Shown: piece by piece, positions 1-52,740 of the stretch
Layout of the letters: the number at the start of each line of letters is the position of its first letter
How positions within the stretch are numbered: the stretch's first letter is position 1
IMG/VR virus record: IMGVR_UViG_3300050015_001011
Location: 1-52,740 of that record
Length of the DNA: 52,740 bases
Reading direction: 5' to 3' (one strand)
Source: a virus
Taxonomy: Duplodnaviria > Caudoviricetes
Program-made: the position numbers and the translations under genes
Notes under the pieces: generated by a model
What the model saw: only the letters and a program-made list of their open reading frames with translations
The model's database searches: none
What the model was told of the DNA's origin: nothing

Positions 1-32
1 GGAACGCATTTTAAAAGATTTAGAGAAATCAA

Positions 33-1413
33 ATGATTGATAAACAATTATGCGTTAATTTTAATGAGGCTCAACGATTAAAGGAAGCAGGGTTTCCGCA
101 AGGCGCGAGTTATTTTGTATGGTTAGAGTACATAAATTTGGGTGTGCGCTGCTGGAAACTGATAAGAGATCGCGATGAGTTTTCAAAGGAGTCAATACCG
201 CATGGTTCTCTTTATATAGGAACATACTCTGCTCCTACCGTATCTGAGTTGTTAGTAGAATTCAAACAAGAAGTTACTATTCAGGTTGTAAAGAATAACT
301 TTGTAAATAACTTTGTAGTAATCCACGCATTACATTCAGAAGGTAACAAATCATTACCATCCGCATTAGCGCGACTTTATGTTCTGATAGAGGGTGGTAT
401 GATATTTCAGGAGGAAAAATGATTAACTTGTTAGGGTTGATACCATTCTTTTTTATCGGAGACACATATTGCGGAGAATCAAGTGCGCATTTCATGGAAA
501 GACAAACAAAAAATTGGCAGTCTTCTTATCTTCAACTGAAGAAAATAGTAAAAGAATGTAAAATATTAATTGATAAAATTCCTTGCCAATGTACTGGGGA
601 TAATATTTGTATCCGCTGCCAAGCAATAAAATCCATAGAAAAAGAAACAGAGTTTTGTCCAGAATGCGAAAGCAAAGGATATTTACAGTGTTCAAAACAT
701 GGAGGCCTGAATGCTTAACACAATTCAGAAGAGAGTGGAGGAGATTATTAACAAGAAAATTTCCATCTATACTCAGACTTCTTGGACAGGAGAACAAAAA
801 ACATCTCGGAGTTCTCTTGTTGGAATAAACCAAGCTACCAAAGAGATTGATTTGTTGTATAGTCCTTTCTTATTAGATAAACAAGAAACAAAATATCTGA
901 TTGAATTATTACGCCTCAAAGAACAAGCACAACACCGTGTAATACTTGAAGGTGAAAGTGTTTGGACTGCGATAAGAATAAAGTTAGAGAAAGCACTGAG
1001 GCTGAAAAAGGAGGAATGATGATATTTTATTATCAATCAGGTTGCATGGGTCAAAATGGCTACAAACAATGTAGTTTTTGGAGAATGGTTTATGTTTGGT
1101 TTAATCATGGAATCGTTAAAATTGAAAGTTCGGAGGAAAAATGATTAAAGTTCAAGGAAAAGAAAAATACATGGAAGGTGGATCGAAGCATGTTATCAAA
1201 AAAGAATTTGATTATCTGCTTTTCAGACAGGATTGGGGCGGATCAGAAAGTGTTTACTTCAACGCTGATGAGGTAAAGAAAGTTGAGAAACAAATAGTAT
1301 CAGGAAAGATTCTTATTCATTCAAATTACTCTGTTATCTATTGTAAAAATAAGAAACTTCTTGCAACGGCACCTCAATGGTGCTACGCCGTAACTCTTGG
1401 AAGGCATAAATAA
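33..1413 (+). CDS. Run of small hypothetical phage proteins (33-422, 419-718, 711-1019, 1141-1413)
   Basis: Overlapping stop/start junctions (ATGA) with GGAGG-type RBSs; 419-718 has two Cys clusters; no family recognised. Confidence 0.6.
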
Positions 1414-2281
1414 TTTAGGAGAGAATTTGAATAATCTTATTATTGATGCTAAGAATCTATTCTTCATAAGTGACTGGGTTTCTAATCTGTATACAACATA
1501 CGGACAAAGGACTTCGGCCATTTATGGTTCATTTAGAATTCTTGCTACTTTAAAGAAAAAATTTCCTGATGCGGAGATATTCTTTTGTTGGGATAAAGGA
1601 CGTAGTCCAAGGCGCATCGCTATTCATCCTGAATACAAGAAGCGCGAAGCGCCTTCTGAAGAAACTAAAAAAAGATTAAGTGAATTACATGGACAAATAC
1701 CATTTTGTAAAGATCTTTGTAATGCACTAGGAATTGTTACCTTTGAATTTGAAGGTACTGAGGCAGATGACATAATTGCTTCTTTAACAGAAATACTTCC
1801 GGGTAACAAAATAATAATATCATCAGATAAAGATTTTCTGCAGTTAATAAGTGATAGCGTTTCAGTTTATAGCACTACAAAAAAAATAATGTATAATTAT
1901 GCCACTTTTGTGGAATCTTTTGGCTTATATCCTAATCAGTGGAGATATTATAGAGCAATTGTCGGTGATAAAAGTGACAACATTGATGGTGTTCCAGGTT
2001 TCGGAGACGTCCGAACCAAATCGATTTTAACGCGATTTAATATGGATGATATACTAGGAAGCGCATTAGACGATAAACTACTGTTAAAACTGCGTTTACA
2101 CGCGGATAAATTGAAGAGAAACATAGCACTTGTGACGCTTGGAGGCGATAAAGAGCTGGATAGTAAGGTTAGAGCAGAATTAAGGCGGCAAAAAGATATT
2201 AAATTGGATAAAGAAAAAGCTGAGCAATTATTTATTAAATTAGAATTCAATTTTGAACTTCTTGATAGTTTGCTTGTATAA
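1397..2281 (+). CDS. 5'-3' exonuclease / flap endonuclease (Pol I N-terminal / T4 RNase H family)
   Basis: Motifs IIDAKN, CWDKG, EADDIIA, SSDKDFLQL, GDKSDNIDGVPGFG (H3TH). Confidence 0.93.
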   Translation: MEGINNLGENLNNLIIDAKNLFFISDWVSNLYTTYGQRTSAIYGSFRILATLKKKFPDAEIFFCWDKGRSPRRIAIHPEYKKREAPSEETKKRLSELHGQIPFCKDLCNALGIVTFEFEGTEADDIIASLTEILPGNKIIISSDKDFLQLISDSVSVYSTTKKIMYNYATFVESFGLYPNQWRYYRAIVGDKSDNIDGVPGFGDVRTKSILTRFNMDDILGSALDDKLLLKLRLHADKLKRNIALVTLGGDKELDSKVRAELRRQKDIKLDKEKAEQLFIKLEFNFELLDSLLV

Positions 2282-2289
2282 TAATTATA

Positions 2290-3135
2290 TTATTTCTTTT
2301 CCCAATTAGGAATTAGATCTTCGTAAGTATCTTTCATTCTATTATATTCTTCTTTACCTATCACTATTAAAGTTTCTTCAGGATACTGTTCTTTGAAAAG
2401 CTGAATTTTTTCCTTTGATTTTTCATTCATATAACCTTTATCCTCATACCAAATATTAGTTCCTAAAATATGAAAATCAGGGCAATATGTTAATTTAGAG
2501 CCGTTTTTTCTATTAAGAATAAATCTTTTAGATTCATATTCAAATGGAATACCTTCATAATTAAATACTCTGGCATGATTAGCTTCCCATCTAGAACGAA
2601 AGTTTTGATTATCAAGATCTTTTCTTTTTCCTATTTTACCCCTTCCAGATTTTGGATGGGCACGTTTTCCGAACATATTACCTTTATCTCCTAATTGCGT
2701 TTTAGACATTAATTCTAAAGTTTCTGCGGAAGGATGCGTTCCAACTCTATTATGCCCTCTAATATATTTTTGCTTAGAATTTTTAAGACAGATAAATGGT
2801 TTTTCACAAGTACATTTGCAATATCTAGTTTCATATTCATGGCACTCTGGTTTATACGCAGGGGCTTTTTCTCCTATTCTGCCATACATAGGATTTCCTT
2901 TTCCAGTTACTGTTTTAGAGTGTTTTATTCGCGATTTTTTAGAACGAAATTTTCCTAACATAGGGGCATTTTTTCCTTTATTTTGATGTCCATTAATGAA
3001 TTTTTGTTTAGACCAAGTATAGCATATAAAAGTTATTTTGCATCCACAAACACAGCATCTAGTTTCTGTGATATGAAGCTCTGGTTTATAATTAGGGCCA
3101 TGTTTTTTCGTTCTTATGTATATACCTTTTGGCAT
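2290..3135 (-). CDS. Free-standing homing-type endonuclease, PD-(D/E)XK nuclease with Cys/His-rich N-terminal repeats
   Basis: MPKGIYIRT start, two ETRxCxC...F.C...S..K(F/Y)I.GH modules, C-terminal FRSRWEAN...YCPDF...WYEDKG; paralogous to four other ORFs in the window. Confidence 0.8.
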   Translation of the reverse strand: MPKGIYIRTKKHGPNYKPELHITETRCCVCGCKITFICYTWSKQKFINGHQNKGKNAPMLGKFRSKKSRIKHSKTVTGKGNPMYGRIGEKAPAYKPECHEYETRYCKCTCEKPFICLKNSKQKYIRGHNRVGTHPSAETLELMSKTQLGDKGNMFGKRAHPKSGRGKIGKRKDLDNQNFRSRWEANHARVFNYEGIPFEYESKRFILNRKNGSKLTYCPDFHILGTNIWYEDKGYMNEKSKEKIQLFKEQYPEETLIVIGKEEYNRMKDTYEDLIPNWEKK

Positions 3136-3238
3136 ATCTTACCTCCTTTGAATTGTTGATTCTATCTATATAATATAATTAAAAGAATTAAGGAAATTAT
3201 TGATAACTGCAGTGTATAATAAACTAAAGGAGAATAAA

Positions 3239-4018
3239 ATGTTGATATCTCATACAGTACCTACCAAATATTTAAGAAAATTTGATGAATTTTCTTCAGT
3301 TTATCTAGTATTAGGACACCTAATTGGAAAAGACGAGGAATATACAAACTTTTTTACTCAATCTAAAAAATATAAATATATAGATAATTCGGCGTATGAA
3401 TTAGGAGAAGCGATAAAAAATCAGGAGCTGGTGGACAAAGCACATTTAATAAATGCTGATGCACTAGTACTTCCAGATGTTTTTATGGATGGATTAGAAA
3501 CGCTTAAAAGAACTTATGCATTCTTAGAAAAATTTAGAACAATTCACAAAGATTTTGATTTAGTAGCTGTGCCACAAGGAAAGACGCCAGAAGAATATTT
3601 AGATTGCGCAAGTGAATTATTAAAAATTAAAGAGATCAAAACTATTGCAGTATCATTTTTAGTTGTAGCAAGATGTTTTAGTATTATCACGCGAACAAAT
3701 GATCAGAATGTGTTAGCAAATAGACCTTTAGCAGTAGGTATGGTAAGGCAGTTAATGAGATTACAGGCAAATCAGCTTAATATACATCTTCTAGGTTTAG
3801 GTAATCCGATTGAATTATCTTGTTACAATAATAAAGGTTTTGTAGTTAGTTGTGATTCTTCTGTGGCATTTGCATTAGCTAATGTAGGATTGAAAGTAAA
3901 TAATTTAGGTTGTCCTAGAGATAAGTTTGATCACTTAAATTTTGATGAAACAGATACTTCTGCAGAAACATTGCTTTTAGCCGAACGAAATATCAGAAGA
4001 ATTAACAGCTTTATTTGA
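3239..4018 (+). CDS. TGT-fold (queuine tRNA-ribosyltransferase-like / DpdA-like) base-exchange protein
   Basis: YIDNSAYE, VLPDV, VAVPQG, IHLLG, SCDSS motifs; near folE and queC; start moved to ATG 3239 behind the AAGGAG RBS. Confidence 0.7.
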   Translation: MLISHTVPTKYLRKFDEFSSVYLVLGHLIGKDEEYTNFFTQSKKYKYIDNSAYELGEAIKNQELVDKAHLINADALVLPDVFMDGLETLKRTYAFLEKFRTIHKDFDLVAVPQGKTPEEYLDCASELLKIKEIKTIAVSFLVVARCFSIITRTNDQNVLANRPLAVGMVRQLMRLQANQLNIHLLGLGNPIELSCYNNKGFVVSCDSSVAFALANVGLKVNNLGCPRDKFDHLNFDETDTSAETLLLAERNIRRINSFI

Positions 4019-4032
4019 GCAAAACGTTTCTT

Positions 4033-4122
4033 CTTATCAAACTTAATATCCTATAAATATAAATATATAATATATAATATATAACTAGGATAAAATAAAA
4101 AAGAAAAGATAAGTTTGATAAG
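4033..4122. repeat. Nested inverted repeats around an AT-only tandem repeat
   Basis: CTTATCAAACTTA (4033-4045) / TAAGTTTGATAAG (4110-4122); TATCCTA (4047-4053) / TAGGATA (4086-4092); TATATAA repeats between them. Confidence 0.85.
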
Positions 4123-4144
4123 GATGAGCCAAGCGGAGGAAAAA

Positions 4145-4717
4145 ATGAGAAAGGGTAAGATAAGTGAGTTCAGTCCGAAAATAGCTGGAAGCGACGCAAG
4201 TCATGCCGAATATTTGACAGAAGGAATTAAGAAGTCTCGTAAGATGGAAACGTTTGTAAAGATGTATGCTGAGAAGGACGTGAGAAAAATAAAGACGCTT
4301 CCAAGTATGAAAAAAAGAAAGGAGATTATGTTAGCAGCTTTAGATATGGCTAAGAAACCTGAGGAGAAGGTAAAGTATAATAAAGAGATTGCGAATAAGA
4401 TTGTATCACAAGTTTTAAAGAGATTGGAAGTAGGCTCACAGAAGTACGGCGCCGAGTATTTCCTTGCCGACTGTATTGGCGATGAACTTTATCAGGAGCT
4501 ACTTGACCAAGTAGGATGGGCACTTATTAACGCTGTGAGATGGGTAGAGGTATTTCAGAAAAGATTCTTACCGACGGACGCTATCTACTGGAAAAAGTTC
4601 ATGGCTAACCAGAAAATAGATTTTCTTTTAAAGCTGCAGGATGAAGTAAAAGAAGAACTCAGTAAGAGAAAAATTACTGCTAAAGTAGTTGGACTTAAAG
4701 AAAAAGGAGAAAAATAA
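4145..4717 (+). CDS. Hypothetical protein with a possible all-alpha NTP pyrophosphohydrolase-like segment
   Basis: KRLEVGSQKYG...ELYQELLD pattern; GGAGG RBS before ATG 4145; lies between the TGT-like gene and folE. Confidence 0.4.
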   Translation: MRKGKISEFSPKIAGSDASHAEYLTEGIKKSRKMETFVKMYAEKDVRKIKTLPSMKKRKEIMLAALDMAKKPEEKVKYNKEIANKIVSQVLKRLEVGSQKYGAEYFLADCIGDELYQELLDQVGWALINAVRWVEVFQKRFLPTDAIYWKKFMANQKIDFLLKLQDEVKEELSKRKITAKVVGLKEKGEK

Positions 4718-4718
4718 T

Positions 4719-5309
4719 ATGCCTAGTATTGCTGAATCATTTGTAGAAATCTTGAGAAGTTTAAACATTGATCTTGCAGATGCTAATTTTACTGATACAC
4801 CAAATAGGGTCCAGAGAGTGTATGAGCATCTTTGTTTGCGCTGCGTAGTAGGACCAGAGAAGGATTTAGAGAGTATTAAAAAACTTACTGTTACGTTCCC
4901 AAGTACAGCAAAGAATTTGGTAGTTGTTAAAAATATAAAGGCATATAGTGTATGTCCGCATCACTTCTTGCCTGTGGAGTATAGAGTGGACTTTGGCTAC
5001 ATACCTGATGCGTCAGTTGTAGGGTTATCAAAGATCCCAAGACTTATAAAGTACTTGGCTAAGAAACCGGCTTTGCAAGAAGATTTTGTGGAAGAGATTG
5101 TAGATGTATTTGAGCAGATGTTAAAACCTCTTGGTTGTATGTCCATAGTCAGAGGTTTTCACGGGTGTATGAAGTTTCGTGGGATTGAGGAGCCTAACTC
5201 GCCGGTCATCACTTCTGCTATTAAGGGAGTGTTTAAAAATCCACCCGAAGGTAAGAATCCAAGACAAGAAATGTTGGATTTATTAAATGTAGAAGAAAAT
5301 TCAGGTTAA
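4719..5309 (+). CDS. folE: GTP cyclohydrolase I
   Basis: DTPNRV, SVCPHHFLP, GLSKIPR, LQE, HGCMKFRG motifs. Confidence 0.95.
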   Translation: MPSIAESFVEILRSLNIDLADANFTDTPNRVQRVYEHLCLRCVVGPEKDLESIKKLTVTFPSTAKNLVVVKNIKAYSVCPHHFLPVEYRVDFGYIPDASVVGLSKIPRLIKYLAKKPALQEDFVEEIVDVFEQMLKPLGCMSIVRGFHGCMKFRGIEEPNSPVITSAIKGVFKNPPEGKNPRQEMLDLLNVEENSG

Positions 5310-5316
5310 TTACTGT

Positions 5317-5976
5317 ATGAAGAATACATATAATTTTTGTGCTTGTGGCTGTAAACAAAGAGTTACTAAATTTAAGAATAAATATATTAATGGGCACAAC
5401 CAAAGAGGAAAATATCTTTCTTTGAATACTAGAAGCAAAATGAAACGAGCTCAGGCAGATCGAATTCTTCCAGCTGAAACAATAAAGAAATTTTCTACTG
5501 ATAAATTAGGTAAAAATAATCCTAATTGGAAAAAACATCCTTCTGAAGAAACCTTAAAATTAATGTCAGAGGCGCAGAAAGGTGAAAAAAATCACAATTT
5601 TGGAAAACCTGGTCCAGCAAAGGGAGGCAGAGGAAAGGGCGGCAAAAGAGAAGATTTAGGTAATCAATATTTTAGATCTAGTTGGGAACCTAATATTGCG
5701 CGGGTTTTTAATTGGGAAGGAATTCCCTTTGAATATGAACATAAGAGATTTATTTTAGTCAGGTCTGATAAATTAAAGGCGACATATTGCCTTGATTTTC
5801 ATATTACAGGAACTAATATCTGGTATGAAGTAAAAGGTTATATGGATAAATTATCGGCCGAAAAAATTCAACTTTTTAAAGAACAGTATCCCGATGAAAT
5901 TTTAATTGTGATTGGTTTAGAGAAATATAGAGCCTTAAAAGAAACTTATAAATATTTAATTTCTAATTGGGAATAA
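5317..5976 (+). CDS. Free-standing PD-(D/E)XK homing-type endonuclease (paralog)
   Basis: CACGC..KYINGH, NUMOD3-like HPSEETLKLMSEA, FRSSWEPN...YCLDF...WYEVKGYM. Confidence 0.8.
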   Translation: MKNTYNFCACGCKQRVTKFKNKYINGHNQRGKYLSLNTRSKMKRAQADRILPAETIKKFSTDKLGKNNPNWKKHPSEETLKLMSEAQKGEKNHNFGKPGPAKGGRGKGGKREDLGNQYFRSSWEPNIARVFNWEGIPFEYEHKRFILVRSDKLKATYCLDFHITGTNIWYEVKGYMDKLSAEKIQLFKEQYPDEILIVIGLEKYRALKETYKYLISNWE

Positions 5977-6021
5977 GTTTCGGCAGTTGATTTATTTTTA
6001 AAAATATAGTATAATATTATA

Positions 6022-7204
6022 ATGGTAGACAAATTTAATACGGCTTGGCAGATAGTACGCTTACGAGCTCAGCAGATAAAGGATTACGAAACTAAGCTTA
6101 ATTTTGTACTGTTGTATCTATATGCTCATCCAAATAGACATAATTATGGACGTGTTCACAACTGGCTTGTAATGACTGCAGCTGGTTATAAAGATCAGAA
6201 GATTAAAAAAGTATTCTGTTCTCAAGCTAAGGAAATAGAAGTAAGTAAGCAGTTGTATTCTTCAGAGACAGACAATGATTGTTCTTTAAAAGAATTAAGT
6301 AATAATTTCTTGAAGCAGCTGTATAGTAATCTTAAAAAGAGGAAGTACAATTTTCAATTTAAGTCTGTACCAGAAGCTCATACTAGATATTTAGGTGAAC
6401 TTGAAGCAGAGCTTAATCAAAGAGGAATAAACAAGATGTTGCTGAAAGAAGCACAGAAGAAGTTTATACCTAGTGGAAGGACAAACGGTTTTAAATAATA
6501 GGAGGAATAAATGAAGACGCTATTTGGATTGTTTTTGATTATATTAGGAATCTTAACAGGTTTGTACGTCGGAGTATATCTTTTATTGTTCGGCGGTATA
6601 ACAATGTTGATACACGGATGTCAGCAACCAATGCACGTAGCTCAGATTGCTTGGGGCGTTGTACGCATTGCTTGCGCATCACCAGCCGGATGGCTATGTT
6701 TTATAGCTCTTACTGGAGCTGGTGTAGGAATGATGTCAAATTAATTATGACTCTTAAACAATATATAGAGGAATTACAAAGACTTCCTGAAAAATATTTA
6801 GAGTTACCTGTATGTAGTTTTGATTCAGAGTACGATCAGTATGATGAAATACAGCCGGGTAGAGCAGAGATTTGGCAGGGTGTTTATAATTCTTTAGAAA
6901 GACAGCCAGTAGATAAAGAAGGAAGAGCTCCTTATATAAAACAGAAAGGTGAATTTACTATAATAGGTTAAGGAGATAATAAATGACTAATGTACAAGGA
7001 ATTTGGGCGGCTATTGCAATGATGGTGTTGTGGTTATCAGCTATACTTTATTTCATGTTTCGAAACCACTTAGTATATAATCTCAGAATTAAGATGGTTA
7101 AAGATTATGGTTTAGAAAAATATTTTAAATTACCTAGTTATGATTATATGTTGTATCACTTCTGGATCCCATTAAGAAAATGGTCAATACACAAAGGAAA
7201 ATAA
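6022..7204 (+). CDS. Small hypothetical proteins (6022-6498; 6511-6744 two-TM membrane protein; 6747-6971; 6983-7204 one-TM)
   Basis: ORFs with RBSs; hydrophobic stretches in 6511 and 6983. Confidence 0.55.
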
Positions 7205-7207
7205 ATT

Positions 7208-7735
7208 ATGGTCTTAAATCCACGAAAGATTGTTGATCGAAAAATTATTTCTCCGGTAACGGAAGAACAGATTCAACCGAATGGAATAGATTTAGAGTTA
7301 GATAAAATATTTTCTTTGATCACCTTATCTAAAGCACTTCGTCCAGGAGAAAGAGATGTTGAAGAAAAACAACTTGGCTTATTTCTTTCAAAAGATGATG
7401 TAGAAGGAAGTTTTTCAAATCCAGTACAGCCTTATGATGATAAACATTTTTTATTACATAAATTTATTCCGTACAGAGTTGAAACTAAACAGTATGTAGA
7501 ATTGCCTGAAGGAGTATGCGCTAAGATAATTGGTAGAAGTACATTGAACCGGAATGGAGTGATAGTGCTTAGTTCTTTGTATGACAGTGGGTATAAAAAT
7601 TATGCTGGCTTTACTATCTATCCGTTTTTAAACGTGGTGTTGGAGGTGGGAGTTAGGGTTGCTCAGATGATATTCTTTGAATCTGAGACAGCTCATTTAT
7701 ATGATGGTCAGTACCAAGATAAGAAATCTTCTTAG
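7208..7735 (+). CDS. Trimeric dUTPase / dCTP deaminase family protein (more likely dUTPase)
   Basis: IQPNGIDL, GRSTLNR, YDSGY, RVAQMIF, YDGQYQ; no obvious deaminase catalytic Glu (ITLE) motif. Confidence 0.85.
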   Translation: MVLNPRKIVDRKIISPVTEEQIQPNGIDLELDKIFSLITLSKALRPGERDVEEKQLGLFLSKDDVEGSFSNPVQPYDDKHFLLHKFIPYRVETKQYVELPEGVCAKIIGRSTLNRNGVIVLSSLYDSGYKNYAGFTIYPFLNVVLEVGVRVAQMIFFESETAHLYDGQYQDKKSS

Positions 7736-7744
7736 GAGGATCAA

Positions 7745-8296
7745 ATGTTAATGATATGTAAAAATGCTAAAATTTGTGTCCGCGTTGCTTGCAAAAACCA
7801 ATCTCCTCACGAGAGAGATGGTTTTTGTTCTTATAAATGCAGTCTTGGTCCTCTAACAAAAGATGATGGTGAGTATAGTAAGTGCGTTCCTTATCAGAAG
7901 GAAAATATGTATGGACATAATGGAAGCATAACTATTGCAGTTCAGACAAGACCAGATGATGATTGTAAATTACTTCAGTCATTTAAGCTAGGAAATACTT
8001 TAGTAGAGAAATTAGGTGTATATAAAGAAGAGTGTGTAACTGTGTGGGTAGTAAGAGATAATCCAAAAGAGAAGAGGGTTATGGTGTGTGATACTTGCCA
8101 CAATCCTATGTCTGAGTGTATTTGCAGAGATATGTCAGAAGAAATTGAAGAACTCGATCTGAAGGAACATTGTCTTTCACTACTGGAGTTACCATGGGAA
8201 AGAGAGTTTTCTACTGCTGATGAAGTAATAGTTAGCAAGCTTAATGAGGTTATCCGCTGGATTAAGCGACATAAAGGAAAGTGGGAGCAGGAATAA
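7745..8296 (+). CDS. Cys-rich hypothetical protein
   Basis: Several Cys clusters; GGAGG RBS. Confidence 0.5.
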   Translation: MLMICKNAKICVRVACKNQSPHERDGFCSYKCSLGPLTKDDGEYSKCVPYQKENMYGHNGSITIAVQTRPDDDCKLLQSFKLGNTLVEKLGVYKEECVTVWVVRDNPKEKRVMVCDTCHNPMSECICRDMSEEIEELDLKEHCLSLLELPWEREFSTADEVIVSKLNEVIRWIKRHKGKWEQE

Positions 8297-8298
8297 AA

Positions 8299-8538
8299 AT
8301 GATACTAAGTGATGCGTTAGGCTGGATAGCAAACTTCGCTCTTGCTGTTAGTTTTTTATATCTTATTAAGAAGAGCGTTTGGGGTTTCATTTTTCAAATT
8401 ATAGGATGCTTGTTATATTTAGCTGTCGGACTTATGATGCATTTATCTAGCGTAACTTATATGGAAGGTTGGTTTATTCTTATGAGTTTTTATGGTATAT
8501 ACAAATGGAGAAAAGATGAAAACCATATGGAAGTTTGA
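8299..8538 (+). CDS. Small three-TM membrane protein, PnuC/SemiSWEET-like
   Basis: Three hydrophobic helices; KKSVWGF and YGIYKW motifs typical of PnuC-like half transporters. Confidence 0.5.
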   Translation: MILSDALGWIANFALAVSFLYLIKKSVWGFIFQIIGCLLYLAVGLMMHLSSVTYMEGWFILMSFYGIYKWRKDENHMEV

Positions 8539-9047
8539 GTTAGATGAGAAGGTAGTGGATCAGACGCTTGATATGCCGGAGAATAGCCATATTTTACATG
8601 TAGGATTTCAATCGAATGTTTGTTTATGGGCTCTTGTAGACACCGAATCTAAACTTGCAAATAGGACCTTTGCAATTCATGGAACGGGTAATAAGATTAA
8701 TGATTGGGAGCATAAGATTTATATAGGTACGACTCACGATATTCAACTCGGTCTTGTTTGGCATGTATTTGAGATATTAAAATAAAATGGACAAATTAGA
8801 ATTGACTCTAGAACCTAAAAAGAAATCTGAAGTAGAAGAACAGGAAGTGCTCATCTCTTTAGATGTTTATATTCCTTTAAAGAATATAAAAGAAACTTTT
8901 GAGAAAGCTGGTGGGCAGGTAGCAACAGATTTAAATGAAGTGAGTTTATTGTCTATGGTTGATGTCTCAGTAAGATTTACTGTAGAGTCAGCTTTAAAAG
9001 CTATATTTGGTGAAGCAGAAGTTATTTTACAACAGGAGGAAAAATGA
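8516..9047 (+). CDS. Two hypothetical proteins (8516-8785 MKTIWKF...IHGTG...YIGT..WHVFE phage family; 8787-9047)
   Basis: ORF packing; the first has a conserved-looking phage domain. Confidence 0.55.
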
Positions 9048-9715
9048 TTGGTGAAAAGGCAGTAGTGATTTTTAGTGGTGGTATGGATAGTATCACTTTA
9101 TTGAATTATGTTAAATCGCTAGGTTATGGTGTTTATGGCCTTAGTTTTAATTATGGACAAAAACACGTTAAAGAATTGGTCTTCGCTAAACTTTGGGGCC
9201 AGTTAGAGTGTGAAGAGCATAAAATTATTAATTTGGATTTTATGAAAGACATTGCTAATGATTCTGCATTGACTGGAAATAAAGAAATGCCGAAGGAGCA
9301 TTATACACATGAAAATCAGAAGGTTACTGTTGTACCAAATAGGAATATGGTTATGTTGAGTATAGCGGTTGCTTGGGCAGAAAATTTAAAAACAGATAAA
9401 GTATTTTATGGTCCTCATGCAAATGATTTAACTATTTATCCTGATTGTCGCCCAGTATTTGTTGAGGCCGTTTCAAAGGCTTCCGAGCTAGCTACTTTTA
9501 GTGAGGTTAAAATCTTTGCTCCTTTTGTAAATATTACTAAATCTCAGATAGTTGCGTTAGGAACTAAGTTAGGAGTAGATTATTCAAAAACTTGGAGTTG
9601 TTATGAAGGTAGAGATAGGGCCTGTGGAAAATGTGGCACTTGCCAAGAAAGAATTGAAGCGTTTAAAGAGAATGAATTGATTGATCCGTCTCCGTATGAG
9701 GTGGTTAGTTATTGA
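9044..9715 (+). CDS. queC: 7-cyano-7-deazaguanine (preQ0) synthase
   Basis: SGGMDS PP-loop, YGQKH, VPNRNMVMLS, YPDCR, TWSCY...CGKCGTC. Confidence 0.97.
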   Translation: MIGEKAVVIFSGGMDSITLLNYVKSLGYGVYGLSFNYGQKHVKELVFAKLWGQLECEEHKIINLDFMKDIANDSALTGNKEMPKEHYTHENQKVTVVPNRNMVMLSIAVAWAENLKTDKVFYGPHANDLTIYPDCRPVFVEAVSKASELATFSEVKIFAPFVNITKSQIVALGTKLGVDYSKTWSCYEGRDRACGKCGTCQERIEAFKENELIDPSPYEVVSY

Positions 9716-9750
9716 TCGGAATAAGTGCGTTGACAAAATAGGAGGGGTAG

Positions 9751-10299
9751 GTGATTAAACTTGTGTGCATGGATTTAGATGGCACTATAAATGATAATTG
9801 GAACCTGCTTCCGGATTTGAAAAGGAAGATGATCGCGTTGTCAAGGCAAGGTGTTGAATTCGCCATTATTACTGGTAGAGATTTATTAGGTACTCTTTAC
9901 TTTGTTCGCCGGTCTCAGTTTCCTTTTGCCTTATTGGGAACAGGAGGTGGATTTATAATATTTGCTCCGCTAACACTAAGTACAATAGATGATGTTATAT
10001 CTCACGCAACCGTTGAAGATACGATTAAGCATGGAGGATTAGGTAAGATAGACAGACTAAAGAAGCTACAGCAGATTTGTGGGTGTCGAGATTATGAAAC
10101 TCTTTATGTAGAAGATAATGAAAATGGAACAGCCGACATTAACGAAGTTTGCATAAAATTAAGTTCAGACATGAACATAGCTACTCCTAAAACAACAAAT
10201 GAGAGATGGGTACAGATTGTTAGAAATAGCAAAGGATTTGTTTCAGACAAGCCATGTGGCTTAGGTACTTTGGAAATACTTGAACATTATTTTAAATGA
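9751..10299 (+). CDS. HAD-superfamily hydrolase
   Basis: DLDGT motif I, ITGR motif II, later K and acidic motif. Confidence 0.8.
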   Translation: MIKLVCMDLDGTINDNWNLLPDLKRKMIALSRQGVEFAIITGRDLLGTLYFVRRSQFPFALLGTGGGFIIFAPLTLSTIDDVISHATVEDTIKHGGLGKIDRLKKLQQICGCRDYETLYVEDNENGTADINEVCIKLSSDMNIATPKTTNERWVQIVRNSKGFVSDKPCGLGTLEILEHYFK

Positions 10300-11252
10300 T
10301 TGATTTTATCTCACGAGAGTTTTTAGGCAGTACCTTAGGTCTCAAACATATTAAGGAAACGCCAGAAGGGTATTCTGCGTCGTGTCCTTTTAAGCGTTTT
10401 CATAGTAATGGAGAAGACAAGCACCCATCTTTCAATATAAAAAAAGATACAGGTGTGTGGCATTGTTTTACTTGTGATCAATCAGGGAATTTAAATAAAC
10501 TTTTTATTGAAGTTCTAGGAGAGGTTCCAGAGGAGTATAAAGATTTTTATAAGAGAACGGATCCTAATTCTGAAAAATTAAAGGTTCGATTAAATAAGGC
10601 AGCATCTGTTCACGTTAATATAATTTCTTTGCCGAAAGAGTACACCTTAGAATTGTCCGAAGAAGCGCAGATTTATGTAAGAGAGACAAGAGGAGTAACA
10701 AAGTCGGCAATAAATTATTTTCAAATAGGTTATTGTAAAGGAGGTCAATATCTTGATTGTATAGTAATACCTATATTTTTTGAAAAGATACTCAGGAGTT
10801 TTATTGCTCGTAAGATAGGTGAAGAGTTACTGCCTCATCAGAGAAGATATATGCTGGCATCAGGTACTCCTAAAAAAGAACTTCTATTTAATTATGATAG
10901 AATAGATGGAGATAAAGTTTATATAGTGGAAGGGGTGTTTGATGTGCTGAGACTATTTTCATTAGGTACTTTGAATGTCTGCGGGTTACTTGGTTCTACA
11001 ATTAGTGAAATTCAGATACAGAAATTACTCCAAAAGGGGGTGAAAAAGGTTTGTGTAATGCTTGATGGTGATGTTGCAGGGAGAAGCGCATCTAAGGTTG
11101 TTTGTGAGAAGCTATGCGCGTATTTTGAGACATCTAGAATATTATTAGCGCAAGGTAAAGATCCAGGCTCAATCAAAGATATGCAGGAGCTAGATTTTTT
11201 GCTCCGTTTAGAAAAAGAATATATTCTTCCAGTTTCTGCATCTTCGCACTAA
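10296..11252 (+). CDS. dnaG: DNA primase (zinc finger + TOPRIM)
   Basis: CPF..FH...PSF...WHCFTC zinc-binding domain; IVEGVFD and MLDGDVAG TOPRIM motifs. Confidence 0.92.
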   Translation: MIDFISREFLGSTLGLKHIKETPEGYSASCPFKRFHSNGEDKHPSFNIKKDTGVWHCFTCDQSGNLNKLFIEVLGEVPEEYKDFYKRTDPNSEKLKVRLNKAASVHVNIISLPKEYTLELSEEAQIYVRETRGVTKSAINYFQIGYCKGGQYLDCIVIPIFFEKILRSFIARKIGEELLPHQRRYMLASGTPKKELLFNYDRIDGDKVYIVEGVFDVLRLFSLGTLNVCGLLGSTISEIQIQKLLQKGVKKVCVMLDGDVAGRSASKVVCEKLCAYFETSRILLAQGKDPGSIKDMQELDFLLRLEKEYILPVSASSH

Positions 11253-11871
11253 AAAATTCTGTCCAATATTTTCTTTTTGTATTAACTTTGCAGTTACAGC
11301 TAGTGCAGAGAGTTATCAAATTAATTGGAGAGCAGTTCTTTTTATTGTAATCTATGTGGTGAACACACAATTTTTTATTTCTGTTATTATTAGTAGTTTT
11401 AAAGCATTTTTGGCACGTATGATTATCTCTTTCTCTAATAGTTTCTCTGAAAGGCTCTGTCCATTCTGTTGCGTATGGTAAAGAGCCTATTCCTCCTAAC
11501 CAGTTAGGGTTGTTTTCTTTAGAGTGATCGGCTCCTTTTCTACAGTGCCCATTAACATATTTCTTTTTAGAAATAGTAGCACACACAAAAGGTTCGTGCC
11601 CGGGACACGCACAGTATCTAGTTTCCATAATATGATTTTCAGGTTTATATCTTATTTTAAGTAATATTGCTTTGTGTTTTGGAGTGAGCTGTTTTCCAAT
11701 ACGACTATGCCCATTAATAAATTGTTTCTTAGAAACGGTGAAACATTCAAAAGTTTCTTTGCAACCACAAGCGCATATTCTAGTTTCAGGTATATGAAGT
11801 TCTTGCTTATATTTTGCTTTAGCCAGATTGGCCCTTCCTTTTGGTGTTCTTGTATATATTCCGCTAGGCAT
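11173..11871 (-). CDS. Free-standing HNH endonuclease with the same N-terminal Cys/His modules as the PD-(D/E)XK family
   Basis: MPSGIYTRT, two ETRxCAC modules, RDNHTCQKC...VHHIDY...NLITLCTSCN; start 11871 behind an AAGGAG RBS; overlaps the primase 3' end convergently. Confidence 0.85.
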   Translation of the reverse strand: MPSGIYTRTPKGRANLAKAKYKQELHIPETRICACGCKETFECFTVSKKQFINGHSRIGKQLTPKHKAILLKIRYKPENHIMETRYCACPGHEPFVCATISKKKYVNGHCRKGADHSKENNPNWLGGIGSLPYATEWTEPFRETIRERDNHTCQKCFKTTNNNRNKKLCVHHIDYNKKNCSPINLITLCTSCNCKVNTKRKYWTEFFSAKMQKLEEYILFLNGAKNLAPAYL

Positions 11872-12010
11872 GATTTTGTCTCCTTTTGTGTTCATTACTT
11901 CTGTATAATAAAATAATTAGAAAAATCAGGAAAATTATAGTGTATAATAAGCAAAAGGTACTTACTTTGTTTACGGAAGGCTTGGGAGCCAATCCTAAAG
12001 GAGGAAGTAA

Positions 12011-12850
12011 ATGAATTTGGAATTAGAAAAGAGGGTATTAGAAGTCAAGAAAATTATAGGTGACGCTAAACATGCAGATGAGATTTCTGTGGAAGCAGCT
12101 GTACAAGCAGAGCCCAGTTTCGCAGCTCTTTTAAAAGAAATAGAAGGTTTAATTTATAAGTATGTTCATAAGTTTCCATCATTGAAGCAGAGGTATGGTG
12201 TAACAGATTTGTTTTGGAGAGGTGCCGCAAAGGCGTGGTATTCATTGCCTCTTTATGATCCTACCAAGGGAGTTCGCTTTATTACATATTTTACAACAGC
12301 ACTTAATAGTGAATTTGTATCTCTTTTAGAACATGATAATAGAGTGCCTGGTGGAAAAAAGAAAAGCGCTAATCTTAAAGAATTTGTGCGCAGATCTTTA
12401 GATAATGGAAAAAGTGAACTTCAGATTATGCGTGATTGCGCTCGATTTTTTCCTGAGCACTTAGTTGCTGACGGAAAGACTCTTTTGTTTGATGTCGCAG
12501 AATATATCAGACAGTTAGCAGAAGCATATGATTGGAAAGAAAGAGAACAATTTGATGCCTCTAAATTCGAGTTTCCTTGTATCGGAAATATTTTTTGGGA
12601 TAGAGCCGTAAAAGAACAAGGATTTTCTAATGAGGAAGAAAATCGAATTATCGTACGAAGACTACTTAAGGAAGTTACTAATCCCGCAGATAAAAGGATA
12701 CTTCATATTTATCTTGATTTATGCCGACTCAATGGAGAAGCTAGGTTTATTGATATAGCGAATAATCTATCATTGAATGTAAGTGAGGTTTACAAGGCGT
12801 TTTCTAATGTACGAAGGCTTGTATTAAAAGAGAATGTTTTCGCGGTATAA
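12011..12850 (+). CDS. Phage sigma-70-like RNA polymerase sigma factor
   Basis: Region-2-like YDPTKGVRFITY and C-terminal HTH FIDIANNLSLNVSEV. Confidence 0.7.
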   Translation: MNLELEKRVLEVKKIIGDAKHADEISVEAAVQAEPSFAALLKEIEGLIYKYVHKFPSLKQRYGVTDLFWRGAAKAWYSLPLYDPTKGVRFITYFTTALNSEFVSLLEHDNRVPGGKKKSANLKEFVRRSLDNGKSELQIMRDCARFFPEHLVADGKTLLFDVAEYIRQLAEAYDWKEREQFDASKFEFPCIGNIFWDRAVKEQGFSNEEENRIIVRRLLKEVTNPADKRILHIYLDLCRLNGEARFIDIANNLSLNVSEVYKAFSNVRRLVLKENVFAV

Positions 12851-13060
12851 TATTATATGAGGACTTATAAGTATGAAGTAGAAGTCAGTGGCTTTTTTGG
12901 TGCTGCGCCGTACATCCTAAAATCTAGAAGACAGAATCTTAAGCCAGGTCAATTAGTGCGTGTTACTAAAGAGGGATTTATTTCTTCTATGAGAAAAAAG
13001 AAGAGAGGTGGAAAAAAGATCTGTGATGTAATAGTAGGCATTCTTATAAGGAGAGCATAA

Positions 13061-13633
13061 ATGAAAGATCTTAAAGGAAGTATTCTTAGAGCTGGGGAAG
13101 AAGAATTAGAGGGAGCTAAAATTGATTCAGGTGATTATAAACTTTTAATTGTGCAGGATGATTCTAGTATTAGTGATCATCTGAATAGACAGCCTTCTAT
13201 CTACGCTTATTATGCCGTGCTTCTTTATCTAGCAAAAAAAGATTTAGAGAAAGTTACTTATACTTATGATCAGTGGCGTTCCCAGTGTTATCGTATCGTC
13301 AGCCAAGAATTAGCTGGTAAGGTAACTATGGTCGAAGGTTCTTCGAGACCAGTAACTAAGAAGTCTCCTACTATAGGTGATATTAATTCTGAAATTGATT
13401 TTAAATACGAAAAAGAAATAGCAGAGCAGCGGAAGAAGATAGAAGAGGCAACAGACACTTATGAAGTTTTAAAAGTTTGGGTTATGGCGTGGCAGATGAA
13501 AAAAGATACTTTAATGGAGGTAGGTAGAATGGCTCGGAAGGATATCGGCGGATATGATTCTAATATCTATGAAGGCTCTGGTCATAATAGAGTGCCGGGT
13601 AAGATTAAGGCTATTGAAAAAGAATTTGAATAA
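13061..13633 (+). CDS. Helical protein, possible UvsY-like recombination mediator
   Basis: Long amphipathic helices (QPSIYAYY...MKKDTL) and position near SSB/RecA; weak similarity only. Confidence 0.4.
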   Translation: MKDLKGSILRAGEEELEGAKIDSGDYKLLIVQDDSSISDHLNRQPSIYAYYAVLLYLAKKDLEKVTYTYDQWRSQCYRIVSQELAGKVTMVEGSSRPVTKKSPTIGDINSEIDFKYEKEIAEQRKKIEEATDTYEVLKVWVMAWQMKKDTLMEVGRMARKDIGGYDSNIYEGSGHNRVPGKIKAIEKEFE

Positions 13634-13889
13634 GTCATTGTATAATAATTAAGGAGGAACAAAATGGCACAAAAATGGTTGAAGATTGTTAAAAATGATT
13701 TAACTGATGTCGCTATTGATTTAGATACAATTGGAAGTATTATAGTTAGTAGAAGAAGTTCGAAGGAAGATGGAATGATATTATTTGGCGCCGGCCCTGT
13801 TGAAGTAGGCAATGATGAAGTATCTGAAGATGAGTGGAAAAGAATTCTTGATGTTGTAGACAGTTTGTAAATCAAAAAGGAGGAATAGC

Positions 13890-15275
13890 ATGGCGAAGAC
13901 AAATAAGAAAGTGAAAGAGGAAAAGATTTATACACATGAAGGGTCTCCTGCTACCCGCACAACTGCTGAAAATCAATTGAGGCGTTCTTTGATGTCCTGT
14001 ATGTTGTGGGAAAATGAATTCTACGAAGATGGCCAAAAAATTTCTGAACGTATCGCTGATCTTGTTGGAAAGGTAGACAGAAATAAGGTTGCTTTAATGG
14101 CGATCGAAGCGCGGGAGAAGATGCATTTACGTCATGCTCCTTTGTGGGTTGTAAGGGCGCTTGCTAAAGTTTCTGATGGTACTTCTCTTGTATCTGATAC
14201 TCTTGCAACGGTTATACAGAGGCCAGACGAGTTAACAGAGTTTCTGGCTTTGTATTGGAAAGACGGTAAAGCACCTCTTTCTGCGCAAGTGAAGAAAGGA
14301 TTGGCAAAAGCATTTACTAAGTTCTCTGAGTATTCTTTGGCTAAGTACAATCGAGCTGAGGCCATTAAACTGAGAGACGTTTTATTTCTTTGCCACGCGA
14401 AACCAAAGGATCGGGATCAAGCTGATTTGTGGAAGAGATTGGTTGACGGAACAATGACAACTCCTGATACCTGGGAAGTGGAACTTTCTGCTGGCAAGAG
14501 CAAGAAAGATGTGTTTGAAAGACTGTTGAAGGAGAAGAAACTTGGTGGTCTTGCTTTCTTACGGAACTTGAGAAATATGGAAGAAGCTGGTGTAGACAAG
14601 AAGTTAGTAAACGCTTCAATAGAAACGGTTGATTTCTCAAGAGTATTACCTTTTAGATTTATTGCTGCTTCCATGGCTGCTCCTAAGTTTGAGGGAGTAA
14701 CAGAGAAGGCTATGTTAGCTTCTATGGAAGGTAAAGATAAGATGAAAGGCAAAACAGTTTTGATTGTAGATGTGTCTGGAAGTATGTATGGTTCTAGTAT
14801 ATCAGGCAGATCTATAATGAATAGAGCTCAGGTAGCAAGTGCCTTAGGAATATTAGTAAGGGAGTTGTCTGAGGATTCATCAATTTATGCTACTGCCGGA
14901 AATGATAGTTCGTGCGTTCATCAGACGGCTGTTGTACCCGCACGAAGAGGATTTGCTCTGTCGGATTATATTTACAGTCAGTGTAATCCTTTAGGTGGTG
15001 GAGGTATCTTTCTTAAACAAGTAATGGACTATGTTTTAAAGTATGAGAAAGAAGCTGACCGAGTTATTGTGATAACGGATGAGCAGGACTGTGGTGGAGG
15101 CGGAGAAGATGCTCCCGCAAAAGCAAATACCTTTGGAAAAGAAAATTATTTGATTAACGTAGCCTCTAATAAGAATGGAATTAGTTATACAGGAAAGTGG
15201 ACACGTGTTGATGGTTGGTCAGATGCGGTAGTAGATTTTATTTTGAAAAACGAGTCCCAAGTTCGTGAGCAGTAA
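13890..15275 (+). CDS. rsr: Ro60/Rsr TROVE-domain RNA-binding protein with C-terminal vWA domain
   Basis: THEG, LRR..MSCMLWE..FYEDG, QRPDE, KYNR...LRDVLFLCH.KP, TWE..LS, LRNLRNM, LPFRF, vWA DVSGSM and ITDEQ; adjacent Y-RNA-like elements. Confidence 0.93.
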   Translation: MAKTNKKVKEEKIYTHEGSPATRTTAENQLRRSLMSCMLWENEFYEDGQKISERIADLVGKVDRNKVALMAIEAREKMHLRHAPLWVVRALAKVSDGTSLVSDTLATVIQRPDELTEFLALYWKDGKAPLSAQVKKGLAKAFTKFSEYSLAKYNRAEAIKLRDVLFLCHAKPKDRDQADLWKRLVDGTMTTPDTWEVELSAGKSKKDVFERLLKEKKLGGLAFLRNLRNMEEAGVDKKLVNASIETVDFSRVLPFRFIAASMAAPKFEGVTEKAMLASMEGKDKMKGKTVLIVDVSGSMYGSSISGRSIMNRAQVASALGILVRELSEDSSIYATAGNDSSCVHQTAVVPARRGFALSDYIYSQCNPLGGGGIFLKQVMDYVLKYEKEADRVIVITDEQDCGGGGEDAPAKANTFGKENYLINVASNKNGISYTGKWTRVDGWSDAVVDFILKNESQVREQ

Positions 15276-15282
15276 AGAATAT

Positions 15283-15354
15283 TACAAGGTATGGTGAAGA
15301 TAAGGGTTACTTCATGAAAAGAAAACAACCCTAATCGCTTGTTCCTACCTTGTA
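15283..15354 (+). ncRNA. Y-RNA-like unit 1 (minimal, stem only)
   Basis: TACAAGGTA/TACCTTGTA terminal stem, GATAAGGGTT/AACCCTAATC upper stem; shares TGGYG...GA...GGKTACTTC and TCGYYTGTTCCYAC motifs with units 2 and 3. Confidence 0.7.
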
Positions 15355-15361
15355 TAATAAG

Positions 15362-15454
15362 TTGTCTGGTGTGGCGATAGAGAACGGTTACTTCTAATTG
15401 AAAATAGAATGCCCTTTAGTGGGCATAACCGTTTTCGTTTGTTCCCACCAGCAA
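15362..15454 (+). ncRNA. Y-RNA-like unit 2 (two apical hairpins)
   Basis: CTGGTG/CACCAG terminal stem, GAGAACGGTTA/TAACCGTTTTC upper stem, apical TTCTA/TAGAA and ATGCCC/GGGCAT hairpins; same conserved motifs. Confidence 0.7.
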
Positions 15455-15459
15455 ATGTA

Positions 15460-15544
15460 GCGAGAGGAGCTGGTTTGATTCCAGGCTAAGTTAGGGTTAA
15501 CGTTAACTTAAATCCTAATCAATAGTGTACGAAGGCACGCTCGC
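15460..15544 (+). ncRNA. Stand-alone circularly permuted tRNA-like module
   Basis: GCGAG/CTCGC closing stem; T-arm-like CTGG-TTTGATT-CCAG; long hairpin GTTAGGG.../...TCCTAAT; D-arm-like TA-GTGT-ACGAAG-GCAC-G. Confidence 0.5.
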
Positions 15545-15558
15545 AAAATGTAATCGCT

Positions 15559-15701
15559 TTTCAGTATGGCGTAGATAATGGGTACTTCTAAAAGGAACTG
15601 GCCGTCGTTGGTTCAATTCCAACTTCAAACCTTCGGGTTTGGATAGCTCAGTTGGCAGAGCACCAGTAAAAAAAGTCCTTTATCGCCTGTTCCTACTGAA
15701 G
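15559..15701 (+). ncRNA. yrlA: YrlA-type Y RNA with tRNA-mimic domain (unit 3)
   Basis: TTCAGTA/TACTGAA terminal stem; ACTGG/CCAGT stem; T arm GTTGG-TTCAATT-CCAAC; acceptor-like stem TTCAAACC-TTCG-GGTTTGGA; D arm TA-GCTC-AGTTGGCA-GAGC; order T-acceptor-D as in YrlA; downstream of Ro60. Confidence 0.88.
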
Positions 15702-15718
15702 ATTTTAAAAGGAGGCAA

Positions 15719-16075
15719 ATGGAAAAAGATTCGTTAGGTAGAGCTATTGAAGAAATTTTTAAAGAGGAACCGTTGCCGTTTAGTAAGTGGATAGAGCAAT
15801 TTATTATTCCTGGTGAGAAGGGAGCTTTTAGGTGGTGGGATGTAAGTTTACAGAACTGTTTATTAAAAAAGGAGGGTCAAATGAGGGTAGAAGCATATAC
15901 AAAGCATCACGTAAAGTACACACTTACAGCTAAAAATAAGGATCACGCAAGAGAAATTGCTAACAGAATTATTACTGAAGGTTTATGGATTACTGCTGAT
16001 GAGGGCACGGATAAGGGAACCGAAGTATTTTTTCCTGTACACCAAATTTTTAAAGTTAAGATAATTGGTGTATAA
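15719..16075 (+). CDS. Hypothetical protein (internal in-frame start at 15881)
   Basis: AAGGAGG RBS before both ATG 15719 and ATG 15881. Confidence 0.55.
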   Translation: MEKDSLGRAIEEIFKEEPLPFSKWIEQFIIPGEKGAFRWWDVSLQNCLLKKEGQMRVEAYTKHHVKYTLTAKNKDHAREIANRIITEGLWITADEGTDKGTEVFFPVHQIFKVKIIGV

Positions 16076-16145
16076 TAAATTAAGAAGAAAATAAAAGACT
16101 AAAGTCCTAATTAGAGGACCTTAGAAAATCAAGGAGGAGAAAAGT

Positions 16146-17090
16146 ATGGCAAAGGAAAAGGAAGAGATGGAAGAGATGGACGAGTTTGATGCAGAAGTAT
16201 CTCGGCTGAAGAAACGTCAGGGAGGTCTTTGGGTTAAGGTTGAGCGGGACGATAATATCTTTCGGATTTTAGGGCCGATGGGTAAAACCGCCGTTCACTT
16301 TATTTCTAATCTTAAGATTATTCCGGAAGGTTCTCCAGTATCGGGTGTTGTTACTTGCGCGCAAACAAAAGATAAGAGATGTGTTGTTTGCGAGGTTGTA
16401 AAGAATCTTCTTAGTTCTTCAAGAGAAGAGGATCAGCAATTAGCCGGAAAGATTAGTGCTGTTCCGCGGTATATGTGGAACGTGCTAGTAAGAGAGGGCG
16501 GATCATCTTCGTATAAGATTCTTGAAATTGGTCCTCAGGCTCTTGAGGCACTAAGTGGTGTTAAGAAGGAGTGGGGTGATTTTCGCGATCCAGATGATGG
16601 ATATGATGTAGTTATTAATCTGGGAGACAAAGCAGGAAGAAATCACTACACAGCAAAAGCACGTGTTGAGAAAAAAGTTGTTGGAGGAAAGCCAACACAA
16701 GAACTTTGTGTTAGTCCTTTAACTGAAGATGAGAAGGCGTTGCCACTTATTGATTTAGTAGACATGAAGACGTTGACTCCGGAAGCAGATCTTATTGCTG
16801 TTTTCGAGAACGCAGGTTATGAGTTAAGTGGAAAAGCATCTGCGCCAAAAAGAACAGGTAAAGCAGAAGATAATTTTGATGAACCTGTTGTTAGTAAGAA
16901 GCCGAAGGCGGAAGAAAAGAAAGAAGAAGCTCCTACACCTAAGTTTGTAAAGAAGGGTGCAGCTCCTGTCGCTGGCGAAGAAAAGAAACCTAAGTGCTGG
17001 GGAACTTTTGAAGATGTGGATGAGTTATGTGGTAAGTGTTCACATTTGAATGCTTGCGCAAAGGCAGCTGGATTCGAATTGGTTCAGTAA
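16146..17090 (+). CDS. Single-stranded DNA-binding protein (gp32-like)
   Basis: FRILG, H..., C...CVVCE, RYMWNV, ILEIG, DF.DPDDGYDVVI pattern; directly upstream of recA. Confidence 0.75.
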   Translation: MAKEKEEMEEMDEFDAEVSRLKKRQGGLWVKVERDDNIFRILGPMGKTAVHFISNLKIIPEGSPVSGVVTCAQTKDKRCVVCEVVKNLLSSSREEDQQLAGKISAVPRYMWNVLVREGGSSSYKILEIGPQALEALSGVKKEWGDFRDPDDGYDVVINLGDKAGRNHYTAKARVEKKVVGGKPTQELCVSPLTEDEKALPLIDLVDMKTLTPEADLIAVFENAGYELSGKASAPKRTGKAEDNFDEPVVSKKPKAEEKKEEAPTPKFVKKGAAPVAGEEKKPKCWGTFEDVDELCGKCSHLNACAKAAGFELVQ

Positions 17091-17096
17091 GTCATA

Positions 17097-17144
17097 TAAC
17101 TAAAGGTGGGAAACGACCGCGCGCCCACGCCCCACCTTTAGTTA
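17097..17144 (+). terminator. Perfect 14-bp hairpin after SSB (terminator or processing site)
   Basis: TAACTAAAGGTGGG / CCCACCTTTAGTTA with a 20-nt GC-rich loop; no clear U-tract. Confidence 0.5.
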
Positions 17145-17150
17145 ATTATT

Positions 17151-17387
17151 ATGCAAAGTGAAAAGTTGTTAAAAGAGTTTTCTAAATTCTGTTGGGATAA
17201 TCCTGAGTTAAGATTTTGGCAGGCTCTCGCAGCTTGGACTGGAAGTCTTATTTGTGCGGGAAAATACATATCAGATGGAAAGCACGGCCGACCTGGTCTT
17301 GCAGATACTTTCTTTTGGACTGAGAAGGATGGAATAGATTACAGTAAAGGAGACTTTTATGGACGACCAGAGAAAAAAGATAAATAG
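17151..17387 (+). CDS. Hypothetical protein (PELRFWQ motif)
   Basis: ORF overlapping the recA start. Confidence 0.55.
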   Translation: MQSEKLLKEFSKFCWDNPELRFWQALAAWTGSLICAGKYISDGKHGRPGLADTFFWTEKDGIDYSKGDFYGRPEKKDK

Positions 17388-18447
17388 TATCGTAGCTAAA
17401 ATTAAGAAGCAGGAAGGCGAAGAATCAGTTGTTACTCTTTCAGATGAAGGCAGTATTAGAACAATCGAAGCTATTTCTACTGGAATTCCTCTTTTAGATT
17501 TAACCATTGGAATAGGCGGTTTTCCAAAGGGTAGAATAATTGAGTTGTTTGGTGTCGAAGGAGGAGGCAAGAGTTCAATCGCTTTATACACTATTGCTTC
17601 TCTTCAGAAGCGCGGAGGAATTTGTGGATATATTGATTTAGAGCAAGCAATCAACATTGATTACGCTAGTCAGCTTGGTGTCAATGTAGACGAATTAATT
17701 ATAAGCCAACCTTCTTCAGGTGATGAAGGTTTGCGCATAACTGAAAAACTTATTCAAGAAGGTGTAGACCTTGTTGTAATCGATTCTATTGCATCTTTTG
17801 TTACTGAAGGAGAACTTAAGAAAGATATTGCTGATCCTAATGTAGCAACAGTAGCAAGAGTAATGAGTCAGGCATTAAAGAGATTAGCTTATGTTGTTGC
17901 AAATGCTAAGTCGTGTCTTATTTGTATTAATCAGGTGCGAGAGAAACCGGGTGTAATGTTTGGTAATCCAGAAACTACTCCTGGTGGAAGAGCTTTAAAG
18001 TATTATTCAAGCGTGCGTTTACAAGTCAATAAGAGTGAAACTTTAAAGACAGAGAAGAGTGAGGGTGAAATTCCTTATGGCGACATTTTAAAGATTAAGA
18101 TAGTTAAGAATAAGGTTGCTCCGCCTTTTAGAAACTGTCAGGTAACTCATATTTGGGGTAAGGGTTTTGATGATTCGATTGGTATCGTACAGAAGGCAAT
18201 AGAGAGGCACGTTATTGAAAATCCAAAACAGGGAAGTTATGTTGTACCTGTTTTAAATGAAGGTTTTAAGGTAATGCGCGAAGTAAGAGGTTTGGAATCG
18301 GTTTACGCAGAGGTCGGGACGAAGGAGTCGGATAATTATAAATTACTTCTTGAGTTGCTGATTAATAAACCTGTTGATATACCTGGACCTAAAGTACGCG
18401 AAGTTGCGGAGTCTGAAGGAGAAACTGCTGAAGAGGAATTTAAATAA
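17359..18447 (+). CDS. recA: RecA/UvsX recombinase
   Basis: GGFPKGRIIELFGVEGGGKS Walker A, VVIDS, INQVREKPGVMFGNPETTPGGRALKYYSSVR, KNKVAPPF. Confidence 0.98.
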   Translation: MDDQRKKINSIVAKIKKQEGEESVVTLSDEGSIRTIEAISTGIPLLDLTIGIGGFPKGRIIELFGVEGGGKSSIALYTIASLQKRGGICGYIDLEQAINIDYASQLGVNVDELIISQPSSGDEGLRITEKLIQEGVDLVVIDSIASFVTEGELKKDIADPNVATVARVMSQALKRLAYVVANAKSCLICINQVREKPGVMFGNPETTPGGRALKYYSSVRLQVNKSETLKTEKSEGEIPYGDILKIKIVKNKVAPPFRNCQVTHIWGKGFDDSIGIVQKAIERHVIENPKQGSYVVPVLNEGFKVMREVRGLESVYAEVGTKESDNYKLLLELLINKPVDIPGPKVREVAESEGETAEEEFK

Positions 18448-19502
18448 TGAGATTCATTGATACGGCCGATTGGCACTTAACTGCAACCAACAGACTATCT
18501 GATTTTAGTAATTCTATTAATCAGATAGTCTCTTTTGTTAAGAAGAATGAGGTAGATTTTATTCTTCACGCAGGAGATGTGTTTACTAAAAAGACTCCTG
18601 ACAACGCTGCCAGAGAAGTTTTTTATAAGTTTGTAAAAGATGTTTCTATTAAAGTAATTGCTATACCTGGAAATCATGATTCAGATATTCATCATAGTCT
18701 TGCTCCATTGAAATCTCTTGGATTAGACAATCTTATTATTTTAGACACTCTTGGAGATTATACTTTTACTTTAGAAGGTCTTCCCACCGTTTCTATTTTA
18801 TCTATTCCAGATTTATTACCACGTCTTTCTACAGAAAGTATTGAACAAGCCATAGATACTTTTCTTGATGTGAATAAATCTAATTATAAGATAATGCTTG
18901 GTCACTTTTCTGTGATAGGTGCCCAGACTCCTAATTATGTTGTAACAGCTCAAAGTAAAGAATTTGTATTAGCAAGAGAAATTGTGGATAGAAAGGAATT
19001 TGATTACATTGCTCTTGGTCATATTCACCTTAGACAGGACATAGGTAATATTCATTATAGTGGAGGTATAGAAAGGGTAACTTTTGGTGAGAAAGATTAT
19101 GAACCTGGTTTCTATTTTGTAGAAACTGTTGAAAAGGATAAACGCAATTTAACAATTGCAAAGTTTGTCCCTCTTCAAGTAAGGCCTATGGTGGATTTAG
19201 TTTTAGATTCTGAAACTTTTATTGAACAGGTTAAAGCTCTTCCAGATAATGCTGTTGTTAGAATGTTTTATAGTAATGATAGGCAGGTGATTGCTCTTGA
19301 TGATATTAAGAAGTTGTTAGAAGCTAAAGGATGTCTATTAAAAGAACCAGTTAATTTTATTAGAAAATCTGTGGAGAAGGTGGTTGAGGTAAGTTCTTCT
19401 ACTAATACTTGGGAAGACTTAATAAGAGAGGAAATAGAGGGGAGCAAAGATTTAGATAAGACGTTACTTCATAGCCTATTTAATGAAGCTTTAAGATCTT
19501 GA
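18447..19502 (+). CDS. sbcD: SbcD/Mre11 (gp47-like) nuclease
   Basis: DWH, AGDVF, PGNHD, GH, ALGHIH, YSG metallophosphoesterase motifs. Confidence 0.93.
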   Translation: MRFIDTADWHLTATNRLSDFSNSINQIVSFVKKNEVDFILHAGDVFTKKTPDNAAREVFYKFVKDVSIKVIAIPGNHDSDIHHSLAPLKSLGLDNLIILDTLGDYTFTLEGLPTVSILSIPDLLPRLSTESIEQAIDTFLDVNKSNYKIMLGHFSVIGAQTPNYVVTAQSKEFVLAREIVDRKEFDYIALGHIHLRQDIGNIHYSGGIERVTFGEKDYEPGFYFVETVEKDKRNLTIAKFVPLQVRPMVDLVLDSETFIEQVKALPDNAVVRMFYSNDRQVIALDDIKKLLEAKGCLLKEPVNFIRKSVEKVVEVSSSTNTWEDLIREEIEGSKDLDKTLLHSLFNEALRS

Positions 19503-19617
19503 GTTTTACGCGCGTTGTTGGTGCTAAGCATACAAAGATATGTGTCACGTATAATAATGCGTTAAAACAGCGTTAAAAGCGCTTAAAATCAAGGGTTAAC
19601 AGGTGTAGAAAGAGTAC

Positions 19618-21609
19618 ATGAAACTACAAAGACTAGTTTTTGAGAATTTAGGTGGATTTCAAGGTAAAGTAGATGAGCCTTTAGAGAATTTTGATTTTAC
19701 TTATTTCTCTGGCCAAATTGGTTCCGGGAAGAGTTCAATTCCAGATACCATTTCTTGGGTTCTTTTTGATCAAACTATTCGCGGTTTTACGAAGAGTGAA
19801 TGGGTGAATGATAGTTGTGAGAGCGGTTATGCTAAGCTTTTTCTTCGGGATGGAGATTATCTTTATTCAATAAAGAGATTTCGCAATAAAAATACTTGTT
19901 TACTTGAAGTAGAGAGAGCAAATGTTAAAAAAGGTGAAGGTTCAGCCAAAGAAAATTTAACTAGGAAGACGGTTCAGGAAACACAGGAGTTTATAGAGAA
20001 AGAAGTTCTTTGTACTACTTTCGATGTCTTTAGAAATAGTGTTATGTTCGGACAAAATGACATTCTTACTCTTGCTGAAGGAACAGATAAAGATCGAAAG
20101 CAGATTGTAGGGGATATTCTCGGTTTTGAAGGTATTGATGCCTGTTGTGTTAATGTAAGAGCAAAGATGGCTATTGTCAATACTAATCTTACTTTAAAGA
20201 AGACAGTGCTTGAAAGTAAGGAAAGATCTTTTGAAGCTTTGTCTGGTAAGGAAGAAGATATTTTGGAGGTAAAGAAGACTCTTGCATTATTAGAAAAAGA
20301 CCAAATAGATAGAAATAATTTTATTGAGGAGACTAATAAGATAATTTCTGAAGCTGCTCAGATGGCGAGATTGAAAGACTTAAAACAAACTATCAGAGTT
20401 AAAAGTCAGGAGTTACTTGAGGTCGAGAAGAATGTAGCAGGTATAGATGTTTCTTCTTTTGGTGCCATATCTGAACATAAACAAACAGTAGAACAATTGA
20501 TAAAGGATAAGAGTAGTCTTGATGTAGAGATAAGAGTAGCTTCGCAAACTCTTAATACAGATAAGAAGCAATTGTTGAATTTAACTTCTTTTAAAGGTAA
20601 GTGTCCTCTTGATCCATCTGTGCCTTGTACTCAGGATAGAACAGGTTTAATAGCTGATTTACAAGTAAAGATTTTAAATGATGAAGAGAGAATTAGACTT
20701 ATGCAAACATCCGCGGAACCTAAAATAAGAGAGGATTTACAGAAATTTTCAATTAAGGTAAAAGAGTTACTTGATGCACAGGTAGAATATAATAGTTTGT
20801 CAAGACAGAAGAAAGAATATGAAGAGTTTATTGATCGATTAATAAAAGAAAGAGATACTCTTAGTGTTACTACTCCTTCTTTTAAAGATGGTAATACAGT
20901 AGAGCTTTTACAAGTTCAGTTGAAAAGAGTTATTAGTGATAGAGCAGCGATTAGTGTACAAATAAGTGCTTTAAGTAGGCAGATTGGTGGATATGAAGAG
21001 AGATTAAAGACAAAGAAACTTCTTGAAGCGGAGATCGCCATAAATAAAAATGAGATAAAAGATAATTATTTTATCTTACAGCATCTTTCCTTCCTTGAGG
21101 AGCTACTCTCATTAAAAGGTGTAAAAAATCGTATATTAGATCGCGTTATTCCTTTTATGCAACAAGAAGTTAATAACTATCTTTCAATCCTTCTTCCTAA
21201 TGTTGAATTAGATATTGCAACCGTTAAACAAGGTAAGACCGTTTTAAAACAGGAGCTGACTTTTAATATTAAGGATTTAATTAGTAATGTTGTACGAGAT
21301 TTTAAGGGTTGGTCAGGTGGGCAAAAGAAACTTATTTCTTTGGCCTTGCGTCTTGGTTTGTGGAAAACCGCTTTTTATTATAGCAAGAAAAAATTTGAGT
21401 TTTTATTTTTGGATGAAGTATTTGGAGCTTTAGATCCAAAAGACAGAGAAGTACCTCTATCTTTCTTAAAGCGTTTGCAAGAGGAATTAAATATTCCTAT
21501 AGTTGTCATTGATCATATAGAGGAACTTAAAGAAGAGTTTAGACAGATTATAAGTTTTGTAGACACCGGTAGTAAAGGATGTTCTATTGTCGGCAAGGAG
21601 GGTTTCTAG
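19618..21609 (+). CDS. sbcC: SbcC/Rad50 (gp46-like) ABC ATPase
   Basis: Walker A GQIGSGKS, Q-loop FGQ, coiled coil with CPL...C hook, WSGGQ signature, FLDE Walker B, H-loop. Confidence 0.93.
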   Translation: MKLQRLVFENLGGFQGKVDEPLENFDFTYFSGQIGSGKSSIPDTISWVLFDQTIRGFTKSEWVNDSCESGYAKLFLRDGDYLYSIKRFRNKNTCLLEVERANVKKGEGSAKENLTRKTVQETQEFIEKEVLCTTFDVFRNSVMFGQNDILTLAEGTDKDRKQIVGDILGFEGIDACCVNVRAKMAIVNTNLTLKKTVLESKERSFEALSGKEEDILEVKKTLALLEKDQIDRNNFIEETNKIISEAAQMARLKDLKQTIRVKSQELLEVEKNVAGIDVSSFGAISEHKQTVEQLIKDKSSLDVEIRVASQTLNTDKKQLLNLTSFKGKCPLDPSVPCTQDRTGLIADLQVKILNDEERIRLMQTSAEPKIREDLQKFSIKVKELLDAQVEYNSLSRQKKEYEEFIDRLIKERDTLSVTTPSFKDGNTVELLQVQLKRVISDRAAISVQISALSRQIGGYEERLKTKKLLEAEIAINKNEIKDNYFILQHLSFLEELLSLKGVKNRILDRVIPFMQQEVNNYLSILLPNVELDIATVKQGKTVLKQELTFNIKDLISNVVRDFKGWSGGQKKLISLALRLGLWKTAFYYSKKKFEFLFLDEVFGALDPKDREVPLSFLKRLQEELNIPIVVIDHIEELKEEFRQIISFVDTGSKGCSIVGKEGF

Positions 21610-21611
21610 TT

Positions 21612-22844
21612 ATGGAAAGTACACAAGAAAAAAAGAAATTACTTTTTGTTGGACTTCCGCCAACAGCTTTTTTTAGTGGCCAAGGTAGAGTAGCCAGAGC
21701 GCTGACTTTAAGATTTAATGAGGTTTTTGATGTGCGGGTAGCGGGCTGGGGTTGTGATGAACGAGAGGTGAAAAATTTTCCTTTGTTTATTTATCCGAAT
21801 AGCGAAAAGTGGTGGGATATAATTTTAGAATGGAAACCAGATATTTTATTTCTTTCTCATGATTGTTGGCGGTTTCCACAGCTTGTTCAAATAAAGAGGC
21901 AATTTCCTAATTTAAAAATTGTAGGTTATTTTACAATAGATGGTGATCCTATCTCTAAATCTTGGTTTCCTATTTTTGATGCTTGTGATATTATTCTTGT
22001 ACCGTCTCAATGGGGTAAAGATGTGATTTTAGAAAGATATTCATCAAGGCCCGTTTTTGTTATTCCTCAAGGAGTAGAACTTTCTTTCTTTTTTCATCAG
22101 GTCGATAAATTTAAAGTTAAGCAAGAGGTAGATAGGAAGACTAATGAAAATGTAGTAGTTCAGCACAATAAACTTCTTTTACAGGATAAGTTCATTATTT
22201 CATTTTCTGGAATGAATCAGACAAAAAAGAATATTGGCGCTCTTCTTGATGGTTTTCAGGAGTTTTCAAAGAATAAGGAGACTTTTCTTTTCTTAGTTAC
22301 TCATTCTTATGTAGCAAATATATTTGGAGCGGAGGTTCTTTCTGATTATGATTTTTCAGATTCTTTTTCTTGGAAGAAAGCATCATCTAAATTTAAGATC
22401 GTAGACAGACGTCTTTCAGAAAATGATTTACTTAATATCTATCTTGCTTCTGATCTTTTATTATGTCCTTCAATTGGAGAAGGTTTTGGATTATTTGTAT
22501 TAGAAGCTATGGCTACTGGAACCATTCCAATGATATCTTATTATTCCGCTTTTACAGAACTACCAGCAAAAGATTCCTGTTTCTTTTTACAACCAGCAGC
22601 TTTTCATAGAAATTCCTGGAATATAAAGAGGGCTATTATTTCTGCTGAGGAGGTAGCAAAGAAATTAGAGATAGCCTACAATATGTGGCTAAATGTTCCT
22701 AGTGCTTGGACAGCTATGCAGGAAAGGAATTGGTTGAAAGTAAAAGATTATAGTTGGGATGCCTGTGCGATTAATATTTTAAAACTATTATTAGATTTAG
22801 ATAAGGGAACAGATTTTTTTGATGTCGAAGTGAGAAAATTATAA
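21612..22844 (+). CDS. GT-B glycosyltransferase (GT4-like)
   Basis: SGQGRV, VPSQW, PQGV, NQTKKN, PSIGEGFGLFVLEAMATG. Confidence 0.9.
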   Translation: MESTQEKKKLLFVGLPPTAFFSGQGRVARALTLRFNEVFDVRVAGWGCDEREVKNFPLFIYPNSEKWWDIILEWKPDILFLSHDCWRFPQLVQIKRQFPNLKIVGYFTIDGDPISKSWFPIFDACDIILVPSQWGKDVILERYSSRPVFVIPQGVELSFFFHQVDKFKVKQEVDRKTNENVVVQHNKLLLQDKFIISFSGMNQTKKNIGALLDGFQEFSKNKETFLFLVTHSYVANIFGAEVLSDYDFSDSFSWKKASSKFKIVDRRLSENDLLNIYLASDLLLCPSIGEGFGLFVLEAMATGTIPMISYYSAFTELPAKDSCFFLQPAAFHRNSWNIKRAIISAEEVAKKLEIAYNMWLNVPSAWTAMQERNWLKVKDYSWDACAINILKLLLDLDKGTDFFDVEVRKL

Positions 22845-22938
22845 TGAGCATCTTAAATAGTGGATATGTTGATGGAAGGAAATTATTTAGTAAATCATTT
22901 AATATTTATGTTACTAAGAAAAATAATAAGGGGATCGA

Positions 22939-24051
22939 ATGGTAGAAGAATTATTATATCTTGCTCCTACAAGTGGAGCAGGCGGCTATGAGGTCCATTC
23001 AAGAGGAGTACTACGAGAACTTTATCGTTCAGGTATTCTTATTCAGCATGTCTGTCTGCCGTTTGATGGAAGACCAGTAAAAAAGACGGCTGAGATGACA
23101 AAAATTTTAGAGGAGACGCAAAAGAATAAAGTCTCTCCTTTTGCACCTGCCTTGTGGCTAACCCTGCCTTCAAATGTTAAATATATTCCGGGCAGAAGCA
23201 TGATTAATTTTGCTGCATGGGAAGCTGATAGAATATGTCCTGAATGGGTGATGGCTGGAAGAGCGAGTGATTTAACTATTGTTCCCACAAAGTTTCTTAA
23301 ACAGGTATGGATAGATTCAGGTGTTCCAGAAGATAAAGTTGAAGCTGTTCCAGAAGGAACAGACTTATCTATATTTAATAGCGCTATTGAGCCTCTTCCT
23401 TTAAGATATAGAGATAAACCTCTTATAGATACTTTTCAATATAGATTTCTTTCTGTGCTGCAGCTATCTAATAGAAAGAATGTACGAAACCTAATTGTTT
23501 CTTTTATAAAAGCTTTTGAAAATAGGAAGGATGTGTGTCTTATATTAAAAGTTTCTTATATGGATAGAGAGAAAGATTTGGATTATTATATAGGAGATCT
23601 TGATCTTTCGAAGCACAATATTTTTGTTTGTGATCAGATGCTTCCAGAAAATATGATGGGTGCCTTGTTGGCTAATGCCACTCACTACTATACTTTATCC
23701 TGTGGTGAAGGGTGGGATTTATCTTGTGTAGATGCGGGCGCAATGGGAAAAGTTATTGTAGCTCCTTTTCATACAGCCTATACAGAATATTTAAATGACG
23801 ATCGAGCTTATTTAATAAAAGATAATAAGAGAGCAGAAGCAGTTCAAAATAATGTTCTTGATACTCTTTTTAAAGGTTCTTTTTGGTTTGTTCCAAATGG
23901 CGAAGAGGCAGTGGAAGTTCTTAGGGAATCTGTAAAAGATGAAAGTAAGTATAGGCAGAAGGCGAAGAATTTTTCTTCTTATATAAAAGAAAATTTAACT
24001 TGGGAAAAATCTGGAGAGAAATTAATGGAGGTGCTGCATGGGAGATTCTAA
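22939..24051 (+). CDS. GT-B glycosyltransferase (GT4-like)
   Basis: GGY, WE, VPT, PEGTD, NRKN, SCGEGWDL. Confidence 0.88.
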   Translation: MVEELLYLAPTSGAGGYEVHSRGVLRELYRSGILIQHVCLPFDGRPVKKTAEMTKILEETQKNKVSPFAPALWLTLPSNVKYIPGRSMINFAAWEADRICPEWVMAGRASDLTIVPTKFLKQVWIDSGVPEDKVEAVPEGTDLSIFNSAIEPLPLRYRDKPLIDTFQYRFLSVLQLSNRKNVRNLIVSFIKAFENRKDVCLILKVSYMDREKDLDYYIGDLDLSKHNIFVCDQMLPENMMGALLANATHYYTLSCGEGWDLSCVDAGAMGKVIVAPFHTAYTEYLNDDRAYLIKDNKRAEAVQNNVLDTLFKGSFWFVPNGEEAVEVLRESVKDESKYRQKAKNFSSYIKENLTWEKSGEKLMEVLHGRF

Positions 24052-24517
24052 AAAATTAATACCTTTATATTTTTATGAGGTTGGTTATAATTCCGAAGAA
24101 GGTAGTTCCAGTACTTCATTAGTTAGTGATCAAGAAGTATCGCAAGATGATTTTGAGAAGCTTTGTATTGAAGCGTGCAACGCAGCTTTAAAAAATTTAT
24201 TAGGTGCAAATAAAAACCATTTAGGTTATTATGATAAGCTTGATGAAAAGGCTTATATAAGTTTTGAGTATCTTGTTGATGGGATGGTAGAAGAGCTTGC
24301 GAAGAAAGGGTTTAATCGAGTGACGTTTAAGGCAAATTTCTTTCCGTTTGGTTGGGGTAATCTTTTTGATAGGGAAGATTGGAAAGACCATAGAGATGAT
24401 TTGGATTATCGTTTAATAGACGGTTTAGATAAAGAAGTAATTGAAAAGATAACCCAAAAGATGAAAGCGAAATTTATAAAAGAAGAGGACAAAGATAATG
24501 AATATACTAATACTTAA
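24038..24517 (+). CDS. Hypothetical acidic protein
   Basis: ORF with GGAGG RBS overlapping the GT stop. Confidence 0.55.
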   Translation: MGDSKKLIPLYFYEVGYNSEEGSSSTSLVSDQEVSQDDFEKLCIEACNAALKNLLGANKNHLGYYDKLDEKAYISFEYLVDGMVEELAKKGFNRVTFKANFFPFGWGNLFDREDWKDHRDDLDYRLIDGLDKEVIEKITQKMKAKFIKEEDKDNEYTNT

Positions 24518-25226
24518 AGATCTGTTCAATTTTATTACTAAAATATTCCGTCCAGTATTCCCTATTAAAATTTACTTTAGAGTTACAGCTTCTACAAAGA
24601 GTTGTTAAGTTTTTAGGGGTACAGTTCAACTTATTATAATCAATGTGATGAACAATAAAAGTTTTATCTTTTTGTGTTGCAGAACATTTTTGACAAGTAT
24701 AATTATCTCTTATTCTGATAGTTTCTTTAAAAGGAGGAGTCCATTCTATAGAATATGGTAAAAGAGATATTCCTCCTTGCCAATGAGGACTTTTTTCTCC
24801 TACGTATCTTCCTGTCATTGCTTTAGCTAGAGTTGTTTTGGTTTCTTTAGTGTGATGCTTATTTTTAAATCCAGAAACTAATAATCCTAATTTATAGAGA
24901 GCAAGCTTAATCTTAGAACAGGATTTAGCATTCTTTTTAACTCTTTCATCTGTTTCTTGTTTGAGGCTCTTGTTCCAAGGAATATTTCCTTTTTTCCAGG
25001 TACTTTTATTAGGAGGGTGGCTTTTCCCTTTCATGTGGTGTCCCTTAATATATTTTTGGTTGGACCTAACTTCACATTCAAAGGATTCATGATCGGGACA
25101 ACTACATATTCTAGTTTCAAGAATATGAATTTCGGGATTATAATTTGGATGTTGTCCAGAAGCAAATTTTCCTGTGAGAGTTTTAGATATTTTAGCTCTT
25201 ATTTTTAGTGATCTTTTTTTAAACAT
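24507..25226 (-). CDS. Free-standing HNH endonuclease (paralog of 11173-11871)
   Basis: ETRICSCPDHE.F.C...KYIKGH, PWNK, HTKETK, RDNYTCQKC...VHHIDY...NLTTLCRSCN. Confidence 0.85.
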   Translation of the reverse strand: MFKKRSLKIRAKISKTLTGKFASGQHPNYNPEIHILETRICSCPDHESFECEVRSNQKYIKGHHMKGKSHPPNKSTWKKGNIPWNKSLKQETDERVKKNAKSCSKIKLALYKLGLLVSGFKNKHHTKETKTTLAKAMTGRYVGEKSPHWQGGISLLPYSIEWTPPFKETIRIRDNYTCQKCSATQKDKTFIVHHIDYNKLNCTPKNLTTLCRSCNSKVNFNREYWTEYFSNKIEQIFKY

Positions 25227-25305
25227 ATAATTGTCCCTTATATAAAATAATTGAGAAAATCAGGGAAATTATTGATATTCTTTGTGTAATAATTAAAGGA
25301 GGAAA

Positions 25306-26031
25306 GTGAACGTTTTAATCTTGAACGGCGGCAGAAATCTTAGAATGGATGGTAGTCCTAAATGTTTGACCTTTATAAAAGGAAGAACTATTTTTGAGTG
25401 GCAGTATAGATGGTTAAACAGCAGAAAGAAATTTTTGGATGATCCTCTTAATATTTGCGTTGCTATCGGCGGAAATAAAGTGTTGGAGGATTATTTTAAG
25501 AATAGTTTTAGAGAGTCTCTTTTTTCTGGCTCTTCTTTTTCTTCTATTAAAACTTTTGGAGAAGTTGAACCTCTTGGGGATGCAGGAGCTATTAGATATT
25601 ATTTAGAAAATTATGTTGTTGAAGGAAATTTTTTAGTGCTGAATGGTGATACTCTTTCTTTTTATAATTTAGAAGATTTTGTTTCTTTTTCTGATAGTAA
25701 TTATTTTGAATACGGAACTATTGTTATTAAACCGTTTGTAGTGCATTTAGGTTTATTACAGACTGAGGTTGGTAAAATAAAAAGTTTTAGAGAAAAACCT
25801 TTGTTGGAAGAGTATAGTATAAGTTGTGGAACTTATATGCTACATAGTAGAATATTGGATGCACTTCCTAAAAAGGGTGATCTTGCTAAAGATGTTATTG
25901 CTGAGAATATCGATAAGTTTTTTACGTATAGTATTAAATCCGATGAATGGTGCGCAGTGGAATCAAAGAAGGATACTGATTTTGCAGAGAATTTAATTTA
26001 TAGACATTTATTTAAAACTTTTAAGGATTAG
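25306..26031 (+). CDS. Sugar-phosphate nucleotidyltransferase (NTP_transferase family)
   Basis: ILNGG..LRM...PKCL, EPLGDAGAI, VLNGD, FREKP. Confidence 0.9.
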   Translation: MNVLILNGGRNLRMDGSPKCLTFIKGRTIFEWQYRWLNSRKKFLDDPLNICVAIGGNKVLEDYFKNSFRESLFSGSSFSSIKTFGEVEPLGDAGAIRYYLENYVVEGNFLVLNGDTLSFYNLEDFVSFSDSNYFEYGTIVIKPFVVHLGLLQTEVGKIKSFREKPLLEEYSISCGTYMLHSRILDALPKKGDLAKDVIAENIDKFFTYSIKSDEWCAVESKKDTDFAENLIYRHLFKTFKD

Positions 26032-26045
26032 AAGAAAGGACTGCA

Positions 26046-26263
26046 ATGAACACGGAATATAAAGATCTTTTAAGTGTTGCGAGGGGAAGTTTTCGGCTGC
26101 TGTTGAACTTATTGATGATGCCATTCTTATTGTAAATGAAGTGAACAATAAGATAGGTTTAAAAGATATTTATGTAAAGGAAGCAGAATTATATTTCTTT
26201 TCTCAAGTATTAAGAACATTAAAAGAATTAGAAGGAACAGCTGCTAGTGTAAAGGAGAATTAG
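26046..26263 (+). pseudogene. Frameshifted small ORF (or sequencing indel)
   Basis: ATG 26046 with RBS reads to an early stop; the -1 frame from about 26081 stays open to TAG 26263, abutting the next ATG. Confidence 0.5.
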
Positions 26264-27136
26264 ATGAGCCAGATTTACTATTGTTCTATGATTCAGAATC
26301 GTAGGTGGGAAGTTAAAAGTTGTATAGATAGAGTTCTTCCCTATGTAGATAAGATAATTCTTGTGGATGGCGGCTCGGTGGATGATTCTATTGTTTATTT
26401 TCGTAATTTAGAAAAGGAAGAGCCAAAGTTAGAGTTTTATTTATGTCCTTGGCGCGATAATTTTCCAATGCAAAGAAATAAGTATTTGCAACATGTTCCT
26501 GAAGGTAATTGGGTAATAGTAAGCGACCCAGATGAATTATTTTTAGAAGATACTTGTAAAGAGTGGAGAAGATTAGCAGATGAGGCGGAAGCCGAAAAAT
26601 TAGAGTGGAACGGCTATTCTTTCCGAGCAAATGATATCACATTATCCGGTGAAAAGGTAGTTTGTAGTAGTAAACCAGAAAATTCTAGAAAGCCTTTAAT
26701 GTTTTGGAAATACTCTTCAACAAAATATTTAGAAGAACGTAATCCTCATGAGCAGTTAGTGTGCGCTGAAGGATATCGTTATAAGAGCACCGATTTGTTT
26801 TATCAACATCTTAAACAAGATAGAGTTACTTGGGTAAGAGGTTGTAGGAATTTCTTTATTGGAGGTGGGGGGCCTAATTTAGGTGCCAGCAATCCTATAT
26901 GGATGCCTTTTAGAGAATTGGTTGTTAGAAAAACTCGAATCACTAAGTGGGATGAATTTAATAATTATTTAATTAGAGGAAGTATAGATAAGGATATTAA
27001 ACAGAAGTTTATTGAGTTTCGTTTGATTACTGGTTTTGACGGGAGTTCGGAACTTCGTGAATGCTACAAATATTATTTTAGAATATTGCATCCAGAAGAA
27101 GAACCGGAAGAGTTAAGAGGAGAGCGGATACAATAA
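26264..27136 (+). CDS. GT-A glycosyltransferase (GT2-like)
   Basis: VDGGSVD, QRN, SDPDE (DxD), PHE, HLK. Confidence 0.85.
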   Translation: MSQIYYCSMIQNRRWEVKSCIDRVLPYVDKIILVDGGSVDDSIVYFRNLEKEEPKLEFYLCPWRDNFPMQRNKYLQHVPEGNWVIVSDPDELFLEDTCKEWRRLADEAEAEKLEWNGYSFRANDITLSGEKVVCSSKPENSRKPLMFWKYSSTKYLEERNPHEQLVCAEGYRYKSTDLFYQHLKQDRVTWVRGCRNFFIGGGGPNLGASNPIWMPFRELVVRKTRITKWDEFNNYLIRGSIDKDIKQKFIEFRLITGFDGSSELRECYKYYFRILHPEEEPEELRGERIQ

Positions 27137-27144
27137 GGAGGAGA

Positions 27145-27786
27145 ATGAAACTATTAGATAAGATTAATCAGAAGATTTTAAGGATTATTTTTCTTGGTGA
27201 GATAAGGATTCTTGATAATCGAGAGATATGGAGAAAGTTTTTAAAAGAACAAAAAGATAAGATTGAAATAAAAAGAGGTGTTTTTAGGGAGGCAAGGAAA
27301 ATTTTTCTGTTTAAAAGGAATCTCGAAAGAATAAAGAAAGATAAATTAGCAGAAAGTTATATGAGCCAGATGGTAGAAGTTCTTAAAGAAGATCCTTGTA
27401 TAATTTATGGTGCAGAACAACCAAAAGTTAGAACTAGATTTTCAGATCGCACAACTGTTTCAGAGCAGCGGAGGAGATATGGCTTGCAGGAGACAAGTGA
27501 GGAGCATTGGAAACATTGTTCATGGAATCCTAATAGAGAGAAAGAGGTAGAGCAACCTACTCAGTTTAAAGTGGGTTGCAAAGTAAGGTTAAAAGAGAAG
27601 AAGGCCCCATACTGCGATTTTCTTCATTTAACTGATGGTGTTGGCTATACTGTACTAGAGGTTGGGTCTGATCAAGTGCTTATTGTGGATGATCTTAAAA
27701 TTAAAAATTGGTACCATAAAAAATGGTTTGTTTTGTATTTAGTAATTGCGGAGAAAAATGAAAAAGAAAAGAGTAACGAGAAGTAA
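27145..27786 (+). CDS. Hypothetical protein with SH3-like C-terminus
   Basis: FKVGCKVRLK...YTVLEV...W pattern. Confidence 0.5.
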   Translation: MKLLDKINQKILRIIFLGEIRILDNREIWRKFLKEQKDKIEIKRGVFREARKIFLFKRNLERIKKDKLAESYMSQMVEVLKEDPCIIYGAEQPKVRTRFSDRTTVSEQRRRYGLQETSEEHWKHCSWNPNREKEVEQPTQFKVGCKVRLKEKKAPYCDFLHLTDGVGYTVLEVGSDQVLIVDDLKIKNWYHKKWFVLYLVIAEKNEKEKSNEK

Positions 27787-27890
27787 AGCTGAGTGTAGAA
27801 AAGTGGCTTATGCTGCCATGTTTCTTGTTTTTGATACCGATTGGCTAATTGATATGTTGATTGATATGAGAAAGGAGAAGGAGCGTAAAA

Positions 27891-28460
27891 ATGAATGTTA
27901 GTGCAGTAATTATTGCTGTAAACGAAGAAGGCTGTATTCAGAAATGTTTAGATAGTGTTCAGAGCCATGTGGATGAAGTTGTAGTTATTGATGGCGGTTC
28001 TATTGATCAAACACAACGTATTTGTAGAGATAATGGCTGCAGAGTTATTACAAATATTTTTGATGGTTATTTCGGAAATCAAAGAAATTTTGGTATAATA
28101 AATAGTAAGGGAAGATGGATTCTTTCCGTGGATGCAGATGAAGTTTTTGAAGAAAGTTTTTGGCTTGATTTTCCTAAATTAATTGGTCAAGAAGTTATTG
28201 ATGCTTTTAAGTTTCCACGAAAGAATTATCTTGATGGCGTATTAGATGAAAAACATTATCCTGATTTTCAAGTAAGGCTTTTTAGAAGGTATTGTAGGTG
28301 GGTTTTACCTGTACACGAAGAATTAGTAGGATGTAAAGATATACAAGAAGTTCCTTATCATATTATTCACGAAAAGAATTTGATAAGGTACACTGAACGT
28401 AATACTTATTATAATGAAACTATTAAATCTCTTTACGCGGAAGATTTTCCGGGGAAATAA
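27891..28460 (+). CDS. GT-A glycosyltransferase (GT2, beta-1,4-glucosyltransferase-like)
   Basis: NEE..I..CLDSV, IDGGSID, QRNF, VDADE, PD.Q.RLF, VHE. Confidence 0.92.
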   Translation: MNVSAVIIAVNEEGCIQKCLDSVQSHVDEVVVIDGGSIDQTQRICRDNGCRVITNIFDGYFGNQRNFGIINSKGRWILSVDADEVFEESFWLDFPKLIGQEVIDAFKFPRKNYLDGVLDEKHYPDFQVRLFRRYCRWVLPVHEELVGCKDIQEVPYHIIHEKNLIRYTERNTYYNETIKSLYAEDFPGK

Positions 28461-28471
28461 ATAAGGTTAAA

Positions 28472-29077
28472 ATGGAAAATAATCAAGTTCACGCTTTGAT
28501 TTATCAGATACGTGATTTCTCTTGCCCGGAAAGTATTCGTATACAAGCTTTTGATACGTTATTAGAAGAATTTAGGTTTCTTTTATATGCGGTTACAAAT
28601 CATTTTTTCTGTACGAAGAAGAATAGAGGAATTGATTTCCAAGACGTTTTAAAAGATGTGCAAGGTGTTTTTTATGAGCGCCTACTTATATGGGATCCAA
28701 AAAAGAAGGCTTGTTTTAGACATTATATTTCTTATGCTATTTTTCAATATTTGGATAATTTATATGGGAAATTCTTTCCACGCGATAAAAGAAATTGTAC
28801 GGTGCATCTTGAAGAGGGAATAGAGCTTTCGGCGTCGACAGCTGGTGTTAAAGATACTTTTTCTGAGCTTCATAAATATTTAAAGGAGGAGTATGGTACG
28901 TTATTAACGTTTATTTTTATAAAATATCATGATGAGGGTTACACACAGGAAGAGATTGCCGTAATGGTTAAAAGAAGTCAGTTTTGGGTTTGCATGTCGT
29001 TAAAGAAGATAGTTAAAGATTTGAATAAGTCATTCACCGAAGAAGAATTTACTAATAAGTTTTTTATTTGCATTTAA
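28472..29077 (+). CDS. Second phage sigma-70-like factor
   Basis: WDPKK.ACFRHYI region-2-like motif; EGYTQEEIA...SQFWV region-4 HTH. Confidence 0.7.
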   Translation: MENNQVHALIYQIRDFSCPESIRIQAFDTLLEEFRFLLYAVTNHFFCTKKNRGIDFQDVLKDVQGVFYERLLIWDPKKKACFRHYISYAIFQYLDNLYGKFFPRDKRNCTVHLEEGIELSASTAGVKDTFSELHKYLKEEYGTLLTFIFIKYHDEGYTQEEIAVMVKRSQFWVCMSLKKIVKDLNKSFTEEEFTNKFFICI

Positions 29078-29095
29078 GTAGAGGAGAATACTTGC

Positions 29096-32000
29096 ATGAC
29101 TAAAGAGTTGAAAGTAGTAAAGGAAAGCAGTAAAAGTGCTGGTTCTACAGAGATAGATCTTTTAGTTGAAAGTTTATCGGCCGAGGAAGTTGGACCTTGG
29201 AGTAAAGATAGAGTTGCTGAATCTTTAATGTTAGAAGCAGGTTTAGAAAAAGAGAAGGCAGATGATATAGCGACTGTTGTAGAAGACAGAATATCGCAGT
29301 TGAAGATATCGAGAATTTCTACTTCTTTAGTAAGGGAGCTAGTAAACAATGAACTTTTGGAAAGAGGTGAAAATAAGCGTCTTAAACGATATCAGTGTCT
29401 TGAGATACCTATTTCGGATATTGAATCATTTACCTTTGCTAAGAGTAATGCTAATTCTAATATTAATAACAACAATCCAGAGTCAGTAGCTTTTTTTATG
29501 AGTGAGAATATCACCAAGAAGTATGCTTTACGTAGAGTATTTTCTCAAGATGTTACTCAGGCTCATTTAGATGGCAGGATTTATATACACGATCTTGGAA
29601 TGGTAGAAAGGCTTTATTGCTTTGGTGGAAATATTCCTGAGTATTTAAAGAAGTATGGTTTGCAGGATCTTGATAGTTTGAGCACTAAATCCTTTCCTGC
29701 CAGCACTGCTAATACGCTAGTAGGACATATTAATACATTTCTTTCCATCATACAGGCTTATTTTGCGGGCGCTTTAGGTTTAGGATTTTTAAATATATTT
29801 TTTGCTCCGTATTTAATGAATATGAGTCGCGAACAAGTTTATAATTTAGCGCAGCATTTTGTATTCAGTCTCTCACAGAATTGTTTTAGTAGAGGAGCAC
29901 AGGTTTTATTTATTGATTTAAATTTGCATTTTGGTATTCCGAAGGTGTTAAAAGATGTTCCGGCTATTGGCCCAAAAGGTAAATACATGATAAAGATGCA
30001 TATCAAAGATACTTGTAATAATTCTTGGATCTTTTATAATGATAAACCCGAAATTGATTTAGAGAAAATAGATATCGAGATAAAGAGATTGAATGAGGAG
30101 GCTGAAAGTACTGTGATGGGAGATGTTTGTTACGGTTTTCCTGAATCGGTTAAGGATGATAATATAGAATTTAGGGTTATGACTTATGGTGATTTCGAAC
30201 AGGAAGCTCAAATGTTTCTTGATGTTATTTTGCAGCTGTATAAAGAAGGAGACAAGCAAGGTAATTTCTTTTACTTTCCAAAGATAGATTTGCATATCAC
30301 TAAAGAATGTTTTGAAGATGAGACACAGAAGGCTCTTTTGATGAAGGCCTGTGAAACTGCTTCTGTTAATGGAACTCCTTATTTTATATATGATAGAGAT
30401 TCAACGGTGCTCAGCCAATGCTGTTTAGAGGCTAAGGAGCCTTTACTTCTTAGAAAGGAAGGCAAAGTATTTTTAGGCAAGGCTGAAGATATGTCGACAC
30501 AATCGGAGATAATTGCTGTTGATCCCGTTTCTCATAAATCTGAGTGGGTATTTCCTAAACACGTTATAACGAGAGAAGAGAGTGCTATAGTTGAGATTAC
30601 TGCTCGAGATGGTAAACAAATGCGTGTTACTAAAGACCATCCAATATTAATATTAGAAGATGGAGAAGTAAAGGAGCGGAAGGCCGAGGCATTAAAAGAA
30701 GGTGATTTTGTTTTGCGCAAAGTTAAATGGGAAGATTCTCTCTTTTCTATTAATTATAAAGAACATAAAGGCGTTCTTATAGATGAGGAATATGCTTTTA
30801 TGCTTGGGTTGTTTCAAGCAGAGGGATGTAAATCTAAAGCAGGTGAACTGTGTTTTGCTCTTCATAAAGATGAACTCGATTTAGTGAATAGGGTGTGTGA
30901 CTTTTTTGGCTTGAGTTTTATTCGAAAACAATATGTTGATAAATATCATATTTGGGATATTCGCGTTCGGAGTATTTGTTCGCGGATTCAATTTAAAGAA
31001 ATTTGTGAGAAATATGAAAAGATTCCTCAAGTTATTTGGAATTCTCCGCTTTCAGTTATGAAGGCATACATAGAGGGATTTTATGCTGGTGATGGGTGGA
31101 AATACTCTAATTATACTTTGAAAAAAGGAAAAGGAATAGGTATTAATGATGCTAATCTTAGCGTAGAACTTTCTATTTTGCACGATATGATAGGTATTCC
31201 TACTACGTATAGAGAGCATAGTTACACAAGTAAAAAAGGTAAGCATGTTGGAAGGGAATTTTTTCACCAAGTAATTTTGTATCAAACTTCAGTGTCTAAG
31301 CATTCTATTTTGTATGATAGAATACCTCATCAGCTTATAAAGTTTAAGCGTGGTGCATCTCACTTACTTCGTATTGATAAAAAAGAAAAATTAATTGGTA
31401 TTGATAAATTAAATTCTCTTTGCGACCAAGGGTATGTAGAACGCGCTCAAGTAGATCGATGTATGAATGATCCTATTCGATATATTCCTATTGAAAAAGT
31501 AGAAGTTTTAAGCGGTGAGTTTAAGGTTTATGATATAGAACTTCCTAAGTTTAATTGGTTTGTGCACTCTCAAAGTTTTATTAGTCACAATTGCCGCCTG
31601 AAGGTAGAAATAAATGATGAGGAGCTGATTAAGCATCCAGAGTCAATTAGATTTTGTGCTTTGCAGAACGTAACCATAAATCTTCCTCAAGCAGCTTACC
31701 GTGCAGGCAAAGGTAATTTTACTGATTTTATTGATGAGGTTTATAAGTCAATGGATTTTGCTATGAAGGCGCACGAACAAAAGGCGCGGCTAATGAAGAA
31801 GTGTATGAAACCAGGTGCTCCTTTATATACGGTTGGAAAGGCTTGGTCGGACAAACTTCCTTGGGTTGATTTAGATAAGAGTACGCGGATTATTGGTATT
31901 CTTGGTTTGAATGAGGCAATGCAGTTTCTTTTTGATAAGGGATTGGATGATGAGAAGTCTTACAAGAAGGGTTTAGAAACAATAGTAAGAATGTATCATA

Positions 32001-32638
32001 AATGTGAAAAGTATGAAAAAGAGTTTGAATGCCCTGTTCGACTTGAGGAGACTCCAGCTGAATCGCTCGCATATAGAGCCGCTAAGGTAGATTTACAGCG
32101 ATTTCCCGAGCAGGCTAAGTCCGTTGTAAGGGGTTCAGTAGAAGGCGGAGGCGTTTACTATTCGAATTCGGTGCATTTACCTGTTGATTCACCTGTTGGC
32201 ATAGTAGAGAGAGTTAAGAAGCAAAGTGCCTTTCATCCTTTAGTAAGAAGTGGGAGTATGGTACATGCTTGGGTTAATGATTCTCTACCAGAGCCAGGAA
32301 GTCTATTTAGTTTTCTTCAGAAAGTGTATAATAATACGGCATGTGATCAAATTTGTGTTTCTCCAAATTTTACTTTTTGTAAAGATTGCGATCAGAGATC
32401 TGTAGGATTACTTGATGAGTGCCCGTATTGTAAGAGTAAAAACTTAGAACATGTTTCTCGAGTTACAGGATATTTTTCGAAGGTAGAGAATTATAACGCG
32501 GGAAAGAAGCAGGAAGTAAAAGATAGACTTAAAGGAGATTGTAAAGTAGAAGAAAAACAGTTTTATGAAGTAATTAGAGAAATAGATGAGGTATTAAAAT
32601 CTGATACTGTGTGCAAATTAAAAGTAGAGGAGAAATAG
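29096..32638 (+). CDS. nrdD: Anaerobic (class III) ribonucleotide reductase with ATP cone and intein
   Basis: N-terminal ATP cone, HLDGRIYIHDL..RLYC, SQC|CRL split by an intein, NVTINLP, EETPAES, YYSNS, CKDC..CPYC, SRVTGYF glycyl-radical motif. Confidence 0.95.
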   Translation: MTKELKVVKESSKSAGSTEIDLLVESLSAEEVGPWSKDRVAESLMLEAGLEKEKADDIATVVEDRISQLKISRISTSLVRELVNNELLERGENKRLKRYQCLEIPISDIESFTFAKSNANSNINNNNPESVAFFMSENITKKYALRRVFSQDVTQAHLDGRIYIHDLGMVERLYCFGGNIPEYLKKYGLQDLDSLSTKSFPASTANTLVGHINTFLSIIQAYFAGALGLGFLNIFFAPYLMNMSREQVYNLAQHFVFSLSQNCFSRGAQVLFIDLNLHFGIPKVLKDVPAIGPKGKYMIKMHIKDTCNNSWIFYNDKPEIDLEKIDIEIKRLNEEAESTVMGDVCYGFPESVKDDNIEFRVMTYGDFEQEAQMFLDVILQLYKEGDKQGNFFYFPKIDLHITKECFEDETQKALLMKACETASVNGTPYFIYDRDSTVLSQCCLEAKEPLLLRKEGKVFLGKAEDMSTQSEIIAVDPVSHKSEWVFPKHVITREESAIVEITARDGKQMRVTKDHPILILEDGEVKERKAEALKEGDFVLRKVKWEDSLFSINYKEHKGVLIDEEYAFMLGLFQAEGCKSKAGELCFALHKDELDLVNRVCDFFGLSFIRKQYVDKYHIWDIRVRSICSRIQFKEICEKYEKIPQVIWNSPLSVMKAYIEGFYAGDGWKYSNYTLKKGKGIGINDANLSVELSILHDMIGIPTTYREHSYTSKKGKHVGREFFHQVILYQTSVSKHSILYDRIPHQLIKFKRGASHLLRIDKKEKLIGIDKLNSLCDQGYVERAQVDRCMNDPIRYIPIEKVEVLSGEFKVYDIELPKFNWFVHSQSFISHNCRLKVEINDEELIKHPESIRFCALQNVTINLPQAAYRAGKGNFTDFIDEVYKSMDFAMKAHEQKARLMKKCMKPGAPLYTVGKAWSDKLPWVDLDKSTRIIGILGLNEAMQFLFDKGLDDEKSYKKGLETIVRMYHKCEKYEKEFECPVRLEETPAESLAYRAAKVDLQRFPEQAKSVVRGSVEGGGVYYSNSVHLPVDSPVGIVERVKKQSAFHPLVRSGSMVHAWVNDSLPEPGSLFSFLQKVYNNTACDQICVSPNFTFCKDCDQRSVGLLDECPYCKSKNLEHVSRVTGYFSKVENYNAGKKQEVKDRLKGDCKVEEKQFYEVIREIDEVLKSDTVCKLKVEEK
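30422..31591 (+). mobile_element. Intein (390 aa) with LAGLIDADG homing endonuclease in NrdD
   Basis: Starts CLEAKE, block B VTKDHP, LAGLIDADG motifs MLGLFQAEG and YIEGFYAGDG, VYDIE, ends ISHN followed by Cys+1. Confidence 0.93.
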
Positions 32639-33044
32639 TGGCTAATAAATATATTAAGTCAATCGTCGTTGATAAGTGTGAAAATTGTCCTTATCTTAAT
32701 ATGCCGGGTATGGACACTAAATTCTTTTGTTCTGAATCTGAGGGCTGGCAGGATATAAAAGATGAGACGATAATTCCGGACTGGTGTCCGCTTCCTGACG
32801 ATAGGAGAGAGAAATGATGTTAATAAGGGGTTCTGAAGAATTTAATAATGCTGTTTGTAAATTTCAAAATGATCCTTTTTATCATACAATAGTGAACATG
32901 TTTATTTCTGTACTTAGAGAAGAAAAAGTAACGCTGGGTGATATAGAATCTGCACTTGGTTTGGCTGAATTCCAGGTAGAAATGCATAAAAATCAGACTC
33001 TTATAGAGAAGTACAATAAACAATTTGGAGAAAAGAAAATATGA
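32638..33044 (+). CDS. Two small hypothetical proteins (Cys-rich CENCPY...IPDWCPL; 32814-33044)
   Basis: RBS and overlapping junctions. Confidence 0.55.
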
Positions 33045-33571
33045 AATTAGGTGGTGGTAGGGCTAAAGGTTATGGATTTGAGAATCAGATAGCAAAGTTG
33101 TTTTCGACTTGGTGGGGCATAGAAAAATCCTTCGTCCGTTCTCCAGGCAGTGGAGCATGGGGTAAGCTTTCTAAGTTCGTCGGTAACTGCCCAGCAGGAG
33201 ATTTAGTTACTCCTGATGAGTTTCCCTTCACTATAGAGTGTAAAAAATGCGAGGATATTCAGCTGCATCATATATTAATTAATTCTGAAGGATGTTCTAT
33301 TGCCTGTTGGCTAAAAAAACTTGAAGAAGAAGACTGTAAGATTTCTGGAAAGAGACCAATGTTGATTTTTTCTAAGAATAATTGGAAGGCTTATGTGGTT
33401 GTAAGATGTAATGCTTTTGATAAGCTTGCAAATCTATTTCCTAAGAAAGGTGATCCTATTCATTTTATCTGGAAAGGGTATGCAGTATTTTTATTAGATG
33501 ATCTTTTAAAAGGTGTTACTAAGGATAGGTTACTTGTGGAATTTCCGGAGTTCGTGAAAAATGGCCAATAA
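33041..33571 (+). CDS. Holliday junction resolvase (Hjc-like PD-(D/E)XK)
   Basis: KGYGFE..IAK, RSPGSGA, GDL, IECKK, PMLIF. Confidence 0.85.
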   Translation: MKLGGGRAKGYGFENQIAKLFSTWWGIEKSFVRSPGSGAWGKLSKFVGNCPAGDLVTPDEFPFTIECKKCEDIQLHHILINSEGCSIACWLKKLEEEDCKISGKRPMLIFSKNNWKAYVVVRCNAFDKLANLFPKKGDPIHFIWKGYAVFLLDDLLKGVTKDRLLVEFPEFVKNGQ

Positions 33572-34118
33572 TATATTCTTCACAAGTGATCAGCATTTTG
33601 GCCACGGTAACATAATTAAGTATTGTAATAGACCTTTTCATTCAGTAGACCATATGAATGAAAAAATGATAGCAAATTGGAATGCTGTTGTACAGAAGTA
33701 TGATTCAATCTATATCTTAGGTGATTTTGCCTGGTGTGATAAGGAGAAGACTAAAGCTATAGTTAAGCGTTTAAATGGTATTAAAGAATTTATTATTGGG
33801 AGTCATGATAAGGCGGTTGAACAGTTAGTACGAGAAGGATATCTTCTGTCATTAGGCCATCAGAAGACTATTATTGTTCAAGGAGAGCAGTTTTTTCGTG
33901 AGATTACTCTTAATCATTATAGCATGAGGGTTTGGCCTAAGTCTCATTACAATACCTGGATGCTTTTTGGGCATAGTCACGGACATTTGGAAGTGCCGGG
34001 CAAATCGTTTGATGTAGGTGTAGATGTATGGAATTATTATCCCGTTTCTCTTAAACAGGTAGAAGAGAAGATGGAAAAGTTATCAGATAATTTTAATTTG
34101 GTGCATAAGGAGGAATAA
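33561..34118 (+). CDS. Calcineurin-like metallophosphoesterase
   Basis: SDQHFGH, LGDF, GSHD, HY, GHSHG, DVGVD. Confidence 0.92.
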   Translation: MANNIFFTSDQHFGHGNIIKYCNRPFHSVDHMNEKMIANWNAVVQKYDSIYILGDFAWCDKEKTKAIVKRLNGIKEFIIGSHDKAVEQLVREGYLLSLGHQKTIIVQGEQFFREITLNHYSMRVWPKSHYNTWMLFGHSHGHLEVPGKSFDVGVDVWNYYPVSLKQVEEKMEKLSDNFNLVHKEE

Positions 34119-34119
34119 T

Positions 34120-34494
34120 ATGGCAAAGACATATGAGTTTAGTGAGGATCTACAAATTTTGACGGAAAAAGTTGTTAAAGATTTAGGTGAAGAATTTAAA
34201 TATGTTGATATAAGTAAAATACTTTTTGTTAATTGTAAAGGAGTAAAGAAAGGAAAGTTTGTTGCTCAGATACATAAGATTCATGGTCCTTATGTTCTGT
34301 TAGCAGGTGGACATGAGTTTTTCTTGGAATCAAATGATACAAGGTTTTCACCGCTTTCTCCAGAAGGTAAGGCGAAAGTAGTCGAACATGAATTAAGGCA
34401 CATTAGTAAGAAAGATTCTTGTAGATTAATTGACCACAATATCAAAGATTTTGCAGAGCAGATTGATAAGTATGGTATGGACTATTGCAAATAA
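34120..34494 (+). CDS. Putative phage metallopeptidase
   Basis: HELRH zincin motif followed by DHNIKDF...KYG. Confidence 0.75.
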   Translation: MAKTYEFSEDLQILTEKVVKDLGEEFKYVDISKILFVNCKGVKKGKFVAQIHKIHGPYVLLAGGHEFFLESNDTRFSPLSPEGKAKVVEHELRHISKKDSCRLIDHNIKDFAEQIDKYGMDYCK

Positions 34495-34842
34495 GGAGCG
34501 GATATGGGAGAGATAATTAAATGGATTCATCACGGGAAAGAAGTATTTACTGATGAAGACCAGATGAATCAACATCGTATACATTGTCTTTGTTTTAGGT
34601 GTAAACTTCTTAATACTGAAGACAGGGAAAAGAATTGTCCTATAGCTAATAAGTTATTTGTAATTTGTGTTGAGAGTGATATAACTGCACCAGTATTTGA
34701 GTGCCCTAAGTTTTTAAATAAGGAGAACAGGAATTGACAGTCGGGCAATGTTATTACATTAAGCAGGCCTGGTTGAAGTATTTGGGCAAAGTTAATAATA
34801 AGACTTGTTTTCAAACTTTATATAAATAGAAGGAGATAAGAT

Positions 34843-35259
34843 ATGCCTACATATGTATTTATTTGTAAAAGATGTGTTCAGGAGGATGAGGTTTTTCTTA
34901 AGGTAGCTGATCTTAGTAGTTATCATCATTCTTGTTCAGTATGCAAGGGACCTTGTGATAGGAGATACTTTCCTACTACTTTTATTTTTAAGGGTTGGTC
35001 TTGTGCAAAGGAGCTTAAAAAAGATGCGCAAGAGAGAAAAGCCGAAGCAGCTCTTGTTGATGAAAGTCCTATCACTCAAACTATGCATGAAACAGCTGCT
35101 GAACAACTTGAAAGAAGAGCAGAGAAACGCGGAGAGAAGAAAGAAGATATGTTAAAAGATATTTTAGGTATACAAGGTAAGCAGGCTCCTGTGACTAAAT
35201 CTGATTTAGCTAAGAAGGCTAAATCGCAGCGCGAAATGATCGACCGAAAAGAAACATAA
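34843..35259 (+). CDS. FmdB-like zinc-ribbon protein
   Basis: MPTYVFICKRC...CSVCKG...FIFKG. Confidence 0.8.
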   Translation: MPTYVFICKRCVQEDEVFLKVADLSSYHHSCSVCKGPCDRRYFPTTFIFKGWSCAKELKKDAQERKAEAALVDESPITQTMHETAAEQLERRAEKRGEKKEDMLKDILGIQGKQAPVTKSDLAKKAKSQREMIDRKET

Positions 35260-35274
35260 TTAAAGGAGGATAAA

Positions 35275-35980
35275 ATGGCTATTGTACATGATGGTAGTAA
35301 TATTAGCAATTTAGAAGTAACAATTGAGTCCGCGTTGAGTACGATTAAATCTGGTGTTGAAGGAGTAGGTTCGGATCCTGTTAAATTAGCTACTTATGCA
35401 GAAGCAATTCGTAGGTTGTCTGAAGCTCAGATTAATGTAATGCACCTGAAAACACAAAGTGCCTAGAAAGGAAGCTTAAATGATTTGGTCAGAGTTTATA
35501 TTGCGGATAGATGATATAGATTTGGCTCTTAGACCAATTTTATCCAGGAGATTAAAAGCCTGGTTTGAGAATCCAGAATTTTCAAAAGGTCATTTTATTA
35601 TTCGTGATCCAGGTTCTAATACAAATCAAGTAGGATTTACTGATCCTTATGTATGTTATGAATTTATTAAAACATTTATTGAGCCTATAGTAGGCAGAGC
35701 TATAACCGTTAATGAGGCACAGAAAATTTGGGATGAGAAGTCAGAAGGATAAATGGAGCTTGGAGAGATAATTAAAAAGATGGGCAAAGGTTTTGTATCT
35801 TTAGAACTTCGCCCAATTCCGCCAAAAGAGGCGCAAACAGGTAGATGGTCTTGTACCTACTATCCAAAAGGACAGTGGACAGAACCTTATGAAAGTTATG
35901 GATTAGAATGGGGAGAAACACCTGAAGAGGTTTGTATGAAAGCACTAGAGAAGATAGAAAAATATAAGGAGAACAAATGA
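35275..35980 (+). CDS. Three small hypothetical proteins (35275-35466, 35480-35752, 35753-35980)
   Basis: Tight packing; RBSs before the first two. Confidence 0.55.
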
Positions 35981-36915
35981 TTATACCAACATTTTTAATT
36001 AAAGCCAAAACAATTCCAGAAGCACAGTTTTTAGCTATAAGAAAAGTTTATGAAGAAGGAATGCAGATAAGAACTCAATATGATAGAAGAGATAATGAAG
36101 GTAATTATCTTGACCCGCTAAGTAGAGATGCAAAAGTATTGATTGAAGTAGAAAATCCTTTTAAGCAACCAAGATATCCAATGTTAAGCTTCTGTGAAAT
36201 AGGTAAATATATTGCAGAAATAATGGGAGTTAAAGATCACTTAGTTATTGACACTAAACAAATGTTACAAGATATTAATAAAGGGAATATAATTGATACT
36301 AAGTGGCCGTATACTTATAGTCAAAGGTTAAGAAGATATCCTTCTATGAATGAAGGATATGTGACTAATCAACTGGATTTATGTATAGAAAAATTATCTA
36401 AAGATCCTATTACAAGAAGAGCTGTTGCTTCTACTGCCATACCTTTTATTGATAATTATTTAAAGGAGGATATACCTTGTCTTAGAGAAATACACTTAAG
36501 GTGCACCGAAGAAAATAATATTTTATATCTTCACATGGACACTAAATGGAGGTCAAGAGATTTATTTAAAGGGTGGGGAGATAATGTTATTGGTATGACA
36601 TTCCTGCAACAAATTTTAGCAATGGAGCTAGGTATTGAAATGAATAGAGAAGTATTAGTAGGCAGTTATACTGACTATAGTTCTTCTTTGCATATTTATG
36701 GGCAAGACATAAATAAGTACGATGTAGAAAAGTTTATCAGAGATAATCATCTTTTTGTTAAGGCCTTTACTTCAGAAGAAATAAAAGATTTATTAATATT
36801 GCCTCAATTAAAAGAATTATTAAAAGAAGATATGCAGTGGAATTTTCCGGTTGACAGTTTAGATATGATTAAAGAACTAATAACTGGAATTGAAACTGGT
36901 GCTTTAATTGCATAG
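35977..36915 (+). CDS. Thymidylate synthase superfamily enzyme (dUMP-specific type)
   Basis: YTYSQRL, TRRA, IPCL, WRSRDL...DN (Asn equivalent to the dUMP-specifying residue), SLHIY. Confidence 0.85.
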   Translation: MIIPTFLIKAKTIPEAQFLAIRKVYEEGMQIRTQYDRRDNEGNYLDPLSRDAKVLIEVENPFKQPRYPMLSFCEIGKYIAEIMGVKDHLVIDTKQMLQDINKGNIIDTKWPYTYSQRLRRYPSMNEGYVTNQLDLCIEKLSKDPITRRAVASTAIPFIDNYLKEDIPCLREIHLRCTEENNILYLHMDTKWRSRDLFKGWGDNVIGMTFLQQILAMELGIEMNREVLVGSYTDYSSSLHIYGQDINKYDVEKFIRDNHLFVKAFTSEEIKDLLILPQLKELLKEDMQWNFPVDSLDMIKELITGIETGALIA

Positions 36916-37005
36916 GGAGGATTAAATGAGATCATTATGGATGTTGATAAAAGGATTAGCCGGAGAATTATTTAAGTCTTGGTTTGGATTTAAGAGGAAT
37001 AAGAA

Positions 37006-37464
37006 ATGAGAGAAATTAAATTTCGAGTAGTGTATAAGGAAGGTAAAAAAAGAAGAATAAGTAATGATACTTATACCTTACAGGAATTAATTTTTGAGTT
37101 TAGAGATGTGGAGTTTCAGTTCTCAAGAGATAGTTCTTTGCCTCTTCATGATTGCGAAGCAAATGAACTTATTTTTATGCAGTATACAGGTTTGAAGGAT
37201 AAGAACGGTAAGGAAATATATGAGGATGATATTGTAGCAATAGAAAATCCATTATGTCAGATTCAAAAAGCAAGGGTTATCGGAAGCGTTTTTTTCTATG
37301 ATGCTTCGTTCGGCGTAAAAATAACGCGTGTTGAAAAATGGGAAAAATATGATGTCGAATCACCGATAGGTAATATTCTGTGGTTTTTGAATTTGATAAA
37401 TAATAAAGAGTACGAAGTTATTGGTAATATATATGAAAATCCGGAGATGCTAAATGAGACCTAG
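37006..37464 (+). CDS. YopX family protein
   Basis: MREIKFR, MQYTGLKDKNGKEIYEDDIV, EVIGNIYENPE. Confidence 0.95.
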   Translation: MREIKFRVVYKEGKKRRISNDTYTLQELIFEFRDVEFQFSRDSSLPLHDCEANELIFMQYTGLKDKNGKEIYEDDIVAIENPLCQIQKARVIGSVFFYDASFGVKITRVEKWEKYDVESPIGNILWFLNLINNKEYEVIGNIYENPEMLNET

Positions 37465-38065
37465 ACCGACTACGTTAAGTGAAGAAGAGATTACTAAGCT
37501 TAAGAGTGATGCACAAGCAAAAAAGCTTTACACTATCTGTGGTTATGTTTCTGCTAATAGGGATGGCACAATAACTGTTTGTAAGAATCAAGCAGGTAAG
37601 GGAACACCTCATCCAGGGCAGGACAATTGCAAATGGCATGGTGGATATGGCCGAAAAATGACGACAGGAAATCAGTCCGCGTATAAACCAGAGTTGGTAA
37701 AGACGTTATTTGATAAGGTTGCAGAGTATAAACATATTCAAGAAAAAGATCATGATGAATCACTTAAGTATGCTACAATTCTTGTAGAGGAACTTTCGAA
37801 GATTGATTTGCAATATGCTCCAATAGATAAAATAGAAATGGTGAGGCGCGTACTTGAAACAAAGATAAAGGCAGAAGATTTACAATTAAAGAGGAAAGAG
37901 AAAGGCTTAATTACGGTGGAAGAAGTGTCCTTGCTTTTGCAAGGTATGCTATCCGTTCTTGAAGAGGAAATAAAAGACATAGGATTACGAAAGAGAATTA
38001 CTTTAAAACTTAAAGATAGATATCTAGCTCTTCCAAGCACCGTAGCAAAGCTTTCTCGCAATTAA
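37454..38065 (+). CDS. Probable terminase small subunit
   Basis: CG...C...AG.GT.HPG...CKWHGG motif then helical body; immediately upstream of terL. Confidence 0.65.
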   Translation: MRPRPTTLSEEEITKLKSDAQAKKLYTICGYVSANRDGTITVCKNQAGKGTPHPGQDNCKWHGGYGRKMTTGNQSAYKPELVKTLFDKVAEYKHIQEKDHDESLKYATILVEELSKIDLQYAPIDKIEMVRRVLETKIKAEDLQLKRKEKGLITVEEVSLLLQGMLSVLEEEIKDIGLRKRITLKLKDRYLALPSTVAKLSRN

Positions 38066-38066
38066 T

Positions 38067-39914
38067 ATGGATAAGAAGACATCTATAAGTATATTAGATA
38101 TTTTTGATCGCGAAGTAGCGAAATGTGATACGGGAGACAATTTATACGAAGAGTTTCCAGTTAACATTGCTGAGTTTATTGATTCACCTGATTTTTTAGA
38201 TCAGAAGAAAACTATTTGGCCAGGCATCAGAGATATCTTAATAGATTTTTTTCAATTTGAGCCTGATGGTTGGCTTAAATATAATTCAGGTGTTGTTATA
38301 GCAGGCTTAGGCGCAGGTAAGTCTAAGTTTGTATCTATTGCTATTACTTATTTAGTTTATCGGTTACTTTGTCTAAGATCACCTCAACTTTATTTTAGAG
38401 AAACTCTTAAACTTGAATCCATAGAAGCTACTTCAACTATTCAGATTGTAAACTTTGCTCCTTCAGCAGATCAGGCTCGCAGAGTTGTGTTTGATTATAT
38501 ATCGTCGGATGTGGGAAATTGCGCCTGGTTTATTAAGAAGGGCTATGCTCCGGATTCAAATGTAACCTCTGAATTACGCTTTCCGAAAAACGTTACAATC
38601 ACGCCAGGTTCAAGCTCAGCCAAACCCGCCTTAGGTTTACATTTATTAATTACGGTTTTTGATGAAATGAGTTTCTTTGATAAGACTAGAGAAACTGATT
38701 ATGCGAAAGAACTTTATCAGTTGCTTACAGGGAGAATGAGAAGTAGGTTTTCTCAGTTAGATGGGCGAGCTCGTTGGCTATTCTTAGGAATTACTTCCGC
38801 ACAAACAGCTGATGATTATAGTGAAGAGTTGTTTAAAGATAGCAAGAATACTGAATATGGTTTTGCTAGAAGACTTACTTTCTGGGAAGCTAAGAGGCAT
38901 TTGTTTGCTGACTGTGCTTCGTTTGATTATAAGGTTACTGACGTGGCAGGAAATTTAATAGAGGTAATAAAGGTACCGGAAGTATATAGAGATGAGTTAG
39001 AAAGAAATCCAGTTCTCTTTTTAAGAGATGTAGCGGGTCGCCCTTCTCTTGCCGTGCACCCATTCTTTACAGATTTTTCTAAAGTTCTAAGTAGCATTGA
39101 TGAAACCTTTATAAACCCTGTTCCTGAGAAAGGTTGGGAGAGCGGAGGATATTTAAAACCGCTATCTTTTTTACCGACTGATTTGCTACAAATACTTAAA
39201 GAAATACAATTTCAGAATAAAGTTGTATCTGGAGCAAAATATATTATATCACTTGACCTTGCAAAAGGAGTTAGAGATAAACTTGGATTTGGTATGTCTC
39301 ATTTGGATTCGTATAAGAGAGAAAGTAGATTTGATAAAGATGGCAAGGCTTTTTTAGCAGAACTTCCTATAGTAGTGCTGGATTTAATAGTGAGGTTTGT
39401 AGCGTTGCCCGGAACTGAGATTTCATTTGCCGACGTAAGGGAACTTATTTTTATGTTAAAGAAGACTTTTGGGTTTGATATTAAATTAATAGTTAGCGAT
39501 TCTTTTGAGAGTTTGGATTTTAAGCAGATAATGTTAGCGGCGGGGTATGATTTTCTTGTATATTCGGCTGATACACATAGAGAAGTATATGATAACTTTT
39601 CGGAACTTATAAGTGACAAGAGAATAATATGGTATAGACATGAGCCGTTATTGTATGAGGCGCAGAGAGTAGAAGATTTAGGAGCTCGTATAGACCATCC
39701 AAGGAATTCAGGTAAAGATTTATTAGATGCGGCCTGCCTCGCAACTTATTTTGCTTCAGGCGGTAAGAAGATGGAAGAGTTAACTGGTACGAGAGTTACT
39801 GCTGCAACAACAAGAAGAGGTAAAGGAGCGTTGAGTACTGGTCTTGGTGGAGGTGGAGCTGCAGCATTAACTCCACAGCTTTCAGAAACAGTAAAAAGAA
39901 TACTTGGGGGGTAA
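38067..39914 (+). CDS. terL: Terminase large subunit
   Basis: Walker A GLGAGKS, QA..VVF, Walker B VFDE, ITS coupling motif, RNase H-like ISLDLA, C-terminal DHP...KDLLDA. Confidence 0.9.
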   Translation: MDKKTSISILDIFDREVAKCDTGDNLYEEFPVNIAEFIDSPDFLDQKKTIWPGIRDILIDFFQFEPDGWLKYNSGVVIAGLGAGKSKFVSIAITYLVYRLLCLRSPQLYFRETLKLESIEATSTIQIVNFAPSADQARRVVFDYISSDVGNCAWFIKKGYAPDSNVTSELRFPKNVTITPGSSSAKPALGLHLLITVFDEMSFFDKTRETDYAKELYQLLTGRMRSRFSQLDGRARWLFLGITSAQTADDYSEELFKDSKNTEYGFARRLTFWEAKRHLFADCASFDYKVTDVAGNLIEVIKVPEVYRDELERNPVLFLRDVAGRPSLAVHPFFTDFSKVLSSIDETFINPVPEKGWESGGYLKPLSFLPTDLLQILKEIQFQNKVVSGAKYIISLDLAKGVRDKLGFGMSHLDSYKRESRFDKDGKAFLAELPIVVLDLIVRFVALPGTEISFADVRELIFMLKKTFGFDIKLIVSDSFESLDFKQIMLAAGYDFLVYSADTHREVYDNFSELISDKRIIWYRHEPLLYEAQRVEDLGARIDHPRNSGKDLLDAACLATYFASGGKKMEELTGTRVTAATTRRGKGALSTGLGGGGAAALTPQLSETVKRILGG

Positions 39915-39963
39915 ATAATTTAGGCATAATTTTTAATTATTTTATAGAGGAGAATAATACCTA

Positions 39964-40064
39964 GTCTCCTATCCGAATGAGCCAAGGAGCATGTTCCTAA
40001 GGAGGAGACAGTTTACATCTGCCAGAAGGCTTGTCCCACCGGATCTGTTTGGAGTTCTGGCGGA
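39964..40064 (+). ncRNA. Candidate structured RNA downstream of terL
   Basis: Stem GTCTCC/GGAGAC, second stem TCTGCCAGAA/TTCTGGCGGA, possible TGAGCC/GGCTTG cross-pairing; GC-rich island after an AATTATTTTATAG motif. Confidence 0.45.
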
Positions 40065-40085
40065 CTTTTAATTTAGGAGATAAAG

Positions 40086-40301
40086 ATGATAAAGTTAAGT
40101 CGAAAGAAAGAATCCCAGCAAGAAAGAAGGTTCAGAGCAAGTATTTATGTTGATCTGTTTGTACTCAGAACTGAAAACAAAGAATATGATAGGAAAGTTG
40201 CTTTACAAAAGGTAGAAGAGATATCTAAAGGAATTCCTAATTCTTATGTCGGTGGAGTAGGTCACTTTGGAGATGGACTAACGCTTGACCAGGAAATATA
40301 A
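40086..40301 (+). CDS. Small protein with MIKLSR leader
   Basis: AGGAG RBS; leader shared with many downstream ORFs. Confidence 0.65.
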   Translation: MIKLSRKKESQQERRFRASIYVDLFVLRTENKEYDRKVALQKVEEISKGIPNSYVGGVGHFGDGLTLDQEI

Positions 40302-40310
40302 AGGAGGAAT

Positions 40311-40553
40311 ATGGGACCAATTGAGGTTATTGTAGAAGCAGCTCGCAAGCAGGAGATGGTAAATATTGTATATTCGAAGGTTAATGGCGAAACCAAAAGT
40401 TATTCGGATTTAGAGCCATATAGCCAAAGAGGTAATTGTTTATGCCTGTATGATTCTAACGCCGGTAGTATTAAATACTTTAAAATTGATGGTATTGTGA
40501 GCGCAGAAAGTACGGGAAATACATATAGTCCTCGTTGGGATGTTGAACTTTAA
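40311..40553 (+). CDS. Stand-alone WYL-domain protein
   Basis: IVYSK..GE......EPYS......YD......KYFKIDGI pattern of the WYL SH3-like fold. Confidence 0.75.
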   Translation: MGPIEVIVEAARKQEMVNIVYSKVNGETKSYSDLEPYSQRGNCLCLYDSNAGSIKYFKIDGIVSAESTGNTYSPRWDVEL

Positions 40554-40570
40554 TCAAGGGAGGCTTTAAT

Positions 40571-42001
40571 ATGGGAGAGATACTACATAATTTTACTGGT
40601 CGCAAGTTGGTAAGTACAGATATTTATAAGAACTATGATCAGCTTGTAAGAGAGGCAACAAGGAAGTTTAAGAAGACATCTAAAGATTTGTTTGGTATTG
40701 ATTTAAAGAAGATAGATGAAGATGATTTGAAAGATCAGACTGTTAGTAATGGTAGTGTTGTTGAAGGAGTTATTGTTTTGAAAGGAACGTTTAGAAAGTC
40801 GCGGCGTATGTATTCTTATTACATGGGCTTTAATGTAAAAGGAGGTGTACTTGGGAAGCCGTTAGATGTTATTTATACGCAGGATCTTGAACAGCTTCCT
40901 TTAAAGAAATCCAGTGCAAGTAAACTTTTACGGAAAGCTGATTGCGATGAAATAGTGAATATGGATGGAAAGGCGATTCAACATCTCGGTGTGTTCGCGG
41001 GAATTAAGAAATTTTTTAAGAGGGGTCAAGTAGCTCCAACAGCTCCAGGTGATACAACACGCAAGGATCTTAAGTATACTGATATAAAGAAGTATCCGCA
41101 AGAAACATTAAATCGCACAAAAGAACTTCCTGGTCCTGAAGGCGCAAAACGCCCTTTAACTAGGGTTCCTGAAGAGCAGATGGATCCAGTGGTTAGAGCA
41201 AAACTTAAAGAAGCTATCACTGCGCTTGATGCTCTTCAAAAGAAATGGGAACCAGTAAGCACTCAAATGGAGCAATTAAAGAGAGACGCAACTACTTATG
41301 AGAAGGAATTTGGTGACAAGATGCTTGAGATTTATAACCTATCTCAAAAGTTTGATGTTATCTATGATATTGTAGATGATCTTGGAACTTTTATGAATGT
41401 AGGTATTTATACTACAGAAGAAAAAGCTGTTGCACCTAAATTGGAATTAACTGCAACAGAGTTAATCAAGAAGTTAGAGGAAATACCTTGGATCAATGAA
41501 AAGATAATCGAAGTTAAGGCTGCTGCTACAATGGCTATGAAGGTAATGATACCGCCTAAGACTGATCCGAAGTTGATTCCTGAAGTTAAGATTGCTGATA
41601 AAGAAAGAGCAGTAGAAAAGAAAGAAAAGACCGCTCAAGAGAAAGATAGTACAGCCAATCGGGTTCTTGATATGTTAAAAGATTCTGTACAAAGTCTTGT
41701 TGATGCTGTTCAGAATTTTTGGAGTGGACTTAAAAGCGTGAAGGATGTTTCGGTGCAGCAAAATAATGTTCCGGAATCTGCAGTAGGTCGGCCAACAGGA
41801 ACAGAGTTGCTTACCGCAGTTATGCGAGAAGAGATCCCAAGACCTGATGATAGTGGAGCAGGTATGCTAAAGTGGCGTAGGCAGTCTAGTAGTAAGAAGT
41901 ATCTAGAAGGTAAAAAGAGTTCAGGTAGAGCAGAAAGAACTTATGAAGCTTGGGATAAGTCATACATAGATACAGAAAAGGTTAAGAAAGATCTTAGTTA
42001 G
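40571..42001 (+). CDS. Large hypothetical protein, possible internal virion polyprotein
   Basis: Modules separated by KRGQ and KTAQ motifs; coiled-coil segments. Confidence 0.6.
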   Translation: MGEILHNFTGRKLVSTDIYKNYDQLVREATRKFKKTSKDLFGIDLKKIDEDDLKDQTVSNGSVVEGVIVLKGTFRKSRRMYSYYMGFNVKGGVLGKPLDVIYTQDLEQLPLKKSSASKLLRKADCDEIVNMDGKAIQHLGVFAGIKKFFKRGQVAPTAPGDTTRKDLKYTDIKKYPQETLNRTKELPGPEGAKRPLTRVPEEQMDPVVRAKLKEAITALDALQKKWEPVSTQMEQLKRDATTYEKEFGDKMLEIYNLSQKFDVIYDIVDDLGTFMNVGIYTTEEKAVAPKLELTATELIKKLEEIPWINEKIIEVKAAATMAMKVMIPPKTDPKLIPEVKIADKERAVEKKEKTAQEKDSTANRVLDMLKDSVQSLVDAVQNFWSGLKSVKDVSVQQNNVPESAVGRPTGTELLTAVMREEIPRPDDSGAGMLKWRRQSSSKKYLEGKKSSGRAERTYEAWDKSYIDTEKVKKDLS

Positions 42002-42047
42002 TATTTTGTTGTTCAACTTTTGCTGCGAAGCAAAGAAAAGGAGAAAT

Positions 42048-42470
42048 ATGATGGTAGAAAAAGCGGGAAAAGGCAGCTTAGAAGTAACGAAGGTTTATAT
42101 CACGCCAGCTTTCAAGCGTGAGGGAAGAACAAGATTGCGGGCTTATGTAAGCATTGTTCTTAATGATTCTTTTATGGTAAAAAATATTAGAATCATAGAG
42201 AAAAAAGAAGTTAAGCCTGGTGAGAGTAAGTATTTTATTGTATTTCCGAACCGAGAAAATACACGTCCTTGTACTGCGTGCTCAGCTAAGGTTTCATTCC
42301 GCGATGAGTTTTGTAAGGTATGTGGAACGAAGTTGTCTCCAATTATTCAGGAAGCTACATACAAGGATCTTTGCCATCCTATAAAGAGGGACGTGTCCGA
42401 TGTGCTTGAGAAATGTATTTTGGATGAATATACAAAATTTCAAGAAAAAATGGTTGCTGGTGCGAAGTAG
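42048..42470 (+). CDS. SpoVG-family protein with inserted double zinc ribbon
   Basis: LRAYVSIVLNDSFMVKNIRII...FIVFP...YKDLCHPI; insertion CTAC...FCKVCG. Confidence 0.85.
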   Translation: MMVEKAGKGSLEVTKVYITPAFKREGRTRLRAYVSIVLNDSFMVKNIRIIEKKEVKPGESKYFIVFPNRENTRPCTACSAKVSFRDEFCKVCGTKLSPIIQEATYKDLCHPIKRDVSDVLEKCILDEYTKFQEKMVAGAK

Positions 42471-42480
42471 TAAATAGGAA

Positions 42481-42550
42481 ATTGTAGTTTAGAAGCTGGA
42501 AGATTTAGTAAAGTTTGTTATACACTATTTCTTCCAGCTTCTATTATAGT
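42481..42550. repeat. Long inverted repeat upstream of an endonuclease gene
   Basis: TAGAAGCTGGAAGA (42490-42503) / TCTTCCAGCTTCTA (42530-42543), perfect 14 bp, extendable with G-U pairs. Confidence 0.85.
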
Positions 42551-42564
42551 GTAAAGGAATTAAT

Positions 42565-43284
42565 ATGTCGTATATAAGAACACCGGAAATTTTAGAAAAA
42601 CAATCTAAAGCACTGATGGGGCATCTTGTCAGTAGAGAAGTACGTGATAAGATAGCAAAAGCTTTAATTGGAACAACCCGTACTGAAGAATCTAAATTAA
42701 AACAATCCAAGACAATGTCTGGCGAGAATCATCCTAATTATAATCCTAAAAATTATATTATGGAGACTAGGTATTGTGCTTGTGGCTGTTTAGCGCCTTT
42801 TGAGTGTTCTATAACTTCTGAAAAAAGTTGTCTCACAGGGCATAGTAGGCTTACTAAAGAGAAGCATGAAAATATGTCTAGAGCTACTTCCGGTAAAAAT
42901 AACGGTCATTATGGGAAGCCAGCTGCAAAAGAAGCAGGTCGCGGAAAAGTAGGAACGCGCTTAGATCTTAATCAGTTCTTTCGTTCTACTTGGGAAGCAA
43001 ATCAAGCTAGAGTTTTTAATTGGGAAGGTATTCCTTGGAAGTTTGAATCTAAAAGATTTTATTTTACTGGCGACAACGTTAAAAGTTCGTATTGTCCGGA
43101 CTTTCATATCCCAGGAACTAATATTTGGTATGAAGTAAAAGGTTATATGGATGATGTTGCGAAGAAAACCATTAAAATATTTCGTAAGCAGTATCCTAAT
43201 GAGATTTTGATAGTAATAGGTAAAGAAGAATACGGTAGAATGAGAGACACATATAAAGACTTGATTCCTAATTGGGAATCTTAA
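42565..43284 (+). CDS. Free-standing PD-(D/E)XK homing-type endonuclease (paralog)
   Basis: YIRT, ETRYCACGC..F.C, FRSTWEAN...YCPDF...WYEVKGYM...DLIPNWE. Confidence 0.8.
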   Translation: MSYIRTPEILEKQSKALMGHLVSREVRDKIAKALIGTTRTEESKLKQSKTMSGENHPNYNPKNYIMETRYCACGCLAPFECSITSEKSCLTGHSRLTKEKHENMSRATSGKNNGHYGKPAAKEAGRGKVGTRLDLNQFFRSTWEANQARVFNWEGIPWKFESKRFYFTGDNVKSSYCPDFHIPGTNIWYEVKGYMDDVAKKTIKIFRKQYPNEILIVIGKEEYGRMRDTYKDLIPNWES

Positions 43285-43285
43285 A

Positions 43286-43573
43286 ATGATTATAATTAGG
43301 AATAAAAATGGTGAGGACGTTGCTCATGTAGACGACGATAATAAGCTTTTCTTGAATAGCGGGGAACAAATAGGAGAAGTGATAAATAACAAAGTATATA
43401 GCCTACGTAATGTTTATCTAGGAGAATTGCGTAATGACATGGTTATTGCGTTAAAAACGCTTGTTCTGCAGACGCCATCTGCACCAAGAATGGGCATTAA
43501 GAAATCTGAGAGAGCTCCTTTTGTAAAGAGTGTTAAAAGAATCATACCTACCGGATATCGCAGTGTTTTTTAA
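43286..43573 (+). CDS. Small beta-repeat protein (4-fold beta-flower-like)
   Basis: Repeated N..GE.(V/I)(A/G).(V/L) units: NKNGEDVAHV, NSGEQIGEV, LRNVYLGEL. Confidence 0.55.
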   Translation: MIIIRNKNGEDVAHVDDDNKLFLNSGEQIGEVINNKVYSLRNVYLGELRNDMVIALKTLVLQTPSAPRMGIKKSERAPFVKSVKRIIPTGYRSVF

Positions 43574-43589
43574 GATGAGGAGAAAAGAT

Positions 43590-43982
43590 ATGAATAAGAG
43601 AAGAAAGGCACAAGCAGCTCCAGGAGAAAATCCTGCTGTGATAGATTGCACAGGAAAAATTTGTCCGAAGTGTGGTTCACCTCTACAACCTAAAGCCCTT
43701 CCAAGCGGTACCACATCGTGTGCATGTCCAAATTGTGATAGAAATATTGTTAATGCTAAAACAAATGCTAGAATGCTATTCGAGAAATATGTTTCAAAGA
43801 AAGAAAAGGAAACTGGTCCTTATATACCTGATGGAGAGAAAGAACAGGAAGAGGATGAGAAAGAAGTAGTTAAGAAGGAAACAAAACAAGAAGAACGGTT
43901 CAGAAAGATGTTAAAGAAAAATCCTAATTATAAGGATAAGGCCGAAAAGGATTTAGAAGATTTTGATAAAGATTTAATTTAA
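43590..43982 (+). CDS. Zinc-ribbon protein with basic leader ending in AQ
   Basis: MNKRRKAQ...CPKCG...CPNC; GAGGAG RBS before ATG 43590. Confidence 0.65.
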   Translation: MNKRRKAQAAPGENPAVIDCTGKICPKCGSPLQPKALPSGTTSCACPNCDRNIVNAKTNARMLFEKYVSKKEKETGPYIPDGEKEQEEDEKEVVKKETKQEERFRKMLKKNPNYKDKAEKDLEDFDKDLI

Positions 43983-43983
43983 A

Positions 43984-45348
43984 ATGATTAAGTTATCAAC
44001 ACAACCTAAATACAAGATAGGAGACCTCATCACTTTAAAACAAGGTGCTGAGGTAATTATTTCTGGTACGCAGGACGAGGTTCCGAGAAAGTGGGTAGAT
44101 GATGGTAAGCTTTGGGGTGTAGATCATTATGAGGAAGAATCAGGAAGGCTTAATATCAATCGCGTACTTACTCCTTATCCTGGTGCTTTTTGTTCTTGGG
44201 TATCCGAAGATGAAGTACTAGGAATAAGTTTAAGTAGACAAGCTCAAGATGATGAAGATGAGTTTGATGTAGTAGCACGCAAGTTTCTAAAGTGGACAAA
44301 GAGTTTAAATCTTTCAACTCCGAGCGCATTTATTTCTAAGAATAAATTAGAAAGATTATTTAAAGGGCTTGCTAAAACAGGGTTTATAGATAGACCGTTA
44401 CTTGAGGAACTTAGAATGGACGTAATTGTTAATTTAAAAAGTTTTGTAAGTAAAGTTAAAGAATTTTGGAAAAGATATAACGTAATGGATGAAGATGAGA
44501 AGGGGCATCTTTCTAGCATCTGGAGTGAAGGATCGTATGATAATGATGATATTGAGGCCGGAATGGACAACCTAGATGAGTTATTCTCTTTTGAAGATAG
44601 TGGCGGTGGCTTATCTTATTACGAAGCTCTATTGCAACCGGGACTTTCAGATGCAGATTTATTTCAAAGATTTAATACATTCATAAATTTTGCTCATCAG
44701 AGAATAGATTATGGCGCAGATTGGGTAGAAGGAGGTAGAGAAACTTTGGATGAATTAGCTGGCTATAAAAAAGTATTTAAAAAGAAAGCAGCAGACTTTA
44801 CTTGCATTATGCTAGAGATAGATAAGCAAGAAAGTATTTATGCTAAGATAAAGGCTATTGCAAAGAAGATAAAGAAGGAAGATCTGTCAGAAGATGGTAG
44901 AGAAGATGATTTACATGTTACGCTGAAGTATGGACTTGATACCGAAGATCCTGCCCTCATAAGGCCTTTACTTGATAGTGAAGGAAAAATTACTTTAGAA
45001 ATAAAGAAGCTCGATTATTTTGGGGCTAAGGAAACAAAGCAGGATTTTGATGTAGTTATTCTTAGAGTAGATTCTGATCAAATACAAGAACTTCATGAAA
45101 CTATAACTGATACCTTTAAGGATTCGGGCGAAACTCATCCTAAGTACTTGCCCCATATTACTCTTGCTTATGTAAAAAGGGGTTTGGGAAAAGATATCGT
45201 AATAGAATTAAGAAAGGATGCTGAAGATTTAATAGGTAAAAAAATTGTATTTAAAGAAGCTTTATTCAGTACACCAGAAGAAAAAAAGACTGTGATAAAA
45301 TTAAGTAGGCAGATAGTAAAACAAGTTAGATTAAGCAGACAAGGATAA
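43984..45348 (+). CDS. Multidomain protein with C-terminal 2H phosphoesterase (Acb1/LigT-like)
   Basis: Two HxT motifs LHVTLKYG and PHITLAYV; N-terminal SH3-like and acidic modules joined by LSRQAQ and KKKAA linkers. Confidence 0.85.
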   Translation: MIKLSTQPKYKIGDLITLKQGAEVIISGTQDEVPRKWVDDGKLWGVDHYEEESGRLNINRVLTPYPGAFCSWVSEDEVLGISLSRQAQDDEDEFDVVARKFLKWTKSLNLSTPSAFISKNKLERLFKGLAKTGFIDRPLLEELRMDVIVNLKSFVSKVKEFWKRYNVMDEDEKGHLSSIWSEGSYDNDDIEAGMDNLDELFSFEDSGGGLSYYEALLQPGLSDADLFQRFNTFINFAHQRIDYGADWVEGGRETLDELAGYKKVFKKKAADFTCIMLEIDKQESIYAKIKAIAKKIKKEDLSEDGREDDLHVTLKYGLDTEDPALIRPLLDSEGKITLEIKKLDYFGAKETKQDFDVVILRVDSDQIQELHETITDTFKDSGETHPKYLPHITLAYVKRGLGKDIVIELRKDAEDLIGKKIVFKEALFSTPEEKKTVIKLSRQIVKQVRLSRQG

Positions 45349-45350
45349 AT

Positions 45351-46058
45351 ATGCCAAGTGGAATATATGTAAGAACAATAGAGATGAATGAAAGGCAGTC
45401 TAAAATAATGACAGGAAAACTTACTGGTGATCCTCGATTAAGTAGAAAAGGTAAGCTAAATTCTCAGTATGGTAAAACCGGAGAAAATGCTCCTAATTAT
45501 AATCCGAAGAACTATATTTTAGAAACTAGAATATGTGTATGCGGCTGTAGTTTACCTTTTGAATGTTCTTTGTCTTCTAAAAAGAGATTTATTAAAGGCC
45601 ATGGTCGCATAGGTAAGATTTTTTCTGAAGAGGCTTTAAAGCTAATGTCTGAAGCAAGGAAAGGTGAAAAGCATCCTAATTTTGGAAAATCCGCTTATCC
45701 CGGCTCTGGTTATGGTAAATCTGGTAAAAGAAAAGATCTCAATAATCAAAGCTTTAGATCTACCTGGGATGCTAATGTAACTCGCATCTTTAATTATGAG
45801 GGTATACCATCAGAATATGAATGTAAAAGATTTCCTCTTATTAGGGCAGATGGTTCAAAAACGTCATATCTTCCTGATCATCATATTGTAGGAACACATA
45901 TATGGTACGAGCAGAAAGGTTATATGAGATCCGGTTGCCTGGAAAAAATAACTTTGTTTAGAGAACAGTATCCAAATGAAATTTTAATTGTAATAGGTCC
46001 TGAAGAATATAAAAGATTTAAAGAGTCTTACAAAGATTTAATTCCTAACTGGGAGTAG
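45351..46058 (+). CDS. Free-standing PD-(D/E)XK homing-type endonuclease (paralog)
   Basis: MPSGIYVRT, ETRICVCGC, FRSTWDAN...YLPDH...WYEQKGYM. Confidence 0.8.
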   Translation: MPSGIYVRTIEMNERQSKIMTGKLTGDPRLSRKGKLNSQYGKTGENAPNYNPKNYILETRICVCGCSLPFECSLSSKKRFIKGHGRIGKIFSEEALKLMSEARKGEKHPNFGKSAYPGSGYGKSGKRKDLNNQSFRSTWDANVTRIFNYEGIPSEYECKRFPLIRADGSKTSYLPDHHIVGTHIWYEQKGYMRSGCLEKITLFREQYPNEILIVIGPEEYKRFKESYKDLIPNWE

Positions 46059-46059
46059 C

Positions 46060-46440
46060 ATGAAACTATCAAGACAAGGCCAACAATCTTTTAATACCAT
46101 TTTTTGTAGCACGGGAGAAGAGAAAGCTCTTGGTTTACAAGGAGTAGTAGACATACCGAATAATACAATTCTTGCGTTCGAGGGAGTTTCCCAAGGCGAT
46201 TTCTTTCATATGAGAAATTGTGCTTTCCCGATTGACTGGTTGTGTGTATCTAATGATGGAACTATTTTAAAAAAAGAAGCGCTGCATCCAGAAGATGATG
46301 TTGCTGGAGTTGCGCCAGGCACGAAGTATGTGATTGAAGCCAAATTGGGAACGTTTAGCGGTAATAAGGGAGATCAAATAGATCTGACTAGTTTAAAGCC
46401 TTCCGGAGGATCTGTGTTTGACTTGTCCAGGAACAAATAA
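46060..46440 (+). CDS. DUF192-like protein with MKLSRQGQ leader
   Basis: EKALGLQ, FHMRNCAFPID, KYVIE motifs of DUF192. Confidence 0.75.
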   Translation: MKLSRQGQQSFNTIFCSTGEEKALGLQGVVDIPNNTILAFEGVSQGDFFHMRNCAFPIDWLCVSNDGTILKKEALHPEDDVAGVAPGTKYVIEAKLGTFSGNKGDQIDLTSLKPSGGSVFDLSRNK

Positions 46441-46483
46441 AAATGCAGGAAATTCTAATTATTTTATAGTAAAGGAGATTGTA

Positions 46484-47314
46484 ATGCCAACAGGAGTATA
46501 TGTAAGGACATTTGAGAATAGTAAAAGGCCTCATCTTAAAGAAAATCTTTCTGAAGAGACGGTAAGATTAATGTCGGAAGCACAGTCTGGCGAAAAGGGC
46601 CATAACTATAAATCTGAATGCCATGATTATGAAACTAGAATTTGTGATCCTATTTGTGGTTGTGGCGAAACTTTTGAATGTCTTAGACGTTCTAATCAAA
46701 AGTATATTCTTGGACATAATGGTAGAACCAAAGAAGCTAAGAGACATTTATCTGAAACGAATTCAGGAGAAAAGAACGGTCAGTTTGGGGTTGAGCCATG
46801 GAATAAAGATACAAAAGGTATTGTGGTTGCTTGGAATAAGAATTTGACTAAAGAAACCGATTTAAGAGTAAAAAAGAATTCCTTTCAAATAAGTTCTACT
46901 TTGAAAGAGGGTTATAAGTCGGGTAGAATTGTTAGTGCTCGTTTGGGCAAACCTTGTCCTAAAGGGGCTGGTCATAGTAAAGGTGGTATTAGAGAGGATA
47001 TAGGAATATATGTGCGATCTACTTGGGAAGCTAATTTTGTTAGAATACTTGATCTTTTAGGTATATCTTGGTTATATGAATCTAAGAGATTTGCACTAAT
47101 CAGAGCTGATGGATCTAAAATGACATACTGTCCAGACTTTTATGTTTATGGTGTATATTGGGAAGTTAAAGGATATATGAGACCGGAAGCAGCTGAAAAG
47201 ATAAAATTATTTAAAGAGCAATATCCAGAACAGGGATTAGGAGTAGTTGATCACGAAGAATATAAGAAGTTAGAAAGGGAATATAGAGATTTAATTCCGA
47301 ATTGGGAAAGTTAA
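46484..47314 (+). CDS. Free-standing PD-(D/E)XK homing-type endonuclease (paralog)
   Basis: MPTGVYVRT, ETRIC..CGCGETFEC, two WNK motifs, RSTWEAN...YCPDF...WEVKGYM. Confidence 0.8.
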   Translation: MPTGVYVRTFENSKRPHLKENLSEETVRLMSEAQSGEKGHNYKSECHDYETRICDPICGCGETFECLRRSNQKYILGHNGRTKEAKRHLSETNSGEKNGQFGVEPWNKDTKGIVVAWNKNLTKETDLRVKKNSFQISSTLKEGYKSGRIVSARLGKPCPKGAGHSKGGIREDIGIYVRSTWEANFVRILDLLGISWLYESKRFALIRADGSKMTYCPDFYVYGVYWEVKGYMRPEAAEKIKLFKEQYPEQGLGVVDHEEYKKLEREYRDLIPNWES

Positions 47315-47328
47315 AATAAGGAGAGATT

Positions 47329-48030
47329 ATGGACAAAGTAAAGAAGGTGGTAGTGTCGCAACAAACAGTAGATCAATTAGACAGCGTGGCCAATTATTTT
47401 TTCAGTTTACCTGAAGAAACTCTTAGACAGCTTACAACTCTTCAAGAATTAATTTCGCAGTATAGTGCTAATCCAGATGCAGATCCCGCAATTCAAAGTC
47501 TAATCGGAAACGCTCATGGTTTTATGGATGATGTAAAATCTTTTGTTCGTTCTTTAGGAATTTCTATTGGTAAGTTAAGAGGTGCGTTAATACCCCCTAC
47601 GAGTCAAGTCCAACCAGCAGCAAATCCTCAAGAAAATCAACAGCTTTATGCTAAACGTGTGGCTCAAGTATCTGGAGAAGAAGATAAAGAGAAAGAGTTA
47701 GATCCAAAGTTTAAGAAGATATGGGACAGTCCATTATCTCCAGGCACTGTGTATAGAAGTATGGAACCTTTTGTTCCTGAAGCTCGCGAAGATAAAAAAG
47801 TTGGTGCGGGATATGATCCATCCTTTTTAGCTGAAGATATTATTAGACGCGCAAGAGGTGGTTTTGCTTTAGGTGCTCCTTATCAAAGTGTGCAAGAAGC
47901 TTATGATGCAGAGATTGGTGATGATAAGAATCTTAGTAAGGAAACAAAAGAAGAGGTAATTAAGATTCTGTCTAATCTAGGTTATAAAGTAAAGGGGGCA
48001 AAAGAAGCTGATAACAAAGAACTTTATTAA
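47329..48030 (+). CDS. Hypothetical protein with VVSQ and KRVAQ motifs
   Basis: ORF with RBS-like AGAGAG. Confidence 0.6.
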   Translation: MDKVKKVVVSQQTVDQLDSVANYFFSLPEETLRQLTTLQELISQYSANPDADPAIQSLIGNAHGFMDDVKSFVRSLGISIGKLRGALIPPTSQVQPAANPQENQQLYAKRVAQVSGEEDKEKELDPKFKKIWDSPLSPGTVYRSMEPFVPEAREDKKVGAGYDPSFLAEDIIRRARGGFALGAPYQSVQEAYDAEIGDDKNLSKETKEEVIKILSNLGYKVKGAKEADNKELY

Positions 48031-48056
48031 GATAAAGTAAACTTGAGAGGTTATAA

Positions 48057-49238
48057 ATGAATAAAACTATGAAGGCGTACTCTAGAAGTTCTGCCACATC
48101 TAAGGATATTTTAGAAAGAACTACTAATCTTATTTTAAGATTAGACAAGGTAAGTTTAGTTTTAAAAGAGCTATCAACTAGTTTATTAAAAAAATCAAGA
48201 GACTATAATCTTAATATTCAAAAAAGGAGTTTACATCATAATGGATAAGGTAACTTTATGCGATTCAGGTAAAACAGAAGGTACTATTTTAGAAAGACTT
48301 AAAAAAGTTAATGGTTGCTTGGATAATGTAAGTTTGAATCTTCTATCCATCGCCGCTTCCATTAAATCTGGTTCTTTGGTTGTTAATTCTGGTAAACTAT
48401 ATAATAAAGAAAAAGATATGGAAGTTACTTCTGTTTATGAGAGAGAAGATGTCTCTGTATTAAAAGCGTATTTTAAAAAGGGTGCCATTAATAATGAACA
48501 CATTCATTTAGGCGTATTAGAATACATTATTTGTTTGAATAAGGAAGGAAAGTTAGAACTAATTACTCCCAGTGGTTCTAGATTTTGTATGTACAATGAG
48601 TTAGTAGTTATATCAGCATCAGAACCGCATAAGACAATAGCTTTAGAAGATACAGATGTAATTTGTGTTTGTGTGCCGAAAGAAAAAGATTACAATTCTG
48701 TTTTAACAATTATCAAAAACGAAGGGATTTAATAATGAATAATAGTAGATCAATAACATTAGCAGAACTGGAAGCATTTACCAGAGTAAATGAAAAGGTT
48801 GCTAGTAATCTTGAAGGTATCGCAAACAGCTTTAAAGAGAATATAAAGATAATGGAGAAAATTTGCGATCGTCAGGAAGAATTGGGCAACGAAGTTCGTG
48901 GTGGTCTAAAGGAAGAAGTGCTTTCTAAGATAATTGAAGAATCCAATAATACAGCAAAAGTTATAAAAGATGATTTAAATGATCATTATGATACAGTCAA
49001 AGCTAATTTAGACAATCAAAAAGAACTTGTAAAATCTGTTTTGATAGAAACTAGAGATTCTGTTAGAAATGAGTTAATAACATACAGATTAGGTTTAGGC
49101 GCAATATTAGATGGCATAAAGAATTTAATCCAGACTGCGGTAGACAATACTAATTTAATAAGAATTGTTGTACAATATTTTTTGATTATAGTAGGTGTTT
49201 CATATATAATCTTTCAGTTACTGCATTTAAAGTTTTAG
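48057..49238 (+). CDS. Three-gene cluster: short helical protein (48057-48248), cupin-like protein (48241-48732), coiled-coil protein with C-terminal TM helix (48735-49238)
   Basis: HIH...EY and PHKTIALEDT cupin motifs; terminal hydrophobic helix. Confidence 0.55.
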
Positions 49239-49248
49239 TTTATTAAAT

Positions 49249-52052
49249 ATGAAGAAACTTACTTGGTTTGGTGATGATATTGTTGTATATGGAGAAGTGC
49301 ATAGGGAAGGGATAGATGATCCTGTTAGAGATGAATTTGTAGGTAAAGAAGGTCTTGTTGTAATTCAAATAAATAAAGAGAATGAATTAGCATCTGTAAC
49401 AATAACTGATGTAGCGAGATTTATAAAGAAACAGATAATTGATGTGATTAATAAAGAAACAAAATATAAAATATAAAAGGAGAGAATTGTAATATGTATA
49501 GGATAAGTAAGGCAATAACTAGAAGATTGTTAGCAGGTGATACGTTCTGTAGCTGCGGTGCTAGTAGGCAAGAATGCGCGGAGATGCGAGAGCAAGGCGG
49601 TAAGTGTTGTCCTAAGTGCATTCATATTAGAAAAGAAAACAACAAGAAATGGCGGGAATATCAAAAGAAACAAAAACGAGATAATCCTTTATACAATCCA
49701 GGTAAATCTGGTTGGTAAAAAATTATGAATAGACTAAGTAGAGCAGTACAGAATCAATTTAATGATAAGAAGGAAAGAGAAGATATTAGAAACTTAACTC
49801 TAAGTAGTGAAAGGGCTTATTATAAATTAAGAGGCGCTGGTATGGGTCATGAAGAGGCTTTAGAAGAGCTATCTAATAAGGCATTAAGTAATAAAGGAGA
49901 AACAAATAATGGTTAAACTAAGTAGAACAGTAAGCGGTAGATTGGCTCAACGTCAACCAGATGAACCAGGCATAGAAAGGGAAGAGATATCATATTGATG
50001 ATTTAAATGAAGCCGCAACTGAGTGGTTTTACAATCAGGCCGATGCTAGACAAAAAGTAGAAAACTTTATATTAGAAGAGTATAAGAAGGCCTTCAGTAT
50101 AAGCGAAGAGGATGTTGAGTATTAAGATGAATAAGATGAATGAAACAGAAAGATTATTAAAGTGCTTACCTTTTACTGCAGAAGGTGTGCCGGGTGATAG
50201 TTACCCTTTAGTTATAACCAAATTATATGATAGTAGATACATGATAGGATATTGGAAGTATGGTCAACGCGTTGATTGGAGTAAAGCAACATATCTTATT
50301 TCGTTTTCAGATAAAAATATAAATAAAGCTTTAAGAGGGTTACTTAAGTGGGTTAAAGAGCGAATGGAAATTAACAAATCAAGTACATAGGCATAATTAA
50401 GTATATAGACCGGAGAAAATAATATGAGTATGATCCGCCACGTTAAGAACACTATAAACAAAGTATTCAATCCTAGTAGTGAACGCCAAGAAGATAATAT
50501 GGCGATCTGCAATAAATGTAGTAACTCCTATCCTAAGTCTTGGCACAGTTGTCCTTATTGTAAGGTAGTAGTGGCTCCAGATAAGCCAAGGGTAGAGAAA
50601 GGAAACTAATAATGAACAGAATAGTTAAGGCAGTGAGGAATCATTTAAAGGCCTATATAGAACTAGATGATATGGAAAAGGACCACGCCAAGAATGGAGA
50701 GTTTACTTGGGCTGCCGAAAGTGTTGCTAGTAGAACTAAAAAGACTAAAGATGAATGCATGCCAAGTGTGATGCAGTATTGCAGAGATTTAAATGATCCA
50801 GATAGTTCGGATTATGATAAGCATAATAAGGAGAGATAAGAATGAGTAAACTAGAACAGCTGCAAGATGATATTTGGGCTTGGCTGTTTAGATTAATTTG
50901 CTTGTGTGGTATATCAATTGTATTTGCTATAACAATTATTATTTGGAAGTTTGCTTTAAGAATGTAGGAGAGATAAATGATTAAACTAAGTAAAGCAATA
51001 AGTAAGAGATTAGGACAAGGACCCGGTTGGCCAAGTGATTTTGAAGAGGAAGAAGATAATGGTGAAAGAGCCCAAAGTCCTTGTTGGCTAGCATTAGTAA
51101 AATTAAAGGCATCTTTGCGCCAGGCTCAAATTGATGGACTTGCTTGCAGTAAAATTGATACAGAGGCTGGCAACGCTAATCACCCTTTCTTTAAACATCT
51201 TCCAGACGTTGATACTAGAATACAAGATGCATTAACTATGGTTGAAGATGAGATGGCAAGTTATACGCCCTAATTTTATAGGAGCATAAAAATGAACAGA
51301 ATAGTTTTGGCAGTAAGGAATCATTTAACTGGTGTTGACAAGGATACTCAAATATCTTATTTTCGTTATCTTGATATTGCTAAAGGTAACGGAGCAGTAA
51401 TTTCTGAGAAAAATTTAAGACAAGAATTAACTTGGGCCAATGAAGGTAAGGCTGTTGTATTAGATTATGATGATATGTCGGATATTATTGATATGTGGCG
51501 TAGCTCAAGAGGTATAAAAGTACCTCTTGATGAAATGGTATAAAAGGAGAATAAACTATGAAAAGAAAATCATTAAAAGAACGTATTGCAGTAAGGCGAG
51601 CTTTAAAGAAGAGATTAACTGCCCAGCGTGATTATGCTTTTCATTTAGGTTGGGATGAATTAGATCCTGATTTGCAAGCTGCGAAGATAGAGAAATATCT
51701 TACATTCAATGCTGCACCAGAAGTTGGCGGAGATCAATACGAAGGTGAGGATAAGGAAGAAGGTTCAAGAGCGTGGTCAGACGCGGAAGATGCCATCTCC
51801 GCTCATTTTCCAATATACTTTTAAGGAGATAAGAATATGAAAAGACAGAGTTTAAAAGAACGTATTGCTGCACGTAGAGCGTTCAAGAAGGGTCAGTGGG
51901 ATAAACTGGCTCAAGATGGTCTAGGCGCACAAGATGGTTTAATGGAAGTAGCAAATATGGAGATTGATGACATTGCTCATCGTCTTAGTATTGATCACAC
52001 TGCCGCAAAGGTTATTTGGCATCTTGTTTCTGATTATCTTAACAAAAACTAA
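49249..52052 (+). CDS. Array of small proteins, most with basic leaders (49494, 49725, 50612, 50977, 51292, 51558, 51837; also 49249, about 50127, 50424, 50842)
   Basis: Strong AGGAG RBSs; shared N-termini MYRISKAI, MNRLSRAV, MNRIVKAVRNHL, MIKLSKAI, MKR.SLKERIA. Confidence 0.65.
49909..50125 (+). pseudogene. Leader-family gene MVKLSRTVSGRLAQ... broken by a +1 frameshift
   Basis: Frame from ATG 49909 stops at 49998; the +1 frame (HIDDLNEAATEWFY...) is open to TAA 50125 with no start of its own. Confidence 0.5.
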
Positions 52053-52053
52053 A

Positions 52054-52740
52054 ATGATAAAACTAAGTAGAGCAGTTCAGGCTATAAGTGATGACACGGC
52101 GTTAAGCTTGATCTTACGCTCACCAGGCGTAATGATAGAACTGCATCGTTATGAAGGCGTTGAGAAGACTGTGAACTTGCCAGAGATTCTATTTAATGCC
52201 TATATAAGAGATATGCAGTCAGTTGCGGATCATATGGGTCAAGAGCTGCCCGCGACAGTCAGAGACGTCATCGCCAATAAAGATCGCATAAAGAGCGCGT
52301 TACGCGCGAAATTTGAGAGGTCTAATATGGATATCAAAGCACAAAAGAAGACGTTAGAGGATGAAGTCTCCGAGTTAGGGCAACCGTTTAAAGACTGGGT
52401 TGTAAAAGAATATAAAAATCATTGGCACGTATTGAGTGATGCTACACTAAGAGAAGCAGCAGATAAATACAAAAGCGACTTTGCTGATGGATATAGTGAT
52501 GCACTAAAAAATACCGCTCAATTAAAAGAAAGCCAGATGGAGAAAGAAGTTCCAGTAAAGATTGCTCCAGTAGATGAGAAGGCATTAGAGAAGGGCAAAG
52601 TTGTTCCCAAAGAGGAAAACAGCGATTTAAAGGAAAAGAAACCAGGTTTAGTGAATACTCAACCGATTGCGGGTGATGAAGATAGTGAAGCTGTTGAAGA
52701 TACGTCGTTGAGTGAAGACTCAAAGGCTAACGCCGAACGC
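52054..52740 (+). CDS. Partial leader-family protein (MIKLSRAVQA...), runs off the window; absent from the ORF track
   Basis: 229 open codons from ATG 52054; internal IKAQ and NTAQ motifs; acidic tail. Confidence 0.8.
   Translation, partial: MIKLSRAVQAISDDTALSLILRSPGVMIELHRYEGVEKTVNLPEILFNAYIRDMQSVADHMGQELPATVRDVIANKDRIKSALRAKFERSNMDIKAQKKTLEDEVSELGQPFKDWVVKEYKNHWHVLSDATLREAADKYKSDFADGYSDALKNTAQLKESQMEKEVPVKIAPVDEKALEKGKVVPKEENSDLKEKKPGLVNTQPIAGDEDSEAVEDTSLSEDSKANAER

Follow-up and report, generated by a model that had tools for sequence, protein, structure and literature searches.

Three Y RNA-like units on a shared stem module downstream of a phage Ro60 gene

Ro60 proteins act together with small structured Y RNAs. 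According to PMC4201824, bacterial Y RNAs lie on the same strand as Ro60 and within a few kilobases of it, and they carry the motif GNCGAAN0-1G. In a viral DNA stretch of 52,740 nucleotides (Duplodnaviria; Caudoviricetes; hereafter the window), a Ro60 gene is directly followed by three structured units, which raises the question of whether these are Y RNAs belonging to the Ro60 that the phage itself encodes or elements of another kind. We consider the former probable (roughly 0.8). Judged from the sequence, unit 3 would be a YrlA-like RNA with a tRNA-mimic tip, and units 1 and 2 would be hairpin-type RNAs in the role of YrlB or Yrn2.

The Ro60 gene and its operon

The open reading frame (ORF) in front of the array (Table 1) carries a TROVE domain, i.e., the HEAT-repeat ring (Pfam PF05731, 63.7 bits versus a cut-off of 23, E 2.5e-17), and aligns over essentially its full length (residues 14-451 of 461, E 1.7e-23) with the Ro60 of Thermus phage phiLo (9KOP/9L5Y), the closest solved structure by sequence. 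The MIDAS motif (DxSxS) is present, as the DVSGS of the ORF lines up with the DVSGS of phiLo Ro60; the Pfam model vWA_Ro60 scores 21.1 bits, under its cut-off of 27.7. By sequence the ORF is thus a phage Ro60, as the first-pass annotation of this DNA had named it.

The ORF behind the array has neither a Pfam nor a PHROG match. Because its ribosome-binding site starts a few bases past unit 3, the array is placed inside the operon. Another window ORF (43984-45348), which carries the PHROG label 'RNA ligase', was considered as an RNA-repair partner and rejected, its domain being a 2H phosphoesterase/Acb1-like one instead.

Table 1. Features of the Ro60 locus in the window; unit limits are those of the covariance model.
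Feature	Positions	Strand	Details
Ro60 gene (TROVE + vWA/MIDAS)	13890..15275	+	461 aa; TAA stop 15273-15275; ribosome-binding site AAAGGAGG 5' of the ORF
Unit 1, hairpin-type Y RNA-like module	15283..15354	+	UACUUC 15308-15313; TGTTCC of the 3' arm 15340-15345
Unit 2, same module as units 1 and 3	15363..15453	+	UACUUC 15389-15394; TGTTCC of the 3' arm 15440-15445; GC hairpin of the tip 15409-15426
Spacer between units 2 and 3	15454..15557	+	without Y-module motifs
Unit 3, candidate YrlA-like Y RNA	15558..15702	+	UACUUC 15583-15588; TGTTCC of the 3' arm 15688-15693; tRNA-like tip 15590-15685
Next ORF, no family	15719..16075	+	118 aa; ribosome-binding site AAAGGAGG

One module with different tips

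The first-pass annotation had described three paralogous units after the TROVE stop codon, with a shared stem and swappable tips. The array was found as described, and each covariance-model end falls within one base of the limits given there. In each of units 1 to 3, both ends pair into a terminal stem, which is followed by a bulged pyrimidine and two base pairs; an asymmetric internal loop then leads to a second stem of 9-10 bp and to the nearly invariant hexamer UACUUC. The internal loop is built from GGYGNAG on the 5' side and CGNNUNUUCC on the 3' side, with a conserved core of Y-G-N-A within GGYGNAG and CG-N-N-U-N-U-U on the opposite strand; the family consensus of the 5' loop motif is tGG-Y-G-N-A-g. 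The 5' arms of units 1, 2, and 3 read GGTATGGTGAAGATAAGGGTTACTTC, GGTGTGGCGATAGAGAACGGTTACTTC, and AGTATGGCGTAGATAATGGGTACTTC. As claimed at first pass, the terminal stems covary (GGUA/UACC, GGUG/CACC, AGUA/UACU), at a mean column identity of about 56% among the three units. The Ro60 site of vertebrate Y RNAs has the same layout, namely a helix, a single bulged pyrimidine, two base pairs, and an asymmetric loop. Two further readings of the internal loop were discarded by eye: a GGYG:CGYY pairing across the loop, which fits the three window units and was dropped because it fails in a related locus (L018, UCGAU), and a kink-turn, which was rejected because the strand asymmetry of the loop does not fit.

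The putative Ro-binding motif had been said to differ from the metazoan consensus. It does, but it comes close to the bacterial one: the window motifs GGUGAAG, GGCGAUAG, and GGCGUAG each match 5 of the 6 specified positions of GNCGAAN0-1G, and the related loci L004-L007 match it exactly (GGCGAAG).

Beyond the module the units diverge. Unit 1 consists of a 9-bp terminal stem, a bulged U, GG:CC, the loop UGAA/GCUUGUU, and a 10-bp second stem, on which sits an A-rich apical loop of 18 nt belonging to an apex class with GAAA. Its predicted fold (-21.9 kcal/mol, z -3.87) was equalled or bettered by 1 of 200 shuffled sequences. The tip of unit 2 combines a loop like that of unit 1, with a UUGAAAAU stretch, with an additional GC hairpin (-38.4 kcal/mol, z -6.05; 0 of 200 shuffles equal or better). 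Unit 3 (-40.3 kcal/mol, z -2.58; 2 of 200) ends in a tRNA-like tip in which a T arm, an 8-bp acceptor-like stem closed by UUCG, a UA, and a D arm follow each other in the order known from YrlA. The A-rich loop, the extra hairpin, and the tRNA mimic named at first pass are all seen, but the tips are not freely swappable, as they fall into recurrent classes that are found again at distant loci.

At the gathering threshold, Rfam returned no match in the whole window, and ARAGORN called no tRNA there, unit 3 included. Below that threshold, the Rfam YrlA comparison proposed at first pass aligned unit 3 to model positions 1-114 of RF02553 with 33.9 bits (E 1.4e-5; gathering threshold 69), and the posterior probability in the cmscan alignment is high across the T arm, the acceptor stem, and the D arm. 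The sequence therefore supports unit 3 as a YrlA-type tRNA mimic, though under the Rfam cut-off.

The spacer between units 2 and 3 differs from the units. A GCGAG/CUCGC stem closes a T-arm-like hairpin in it (CUGG UUUGAUU CCAG), next to two more hairpins; its fold is no better than that of shuffled sequences (z -0.82, 43 of 200 as good). It has no R1 or R2 match (models defined below), no similarity to any relative locus compared, and in Rfam at E up to 10 only a chance miRNA match. It may represent a decayed unit or an RNA in its own right.

A search for sequencing runs containing this DNA listed no RNA run. Four DNA sequencing runs yielded contigs of 151-318 bases only, none spanning the array, and no usable variation inside the units. 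The loose end of one soil contig from these runs reads as a variant of the 3' arm of unit 2.

Spread and covariation of the module

R1, a covariance model derived solely from units 1 to 3 of the window, scores them at 86.6, 78.6, and 73.3 bits, respectively, and has no further match on either strand of the window. After one iteration (R2), the scores are 72.3, 67.8, and 56.1 bits. At E<=1, R1 found 42 more-or-less complete units in 22 phage/viral sources (187,730 bases), all on the + strand and beside a TROVE gene; R2 gave 75 matches in 26 of 26 phage/viral sources, again all on the + strand, which is the Ro60 strand. Across the whole records of CcrColossus, crAss001, Olaya, G001, and G002 (about 813 kb), all 20 matches at E<=0.001 adjoin a TROVE gene. 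In bacteria, mostly Acidobacteriota, 306 matches at E<=0.01 were obtained in 80 Ro60 loci, 77 of which hold at least one; all 300 among the matches listed lie on the + strand and upstream of the Ro60 gene. The array is also upstream in 20 of the 26 viral sources and downstream in the window, L018, and the crAss001 group, and the copy number per locus ranges from 1 to 11 or more. Outside the neighborhood of Ro60 genes of this subfamily the module was not found, and it lies on the strand of the gene.

Several observations accompany these searches. The Rfam YrlA model gave no gathering-level match in 18 related loci. A second regular expression for the module proved too loose and was discarded, since it missed window units 1 and 3. 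The crAss001 record contains permuted tRNA/Y chimeras; its units lie at 3651-3738, 3830-3975, and 4084-4227 of locus L019, and CcrColossus has eight units within 1262-2458 of locus L022. No conserved protein partner was found beside the bacterial arrays in the three loci examined, where the neighbors are unrelated chromosomal genes (e.g., an MFS transporter, TetR, an esterase, a PfkB kinase, a GST, and an ankyrin protein).

Covariation was assessed in the 42 units from R1 (A3), the 75 from R2 (A4), and a bacterial set that was left out of model building (A6). Of the cells, 91.1% are paired in A3, 89.8% in A4, and 90.1% in A6, versus 58.0%, 55.0%, and 66.4% after shuffling, and the covariation scores are 0.762, 0.824, and 0.613, versus 0.188, 0.199, and 0.191 (0.10-0.155 for A3 when slid). 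For A3, the observed values were reached in 0 of 500 shuffles, and 18 of 19 pairs changed on both sides. Pairing is inflated in most of these counts, because the alignments were fitted to the model's own structure; the count that is free of such fitting, from MAFFT and RNAalifold on 20 short units, gave the same helices with compensatory changes in 14 of 15 pairs. All 42 units of A3 contain UACUUC, as do 69 of the 75 in A4. The covariance model proposed at first pass has hence led to homologous loci at TROVE genes in which the stems covary, and the claim that the units are structured RNAs, paralogous to one another and belonging to a single family tied to Ro60 genes, stands on these matches.

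The same data bear on a reading of the units as repeats at the DNA level, such as recombination sites or miniature mobile palindromes that gathered near the gene by chance. The units are indeed tandem and partly palindromic, and two units of L018 are near-identical, recent duplicates. Chance gathering is nevertheless hard to square with a single orientation relative to the gene (75 of 75 phage/viral units and 300 bacterial ones among the matches listed), and the conserved single-stranded motifs are asymmetric. Moreover, the stems covary while the sequence diverges, and in the paired columns G-U cells outnumber A-C cells about 3 to 1 (75 versus 25 in A4, 97 versus 35 in A6), which fits an RNA read from the + strand. 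We regard this reading as highly improbable, the least probable of those weighed here.

Slightly less improbable, though still very unlikely, is that the units have nothing specific to do with Ro60 binding and are degenerate relics of tRNA genes or tRNA-like punctuation, that is, RNase P/Z processing signals within a polycistronic transcript. The phage Ro60 loci are tRNA-rich (34 Rfam tRNA matches in the 18 related loci), tRNAs were called inside some units by annotators and by ARAGORN, and unit 3 has T and D arms. Units 1 and 2, however, are without tRNA features, and only 24 of the 70 distinct tips in A4 hold a T-loop-like motif, in a long tip, while the full module is present in all units. 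What is conserved is a non-tRNA stem with UACUUC, and in the five whole records the module stands only beside TROVE genes, which also holds for phages with tRNA clusters at other sites.

The location of the units bears on a third alternative, in which they act in cis in the Ro60 mRNA (in the 3' UTR here and in the 5' UTR in most relatives) as autoregulatory Ro60 sites or nuclease barriers and are not released as trans RNAs. All three units lie 3' of the Ro60 gene on its strand, with unit 1 separated from the stop codon by 7 nt and the next ribosome-binding site a few bases past unit 3. No promoter-like or terminator-like site was found on the + strand between 13743 and 16036, a range that includes the junction of ORF and units, and the strand agreement holds throughout the viral and listed bacterial matches. 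In addition, a regular-expression scan found that the Ro60 ORF itself opens with GGCGAAG in the window and in L004-L007. On the other hand, the copy number varies, every unit has a closing terminal stem of its own, and the tRNA-like tips have all features of the free, processed, Ro60-bound YrlA RNAs described for bacteria (PMC4201824). The array also flips between upstream and downstream positions from locus to locus, which does not sit easily with a cis role that depends on position. An exclusively cis function seems unlikely to us, albeit less so than the two preceding alternatives; a cis role and a role as trans Y RNAs are compatible and not mutually exclusive.

Known Y RNA systems, a possible mechanism, and implications

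Reading the units as Y RNAs of the phage Ro60 places them next to several known systems. Bacteria have at least two Y RNAs per species, one of which is tRNA-like, and in M. smegmatis YrlA and YrlB are cut from one precursor (Chen et al. 2014, PMC4201824). Like the units, YrlA and YrlB of Salmonella Typhimurium and M. smegmatis lie near Ro60 on the same strand, and the stem formed by their ends carries a G-N-C-G-A-A-like motif; one RNA of the pair has a permuted T arm, closed acceptor stem, and D arm and the other is a plain hairpin, as among the window units. They are, however, two RNAs, whereas the window has three units and relatives have up to 8-11, and the Rfam YrlA model does not capture the GGYGNAG, CGNNUNUUCC, and UACUUC of the stem found here. 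Ro60-bound RNAs are said in PMC4201824 to have 'eluded bioinformatic discovery', and YrlB is reported there to be without detectable orthologues outside Salmonella, in contrast to the units, which share one recognizable module.

Phage phiLo likewise encodes a Ro60 with Y RNA-like neighbors. Its Ro60 binds two neighboring RNAs, Yrl1 and Yrl2 (NAR 2025, PMC12135203), whose stem-bulge-stem layout with a CGAA-type motif resembles that of the units, and the ternary complex of Ro60, Yrl, and PNPase attenuates the host PNPase in vitro (PMC12135203). There, two RNAs lie upstream of the gene; here, three putative ones lie downstream, and neither a tRNA-like tip nor a UACUUC element is described for the phiLo RNAs in the accessible text of PMC12135203. 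In Deinococcus radiodurans, Rsr, Yrn1/Yrn2, and PNPase (RYPER) follow the same modular logic of a Ro60-binding stem and an effector-binding tip, with more than one Y RNA beside rsr, as here, in a separate sequence lineage (PMC4201824, bioRxiv 10.1101/312249). The two to four paralogous Y RNAs of a vertebrate species also combine a common Ro60-binding stem with different loops, but they have another motif, are transcribed from polymerase III genes outside a Ro60 operon, and are without a tRNA-like tip.

At first pass it had been proposed that one phage Ro60 loads a set of modular adaptor RNAs, each of which would give a different effector or decoy. A mechanism can be proposed along these lines. 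A single transcript would cover the Ro60 gene together with the units and the ORFs downstream, and the units would be cut from this precursor in the manner of YrlA and YrlB in M. smegmatis. The outer surface of Ro60 would bind the bulge-and-loop part of the stem, and UACUUC, one helical turn further up, might, as a guess, offer a second contact to Ro60 or else to a partner that all units share. The tip would then set the target of the ribonucleoprotein: A-rich or GAAA loops could expose single-stranded RNA to PNPase or another nuclease, and the tRNA-like tip could engage a tRNA-recognizing factor. During infection, such particles may redirect or dampen the RNA decay or repair of the host.

A bolder version, which we put forward as speculative, is that this Ro60 subfamily uses combinatorial adaptor RNAs that share a docking module, namely the bulge-and-loop stem together with UACUUC, by which a single ring would be aimed at many partners, with sets of 2-8 units in phages and 11 or more in Acidobacteria. 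In the crAss001 type, the module would be grafted at the anticodon position of a tRNA of normal order with free acceptor ends. The phage sets might then act as tRNA decoys tethered to Ro60, or as platforms for repair, directed against host defenses that target tRNA or other RNA, and could also compete with a host Ro60/Y RNA system using the same module.

That one Ro60, including that of a phage, can have more than one Y RNA is already published (Chen et al. 2014, PMC4201824; phiLo Yrl1/Yrl2, PMC12135203). No earlier description is apparent for the shared module, for arrays with as many as 8-11 units, or for the permuted tRNA/Y chimeras of crAss001, and several phage genes annotated as 'tRNA' seem to be parts of Y RNA-like units. 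The module provides a handle on hairpin-type Y RNAs, which are hard to find by homology, as every kind of unit is picked up at once. The module is present in cultured phages, namely crAss001, whose TROVE gene is reportedly an early gene, CcrColossus, and Xanthomonas and Brevundimonas phages, and the function of a phage Ro60 ribonucleoprotein is therefore testable there. For the family as a whole, what accompanies a Ro60 gene of this subfamily is an array of Y RNA-like units rather than one or two RNAs.

The Ro60 gene and the units that follow it

The record (IMG/VR, 52,740 bases, estimated completeness 40%) also encodes a terminase large subunit, SbcCD-like nuclease subunits, an NrdD-like reductase, glycosyltransferases, RecA, and a gp32-like protein. 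Pfam recognizes a TROVE domain in the Ro60 ORF (E 2.5e-17), with the vWA domain sub-threshold. By sequence, the closest solved structure is the Ro60 of the Thermus phage phiLo (9KOP, 9L5Y; E 1.7e-23; residues 14-451), with which the MIDAS motif DVSGS of the window protein is aligned. Among cultured phages, the nearest protein is that of Caulobacter phage CcrColossus (49.5% identity), followed by those of Brevundimonas jumbo phages (about 46-48%), Xanthomonas phages (46.7%), the crAss001 group (38-40%), and Rhizobium phages (35%). At the DNA level, the similarity to TROVE genes of crAss-like phages is weak (65-67% over 14-20% of the query; 24 records). Elsewhere in the window, an ORF labeled 'RNA ligase' by PHROGs carries a C-terminal 2H phosphoesterase domain (2'-5' RNA ligase superfamily, Acb1-like), and its product may be an anti-CBASS-type enzyme.

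The paired arms quoted in the first-pass annotation are present in all three stretches 3' of the ORF (sequence 13700-16100). In a MAFFT alignment of the three units, TGG-G, AGA, and G-TACTTC are invariant on the 5' side and TCG--TGTTCC-AC on the 3' side, and the terminal stems covary as had been stated, being different yet complementary (GGUA/UACC, GGUG/CACC, and AGUA/UACU). In each unit, the two ends pair and close a single long hairpin. ARAGORN found no tRNA in the window, and no Rfam family matched there at gathering thresholds. Under relaxed thresholds over 15200-15800, YrlA (RF02553) is the sole match at E<1; it falls on unit 3, where its alignment spans the T arm, the closed acceptor-like stem, and the D arm, and its 33.9 bits lie under the gathering score of 69.

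The spacer between units 2 and 3 has the topology of a YrlA tip that lacks the Ro60 stem: a GCGAG/CUCGC closing stem encloses a T-arm-like hairpin (loop UUUGAUU), a long hairpin rich in AT, and a third, small one. AAATGTA flanks the spacer on either side, and downstream of the spacer comes AATCGCTT, similar to the beginning of the 3' arm of a unit; the spacer could be either a unit in decay or an RNA in its own right. A soil-metagenome contig (run X6) matches 15352-15416 exactly and continues into a variant of the 3' arm of unit 2, where one change leaves a pair of stem 2 as U-G instead of U-A, suggesting related phages with diverged units.

Features of the window and of related Ro60 loci (L numbers, fetched loci with their own coordinates; fold z with the number of shuffles folding as well)
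Feature	Position	Strand	Details
Window, Ro60 ORF	13890-15275	+	461 codons; strong ribosome-binding site
Window, unit 1	15283-15354		z -3.87; 1/200
Window, unit 2	15363-15453		z -6.05; 0/200
Window, spacer	15454-15557		104 nt; z -0.82; 43/200
Window, unit 3	15558-15702		z -2.58; 2/200
Window, YrlA match	15590-15685		E 1.4e-5
Window, 2H phosphoesterase ORF	43984-45348		454 aa
CcrColossus genome, Ro60 gene	107,047-108,456
CcrColossus genome, units	108,499-109,695		eight of eight units
L031 (bacterial), units	92-2928		11 units within 3-kb flank
L019 (crAss001), chimera	3830-3975		Rfam tRNA 3830-3973, 46.6 bits
L019 (crAss001), chimera	4084-4227		no gathering-level Rfam tRNA match
L021 (cr112_1), chimera	4348-4489		Rfam tRNA 4348-4489, 50.2 bits
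L022 (CcrColossus), tRNA-Gln	1673-1740		within YrlA-order unit
L023 (Olaya), tRNA-Asn	2285-2355		ARAGORN; inside a unit
L024 (Gurke), tRNA-Ser	2296-2370		within YrlA-order unit
L024 (Gurke), permuted tmRNA	5872-6217		Rfam, 57.7 bits (gathering 47)
Window, GGCGAAG at ORF start	13890-13900
L004-L007, GGCGAAG at ORF start	3001-3012

Relatives of the units beside viral and bacterial Ro60 genes

The relatives fetched comprised 18 viral contigs (protein identity 42-55%) and seven named-phage loci. A covariance model (R1) with 19 hand-specified base pairs, for which units 1-3 of the window were the sole input, matched 42 times at E<=1 across 22 sources (both strands of 187,730 bases). All of these matches share the strand of the TROVE gene and are at most a few hundred bases away from it, and in the window R1 found only units 1-3 (86.6, 78.6, and 73.3 bits). 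Rebuilt from the 42 matches, the model (R2) yielded 75 matches, all on the + strand and adjoining the Ro60 gene, with one to eight units in each of the 26 sources. CcrColossus has eight units, Xanthomonas phage Olaya and Brevundimonas phage Gurke have five each, the viral loci L018 and L011 four each, and crAss001, cr112_1, and Rhizobium phage TM30 three each. When five whole records (about 813 kb) were searched, 20/20 matches at E<=0.001 adjoined the TROVE gene, including every unit of the 280-kb CcrColossus genome. The array precedes the gene in 20 of the 26 sources and follows it in the window, in L018, and in the crAss001 group; the units of L008 flank the gene on both sides. The YrlA model of Rfam reached its gathering score neither in the window nor in the 18 related loci.

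A scan of prokaryotes (one genome per species, queried with a 12-protein alignment) returned at least 577 Ro60 relatives. The best 80 of these, 51-58% identical to the window protein, come mainly from Acidobacteriota (Terriglobales) assemblies, including a complete chromosome, and from a few isolates. On their loci (544,102 bases), R2 found 306 matches at E<=0.01, and the 300 listed are all on the + strand and upstream of the gene. At least one match occurs in 77 of the 80 loci; two of the other three have less than 120 nt of upstream sequence, and the third (L063) has 1,154 nt. Some bacterial arrays reach the edge of the flank and may be longer than counted. In the three bacterial loci examined, the neighbors are ordinary chromosomal genes. 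The unit family is not phage-specific: in Acidobacteriota and some other phyla, arrays of the module precede Ro60 genes on the chromosome.

Module structure, covariation, and tips

From the outside inward, the module consists of a variable, covarying terminal stem (about 5-9 bp), a single bulged pyrimidine on the 5' strand, two base pairs (mostly GG:CC), an asymmetric internal loop (Y-G-N-A on the 5' strand, CG-N-N-U-N-U-U on the 3' strand), a covarying second stem of near-constant length (9-10 bp), UACUUC, and the tip. This layout resembles the vertebrate Ro60 site, in which a helix, a bulged pyrimidine, two pairs, and an asymmetric loop follow each other. The first-pass annotation was right that the motif is unlike the metazoan sequence, yet it is close to a published bacterial one, since the 5' strand (tGG-Y-G-N-A-G) is a relaxed form of GNCGAAN0-1G, which Chen et al. 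2014 (PMC4201824) found close to the 5' terminus of Y RNAs from bacteria and linked to Ro60 binding; each window unit agrees with it at 5/6 specified positions, and the agreement is exact in L004-L007. The motif also occurs, as GGCGAAG, in the opening codons of the Ro60 ORF (ATGGCGAAGA) of the window and of L004-L007, which could be a coincidence or a hint of autoregulation.

Covariation was assessed in two alignments of viral and phage matches (A3, 42 rows; A4, 75 rows) and in one of bacterial units (A6, 88 rows from 21 of the 80 loci), no unit of which had been used in model building. All three were fitted to the structure of the model, which favors pairing: paired cells amount to 91.1%, 89.8%, and 90.1% (58.0%, 55.0%, and 66.4% when shuffled), and the covariation scores are 0.762, 0.824, and 0.613 (0.188, 0.199, and 0.191 when shuffled; 0.10-0.155, 0.108-0.163, and 0.05-0.10 with slid partners). 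In A3, 0/500 shuffles reached the observed values, and 18/19 pairs show changes on both sides. A model-free check with MAFFT and RNAalifold on 20 short units, taken from the window and from 12 viral and 5 bacterial loci, gave the same helices, with compensatory changes in 14/15 pairs. Even the GG:CC pairs, 'invariant' in the window, covary elsewhere (AG:CU, GC:GC, GU:AC). In paired columns, G-U cells exceed A-C cells (75 vs 25 in A4, 97 vs 35 in A6), which fits a + strand RNA but neither a palindrome at the DNA level nor an antisense transcript. UACUUC is present in 42/42 units of A3 and 69/75 of A4.

Several classes recur among the tips. Of the short ones (<=24 nt) in the set of 70 distinct A4 tips, 12/17 have GAAA after ACUUC (500 shuffles: mean 3.0, maximum 9), and this is weaker in the bacterial subset (8/20; mean 2.4, maximum 9). 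Long tips (>50 nt) contain a T-loop-like motif in 24/34 viral and 36/55 bacterial distinct cases. Unit 1 belongs to the short GAAA class; unit 2 has the UUGAAAAU stretch of short tips followed by a GC hairpin, as also in L001 and L013; and unit 3 is of the long class with all YrlA hallmarks. The window thus holds one of each common class.

Three permuted tRNA/Y chimeras were observed in crAss001 and cr112_1. They have a normal-order tRNA shape with free acceptor ends (acceptor 5' strand, D arm, then T arm, acceptor 3' strand), whose anticodon arm is replaced by stem 2, the loop, and a short capped terminal stem of the Y module, in the order 3' arm, capped stem, 5' arm, and UACUUC. The Rfam tRNA matches to two of them span 142-144 nt with an insertion of roughly 70 nt each; the chimeras are unannotated in these loci and received no ARAGORN call. 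The tRNA-Gln of CcrColossus and the tRNA-Ser of Gurke, annotated in GenBank or predicted, consist of the 5' arm and T arm of a unit and, judged from sequence, look like mis-annotations. The permuted tmRNA of Gurke lies about 2 kb downstream of its Ro60 gene.

Probable Y RNA function of the arrays

Structured RNA modules of this family are found only beside such Ro60 genes and on the same strand. We consider it likely (probability about 0.8) that the window units are Y RNAs of the Ro60. From the Ro60 stop codon to unit 2 the gaps are 7-8 nt, the ribosome-binding site of the next ORF lies a few bases past unit 3, and no promoter-like or terminator-like + strand site occurs within 13743-16036; the Ro60 gene and the units would therefore be co-transcribed. 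The main rival explanation, that the units act in cis inside the Ro60 mRNA, seems unlikely, and such a role could coexist with that of Y RNAs. As Y RNAs, the units might be excised from the precursor, by analogy with M. smegmatis (PMC4201824). Ro60 would dock onto the bulge-and-loop stem, UACUUC may provide a second contact common to the units one helical turn away, and partners would be specific to each tip. In vitro, PNPase is attenuated in the complexes that it forms with phiLo Ro60 and Yrl RNAs (PMC12135203). A preprint reports that phage Bas63 has a Ro60-like protein that counters the 'ppl' defence system (PMC11482910), and the crAss001 TROVE gene is an early gene (PMC8375218, PMC10136315).

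Y RNAs encoded beside Ro60 are known from 22 phages and over 250 bacteria. At least two Y RNAs are described per species studied, one tRNA-like and one a hairpin (PMC4201824), and two Yrl RNAs beside the phiLo Ro60 (PMC12135203). In the literature searched, we found no account of Y RNAs in crAss-like phages, no description of the UACUUC-bearing module or of Acidobacterial arrays, and no arrays beyond a few units, for which the supplementary tables of Chen et al. 2014 may list several per phage. The putative Y RNAs of crAss-like phages, the arrays of more than a few units, the UACUUC module, and the Acidobacterial arrays seem to be new.

Follow-up and report, generated by a model that had tools for sequence, protein, structure and literature searches.

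To our knowledge, much work has been done on the Ro60-Y RNA particles of animals and of a few bacteria, and in phages they are represented by one case, that of phiLo in 2025, which was examined in vitro only. In 254 bacteria and 22 phages, the YrlA RNAs were reported to be encoded on the strand of the Ro60 gene and within 4 kb of it (PMC4201824). The same report gives the marks of the class as a 5' motif that contacts Rsr (GNCGAAN0-1G) and a YUAY that precedes the V region, and its build as T, closed "AS", and D stem-loops with the tRNA tertiary nucleotides and a covarying 15:48 pair. According to that account, YrlA RNAs are modified by TruB and DusA, the YrlA of Mycobacterium smegmatis can be cleaved by RNase P, and a shorter RNA, YrlB, often accompanies YrlA, the M. 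smegmatis pair being processed from one precursor (PMC4201824). In a crystal structure, the YrlA domain of Salmonella Typhimurium is L-shaped; its acceptor stem is closed, an anticodon loop is missing, and the authors suggest that some unidentified factor attaches to the D and T stems, which are conserved (bioRxiv 10.1101/312249). Two Y-like RNAs encoded by phiLo are ligands of its Ro60 protein, which also binds host PNPase and attenuates it in vitro (PMC12135203). TROVE proteins that have a tRNA-like partner in some jumbo phages have been described as RNA-repair platforms (PMC7824862).

We analyzed a stretch of viral DNA of 52,740 nucleotides (IMGVR_UViG_3300050015_001011; hereafter the window, 52.7 kb) and document in it the structure of a YrlA-like RNA, its conservation, and its linkage to an rsr gene (Table 1). 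The best explanation of the locus is that it is a phage Rsr/Y-RNA cassette, in which the third and largest of three tandem modules holds a tRNA-like head, and we are confident, though not certain, that this third module is a Y RNA of the YrlA type and the partner of the phage Rsr. An Rsr-Y RNA ribonucleoprotein is the parsimonious reading because rsr adjoins the RNA, the Rsr-type stem is conserved, and two more modules lie between the gene and the element. The cassette of rsr and three Y RNAs is complete and unannotated, and it belongs to an uncultured phage from peat metagenomes.

Table 1. Features of the rsr/Y-RNA locus, numbered from the first nucleotide of the window. R1 and R2 are the models described in the text; their E values are rough.
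Feature	Coordinates	Strand	Evidence or remarks
rsr, Ro60/Rsr orthologue, 461 aa (TROVE + Ro60-type vWA)	13890-15275	+	Pfam, PHROG, structure match
Y-RNA module 1, minimal stem-loop, no tRNA-like domain (YrlB-like)	15282-15357	+	R1 51.6 bits; R2 53.2 bits, E 1e-12
Y-RNA module 2, small internal hairpin, no tRNA-like domain	15362-15457	+	R1 47.6 bits; R2 44.2 bits, E 2.6e-10
Spacer between modules 2 and 3, 99 nt	15458-15556	+	T-arm-like hairpin CTGG-TTTGATT-CCAG, 15470-15484
Y-RNA module 3, with outer and inner stems, a conserved internal loop, and the tRNA-like domain	15557-15705	+	R2, R1, covariation in relatives
Permuted tRNA-like domain	15597-15667	+	Direct reading, fold, YrlA T/D-arm alignment (high posterior probability)
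Anticodon-stem strand ACTGG	15597-15601	+	Direct reading
Variable loop CCGTC, 5 nt	15602-15606	+	Direct reading
T arm GTTGG/TTCAATT/CCAAC	15607-15623	+	Direct reading
8-bp acceptor-like hairpin TTCAAACC-TTCG-GGTTTGGA	15624-15643	+	Direct reading
TA linker	15644-15645	+	Direct reading
D arm GCTC/AGTTGGCA/GAGC	15646-15661	+	Direct reading
Single A	15662	+	Direct reading
Closing strand CCAGT	15663-15667	+	Direct reading
AGGAGG ribosome-binding site	15710-15715	+	Direct reading
Next ORF, 118 aa, no family	15719-16075	+	ORF and family searches

The product of rsr matched the Pfam TROVE family (E = 2.5e-17; 63.7 bits, against a cut-off of 23) and PHROG 850, "RNA-binding protein" (E = 5.1e-43); its match to the vWA_Ro60 family scored 21.1 bits, below the cut-off of 27.7. 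The best match among solved structures was the Ro60 protein of the Thermus phage phiLo (9KOP/9L5Y; E = 1.7e-23, residues 14-451), and in this 438-residue alignment the DVSGS MIDAS-like motif of the window protein aligns with that of phiLo Ro60. The ORF thus encodes the Ro60/Rsr arrangement of a TROVE/HEAT-repeat ring followed by a vWA domain with a MIDAS motif. The gene ends 6 nt before module 1 and 282 nt before module 3, on the same strand, and module 3 therefore lies, downstream of rsr, within the distance of about 4 kb on the same strand that is given by Chen et al. (2014). The gap of 443 nt between rsr and the next ORF (15276-15718) holds all three modules. No ORF of 40 aa or more was found on its + strand, and we therefore regard the gap as non-coding. 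Nor did we find promoter- or terminator-like sites on the + strand of the gap, in a scan that gave no more sites than shuffled sequences did. The AGGAGG of the next ORF begins 5 nt after module 3, which suggests that the region is transcribed as a single RNA that is then processed.

A preliminary description of this DNA, made before the neighboring gene was considered, had laid out the tRNA-like domain element by element, and our direct reading agrees with it base for base. The outer limits that it gave, 15559-15701, coincide with the two strands of the closing stem of module 3 (TTTCAGTA/TACTGAAG), and the YrlA-like permuted architecture that it proposed, with a tRNA elbow and with neither an anticodon loop nor a CCA end, was recovered in the reading, in the predicted fold, and in the alignment to YrlA. 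Its assignment of the DNA to a phage is borne out by a virus record that carries primase, gp32-like SSB, RecA, SbcCD, and terminase-like genes. It contained nothing about the adjoining Ro60/Rsr gene, the Rsr-type stem, or the two further Y-RNA modules, and the role that it suggested for the domain, that of a decoy, finds no support in the sequence.

The domain runs from one anticodon-stem strand through the variable loop and the T arm to the acceptor-like hairpin, and from there through U8-A9, the D arm, and A26 to the other anticodon-stem strand. By standard tRNA numbering, we take its nucleotides to include U8, A14, the pair G15:C48, G18G19, A21, and the pair G53:C61, and those of the T loop to be T54-T55-C56, A57, and A58; the set of elbow nucleotides is complete. 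The acceptor-like hairpin is closed as c(UUCG)g and has one G-U pair among its 8 bp, and direct reading shows that the domain lacks an anticodon loop, a free 3' end, and the CCA. In the minimum free energy (MFE) fold (z = -2.58), the hairpins of the T, acceptor-like, and D arms all form, as does the helix of ACTGG with CCAGT. Outside the domain, the MFE fold of the window RNA pairs CCTTT with AAAGG, whereas the family consensus places CCTTT in the inner stem (GATAATGG/CCTTTATC), of which 7 of the 8 pairs form in the window RNA; the tRNA-like domain is unchanged under either pairing. The conserved segments of module 3 are GGCGUAGA on the 5' side and UCGCCUGUUCC on the 3' side. A 5-bp helix and a 5-nt variable loop take the place of the V hairpin that is present in most relatives, and for this reason the window domain resembles a class I tRNA. 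Its nearest architectural relative, a module at 4599-4754 of the viral locus L018 (L numbers designate the related loci), has a 4-bp helix and a long V arm.

Searches with tRNA and Rfam models gave a mixed answer to the expectation, set out in the preliminary description, that tRNA finders would call nothing here and that the YrlA model would match: no tRNA was called, and the YrlA match was obtained only below threshold. ARAGORN called no tRNAs in the whole 52.7-kb window, Rfam at gathering thresholds gave no match in the window, and the Rfam tRNA model gave none in 14800-16200 at E ≤ 10. At the same E value, the Rfam YrlA model (RF02553) matched 15590-15685 with 33.9 bits (E = 3.2e-5), against a gathering score of 69, so module 3 does not reach the curated threshold. 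Because this model also fires at E ≤ 10 in 13 of 14 control genomes, the sub-threshold match carries little weight on its own, and because 33.9 bits is less than 69, we place the element in the broad YrlA class and not in the curated Rfam family. None of 18 related viral loci reached the RF02553 threshold, and Rfam at gathering thresholds found only tRNAs in them. The features of a canonical tRNA gene are missing, the acceptor arm being closed by UUCG and the anticodon stem-loop being absent. A comparison of the intergenic DNA with GenBank phages gave no similarity match. We attribute the weak Rfam matches to DUF2815 RNA (16.2 bits, E = 9.4), Plastid-ycf2, and SNORD52 to chance.

The conservation of the element was analyzed in relatives identified by their Rsr proteins. 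The protein search found homologues in 95 GenBank phage records, and 18 viral contigs with 42-55% identity were retrieved; a pattern scan followed by reading showed that permuted T-arm/hairpin/D-arm elements with the same flanking motifs adjoin rsr in most of these 18. Twelve RNAs were aligned (alignment A1), namely that of the window and eleven from ten contigs; L002, which does not differ from L001 over this region, was left out. From A1, RNAalifold predicted 32 pairs that make up five helices, namely the outer and inner stems and the stems of the T, acceptor-like, and D arms, and compensatory changes were found in 27 of the pairs. In A1, 92.7% of the cells were paired, compared with 39-48% when the partners were slid by 1-3 columns, and none of 500 shuffles reached the observed value on any of five measures.

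A model built from A1 (R1), which includes the window sequence, gave exactly three strong matches in the window, at the coordinates of modules 1, 2, and 3. As a guard against circularity, we made a second alignment (A2) of 22 matches from 14 loci, none of them from the window. In A2, 94.0% of the cells were paired and 30 of the 32 pairs showed compensatory changes, and covariation was seen in each of the T, acceptor-like, and D helices. A model built from A2 (R2), whose members were chosen with R1 and hence with a model that had seen the window sequence, recovered the three modules when it was run over both strands of the 52.7-kb window, the sole other match scoring 11.1 bits (E = 0.2). Module 3 scored 114.8 bits with R1 and 99.8 bits with R2 (E = 3.2e-25, over the full model length), where the E values of both models are rough because calibration was shortened. 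By its R2 score and its MFE fold, the element exceeds chance expectation. The Levitt pair 15:48, which is G15:C48 in the window, is G:C in 19 of the 22 A2 relatives and A:U in 2, with 1 gap. U8 is present in 21 of the 22 and A14 in all of them, and T54, T55, C56, and A58 are nearly invariant. Because the permuted form with its closed acceptor arm is kept with covariation across 22 relatives, we conclude that it is under selection.

A repeat search of the 443-nt gap found two motif families (D1 and D2), each present three times. One lies on the 5' side and reads GGYG(A/T)AGA...GG(G/T)TACTTC, and the other lies on the 3' side and reads TCGCYTGTTCCYAC. Module 1 carries the common motifs as GGTGAAGA..GGTTACTTC on the 5' side and TCGCTTGTTCC on the 3' side. 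Every 5'/3' pair encloses a stem, and the tRNA-like domain is found inside the third pair only; the stem is therefore the constant feature, since modules 1 and 2 keep it without the domain. The motif GNCGAAN0-1G does not occur exactly in any of the three modules, each of which is one substitution away (GGTGAAG in module 1, GGCGATAG in module 2, and GGCGTAG in module 3), and the clade consensus at this position is GGYGUAG, which is nearly invariant in the 22 relatives. At the YUAY with which the V region opens, modules 1 and 2 read UUAC and module 3 reads GUAC, which matches at three of the four positions. The UACUUC segment is invariant or nearly so in all 22 relatives.

The spacer between modules 2 and 3 was considered as a fourth module and rejected, because its match to R1 was confined to the T arm, was local, and scored 6.4 bits, and its fold z was -1.11. 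It has no Rfam match, neither clade model calls a module in it, and it folds no better than shuffled sequences. A GAAG-capped hairpin in this spacer resembles one in the first module of L018 (4392-4509).

The association of these RNAs with rsr extends well beyond the window. At least one full-length R1 match on the same strand lies beside rsr in all 18 related viral loci. With the window Rsr we also retrieved 71 bacterial loci, mostly from Acidobacteriota, Caulobacterales, and Hyphomicrobiales, and R2 at E ≤ 1e-6 gave 198 matches in 69 of them. Every one of the 198 is on the rsr strand and upstream of rsr, and the two loci that gave no match have less than 120 nt of upstream sequence. As the RNA is found beside rsr in 69 of 71 bacterial loci, the family is not phage-specific.

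R1 also gave matches in four of five GenBank phages tested: eight modules upstream of rsr in Caulobacter phage CcrColossus, three in Xanthomonas phage Olaya, one downstream of rsr in Microcystis phage Mvi-JY20, and two weak matches in crAss-like phage cr112_1. In Ralstonia phage RsoM2USA, rsr is present and R1 gave no match at E ≤ 0.01 within 1.5 kb. None of the modules in the named phages with matches is annotated as an RNA. The clade model thus finds the same unannotated RNA family in cultured phages and in bacterial arrays of up to eight modules, although some of the relatives found here may already figure among the species and the 22 phages of Chen et al. (2014). Placement downstream of rsr is the minority arrangement, seen in the window, L018, L008 (which has upstream modules too), Mvi-JY20, and cr112_1.

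Several of these arrays hold features of their own. The eight tandem modules of CcrColossus (L020, NC_019406) occupy 258-1461, and an annotated "tRNA-Gln" (673-740 of the locus) lies inside the module at 665-839; it looks like a mis-call assembled from the Rsr-motif strand, the V hairpin, the T arm, and part of the acceptor-like arm. An ARAGORN "tRNA-Leu" in L016 (67-132) overlaps the Y-RNA module at 58-208, and a 145-nt Rfam "tRNA" match in L009 (2573-2717) takes in the D arm of one module together with the T arm of the module that follows. In Y-RNA arrays, tRNA finders make false calls. Arrays in metagenome-assembled genomes of Acidobacteriota lie within 1.6 kb upstream of rsr (eight modules in L045, 401-1941; seven in L040, 302-1923; six in L080, 463-1923). 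D-arm types differ between the modules of one array (TAGCTCAG..., CGTCTAGTGG..., GGCGGAGTGG...; A2 rows L022, L020, L016, and L023), as if the modules were mimicking different tRNA species. In L008 (900-5600), rsr and the Y RNAs lie mid-way in an array of 15 tRNAs. L013 (4325-4400) and L017 (1897-1972) have, beside rsr, tRNAs with the anticodon CTA, which reads UAG (ARAGORN "Pyl"), and these may reflect stop-codon suppression or recoding in the two phages.

In most respects the window RNAs resemble the YrlA RNAs of bacteria and mycobacteriophages, as those are described in PMC4201824. Both adjoin rsr on the same strand and have an Rsr-type stem formed by their ends; in both, the V region is followed by the T arm, then by a closed acceptor-like stem-loop, and then by the D arm; and both have the tRNA tertiary nucleotides, a covarying 15:48 pair, and accompanying YrlB-like RNAs (PMC4201824). 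They differ in that the 5' motif in the window is GGCGUAGA and not GNCGAAN0-1G, with only 33.9 bits to RF02553, in that the window RNAs lie downstream and not upstream of rsr, and in that the V hairpin is replaced in the window copy. The clade of the window strongly conserves UACUUC and a 3' UCGCYUGUUCC, whereas in the Salmonella and M. smegmatis RNAs, according to PMC4201824, the 5' strand alone can be recognized.

The phiLo locus (Yrl1 and Yrl2; 9KOP and 9L5Y) shares with the window a phage-encoded Ro60 and more than one adjoining Y-like RNA, and it provides the experimental precedent for a complex of phage Rsr, Y RNA, and host PNPase (PMC12135203). The phiLo Yrls lie upstream of the gene and are not called tRNA-like in the portions of PMC12135203 that describe them, the RNAs of the two phages being compared by description only. 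Like the window locus, the Yrn1/Rsr/PNPase system of Deinococcus radiodurans (RYPER) is modular, with an Rsr-binding stem and an effector domain, and it has several Y RNAs per locus (PMC4201824). The effector domain of Yrn1 has some tRNA-like features, but Chen et al. assign this RNA, with its partial tRNA resemblance, to a separate lineage, and its Ro-binding helix is similar, on both strands, to metazoan Y RNAs (PMC4201824).

The tRNA-like domain might instead be a free-standing decoy that acts independently of Rsr and soaks up elbow-recognizing proteins or tRNA-targeting defense nucleases, which we consider highly unlikely. A complete set of elbow nucleotides would serve such a decoy, the UUCG-capped 8-bp arm would make the mimic stable and unprocessable, and YrlA is reported to be a substrate of TruB and DusA (PMC4201824). 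The loci of the relatives, moreover, often sit among phage tRNA genes (the 15-tRNA array of L008, and nearby tRNAs in L003, L017, L018, and L023), which links the rsr/Y-RNA locus to tRNA biology. However, the domain is never alone: in the window and in every relative it lies within an Rsr-type stem beside rsr, and the two sibling modules keep the stem and lack the head. This disfavors a decoy that works without Rsr and makes it less parsimonious than an Rsr-Y RNA ribonucleoprotein. In addition, anticodon nucleases cut the anticodon loop, and they would find no target loop in this domain. A sponge role for the whole Rsr-bound particle was counted as a variant of the best explanation and not of the free-standing decoy.

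The linkage of the RNAs to rsr also bears on the proposal that the tRNA-like fold and the hairpins near it act only in cis, as signals at which host RNase P, Z, or E would cut a long early transcript in the interval from rsr to the SSB/RecA genes, with no function in trans. Such processing punctuation would fit a gap with no predicted promoter or terminator and a ribosome-binding site 5 nt after the RNA, and RNase P can cleave M. smegmatis YrlA (PMC4201824). Yet, with the acceptor-like arm closed by a tetraloop, neither RNase P nor RNase Z would find a 5' leader or a 3' trailer, and rsr and the RNA strictly accompany each other, in 69 of the 71 bacterial loci and in all 18 viral ones, whatever the neighboring genes are, which argues for a partnership with Rsr and not with the flanking mRNAs. 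We regard this proposal as extremely unlikely. A last proposal is that the element is a tRNA gene, decayed or permuted, from which processing would still produce a tRNA half or a tRNA able to decode. The near-consensus tRNA sequence of the D and T arms and the calls made by tRNA finders on modules of relatives (tRNA-Gln in CcrColossus, tRNA-Leu in L016) speak for it, but we dismiss it as virtually impossible because the anticodon loop, the free 3' end, and the CCA are missing, and ARAGORN and the Rfam tRNA model are silent here and the permuted, closed-acceptor order is kept with covariation across 22 relatives.

For the Rsr-Y RNA ribonucleoprotein we propose the following mechanism. The rsr gene, the three modules, and probably the downstream genes would be co-transcribed, and the RNAs would then be cut out. 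By what is known of the family, the phage Rsr ring would bind the stem and internal loop common to all three modules, and the bound segments would be GGYGWAGA ... UACUUC on the 5' side and UCGCYUGUUCC on the 3' side. The stem of module 3 runs on into the tRNA-shaped domain with its closed acceptor arm, and this domain would act as an effector handle that brings a host tRNA-recognizing or RNA-decay factor to the Rsr ring, by which the infecting phage may redirect or dampen the turnover of RNA in its host, or the quality control of that RNA. In a scan of 49 ORFs, from a record that is only about 40% complete, we found no genes for PNPase, RtcB, or an RNA-repair ligase, and any effector would thus have to be a host protein. 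By analogy with the RYPER complexes of Deinococcus and Salmonella and the RYPER-like complex of the Thermus phage phiLo, this protein could be PNPase, and it could equally be another tRNA-binding factor; we hold each of these identifications tentatively, as somewhat less than an even chance, and we think it unlikely that there is no effector.

A more speculative extension of the same ribonucleoprotein, which we judge quite unlikely, is that in the arrays at the rsr loci of phages and bacteria the tRNA-like heads differ in the type of their D and variable arms, that each head mimics a different tRNA identity, and that the Rsr-bound mimics of a phage form a particle that counters host defense. 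Such a particle would do one of two things: on the Rsr ring it would trap enzymes that process tRNA or host nucleases directed against it, or, as was proposed for phiLo, it would sequester the PNPase needed for type III crRNA maturation. The heads that may point to different identities are those with Glu-like or class-II-like D arms (CcrColossus and the Xanthomonas phage), as against the Ala/Lys/Phe-like head of the window. If this were so, the idea of a decoy would be right in spirit, but it would be carried out by a ribonucleoprotein.

The cassette is an RNA-protein pair of a known kind, and it leaves knowledge of the YrlA/Y-RNA class itself unchanged. Its practical value lies in better annotation and in tractable model phages in which to ask what the tRNA-like handle recruits.

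The genes of the window make up the replication, recombination, and nucleotide module of a large phage, and they include those for a sigma-like protein and glycosyltransferases; the virus record is judged to be about 40% complete. The DNA was traced only to peat metagenomes, in eight runs, all of which contain DNA contigs and none RNA; comparison with four of them gave four short contigs that match the window exactly and show no variants, joints, or ends. The closest bacterial relatives of its Rsr (46-63% identity over the best segment) come mostly from metagenome-assembled genomes of Acidobacteriota, Caulobacterales, and Hyphomicrobiales, which together with the peat source gives a weak hint about the host.

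Elsewhere in the window, 28 kb from the rsr locus, a 454-aa protein (43984-45348) matches 2H phosphoesterase/LigT/Acb1 (anti-CBASS) families over residues ~266-420, and its N-terminal 260 aa gave no match. Five ORFs encode NUMOD3 and phage Endonuclease I paralogues (2290-3135 on the - strand, 5317-5976, 42565-43284, 45351-46058, and 46418-47314) and are probably scattered free-standing homing endonucleases; two further ORFs encode HNH proteins (11173-11895 and 24507-25226). The anaerobic ribonucleotide reductase NrdD (29096-32638) is split by an intein that carries a LAGLIDADG domain. FolE, a GTP cyclohydrolase I, and QueC, which stand at the start of the 7-deazaguanine pathway, are encoded at 4689-5309 and 9044-9715, and genes of this pathway in phages usually mean modified DNA bases.

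What the first reader, a model, noticed from the sequence alone, without database searches (positions are those of the whole stretch)
40086..52740. Shared basic N-terminal leader on at least 12 unrelated post-terminase proteins: candidate capsid-targeting and processing code
Seen, as N-termini: MIKLSRKKESQ (40086), MIKLSTQ (43984), MKLSRQGQ (46060), MYRISKAITRRLLAG (49494), MNRLSRAVQNQ (49725), MVKLSRTVSGRLAQ (49909), MNRIVKAVRNHLKA (50612), MIKLSKAISKRLGQ (50977), MNRIVLAVRNHLTG (51292), MKRKSLKERIAVRRALKKRLTAQ (51558), MKRQSLKERIAARRAFKKGQ (51837), MIKLSRAVQA (52054), plus MNKRRKAQ (43590). The bodies after the leader are unrelated and often acidic, and I did not see this leader among the replication-region genes. 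Known: T4 internal proteins use a short N-terminal capsid-targeting sequence removed by the prohead protease, and jumbo-phage head proteins are cut at short motifs. Inference: these leaders are a portable packaging tag, ending at a basic-x-[AGS](-Q) cleavage site, that lets the phage load a variable payload for injection with the DNA.
Basis: partly seen in the sequence, partly recalled or inferred. Interest (0 to 1): 0.85.

Follow-up and report, generated by a model that had tools for sequence, protein, structure and literature searches.

The report
Shared leader peptide on phage accessory proteins
An uncultured phage puts the same short basic peptide at the front of about ten unrelated small proteins, and between the domains of a multi-enzyme protein, which looks like an address-and-cutting tag for loading proteins into the virus head, though nothing here shows that they are loaded or cut.

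Summary
Eight genes after the terminase start with M-x-[KR]-[LI]-S-[RKT]. Two start MNRIV[KL]AVRNHL and two start MKR[KQ]SLKERIA. 43590 does not fit. None of 65 earlier genes has the motif (Fisher p=1e-4; 0.07 expected by composition). The bodies are unrelated.

New here:
- The short form [IKRS]-L-S-[RT]-Q also occurs inside proteins. It occurs four times in the 454-aa 2H-phosphoesterase protein.
- It occurs four times in a relative's single NTase+2H+DUF192 protein (P0017), always at domain boundaries.
- In the window a homing endonuclease splits that gene, so the "leader" of 46060 is an inter-domain linker in the relative.
- Codons differ between copies, so selection acts on the peptide. The rare CTA Leu codon in 5 of 7 leaders shows that the 5' ends were copied as DNA.
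- Homologues of this 2H domain sit in giant multidomain proteins and next to a head-protease-like domain.

So a T4-CTS-like sorting and processing tag is the best reading (about 0.4). It is unproven. The head genes lie beyond the contig end and no protease was found. The proposed "-[AGS]-Q" cleavage rule is statistically weak (p=0.05 and 0.19). I rate it a new variant of a known kind.

The parts
38067..39914 (+). Large terminase (context: upstream limit of the leader-bearing region)
   Evidence: tblastn to phage terminases at 27-28% identity. Homologues carry PF27249.
40086..40301 (+). 71-aa orphan protein starting MIKLSRKKESQQ (strict leader)
   Evidence: No Pfam or PHROG family. No homologue in the 8 relative loci.
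43575..43982 (+). Zn-ribbon protein with a basic N-end (MRRKDMNKRRKAQ). It lacks the motif and is not counted as a leader protein.
   Evidence: Its orthologue in G001 starts MKRKEQNQQ.
43984..45348 (+). 454-aa protein: MIKLSTQ leader, about 270 aa of unknown fold, then a 2H phosphoesterase domain (271-443) and a disordered tail
   Evidence: Pfam PF13563 at 40.3 bits and PF23474 (Acb1) at 34.7 bits. In the AF2 model the 2H part is confident. Foldseek matches Usb1, CPDase, a poxvirus cGAMP PDE, a phage PDE and Acb1. H311/T313 and H391/T393 are invariant or nearly so.
44224..44241 (+). Internal motif copy ISLSRQ (residues 81-86), followed by AQDDEDE
45295..45348 (+). Two C-terminal motif copies, IKLSRQ-IVKQV-RLSRQG-stop. 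The IKL of the first copy lies in the last strand of the 2H fold.
45351..46058 (+). Homing endonuclease (NUMOD3 + endonuclease-I-like) sitting exactly at the 2H|DUF192 junction, which is one continuous ORF in relative P0017
46060..46440 (+). 126-aa DUF192 protein starting MKLSRQGQQ. The leader lies outside the Pfam domain (residues 16-101).
49494..49718 (+). 74-aa Cys-rich basic protein starting MYRISKAITRRLLAG
49725..49916 (+). 63-aa orphan starting MNRLSRAVQNQ
49909..49998 (+). 29-codon ORF starting MVKLSRTVSGRLAQ: a leader with almost no body, possibly a decayed gene
50612..50839 (+). 75-aa orphan starting MNRIVKAVRNHLKA (variant leader)
   Evidence: (repeat family D4).
50977..51273 (+). 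98-aa acidic orphan starting MIKLSKAISKRLGQ
51292..51543 (+). 83-aa orphan starting MNRIVLAVRNHLTG (variant leader)
51558..51824 (+). 88-aa acidic orphan starting MKRKSLKERIAVRRALKKRLTAQ (loosely related basic leader)
   Evidence: (D6).
51837..52052 (+). 71-aa orphan starting MKRQSLKERIAARRAFKKGQ (paralogous N-end to 51558)
52054..52740 (+). First 229 codons of a 301-aa protein starting MIKLSRAVQA, cut by the contig end. Its last ~70 residues are conserved beside or near the portal in relatives.

Best explanation
What it is. The element is a lineage-specific, portable peptide module. Its long form is M-x-[KR]-[LI]-S-[RK]-[AT]-[VI]-x-x-[RK]-L-x-Q, a basic and moderately amphipathic stretch. Its short form is [IKRS]-L-S-[RT]-Q. 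The phage attaches it to the N-terminus of about ten unrelated, mostly acidic and mostly orphan accessory proteins encoded between the terminase and the portal. It also places it between the domains of a small polyvalent-type protein (NTase / 2H phosphoesterase / DUF192).

How it most likely works (inferred). It acts like the capsid-targeting sequence of T4 internal proteins. It would bring cargo into the assembling head and mark where a protease trims the tag or separates domains, so that a changeable set of probable counter-defence enzymes travels with the DNA.

Shown here:
- The motif is real and enriched.
- It is under peptide-level selection.
- It spreads by copying of gene 5' ends.
- It sits at N-termini and at domain boundaries.

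Inferred only: binding to the prohead, cleavage, presence in virions, and injection.
For: 1. Enrichment. The strict motif occurs in 7 (8 with 52054) of 27 genes after 40 kb, 0 of 65 before, and 0 of 107 minus-strand ORFs; 0.065 are expected.

2. Unrelated cargo. Two cargoes have unrelated Pfam domains, 2H and DUF192.

3. Peptide-level selection. Ser is coded AGT/AGC or TCA, Leu TTA or CTA, Arg CGA/AGA/AGG in different copies. Replacements are conservative: K/R, V/I, A/T.

4. Modular spread. The rare CTA Leu codon (7% of Leu codons in this genome) is used in 5 of 7 Leu positions of the N-terminal leaders. Repeat families of 32-49 nt span the starts.

5. Internal copies without Met.
- There are 4 matches in the 454-aa protein and 4 in P0017, against 1 match in 123,855 residues of 148 other homologues.
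- In P0017 they lie at residues 2, 14, 276 and 451, just before the NTase, 2H and DUF192 domains.
- In the AF2 model (mean pLDDT 81.9) they lie in or next to low-confidence stretches: residues 1-19; the 271-280 block, which dips to 55; and 456-475.

6. The window protein and P0017 share MIKLS[TV]Q, although the next ~270 residues are not homologous.

7. Virion-type cargo.
- Homologues of the P0017 domains include 29 of 148 proteins of at least 1000 aa.
- One of them has a lytic transglycosylase like T7 gp16.
- P0018 joins DUF2213 / a 'head maturation protease' PHROG to this 2H domain.
- Iyer et al. 2017 (PMC5512222, passages read) describe 2H domains fused to MuF or portal domains and predict that they are packaged.

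8. Position. The genes lie between the terminase and the portal of syntenic relatives.

9. Hypervariability. 1 of 11 leader proteins has a homologue in the 8 relative loci, against 7 of 13 non-leader neighbours, p=0.027.

10. Clade-wide signature. M-x-K-L-S starts different proteins in 5 related phages: LRR proteins in L020 and L021, and unknown proteins in L022, L029 and G001.

11. Precedent. T-even internal proteins are described as a diverse set of defence proteins with only a conserved CTS (PMC3012670, passages read).
Against: - No head protein, scaffold or prohead protease is on the contig, so no essential head protein could be checked for the motif.
- No protease domain was found among the 57 window proteins scanned with Pfam. 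Not every gene was scanned.
- The Q-terminated cleavage rule is weak.
- One internal copy, and the matching one in P0017, overlaps the conserved last strand of the 2H fold, T-x-I-[PK]-L-x-G in many homologues. It may therefore be there for structural reasons.
- The copy at the very C-end of 43984 may be a by-product of the homing-endonuclease insertion.
- Relatives carry the signature on only one protein family each, and the exact window motif is absent from about 56,000 residues of relatives.
- The region also holds clearly non-structural genes (SpoVG, homing endonucleases), so it could be an early or accessory block.
- The only 'internal head protein' PHROG hit (P0168, E=0.004) was not shared by its 3 homologues.
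Confidence: 0.4

Rival explanations
1. Intracellular address or handle. The basic amphipathic N-terminal segment acts inside the infected cell. It could direct membrane, nucleoid or ribosome association, bind one common host or phage hub protein, or act as a degradation or timing tag. The cargo would be a set of early host-takeover proteins that never enter the virion.
For: - The genes are small, acidic, orphan and tightly packed, like early accessory blocks.
- The hydrophobic moment of residues 2-13 is higher than in other genes (0.46 against 0.32, p=0.011).
- Net charge of the first 14 residues is higher after 40 kb (1.6 against 0.5, p=0.019).
- Non-structural genes (SpoVG, Bflower, endonucleases) share the region.
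Against: - It does not explain why the short form recurs without Met at domain boundaries of multidomain proteins.
- It does not explain why the one identifiable enzyme belongs to a 2H group found in giant multidomain proteins, one of which (P0094) carries a T7 gp16-like transglycosylase domain, and beside a head-protease-like domain.
- The helix is only moderately amphipathic, and 4 of the 12 leaders score below 0.3.
Confidence: 0.25
2. Processing sites only. [IK]-L-S-R-Q marks where a phage or host endopeptidase cuts polyprotein-like precursors and trims N-termini in the cytoplasm. No role in capsid targeting is involved.
For: - Internal copies lie at every domain boundary of P0017 and in low-confidence linkers.
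- Tandem double copies occur at the N-end of P0017 and at the C-end of 43984.
- Polyvalent proteins are proposed to be released by peptidases (PMC5512222, passages read).
Against: - No peptidase domain was found in these proteins or among the window proteins scanned.
- A cut that removes only 6-7 residues from a free N-terminus has no obvious purpose without a targeting role.
- The long-form leaders have no fixed LSRQ.
Confidence: 0.15
3. Recombination joint. The conserved 5' end, together with the ribosome-binding site, is mainly a DNA-level homology patch. Through it gene cassettes are swapped, duplicated or fused, with homing endonucleases helping. The peptide itself has little function.
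For: - Repeat families of 32-49 nt span the RBS and the first 10-12 codons.
- The rare CTA codon is shared by 5 of 7 leaders.
- Four paralogous homing endonucleases are present, one exactly at a motif-flanked junction.
- P0017 and 43984 have swapped N-terminal bodies behind the same seven residues.
Against: - Older copies keep the peptide while using non-interconvertible codons: AGT/AGC against TCA for Ser, TTA against CTA for Leu.
- All differences among the four youngest copies are conservative.
- Internal copies are in frame and lack the Met and spacer that a simple read-through fusion would leave.
- This rival is compatible with a functional tag, as in the T-even internal-protein genes.
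Confidence: 0.1
4. Chance, or one diverged paralogous family whose N-terminus happens to be the best conserved part.
For: The pairs 50612/51292 and 51558/51837 are probably paralogues. The LRR proteins of L021 and L020 that share MKKLSNFY are true paralogues.
Against: - 0.065 occurrences are expected against 8 observed.
- The leader sits on 2H, DUF192, Cys-rich and orphan bodies that share no similarity.
- One LRR paralogue, L021:13363, has a different N-end.
Confidence: 0.03

Closest known systems
Capsid targeting sequence (CTS) of T4-type internal proteins (IPI-III, Alt)
   Same: A short conserved N-terminal peptide is shared by otherwise diverse proteins, some of them anti-restriction proteins. 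PMC3012670 (passages read) says the T-even internal proteins are a diverse set of defence proteins with only a conserved CTS. Here too the cargo is variable: 1 of 11 leader proteins is conserved in relatives. The phage also has T4-style recombination genes: gp32-like, RecA, Mre11/Rad50 and many homing endonucleases.
   Different: - There is no sequence likeness to the T4 tag.
- The leaders are basic and almost free of Glu (4 of 180 residues). T4 and giant-phage proteases cut after Glu: L/I-x-E is recalled for T4, and sites such as ASE-20, AVE-75 and ALE-111 are given for SPN3US in PMC10052503.
- The tag varies in length (6 to about 23 residues) and also occurs inside proteins.
- Packaging and cleavage are unproven.
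Polyvalent proteins of phages and conjugative elements (Iyer, Burroughs, Anantharaman, Aravind 2017, PMC5512222)
   Same: Conflict-type enzyme domains (2H phosphoesterase, nucleotidyltransferase) are strung in one polypeptide and encoded beside portal or terminase genes. They are predicted to be packaged and injected, and released by peptidases (passages read). P0017 (NTase+2H+DUF192) and the giant homologues fit.
   Different: - These proteins are small, with 1-3 recognised domains.
- No embedded peptidase was found.
- The same domains also exist here as separate genes, each with the tag.
- I saw no repeated linker or leader motif mentioned in the passages I read. I did not read the whole paper or its supplementary files.
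N-terminal propeptides of giant-phage head and ejection proteins (phiKZ, SPN3US)
   Same: Several head proteins carry N-terminal propeptides removed at a short motif, with multiple motif copies inside propeptides. SPN3US has 14 sites in 9 proteins, 13 of them N-terminal (PMC10052503, passages read).
   Different: Those propeptides are not a shared sequence, are mostly 111-254 residues long, and end in A-x-E. Here one short common peptide is reused.
Phage P1 Dar antirestriction system (DarA, DarB, Hdf, DdrB)
   Same: Counter-defence proteins are incorporated into the head during morphogenesis and delivered with the DNA, some after proteolytic processing. PMC5512222 describes DdrB (passage read). 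For PMC12810830 I saw only the listing and abstract.
   Different: In P1, incorporation depends on an ordered chain of protein partners (recalled), not on one common leader peptide.
Cargo-loading peptides of encapsulins and encapsulation peptides of bacterial microcompartments (recalled; no paper read here)
   Same: Short, often amphipathic terminal peptides on unrelated cargo enzymes dock them inside a protein shell. Encapsulin shells share the HK97 capsid fold.
   Different: These are cellular compartments, the peptides are usually not cleaved, and there is no sequence similarity.

Membership tests
T4-type CTS / internal-protein system | One short conserved N-terminal peptide on otherwise unrelated proteins | tested here: met
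   8 strict, 2 variant and 2 loose leaders. Similarity is confined to residues 1-26.
T4-type CTS / internal-protein system | Cargo genes form a hypervariable set between related phages | tested here: met
   1 of 11 leader proteins has a homologue in 8 relative loci, against 7 of 13 non-leader neighbours, p=0.027.
T4-type CTS / internal-protein system | Tag ends in the Glu-type cleavage motif of the T4/giant-phage prohead protease | tested here: not met
   Only 4 Glu in the 180 leader residues. No x-x-E end is seen. The T4 motif itself is recalled. The SPN3US A-x-E motif comes from PMC10052503.
T4-type CTS / internal-protein system | A prohead protease and scaffolding core encoded by the phage | tested here: inconclusive
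   The head module lies beyond the contig end. The portal was found only in relatives. No protease domain was found among the window proteins scanned.
T4-type CTS / internal-protein system | Proteins present in proheads or virions and cleaved | not testable with these tools
   This needs virion or prohead proteomics.
Polyvalent proteins (Iyer et al. 2017) | Two or more conflict-type domains in one polypeptide | tested here: met
   P0017 has NTP_transf_2 + 2H/Acb1 + DUF192. The window has the same 2H and DUF192, split by an endonuclease gene.
Polyvalent proteins (Iyer et al. 2017) | Encoded in the portal/terminase packaging neighbourhood | tested here: met
   The gene starts 4 kb downstream of the terminase, and the portal follows in syntenic relatives.
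Polyvalent proteins (Iyer et al. 2017) | Embedded peptidase (zincin-like, assemblin-like, LonC). The zincin-like MPTase domain occurs in about 36% of members, so this is not obligatory. | tested here: not met
   No peptidase family was found in 43984 or P0017.
2H phosphoesterase superfamily (cargo of 43984) | Two H-x-T/S catalytic motifs in a 2H fold | tested here: met
   H311-x-T313 and H391-x-T393 are conserved. PF13563 and PF23474 score above their cut-offs. Foldseek E is 3e-6 to Usb1 and 1e-4 to Acb1. The substrate is unknown.
Prp-processed N-terminal extension (ribosomal protein L27 / staphylococcal phage head proteins; recalled) | Adjacent aromatic residues just before the cut | tested here: not met
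   0 of 12 window leaders have adjacent aromatic residues in their first 15 residues. Relatives L020-L022 do have FY at residues 7-8, so the idea stays open for them.

The most novel reading that the evidence does not exclude
This phage clade uses one short peptide as both a zip-code and a cutting site, possibly cut after Gln, which would be a specificity not known to me for any phage head protease. The peptide works equally at a free N-terminus and between domains. This lets the phage switch freely between many small tagged cargo genes and fused polyvalent proteins. Homing endonucleases and leader-to-leader recombination would do the cutting and pasting at the DNA level. The payload (2H/Acb1-like phosphodiesterase, nucleotidyltransferase, DUF192 and acidic orphans; LRR and ankyrin proteins in relatives) would be injected ahead of gene expression to disarm nucleotide-signalling and other defences.
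Probability: 0.25. Interest if true: 0.8.

Novelty: new variant of a known kind. Interest (0 to 1): 0.6.

Why it matters
If the tag is a loading and processing signal, three things follow.
- It would be a second, independent example of the T4 capsid-targeting principle, in an uncultured phage lineage.
- It would give a sequence handle for listing virion-delivered counter-defence proteins directly from metagenomes.
- It would link small tagged cargo genes with the giant polyvalent proteins as two states of one system.

It would also offer a compact, possibly cleavable tag for packing foreign proteins into phage heads.

If the tag instead acts inside the cell, it still defines a set of about ten co-regulated or co-localised orphan proteins that can be tested together.

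Tried and rejected
- **DNA pattern scan.** I scanned IMG/VR for the leader as a DNA pattern. It returned 11 loci with one match each. Eight of them carry one unrelated gene family starting MKKLSKT (seven of them the complete 52-aa gene, one cut at the locus end). By my own rough estimate this is about the number expected by chance for a pattern of about 34 bits, so I dropped them.
- **Terminase searches.** A single-sequence scan of IMG/VR found nothing. The terminase profile found only G001 plus a distant high-GC phage, L013, which has no leaders. The genome-contig scan gave two distant loci, L036 and L037, which were not informative. The short fragments L031-L034 were not analysed. L023-L026 are the same phage as G001 and were not counted separately.
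- **Portal profile in IMG/VR.** It found only G001.
- **Continuation of the contig.** P0168 comes from a 22-kb contig that could not be found in IMG/VR.
- **Cleavage after Q.** The junction test gave p=0.046 and Q enrichment gave p=0.19. I treat this as unsupported.
- **Signals.** Sigma-70-type promoters and terminators were not enriched. TATAAATA, recalled as the T4 late promoter, occurs 9 times against 8.3 expected. There were no tRNAs and no Rfam family at gathering score.
- **PHROG hit for P0168.** The 'internal head protein' hit had E=0.004 and was found in 1 of 4 homologues. I treat it as noise.
- **ESM Atlas.** Neither G001's 414-aa post-portal protein nor P0168 gave a usable hit.
- **Other leader types.** I considered Prp/L27-type and double-glycine leaders and rejected them by inspection (and recall).
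- **Complex prediction.** I did not use it, because no candidate receptor is on the contig.

Full report
**Context**

The window is the whole of a 52.7-kb phage contig. All genes are on the + strand and the GC skew is uniform.

The first 40 kb carry these genes:
- FolE and QueC;
- a primase;
- a sigma-like protein;
- a Ro60/TROVE protein;
- a gp32-like protein, RecA and Mre11/Rad50;
- several glycosyltransferases;
- a homing endonuclease.

The large terminase is at 38067-39914. No cultured phage is close: the best terminase identity is 28%.

Uncultured relatives with 45-55% identical terminases exist. One of them, G001 (71.8 kb), is syntenic with the window. Its portal lies about 12 kb after the terminase.

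The region in the finding therefore lies between terminase and portal. The head genes proper lie beyond the end of the contig.

**The observation**

- Eight fit a strict pattern, M-x-[KR]-[LI]-S-[RKT].
- Two share MNRIV[KL]AVRNHL, which aligns with the long form MIKLSKAISKRL.
- Two share MKR[KQ]SLKERIA.
- 43590 is only basic, and I do not count it.

The strict pattern occurs in 7 of 27 called genes after 40 kb. It is 8 with 52054, whose start at MIKLSR is the one used by the public gene call P0168. It occurs in 0 of 65 genes before 40 kb and 0 of 107 minus-strand ORFs. Composition predicts 0.065 occurrences.

Similarity between the proteins stops after 6-26 residues, except in two probable paralogue pairs. 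The first 15 residues are net positive in 11 of 12 (the 12th, 52054, is neutral), and the bodies are net negative in 11 of 12.

49909 is a 29-codon stump.

**Peptide or DNA?**

It is both.
- The four youngest copies (49725, 49909, 50977, 52054) share 72-81% of a 32-nt stretch that includes the ribosome-binding site.
- Five of the seven Leu positions in the leaders use CTA, a codon that makes up only 7% of Leu codons in this genome.
- So the 5' ends have been copied as DNA.
- Other copies keep the same residues with codons that cannot be interconverted by single silent changes. Ser is AGT/AGC or TCA, Leu is TTA or CTA, and Arg is CGA, AGA or AGG.
- The differences among the young copies are all conservative.

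This points to selection on the peptide.

**The new element: internal copies**

The 454-aa protein at 43984 has the short form four times:
- MIKLSTQ at the start;
- ISLSRQ at residues 81-86;
- IKLSRQ and RLSRQG at the C-end.

Its only close homologue, P0017, is 576 aa and 63% identical over the 2H part. It is one polypeptide with a nucleotidyltransferase, a 2H phosphoesterase and a DUF192 domain.

P0017 carries MIKLSVQ at the start, IKLSRQ at residue 14, IKLSRQ at 276 and IKLSMRKAQ at 451. Each domain is thus preceded by a copy. In the AF2 model of P0017 (mean pLDDT 81.9) these positions lie in, or next to, the low-confidence stretches between confident domains.

In 123,855 residues of 148 other homologues the same pattern occurs once.

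The alignment also shows two further things:
- The window's homing endonuclease gene, 45351-46058, sits exactly where P0017 runs on from 2H into DUF192. The leader of 46060 is therefore an inter-domain linker in the relative.
- 43984 and P0017 keep the same first seven residues although their next ~270 residues are unrelated.

None of the internal copies is preceded by Met. They are therefore not simple fossils of fused gene starts.

**Caveats on the internal copies**
- Many homologues of this 2H domain end in T-x-I-[PK]-L-x-G.
- AF2 puts K435-K439 of the window protein in the last strand of the fold.
- So the IKL of the copy after the 2H domain, in both proteins, is partly structural.
- The very last copy in 43984 may have come in with the endonuclease. 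It codes LSRQG differently from the start of 46060.
- The clean internal copies are therefore ISLSRQ in the window, and residues 14 and 276 in P0017.

**What the cargo suggests**

The 2H domain has both H-x-T motifs. It matches Usb1, plant CPDase, a poxvirus cGAMP phosphodiesterase, a phage phosphodiesterase and Acb1 by fold.

A search of 1.84 billion representative proteins with P0017 gave 3342 hits at E<=0.001.
- Of the 148 listed homologues, 29 are at least 1000 aa and 15 are at least 2000 aa.
- One of them, P0094, starts with a lytic transglycosylase like that of the T7 ejection protein gp16.
- Another homologue, P0018, joins a DUF2213 / 'head maturation protease' domain to the 2H domain.

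This is the picture of the polyvalent proteins of Iyer et al. 2017. In the passages I read, they describe 2H domains fused to MuF or portal domains, predict packaging and injection, and propose release of domains by peptidases.

In the relatives, the proteins that carry the related N-termini or a basic N-end are LRR proteins (at least seven paralogues in L021) and an ankyrin protein. These are typical protein-binding effector folds.

**Relatives**

M-x-K-L-S starts one protein family in each of five related phages:
- G001: 1 of 92 genes;
- L020: 2 of 28;
- L021: 6 of 38;
- L022: 1 of 29;
- L029: 1 of 32.

There are none in L019 (23 genes), L027 (17) or L030 (7).

The exact window motif is absent from about 56,000 residues of relatives. 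So the signature is clade-wide, but its use on many cargoes is special to this phage.

Leader proteins are poorly conserved. 1 of 11 has a homologue in the relatives, against 7 of 13 non-leader neighbours, p=0.027. The exception is the last gene. Its C-terminal ~70 residues are conserved beside or near the portal in G001, L021 and L029, without the leader.

**Mechanism**

The best reading is a sorting-and-processing tag of the T4 CTS kind. PMC3012670 (passages read) describes T-even internal proteins as diverse defence proteins sharing only the CTS. Here the tag would be combined with a polyvalent-protein style of cargo.

The facts that support this reading over the others:
- position next to the packaging genes;
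- a cargo type found in giant multidomain proteins, one of which carries a T7 gp16-like domain;
- hypervariable cargo;
- motif copies at domain boundaries.

The facts that hold it back:
- no head or protease gene is available;
- part of the internal-copy evidence has other explanations.

I put it at 0.4.

The rivals:
- an intracellular targeting or hub-binding helix on early proteins (0.25);
- cytoplasmic processing sites only (0.15);
- a recombination joint with little peptide function (0.1);
- chance or plain paralogy (0.03).

**Novelty**

Shared capsid-targeting leaders and virion-delivered counter-defence proteins are known. Three things are new here: a leader unrelated in sequence, in an uncultured lineage, that is basic rather than Glu-terminated and is used both at N-termini and between domains.

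I did not search the literature for this particular motif. My three paper searches were about known systems. I therefore do not claim that it is absent from print. Supplementary files of the papers were not seen.

Noticed in passing
window 13890-15275 and 15276-15718: A Ro60/TROVE protein gene (Pfam E=2.5e-17) is followed by a 443-nt non-coding spacer. The spacer holds a YrlA (Y RNA-like) match at 15590-15685 with E=2.3e-5 and 33.9 bits, which is below the gathering score of 69. The spacer folds better than all 100 shuffles, z=-3.6. By eye it holds three similar modules ending in ...UGUUCC[UC]AC. This looks like a phage-borne Ro/Y-RNA module.
   Followed up: partly
window 5317-5976, 42565-43284, 45351-46058, 46484-47314: There are four paralogous homing endonucleases (NUMOD3 + endonuclease-I-like). 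The third splits a gene that is one NTase/2H/DUF192 ORF in relative P0017.
   Followed up: partly
window 4719-5309 and 9044-9715: GTP cyclohydrolase I and QueC are present. This suggests a 7-deazaguanine DNA modification pathway. QueC is shared with G001.
   Followed up: no
L021 13363-21662; L020 9384-14913: A tandem expansion of at least 7 (L021) and 3 (L020) paralogous leucine-rich-repeat proteins lies mostly between terminase and portal; one L020 copy sits just upstream of the terminase. All but one start MKKLSNFY[KR][IV]SQ.
   Followed up: partly
G001 71427-71792 (L015 18428-18793): An ankyrin-repeat protein with a basic N-end followed by an acidic run lies about 3 kb after the portal and is cut by the contig end.
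   Followed up: no
window 29096-32638: A 1180-aa protein aligns in two separate pieces (residues 123-291 and 816-1146) to a 699-aa protein of G001. This suggests a large insertion, possibly an intein. I did not scan this protein against any family library.
   Followed up: no
window 48057-48248 and 48241-48732: Two adjacent genes share a 51-nt repeat near their 5' ends at 71% identity (family D11). This is another case of copied gene starts.
   Followed up: no
window 40311-42001 and relatives: A conserved pair of genes with no known family (80 aa and about 420-600 aa) usually lies upstream of SpoVG in the relatives that hold both. Only the first ~110 residues of the larger protein are conserved.
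   Followed up: no
protein P0018 (from a 42-kb public contig): One polypeptide combines a DUF2213 / 'head maturation protease' PHROG domain, a 2H phosphoesterase and a long Ala/Lys-rich tail. This links the 2H group to head assembly in another phage.
   Followed up: partly
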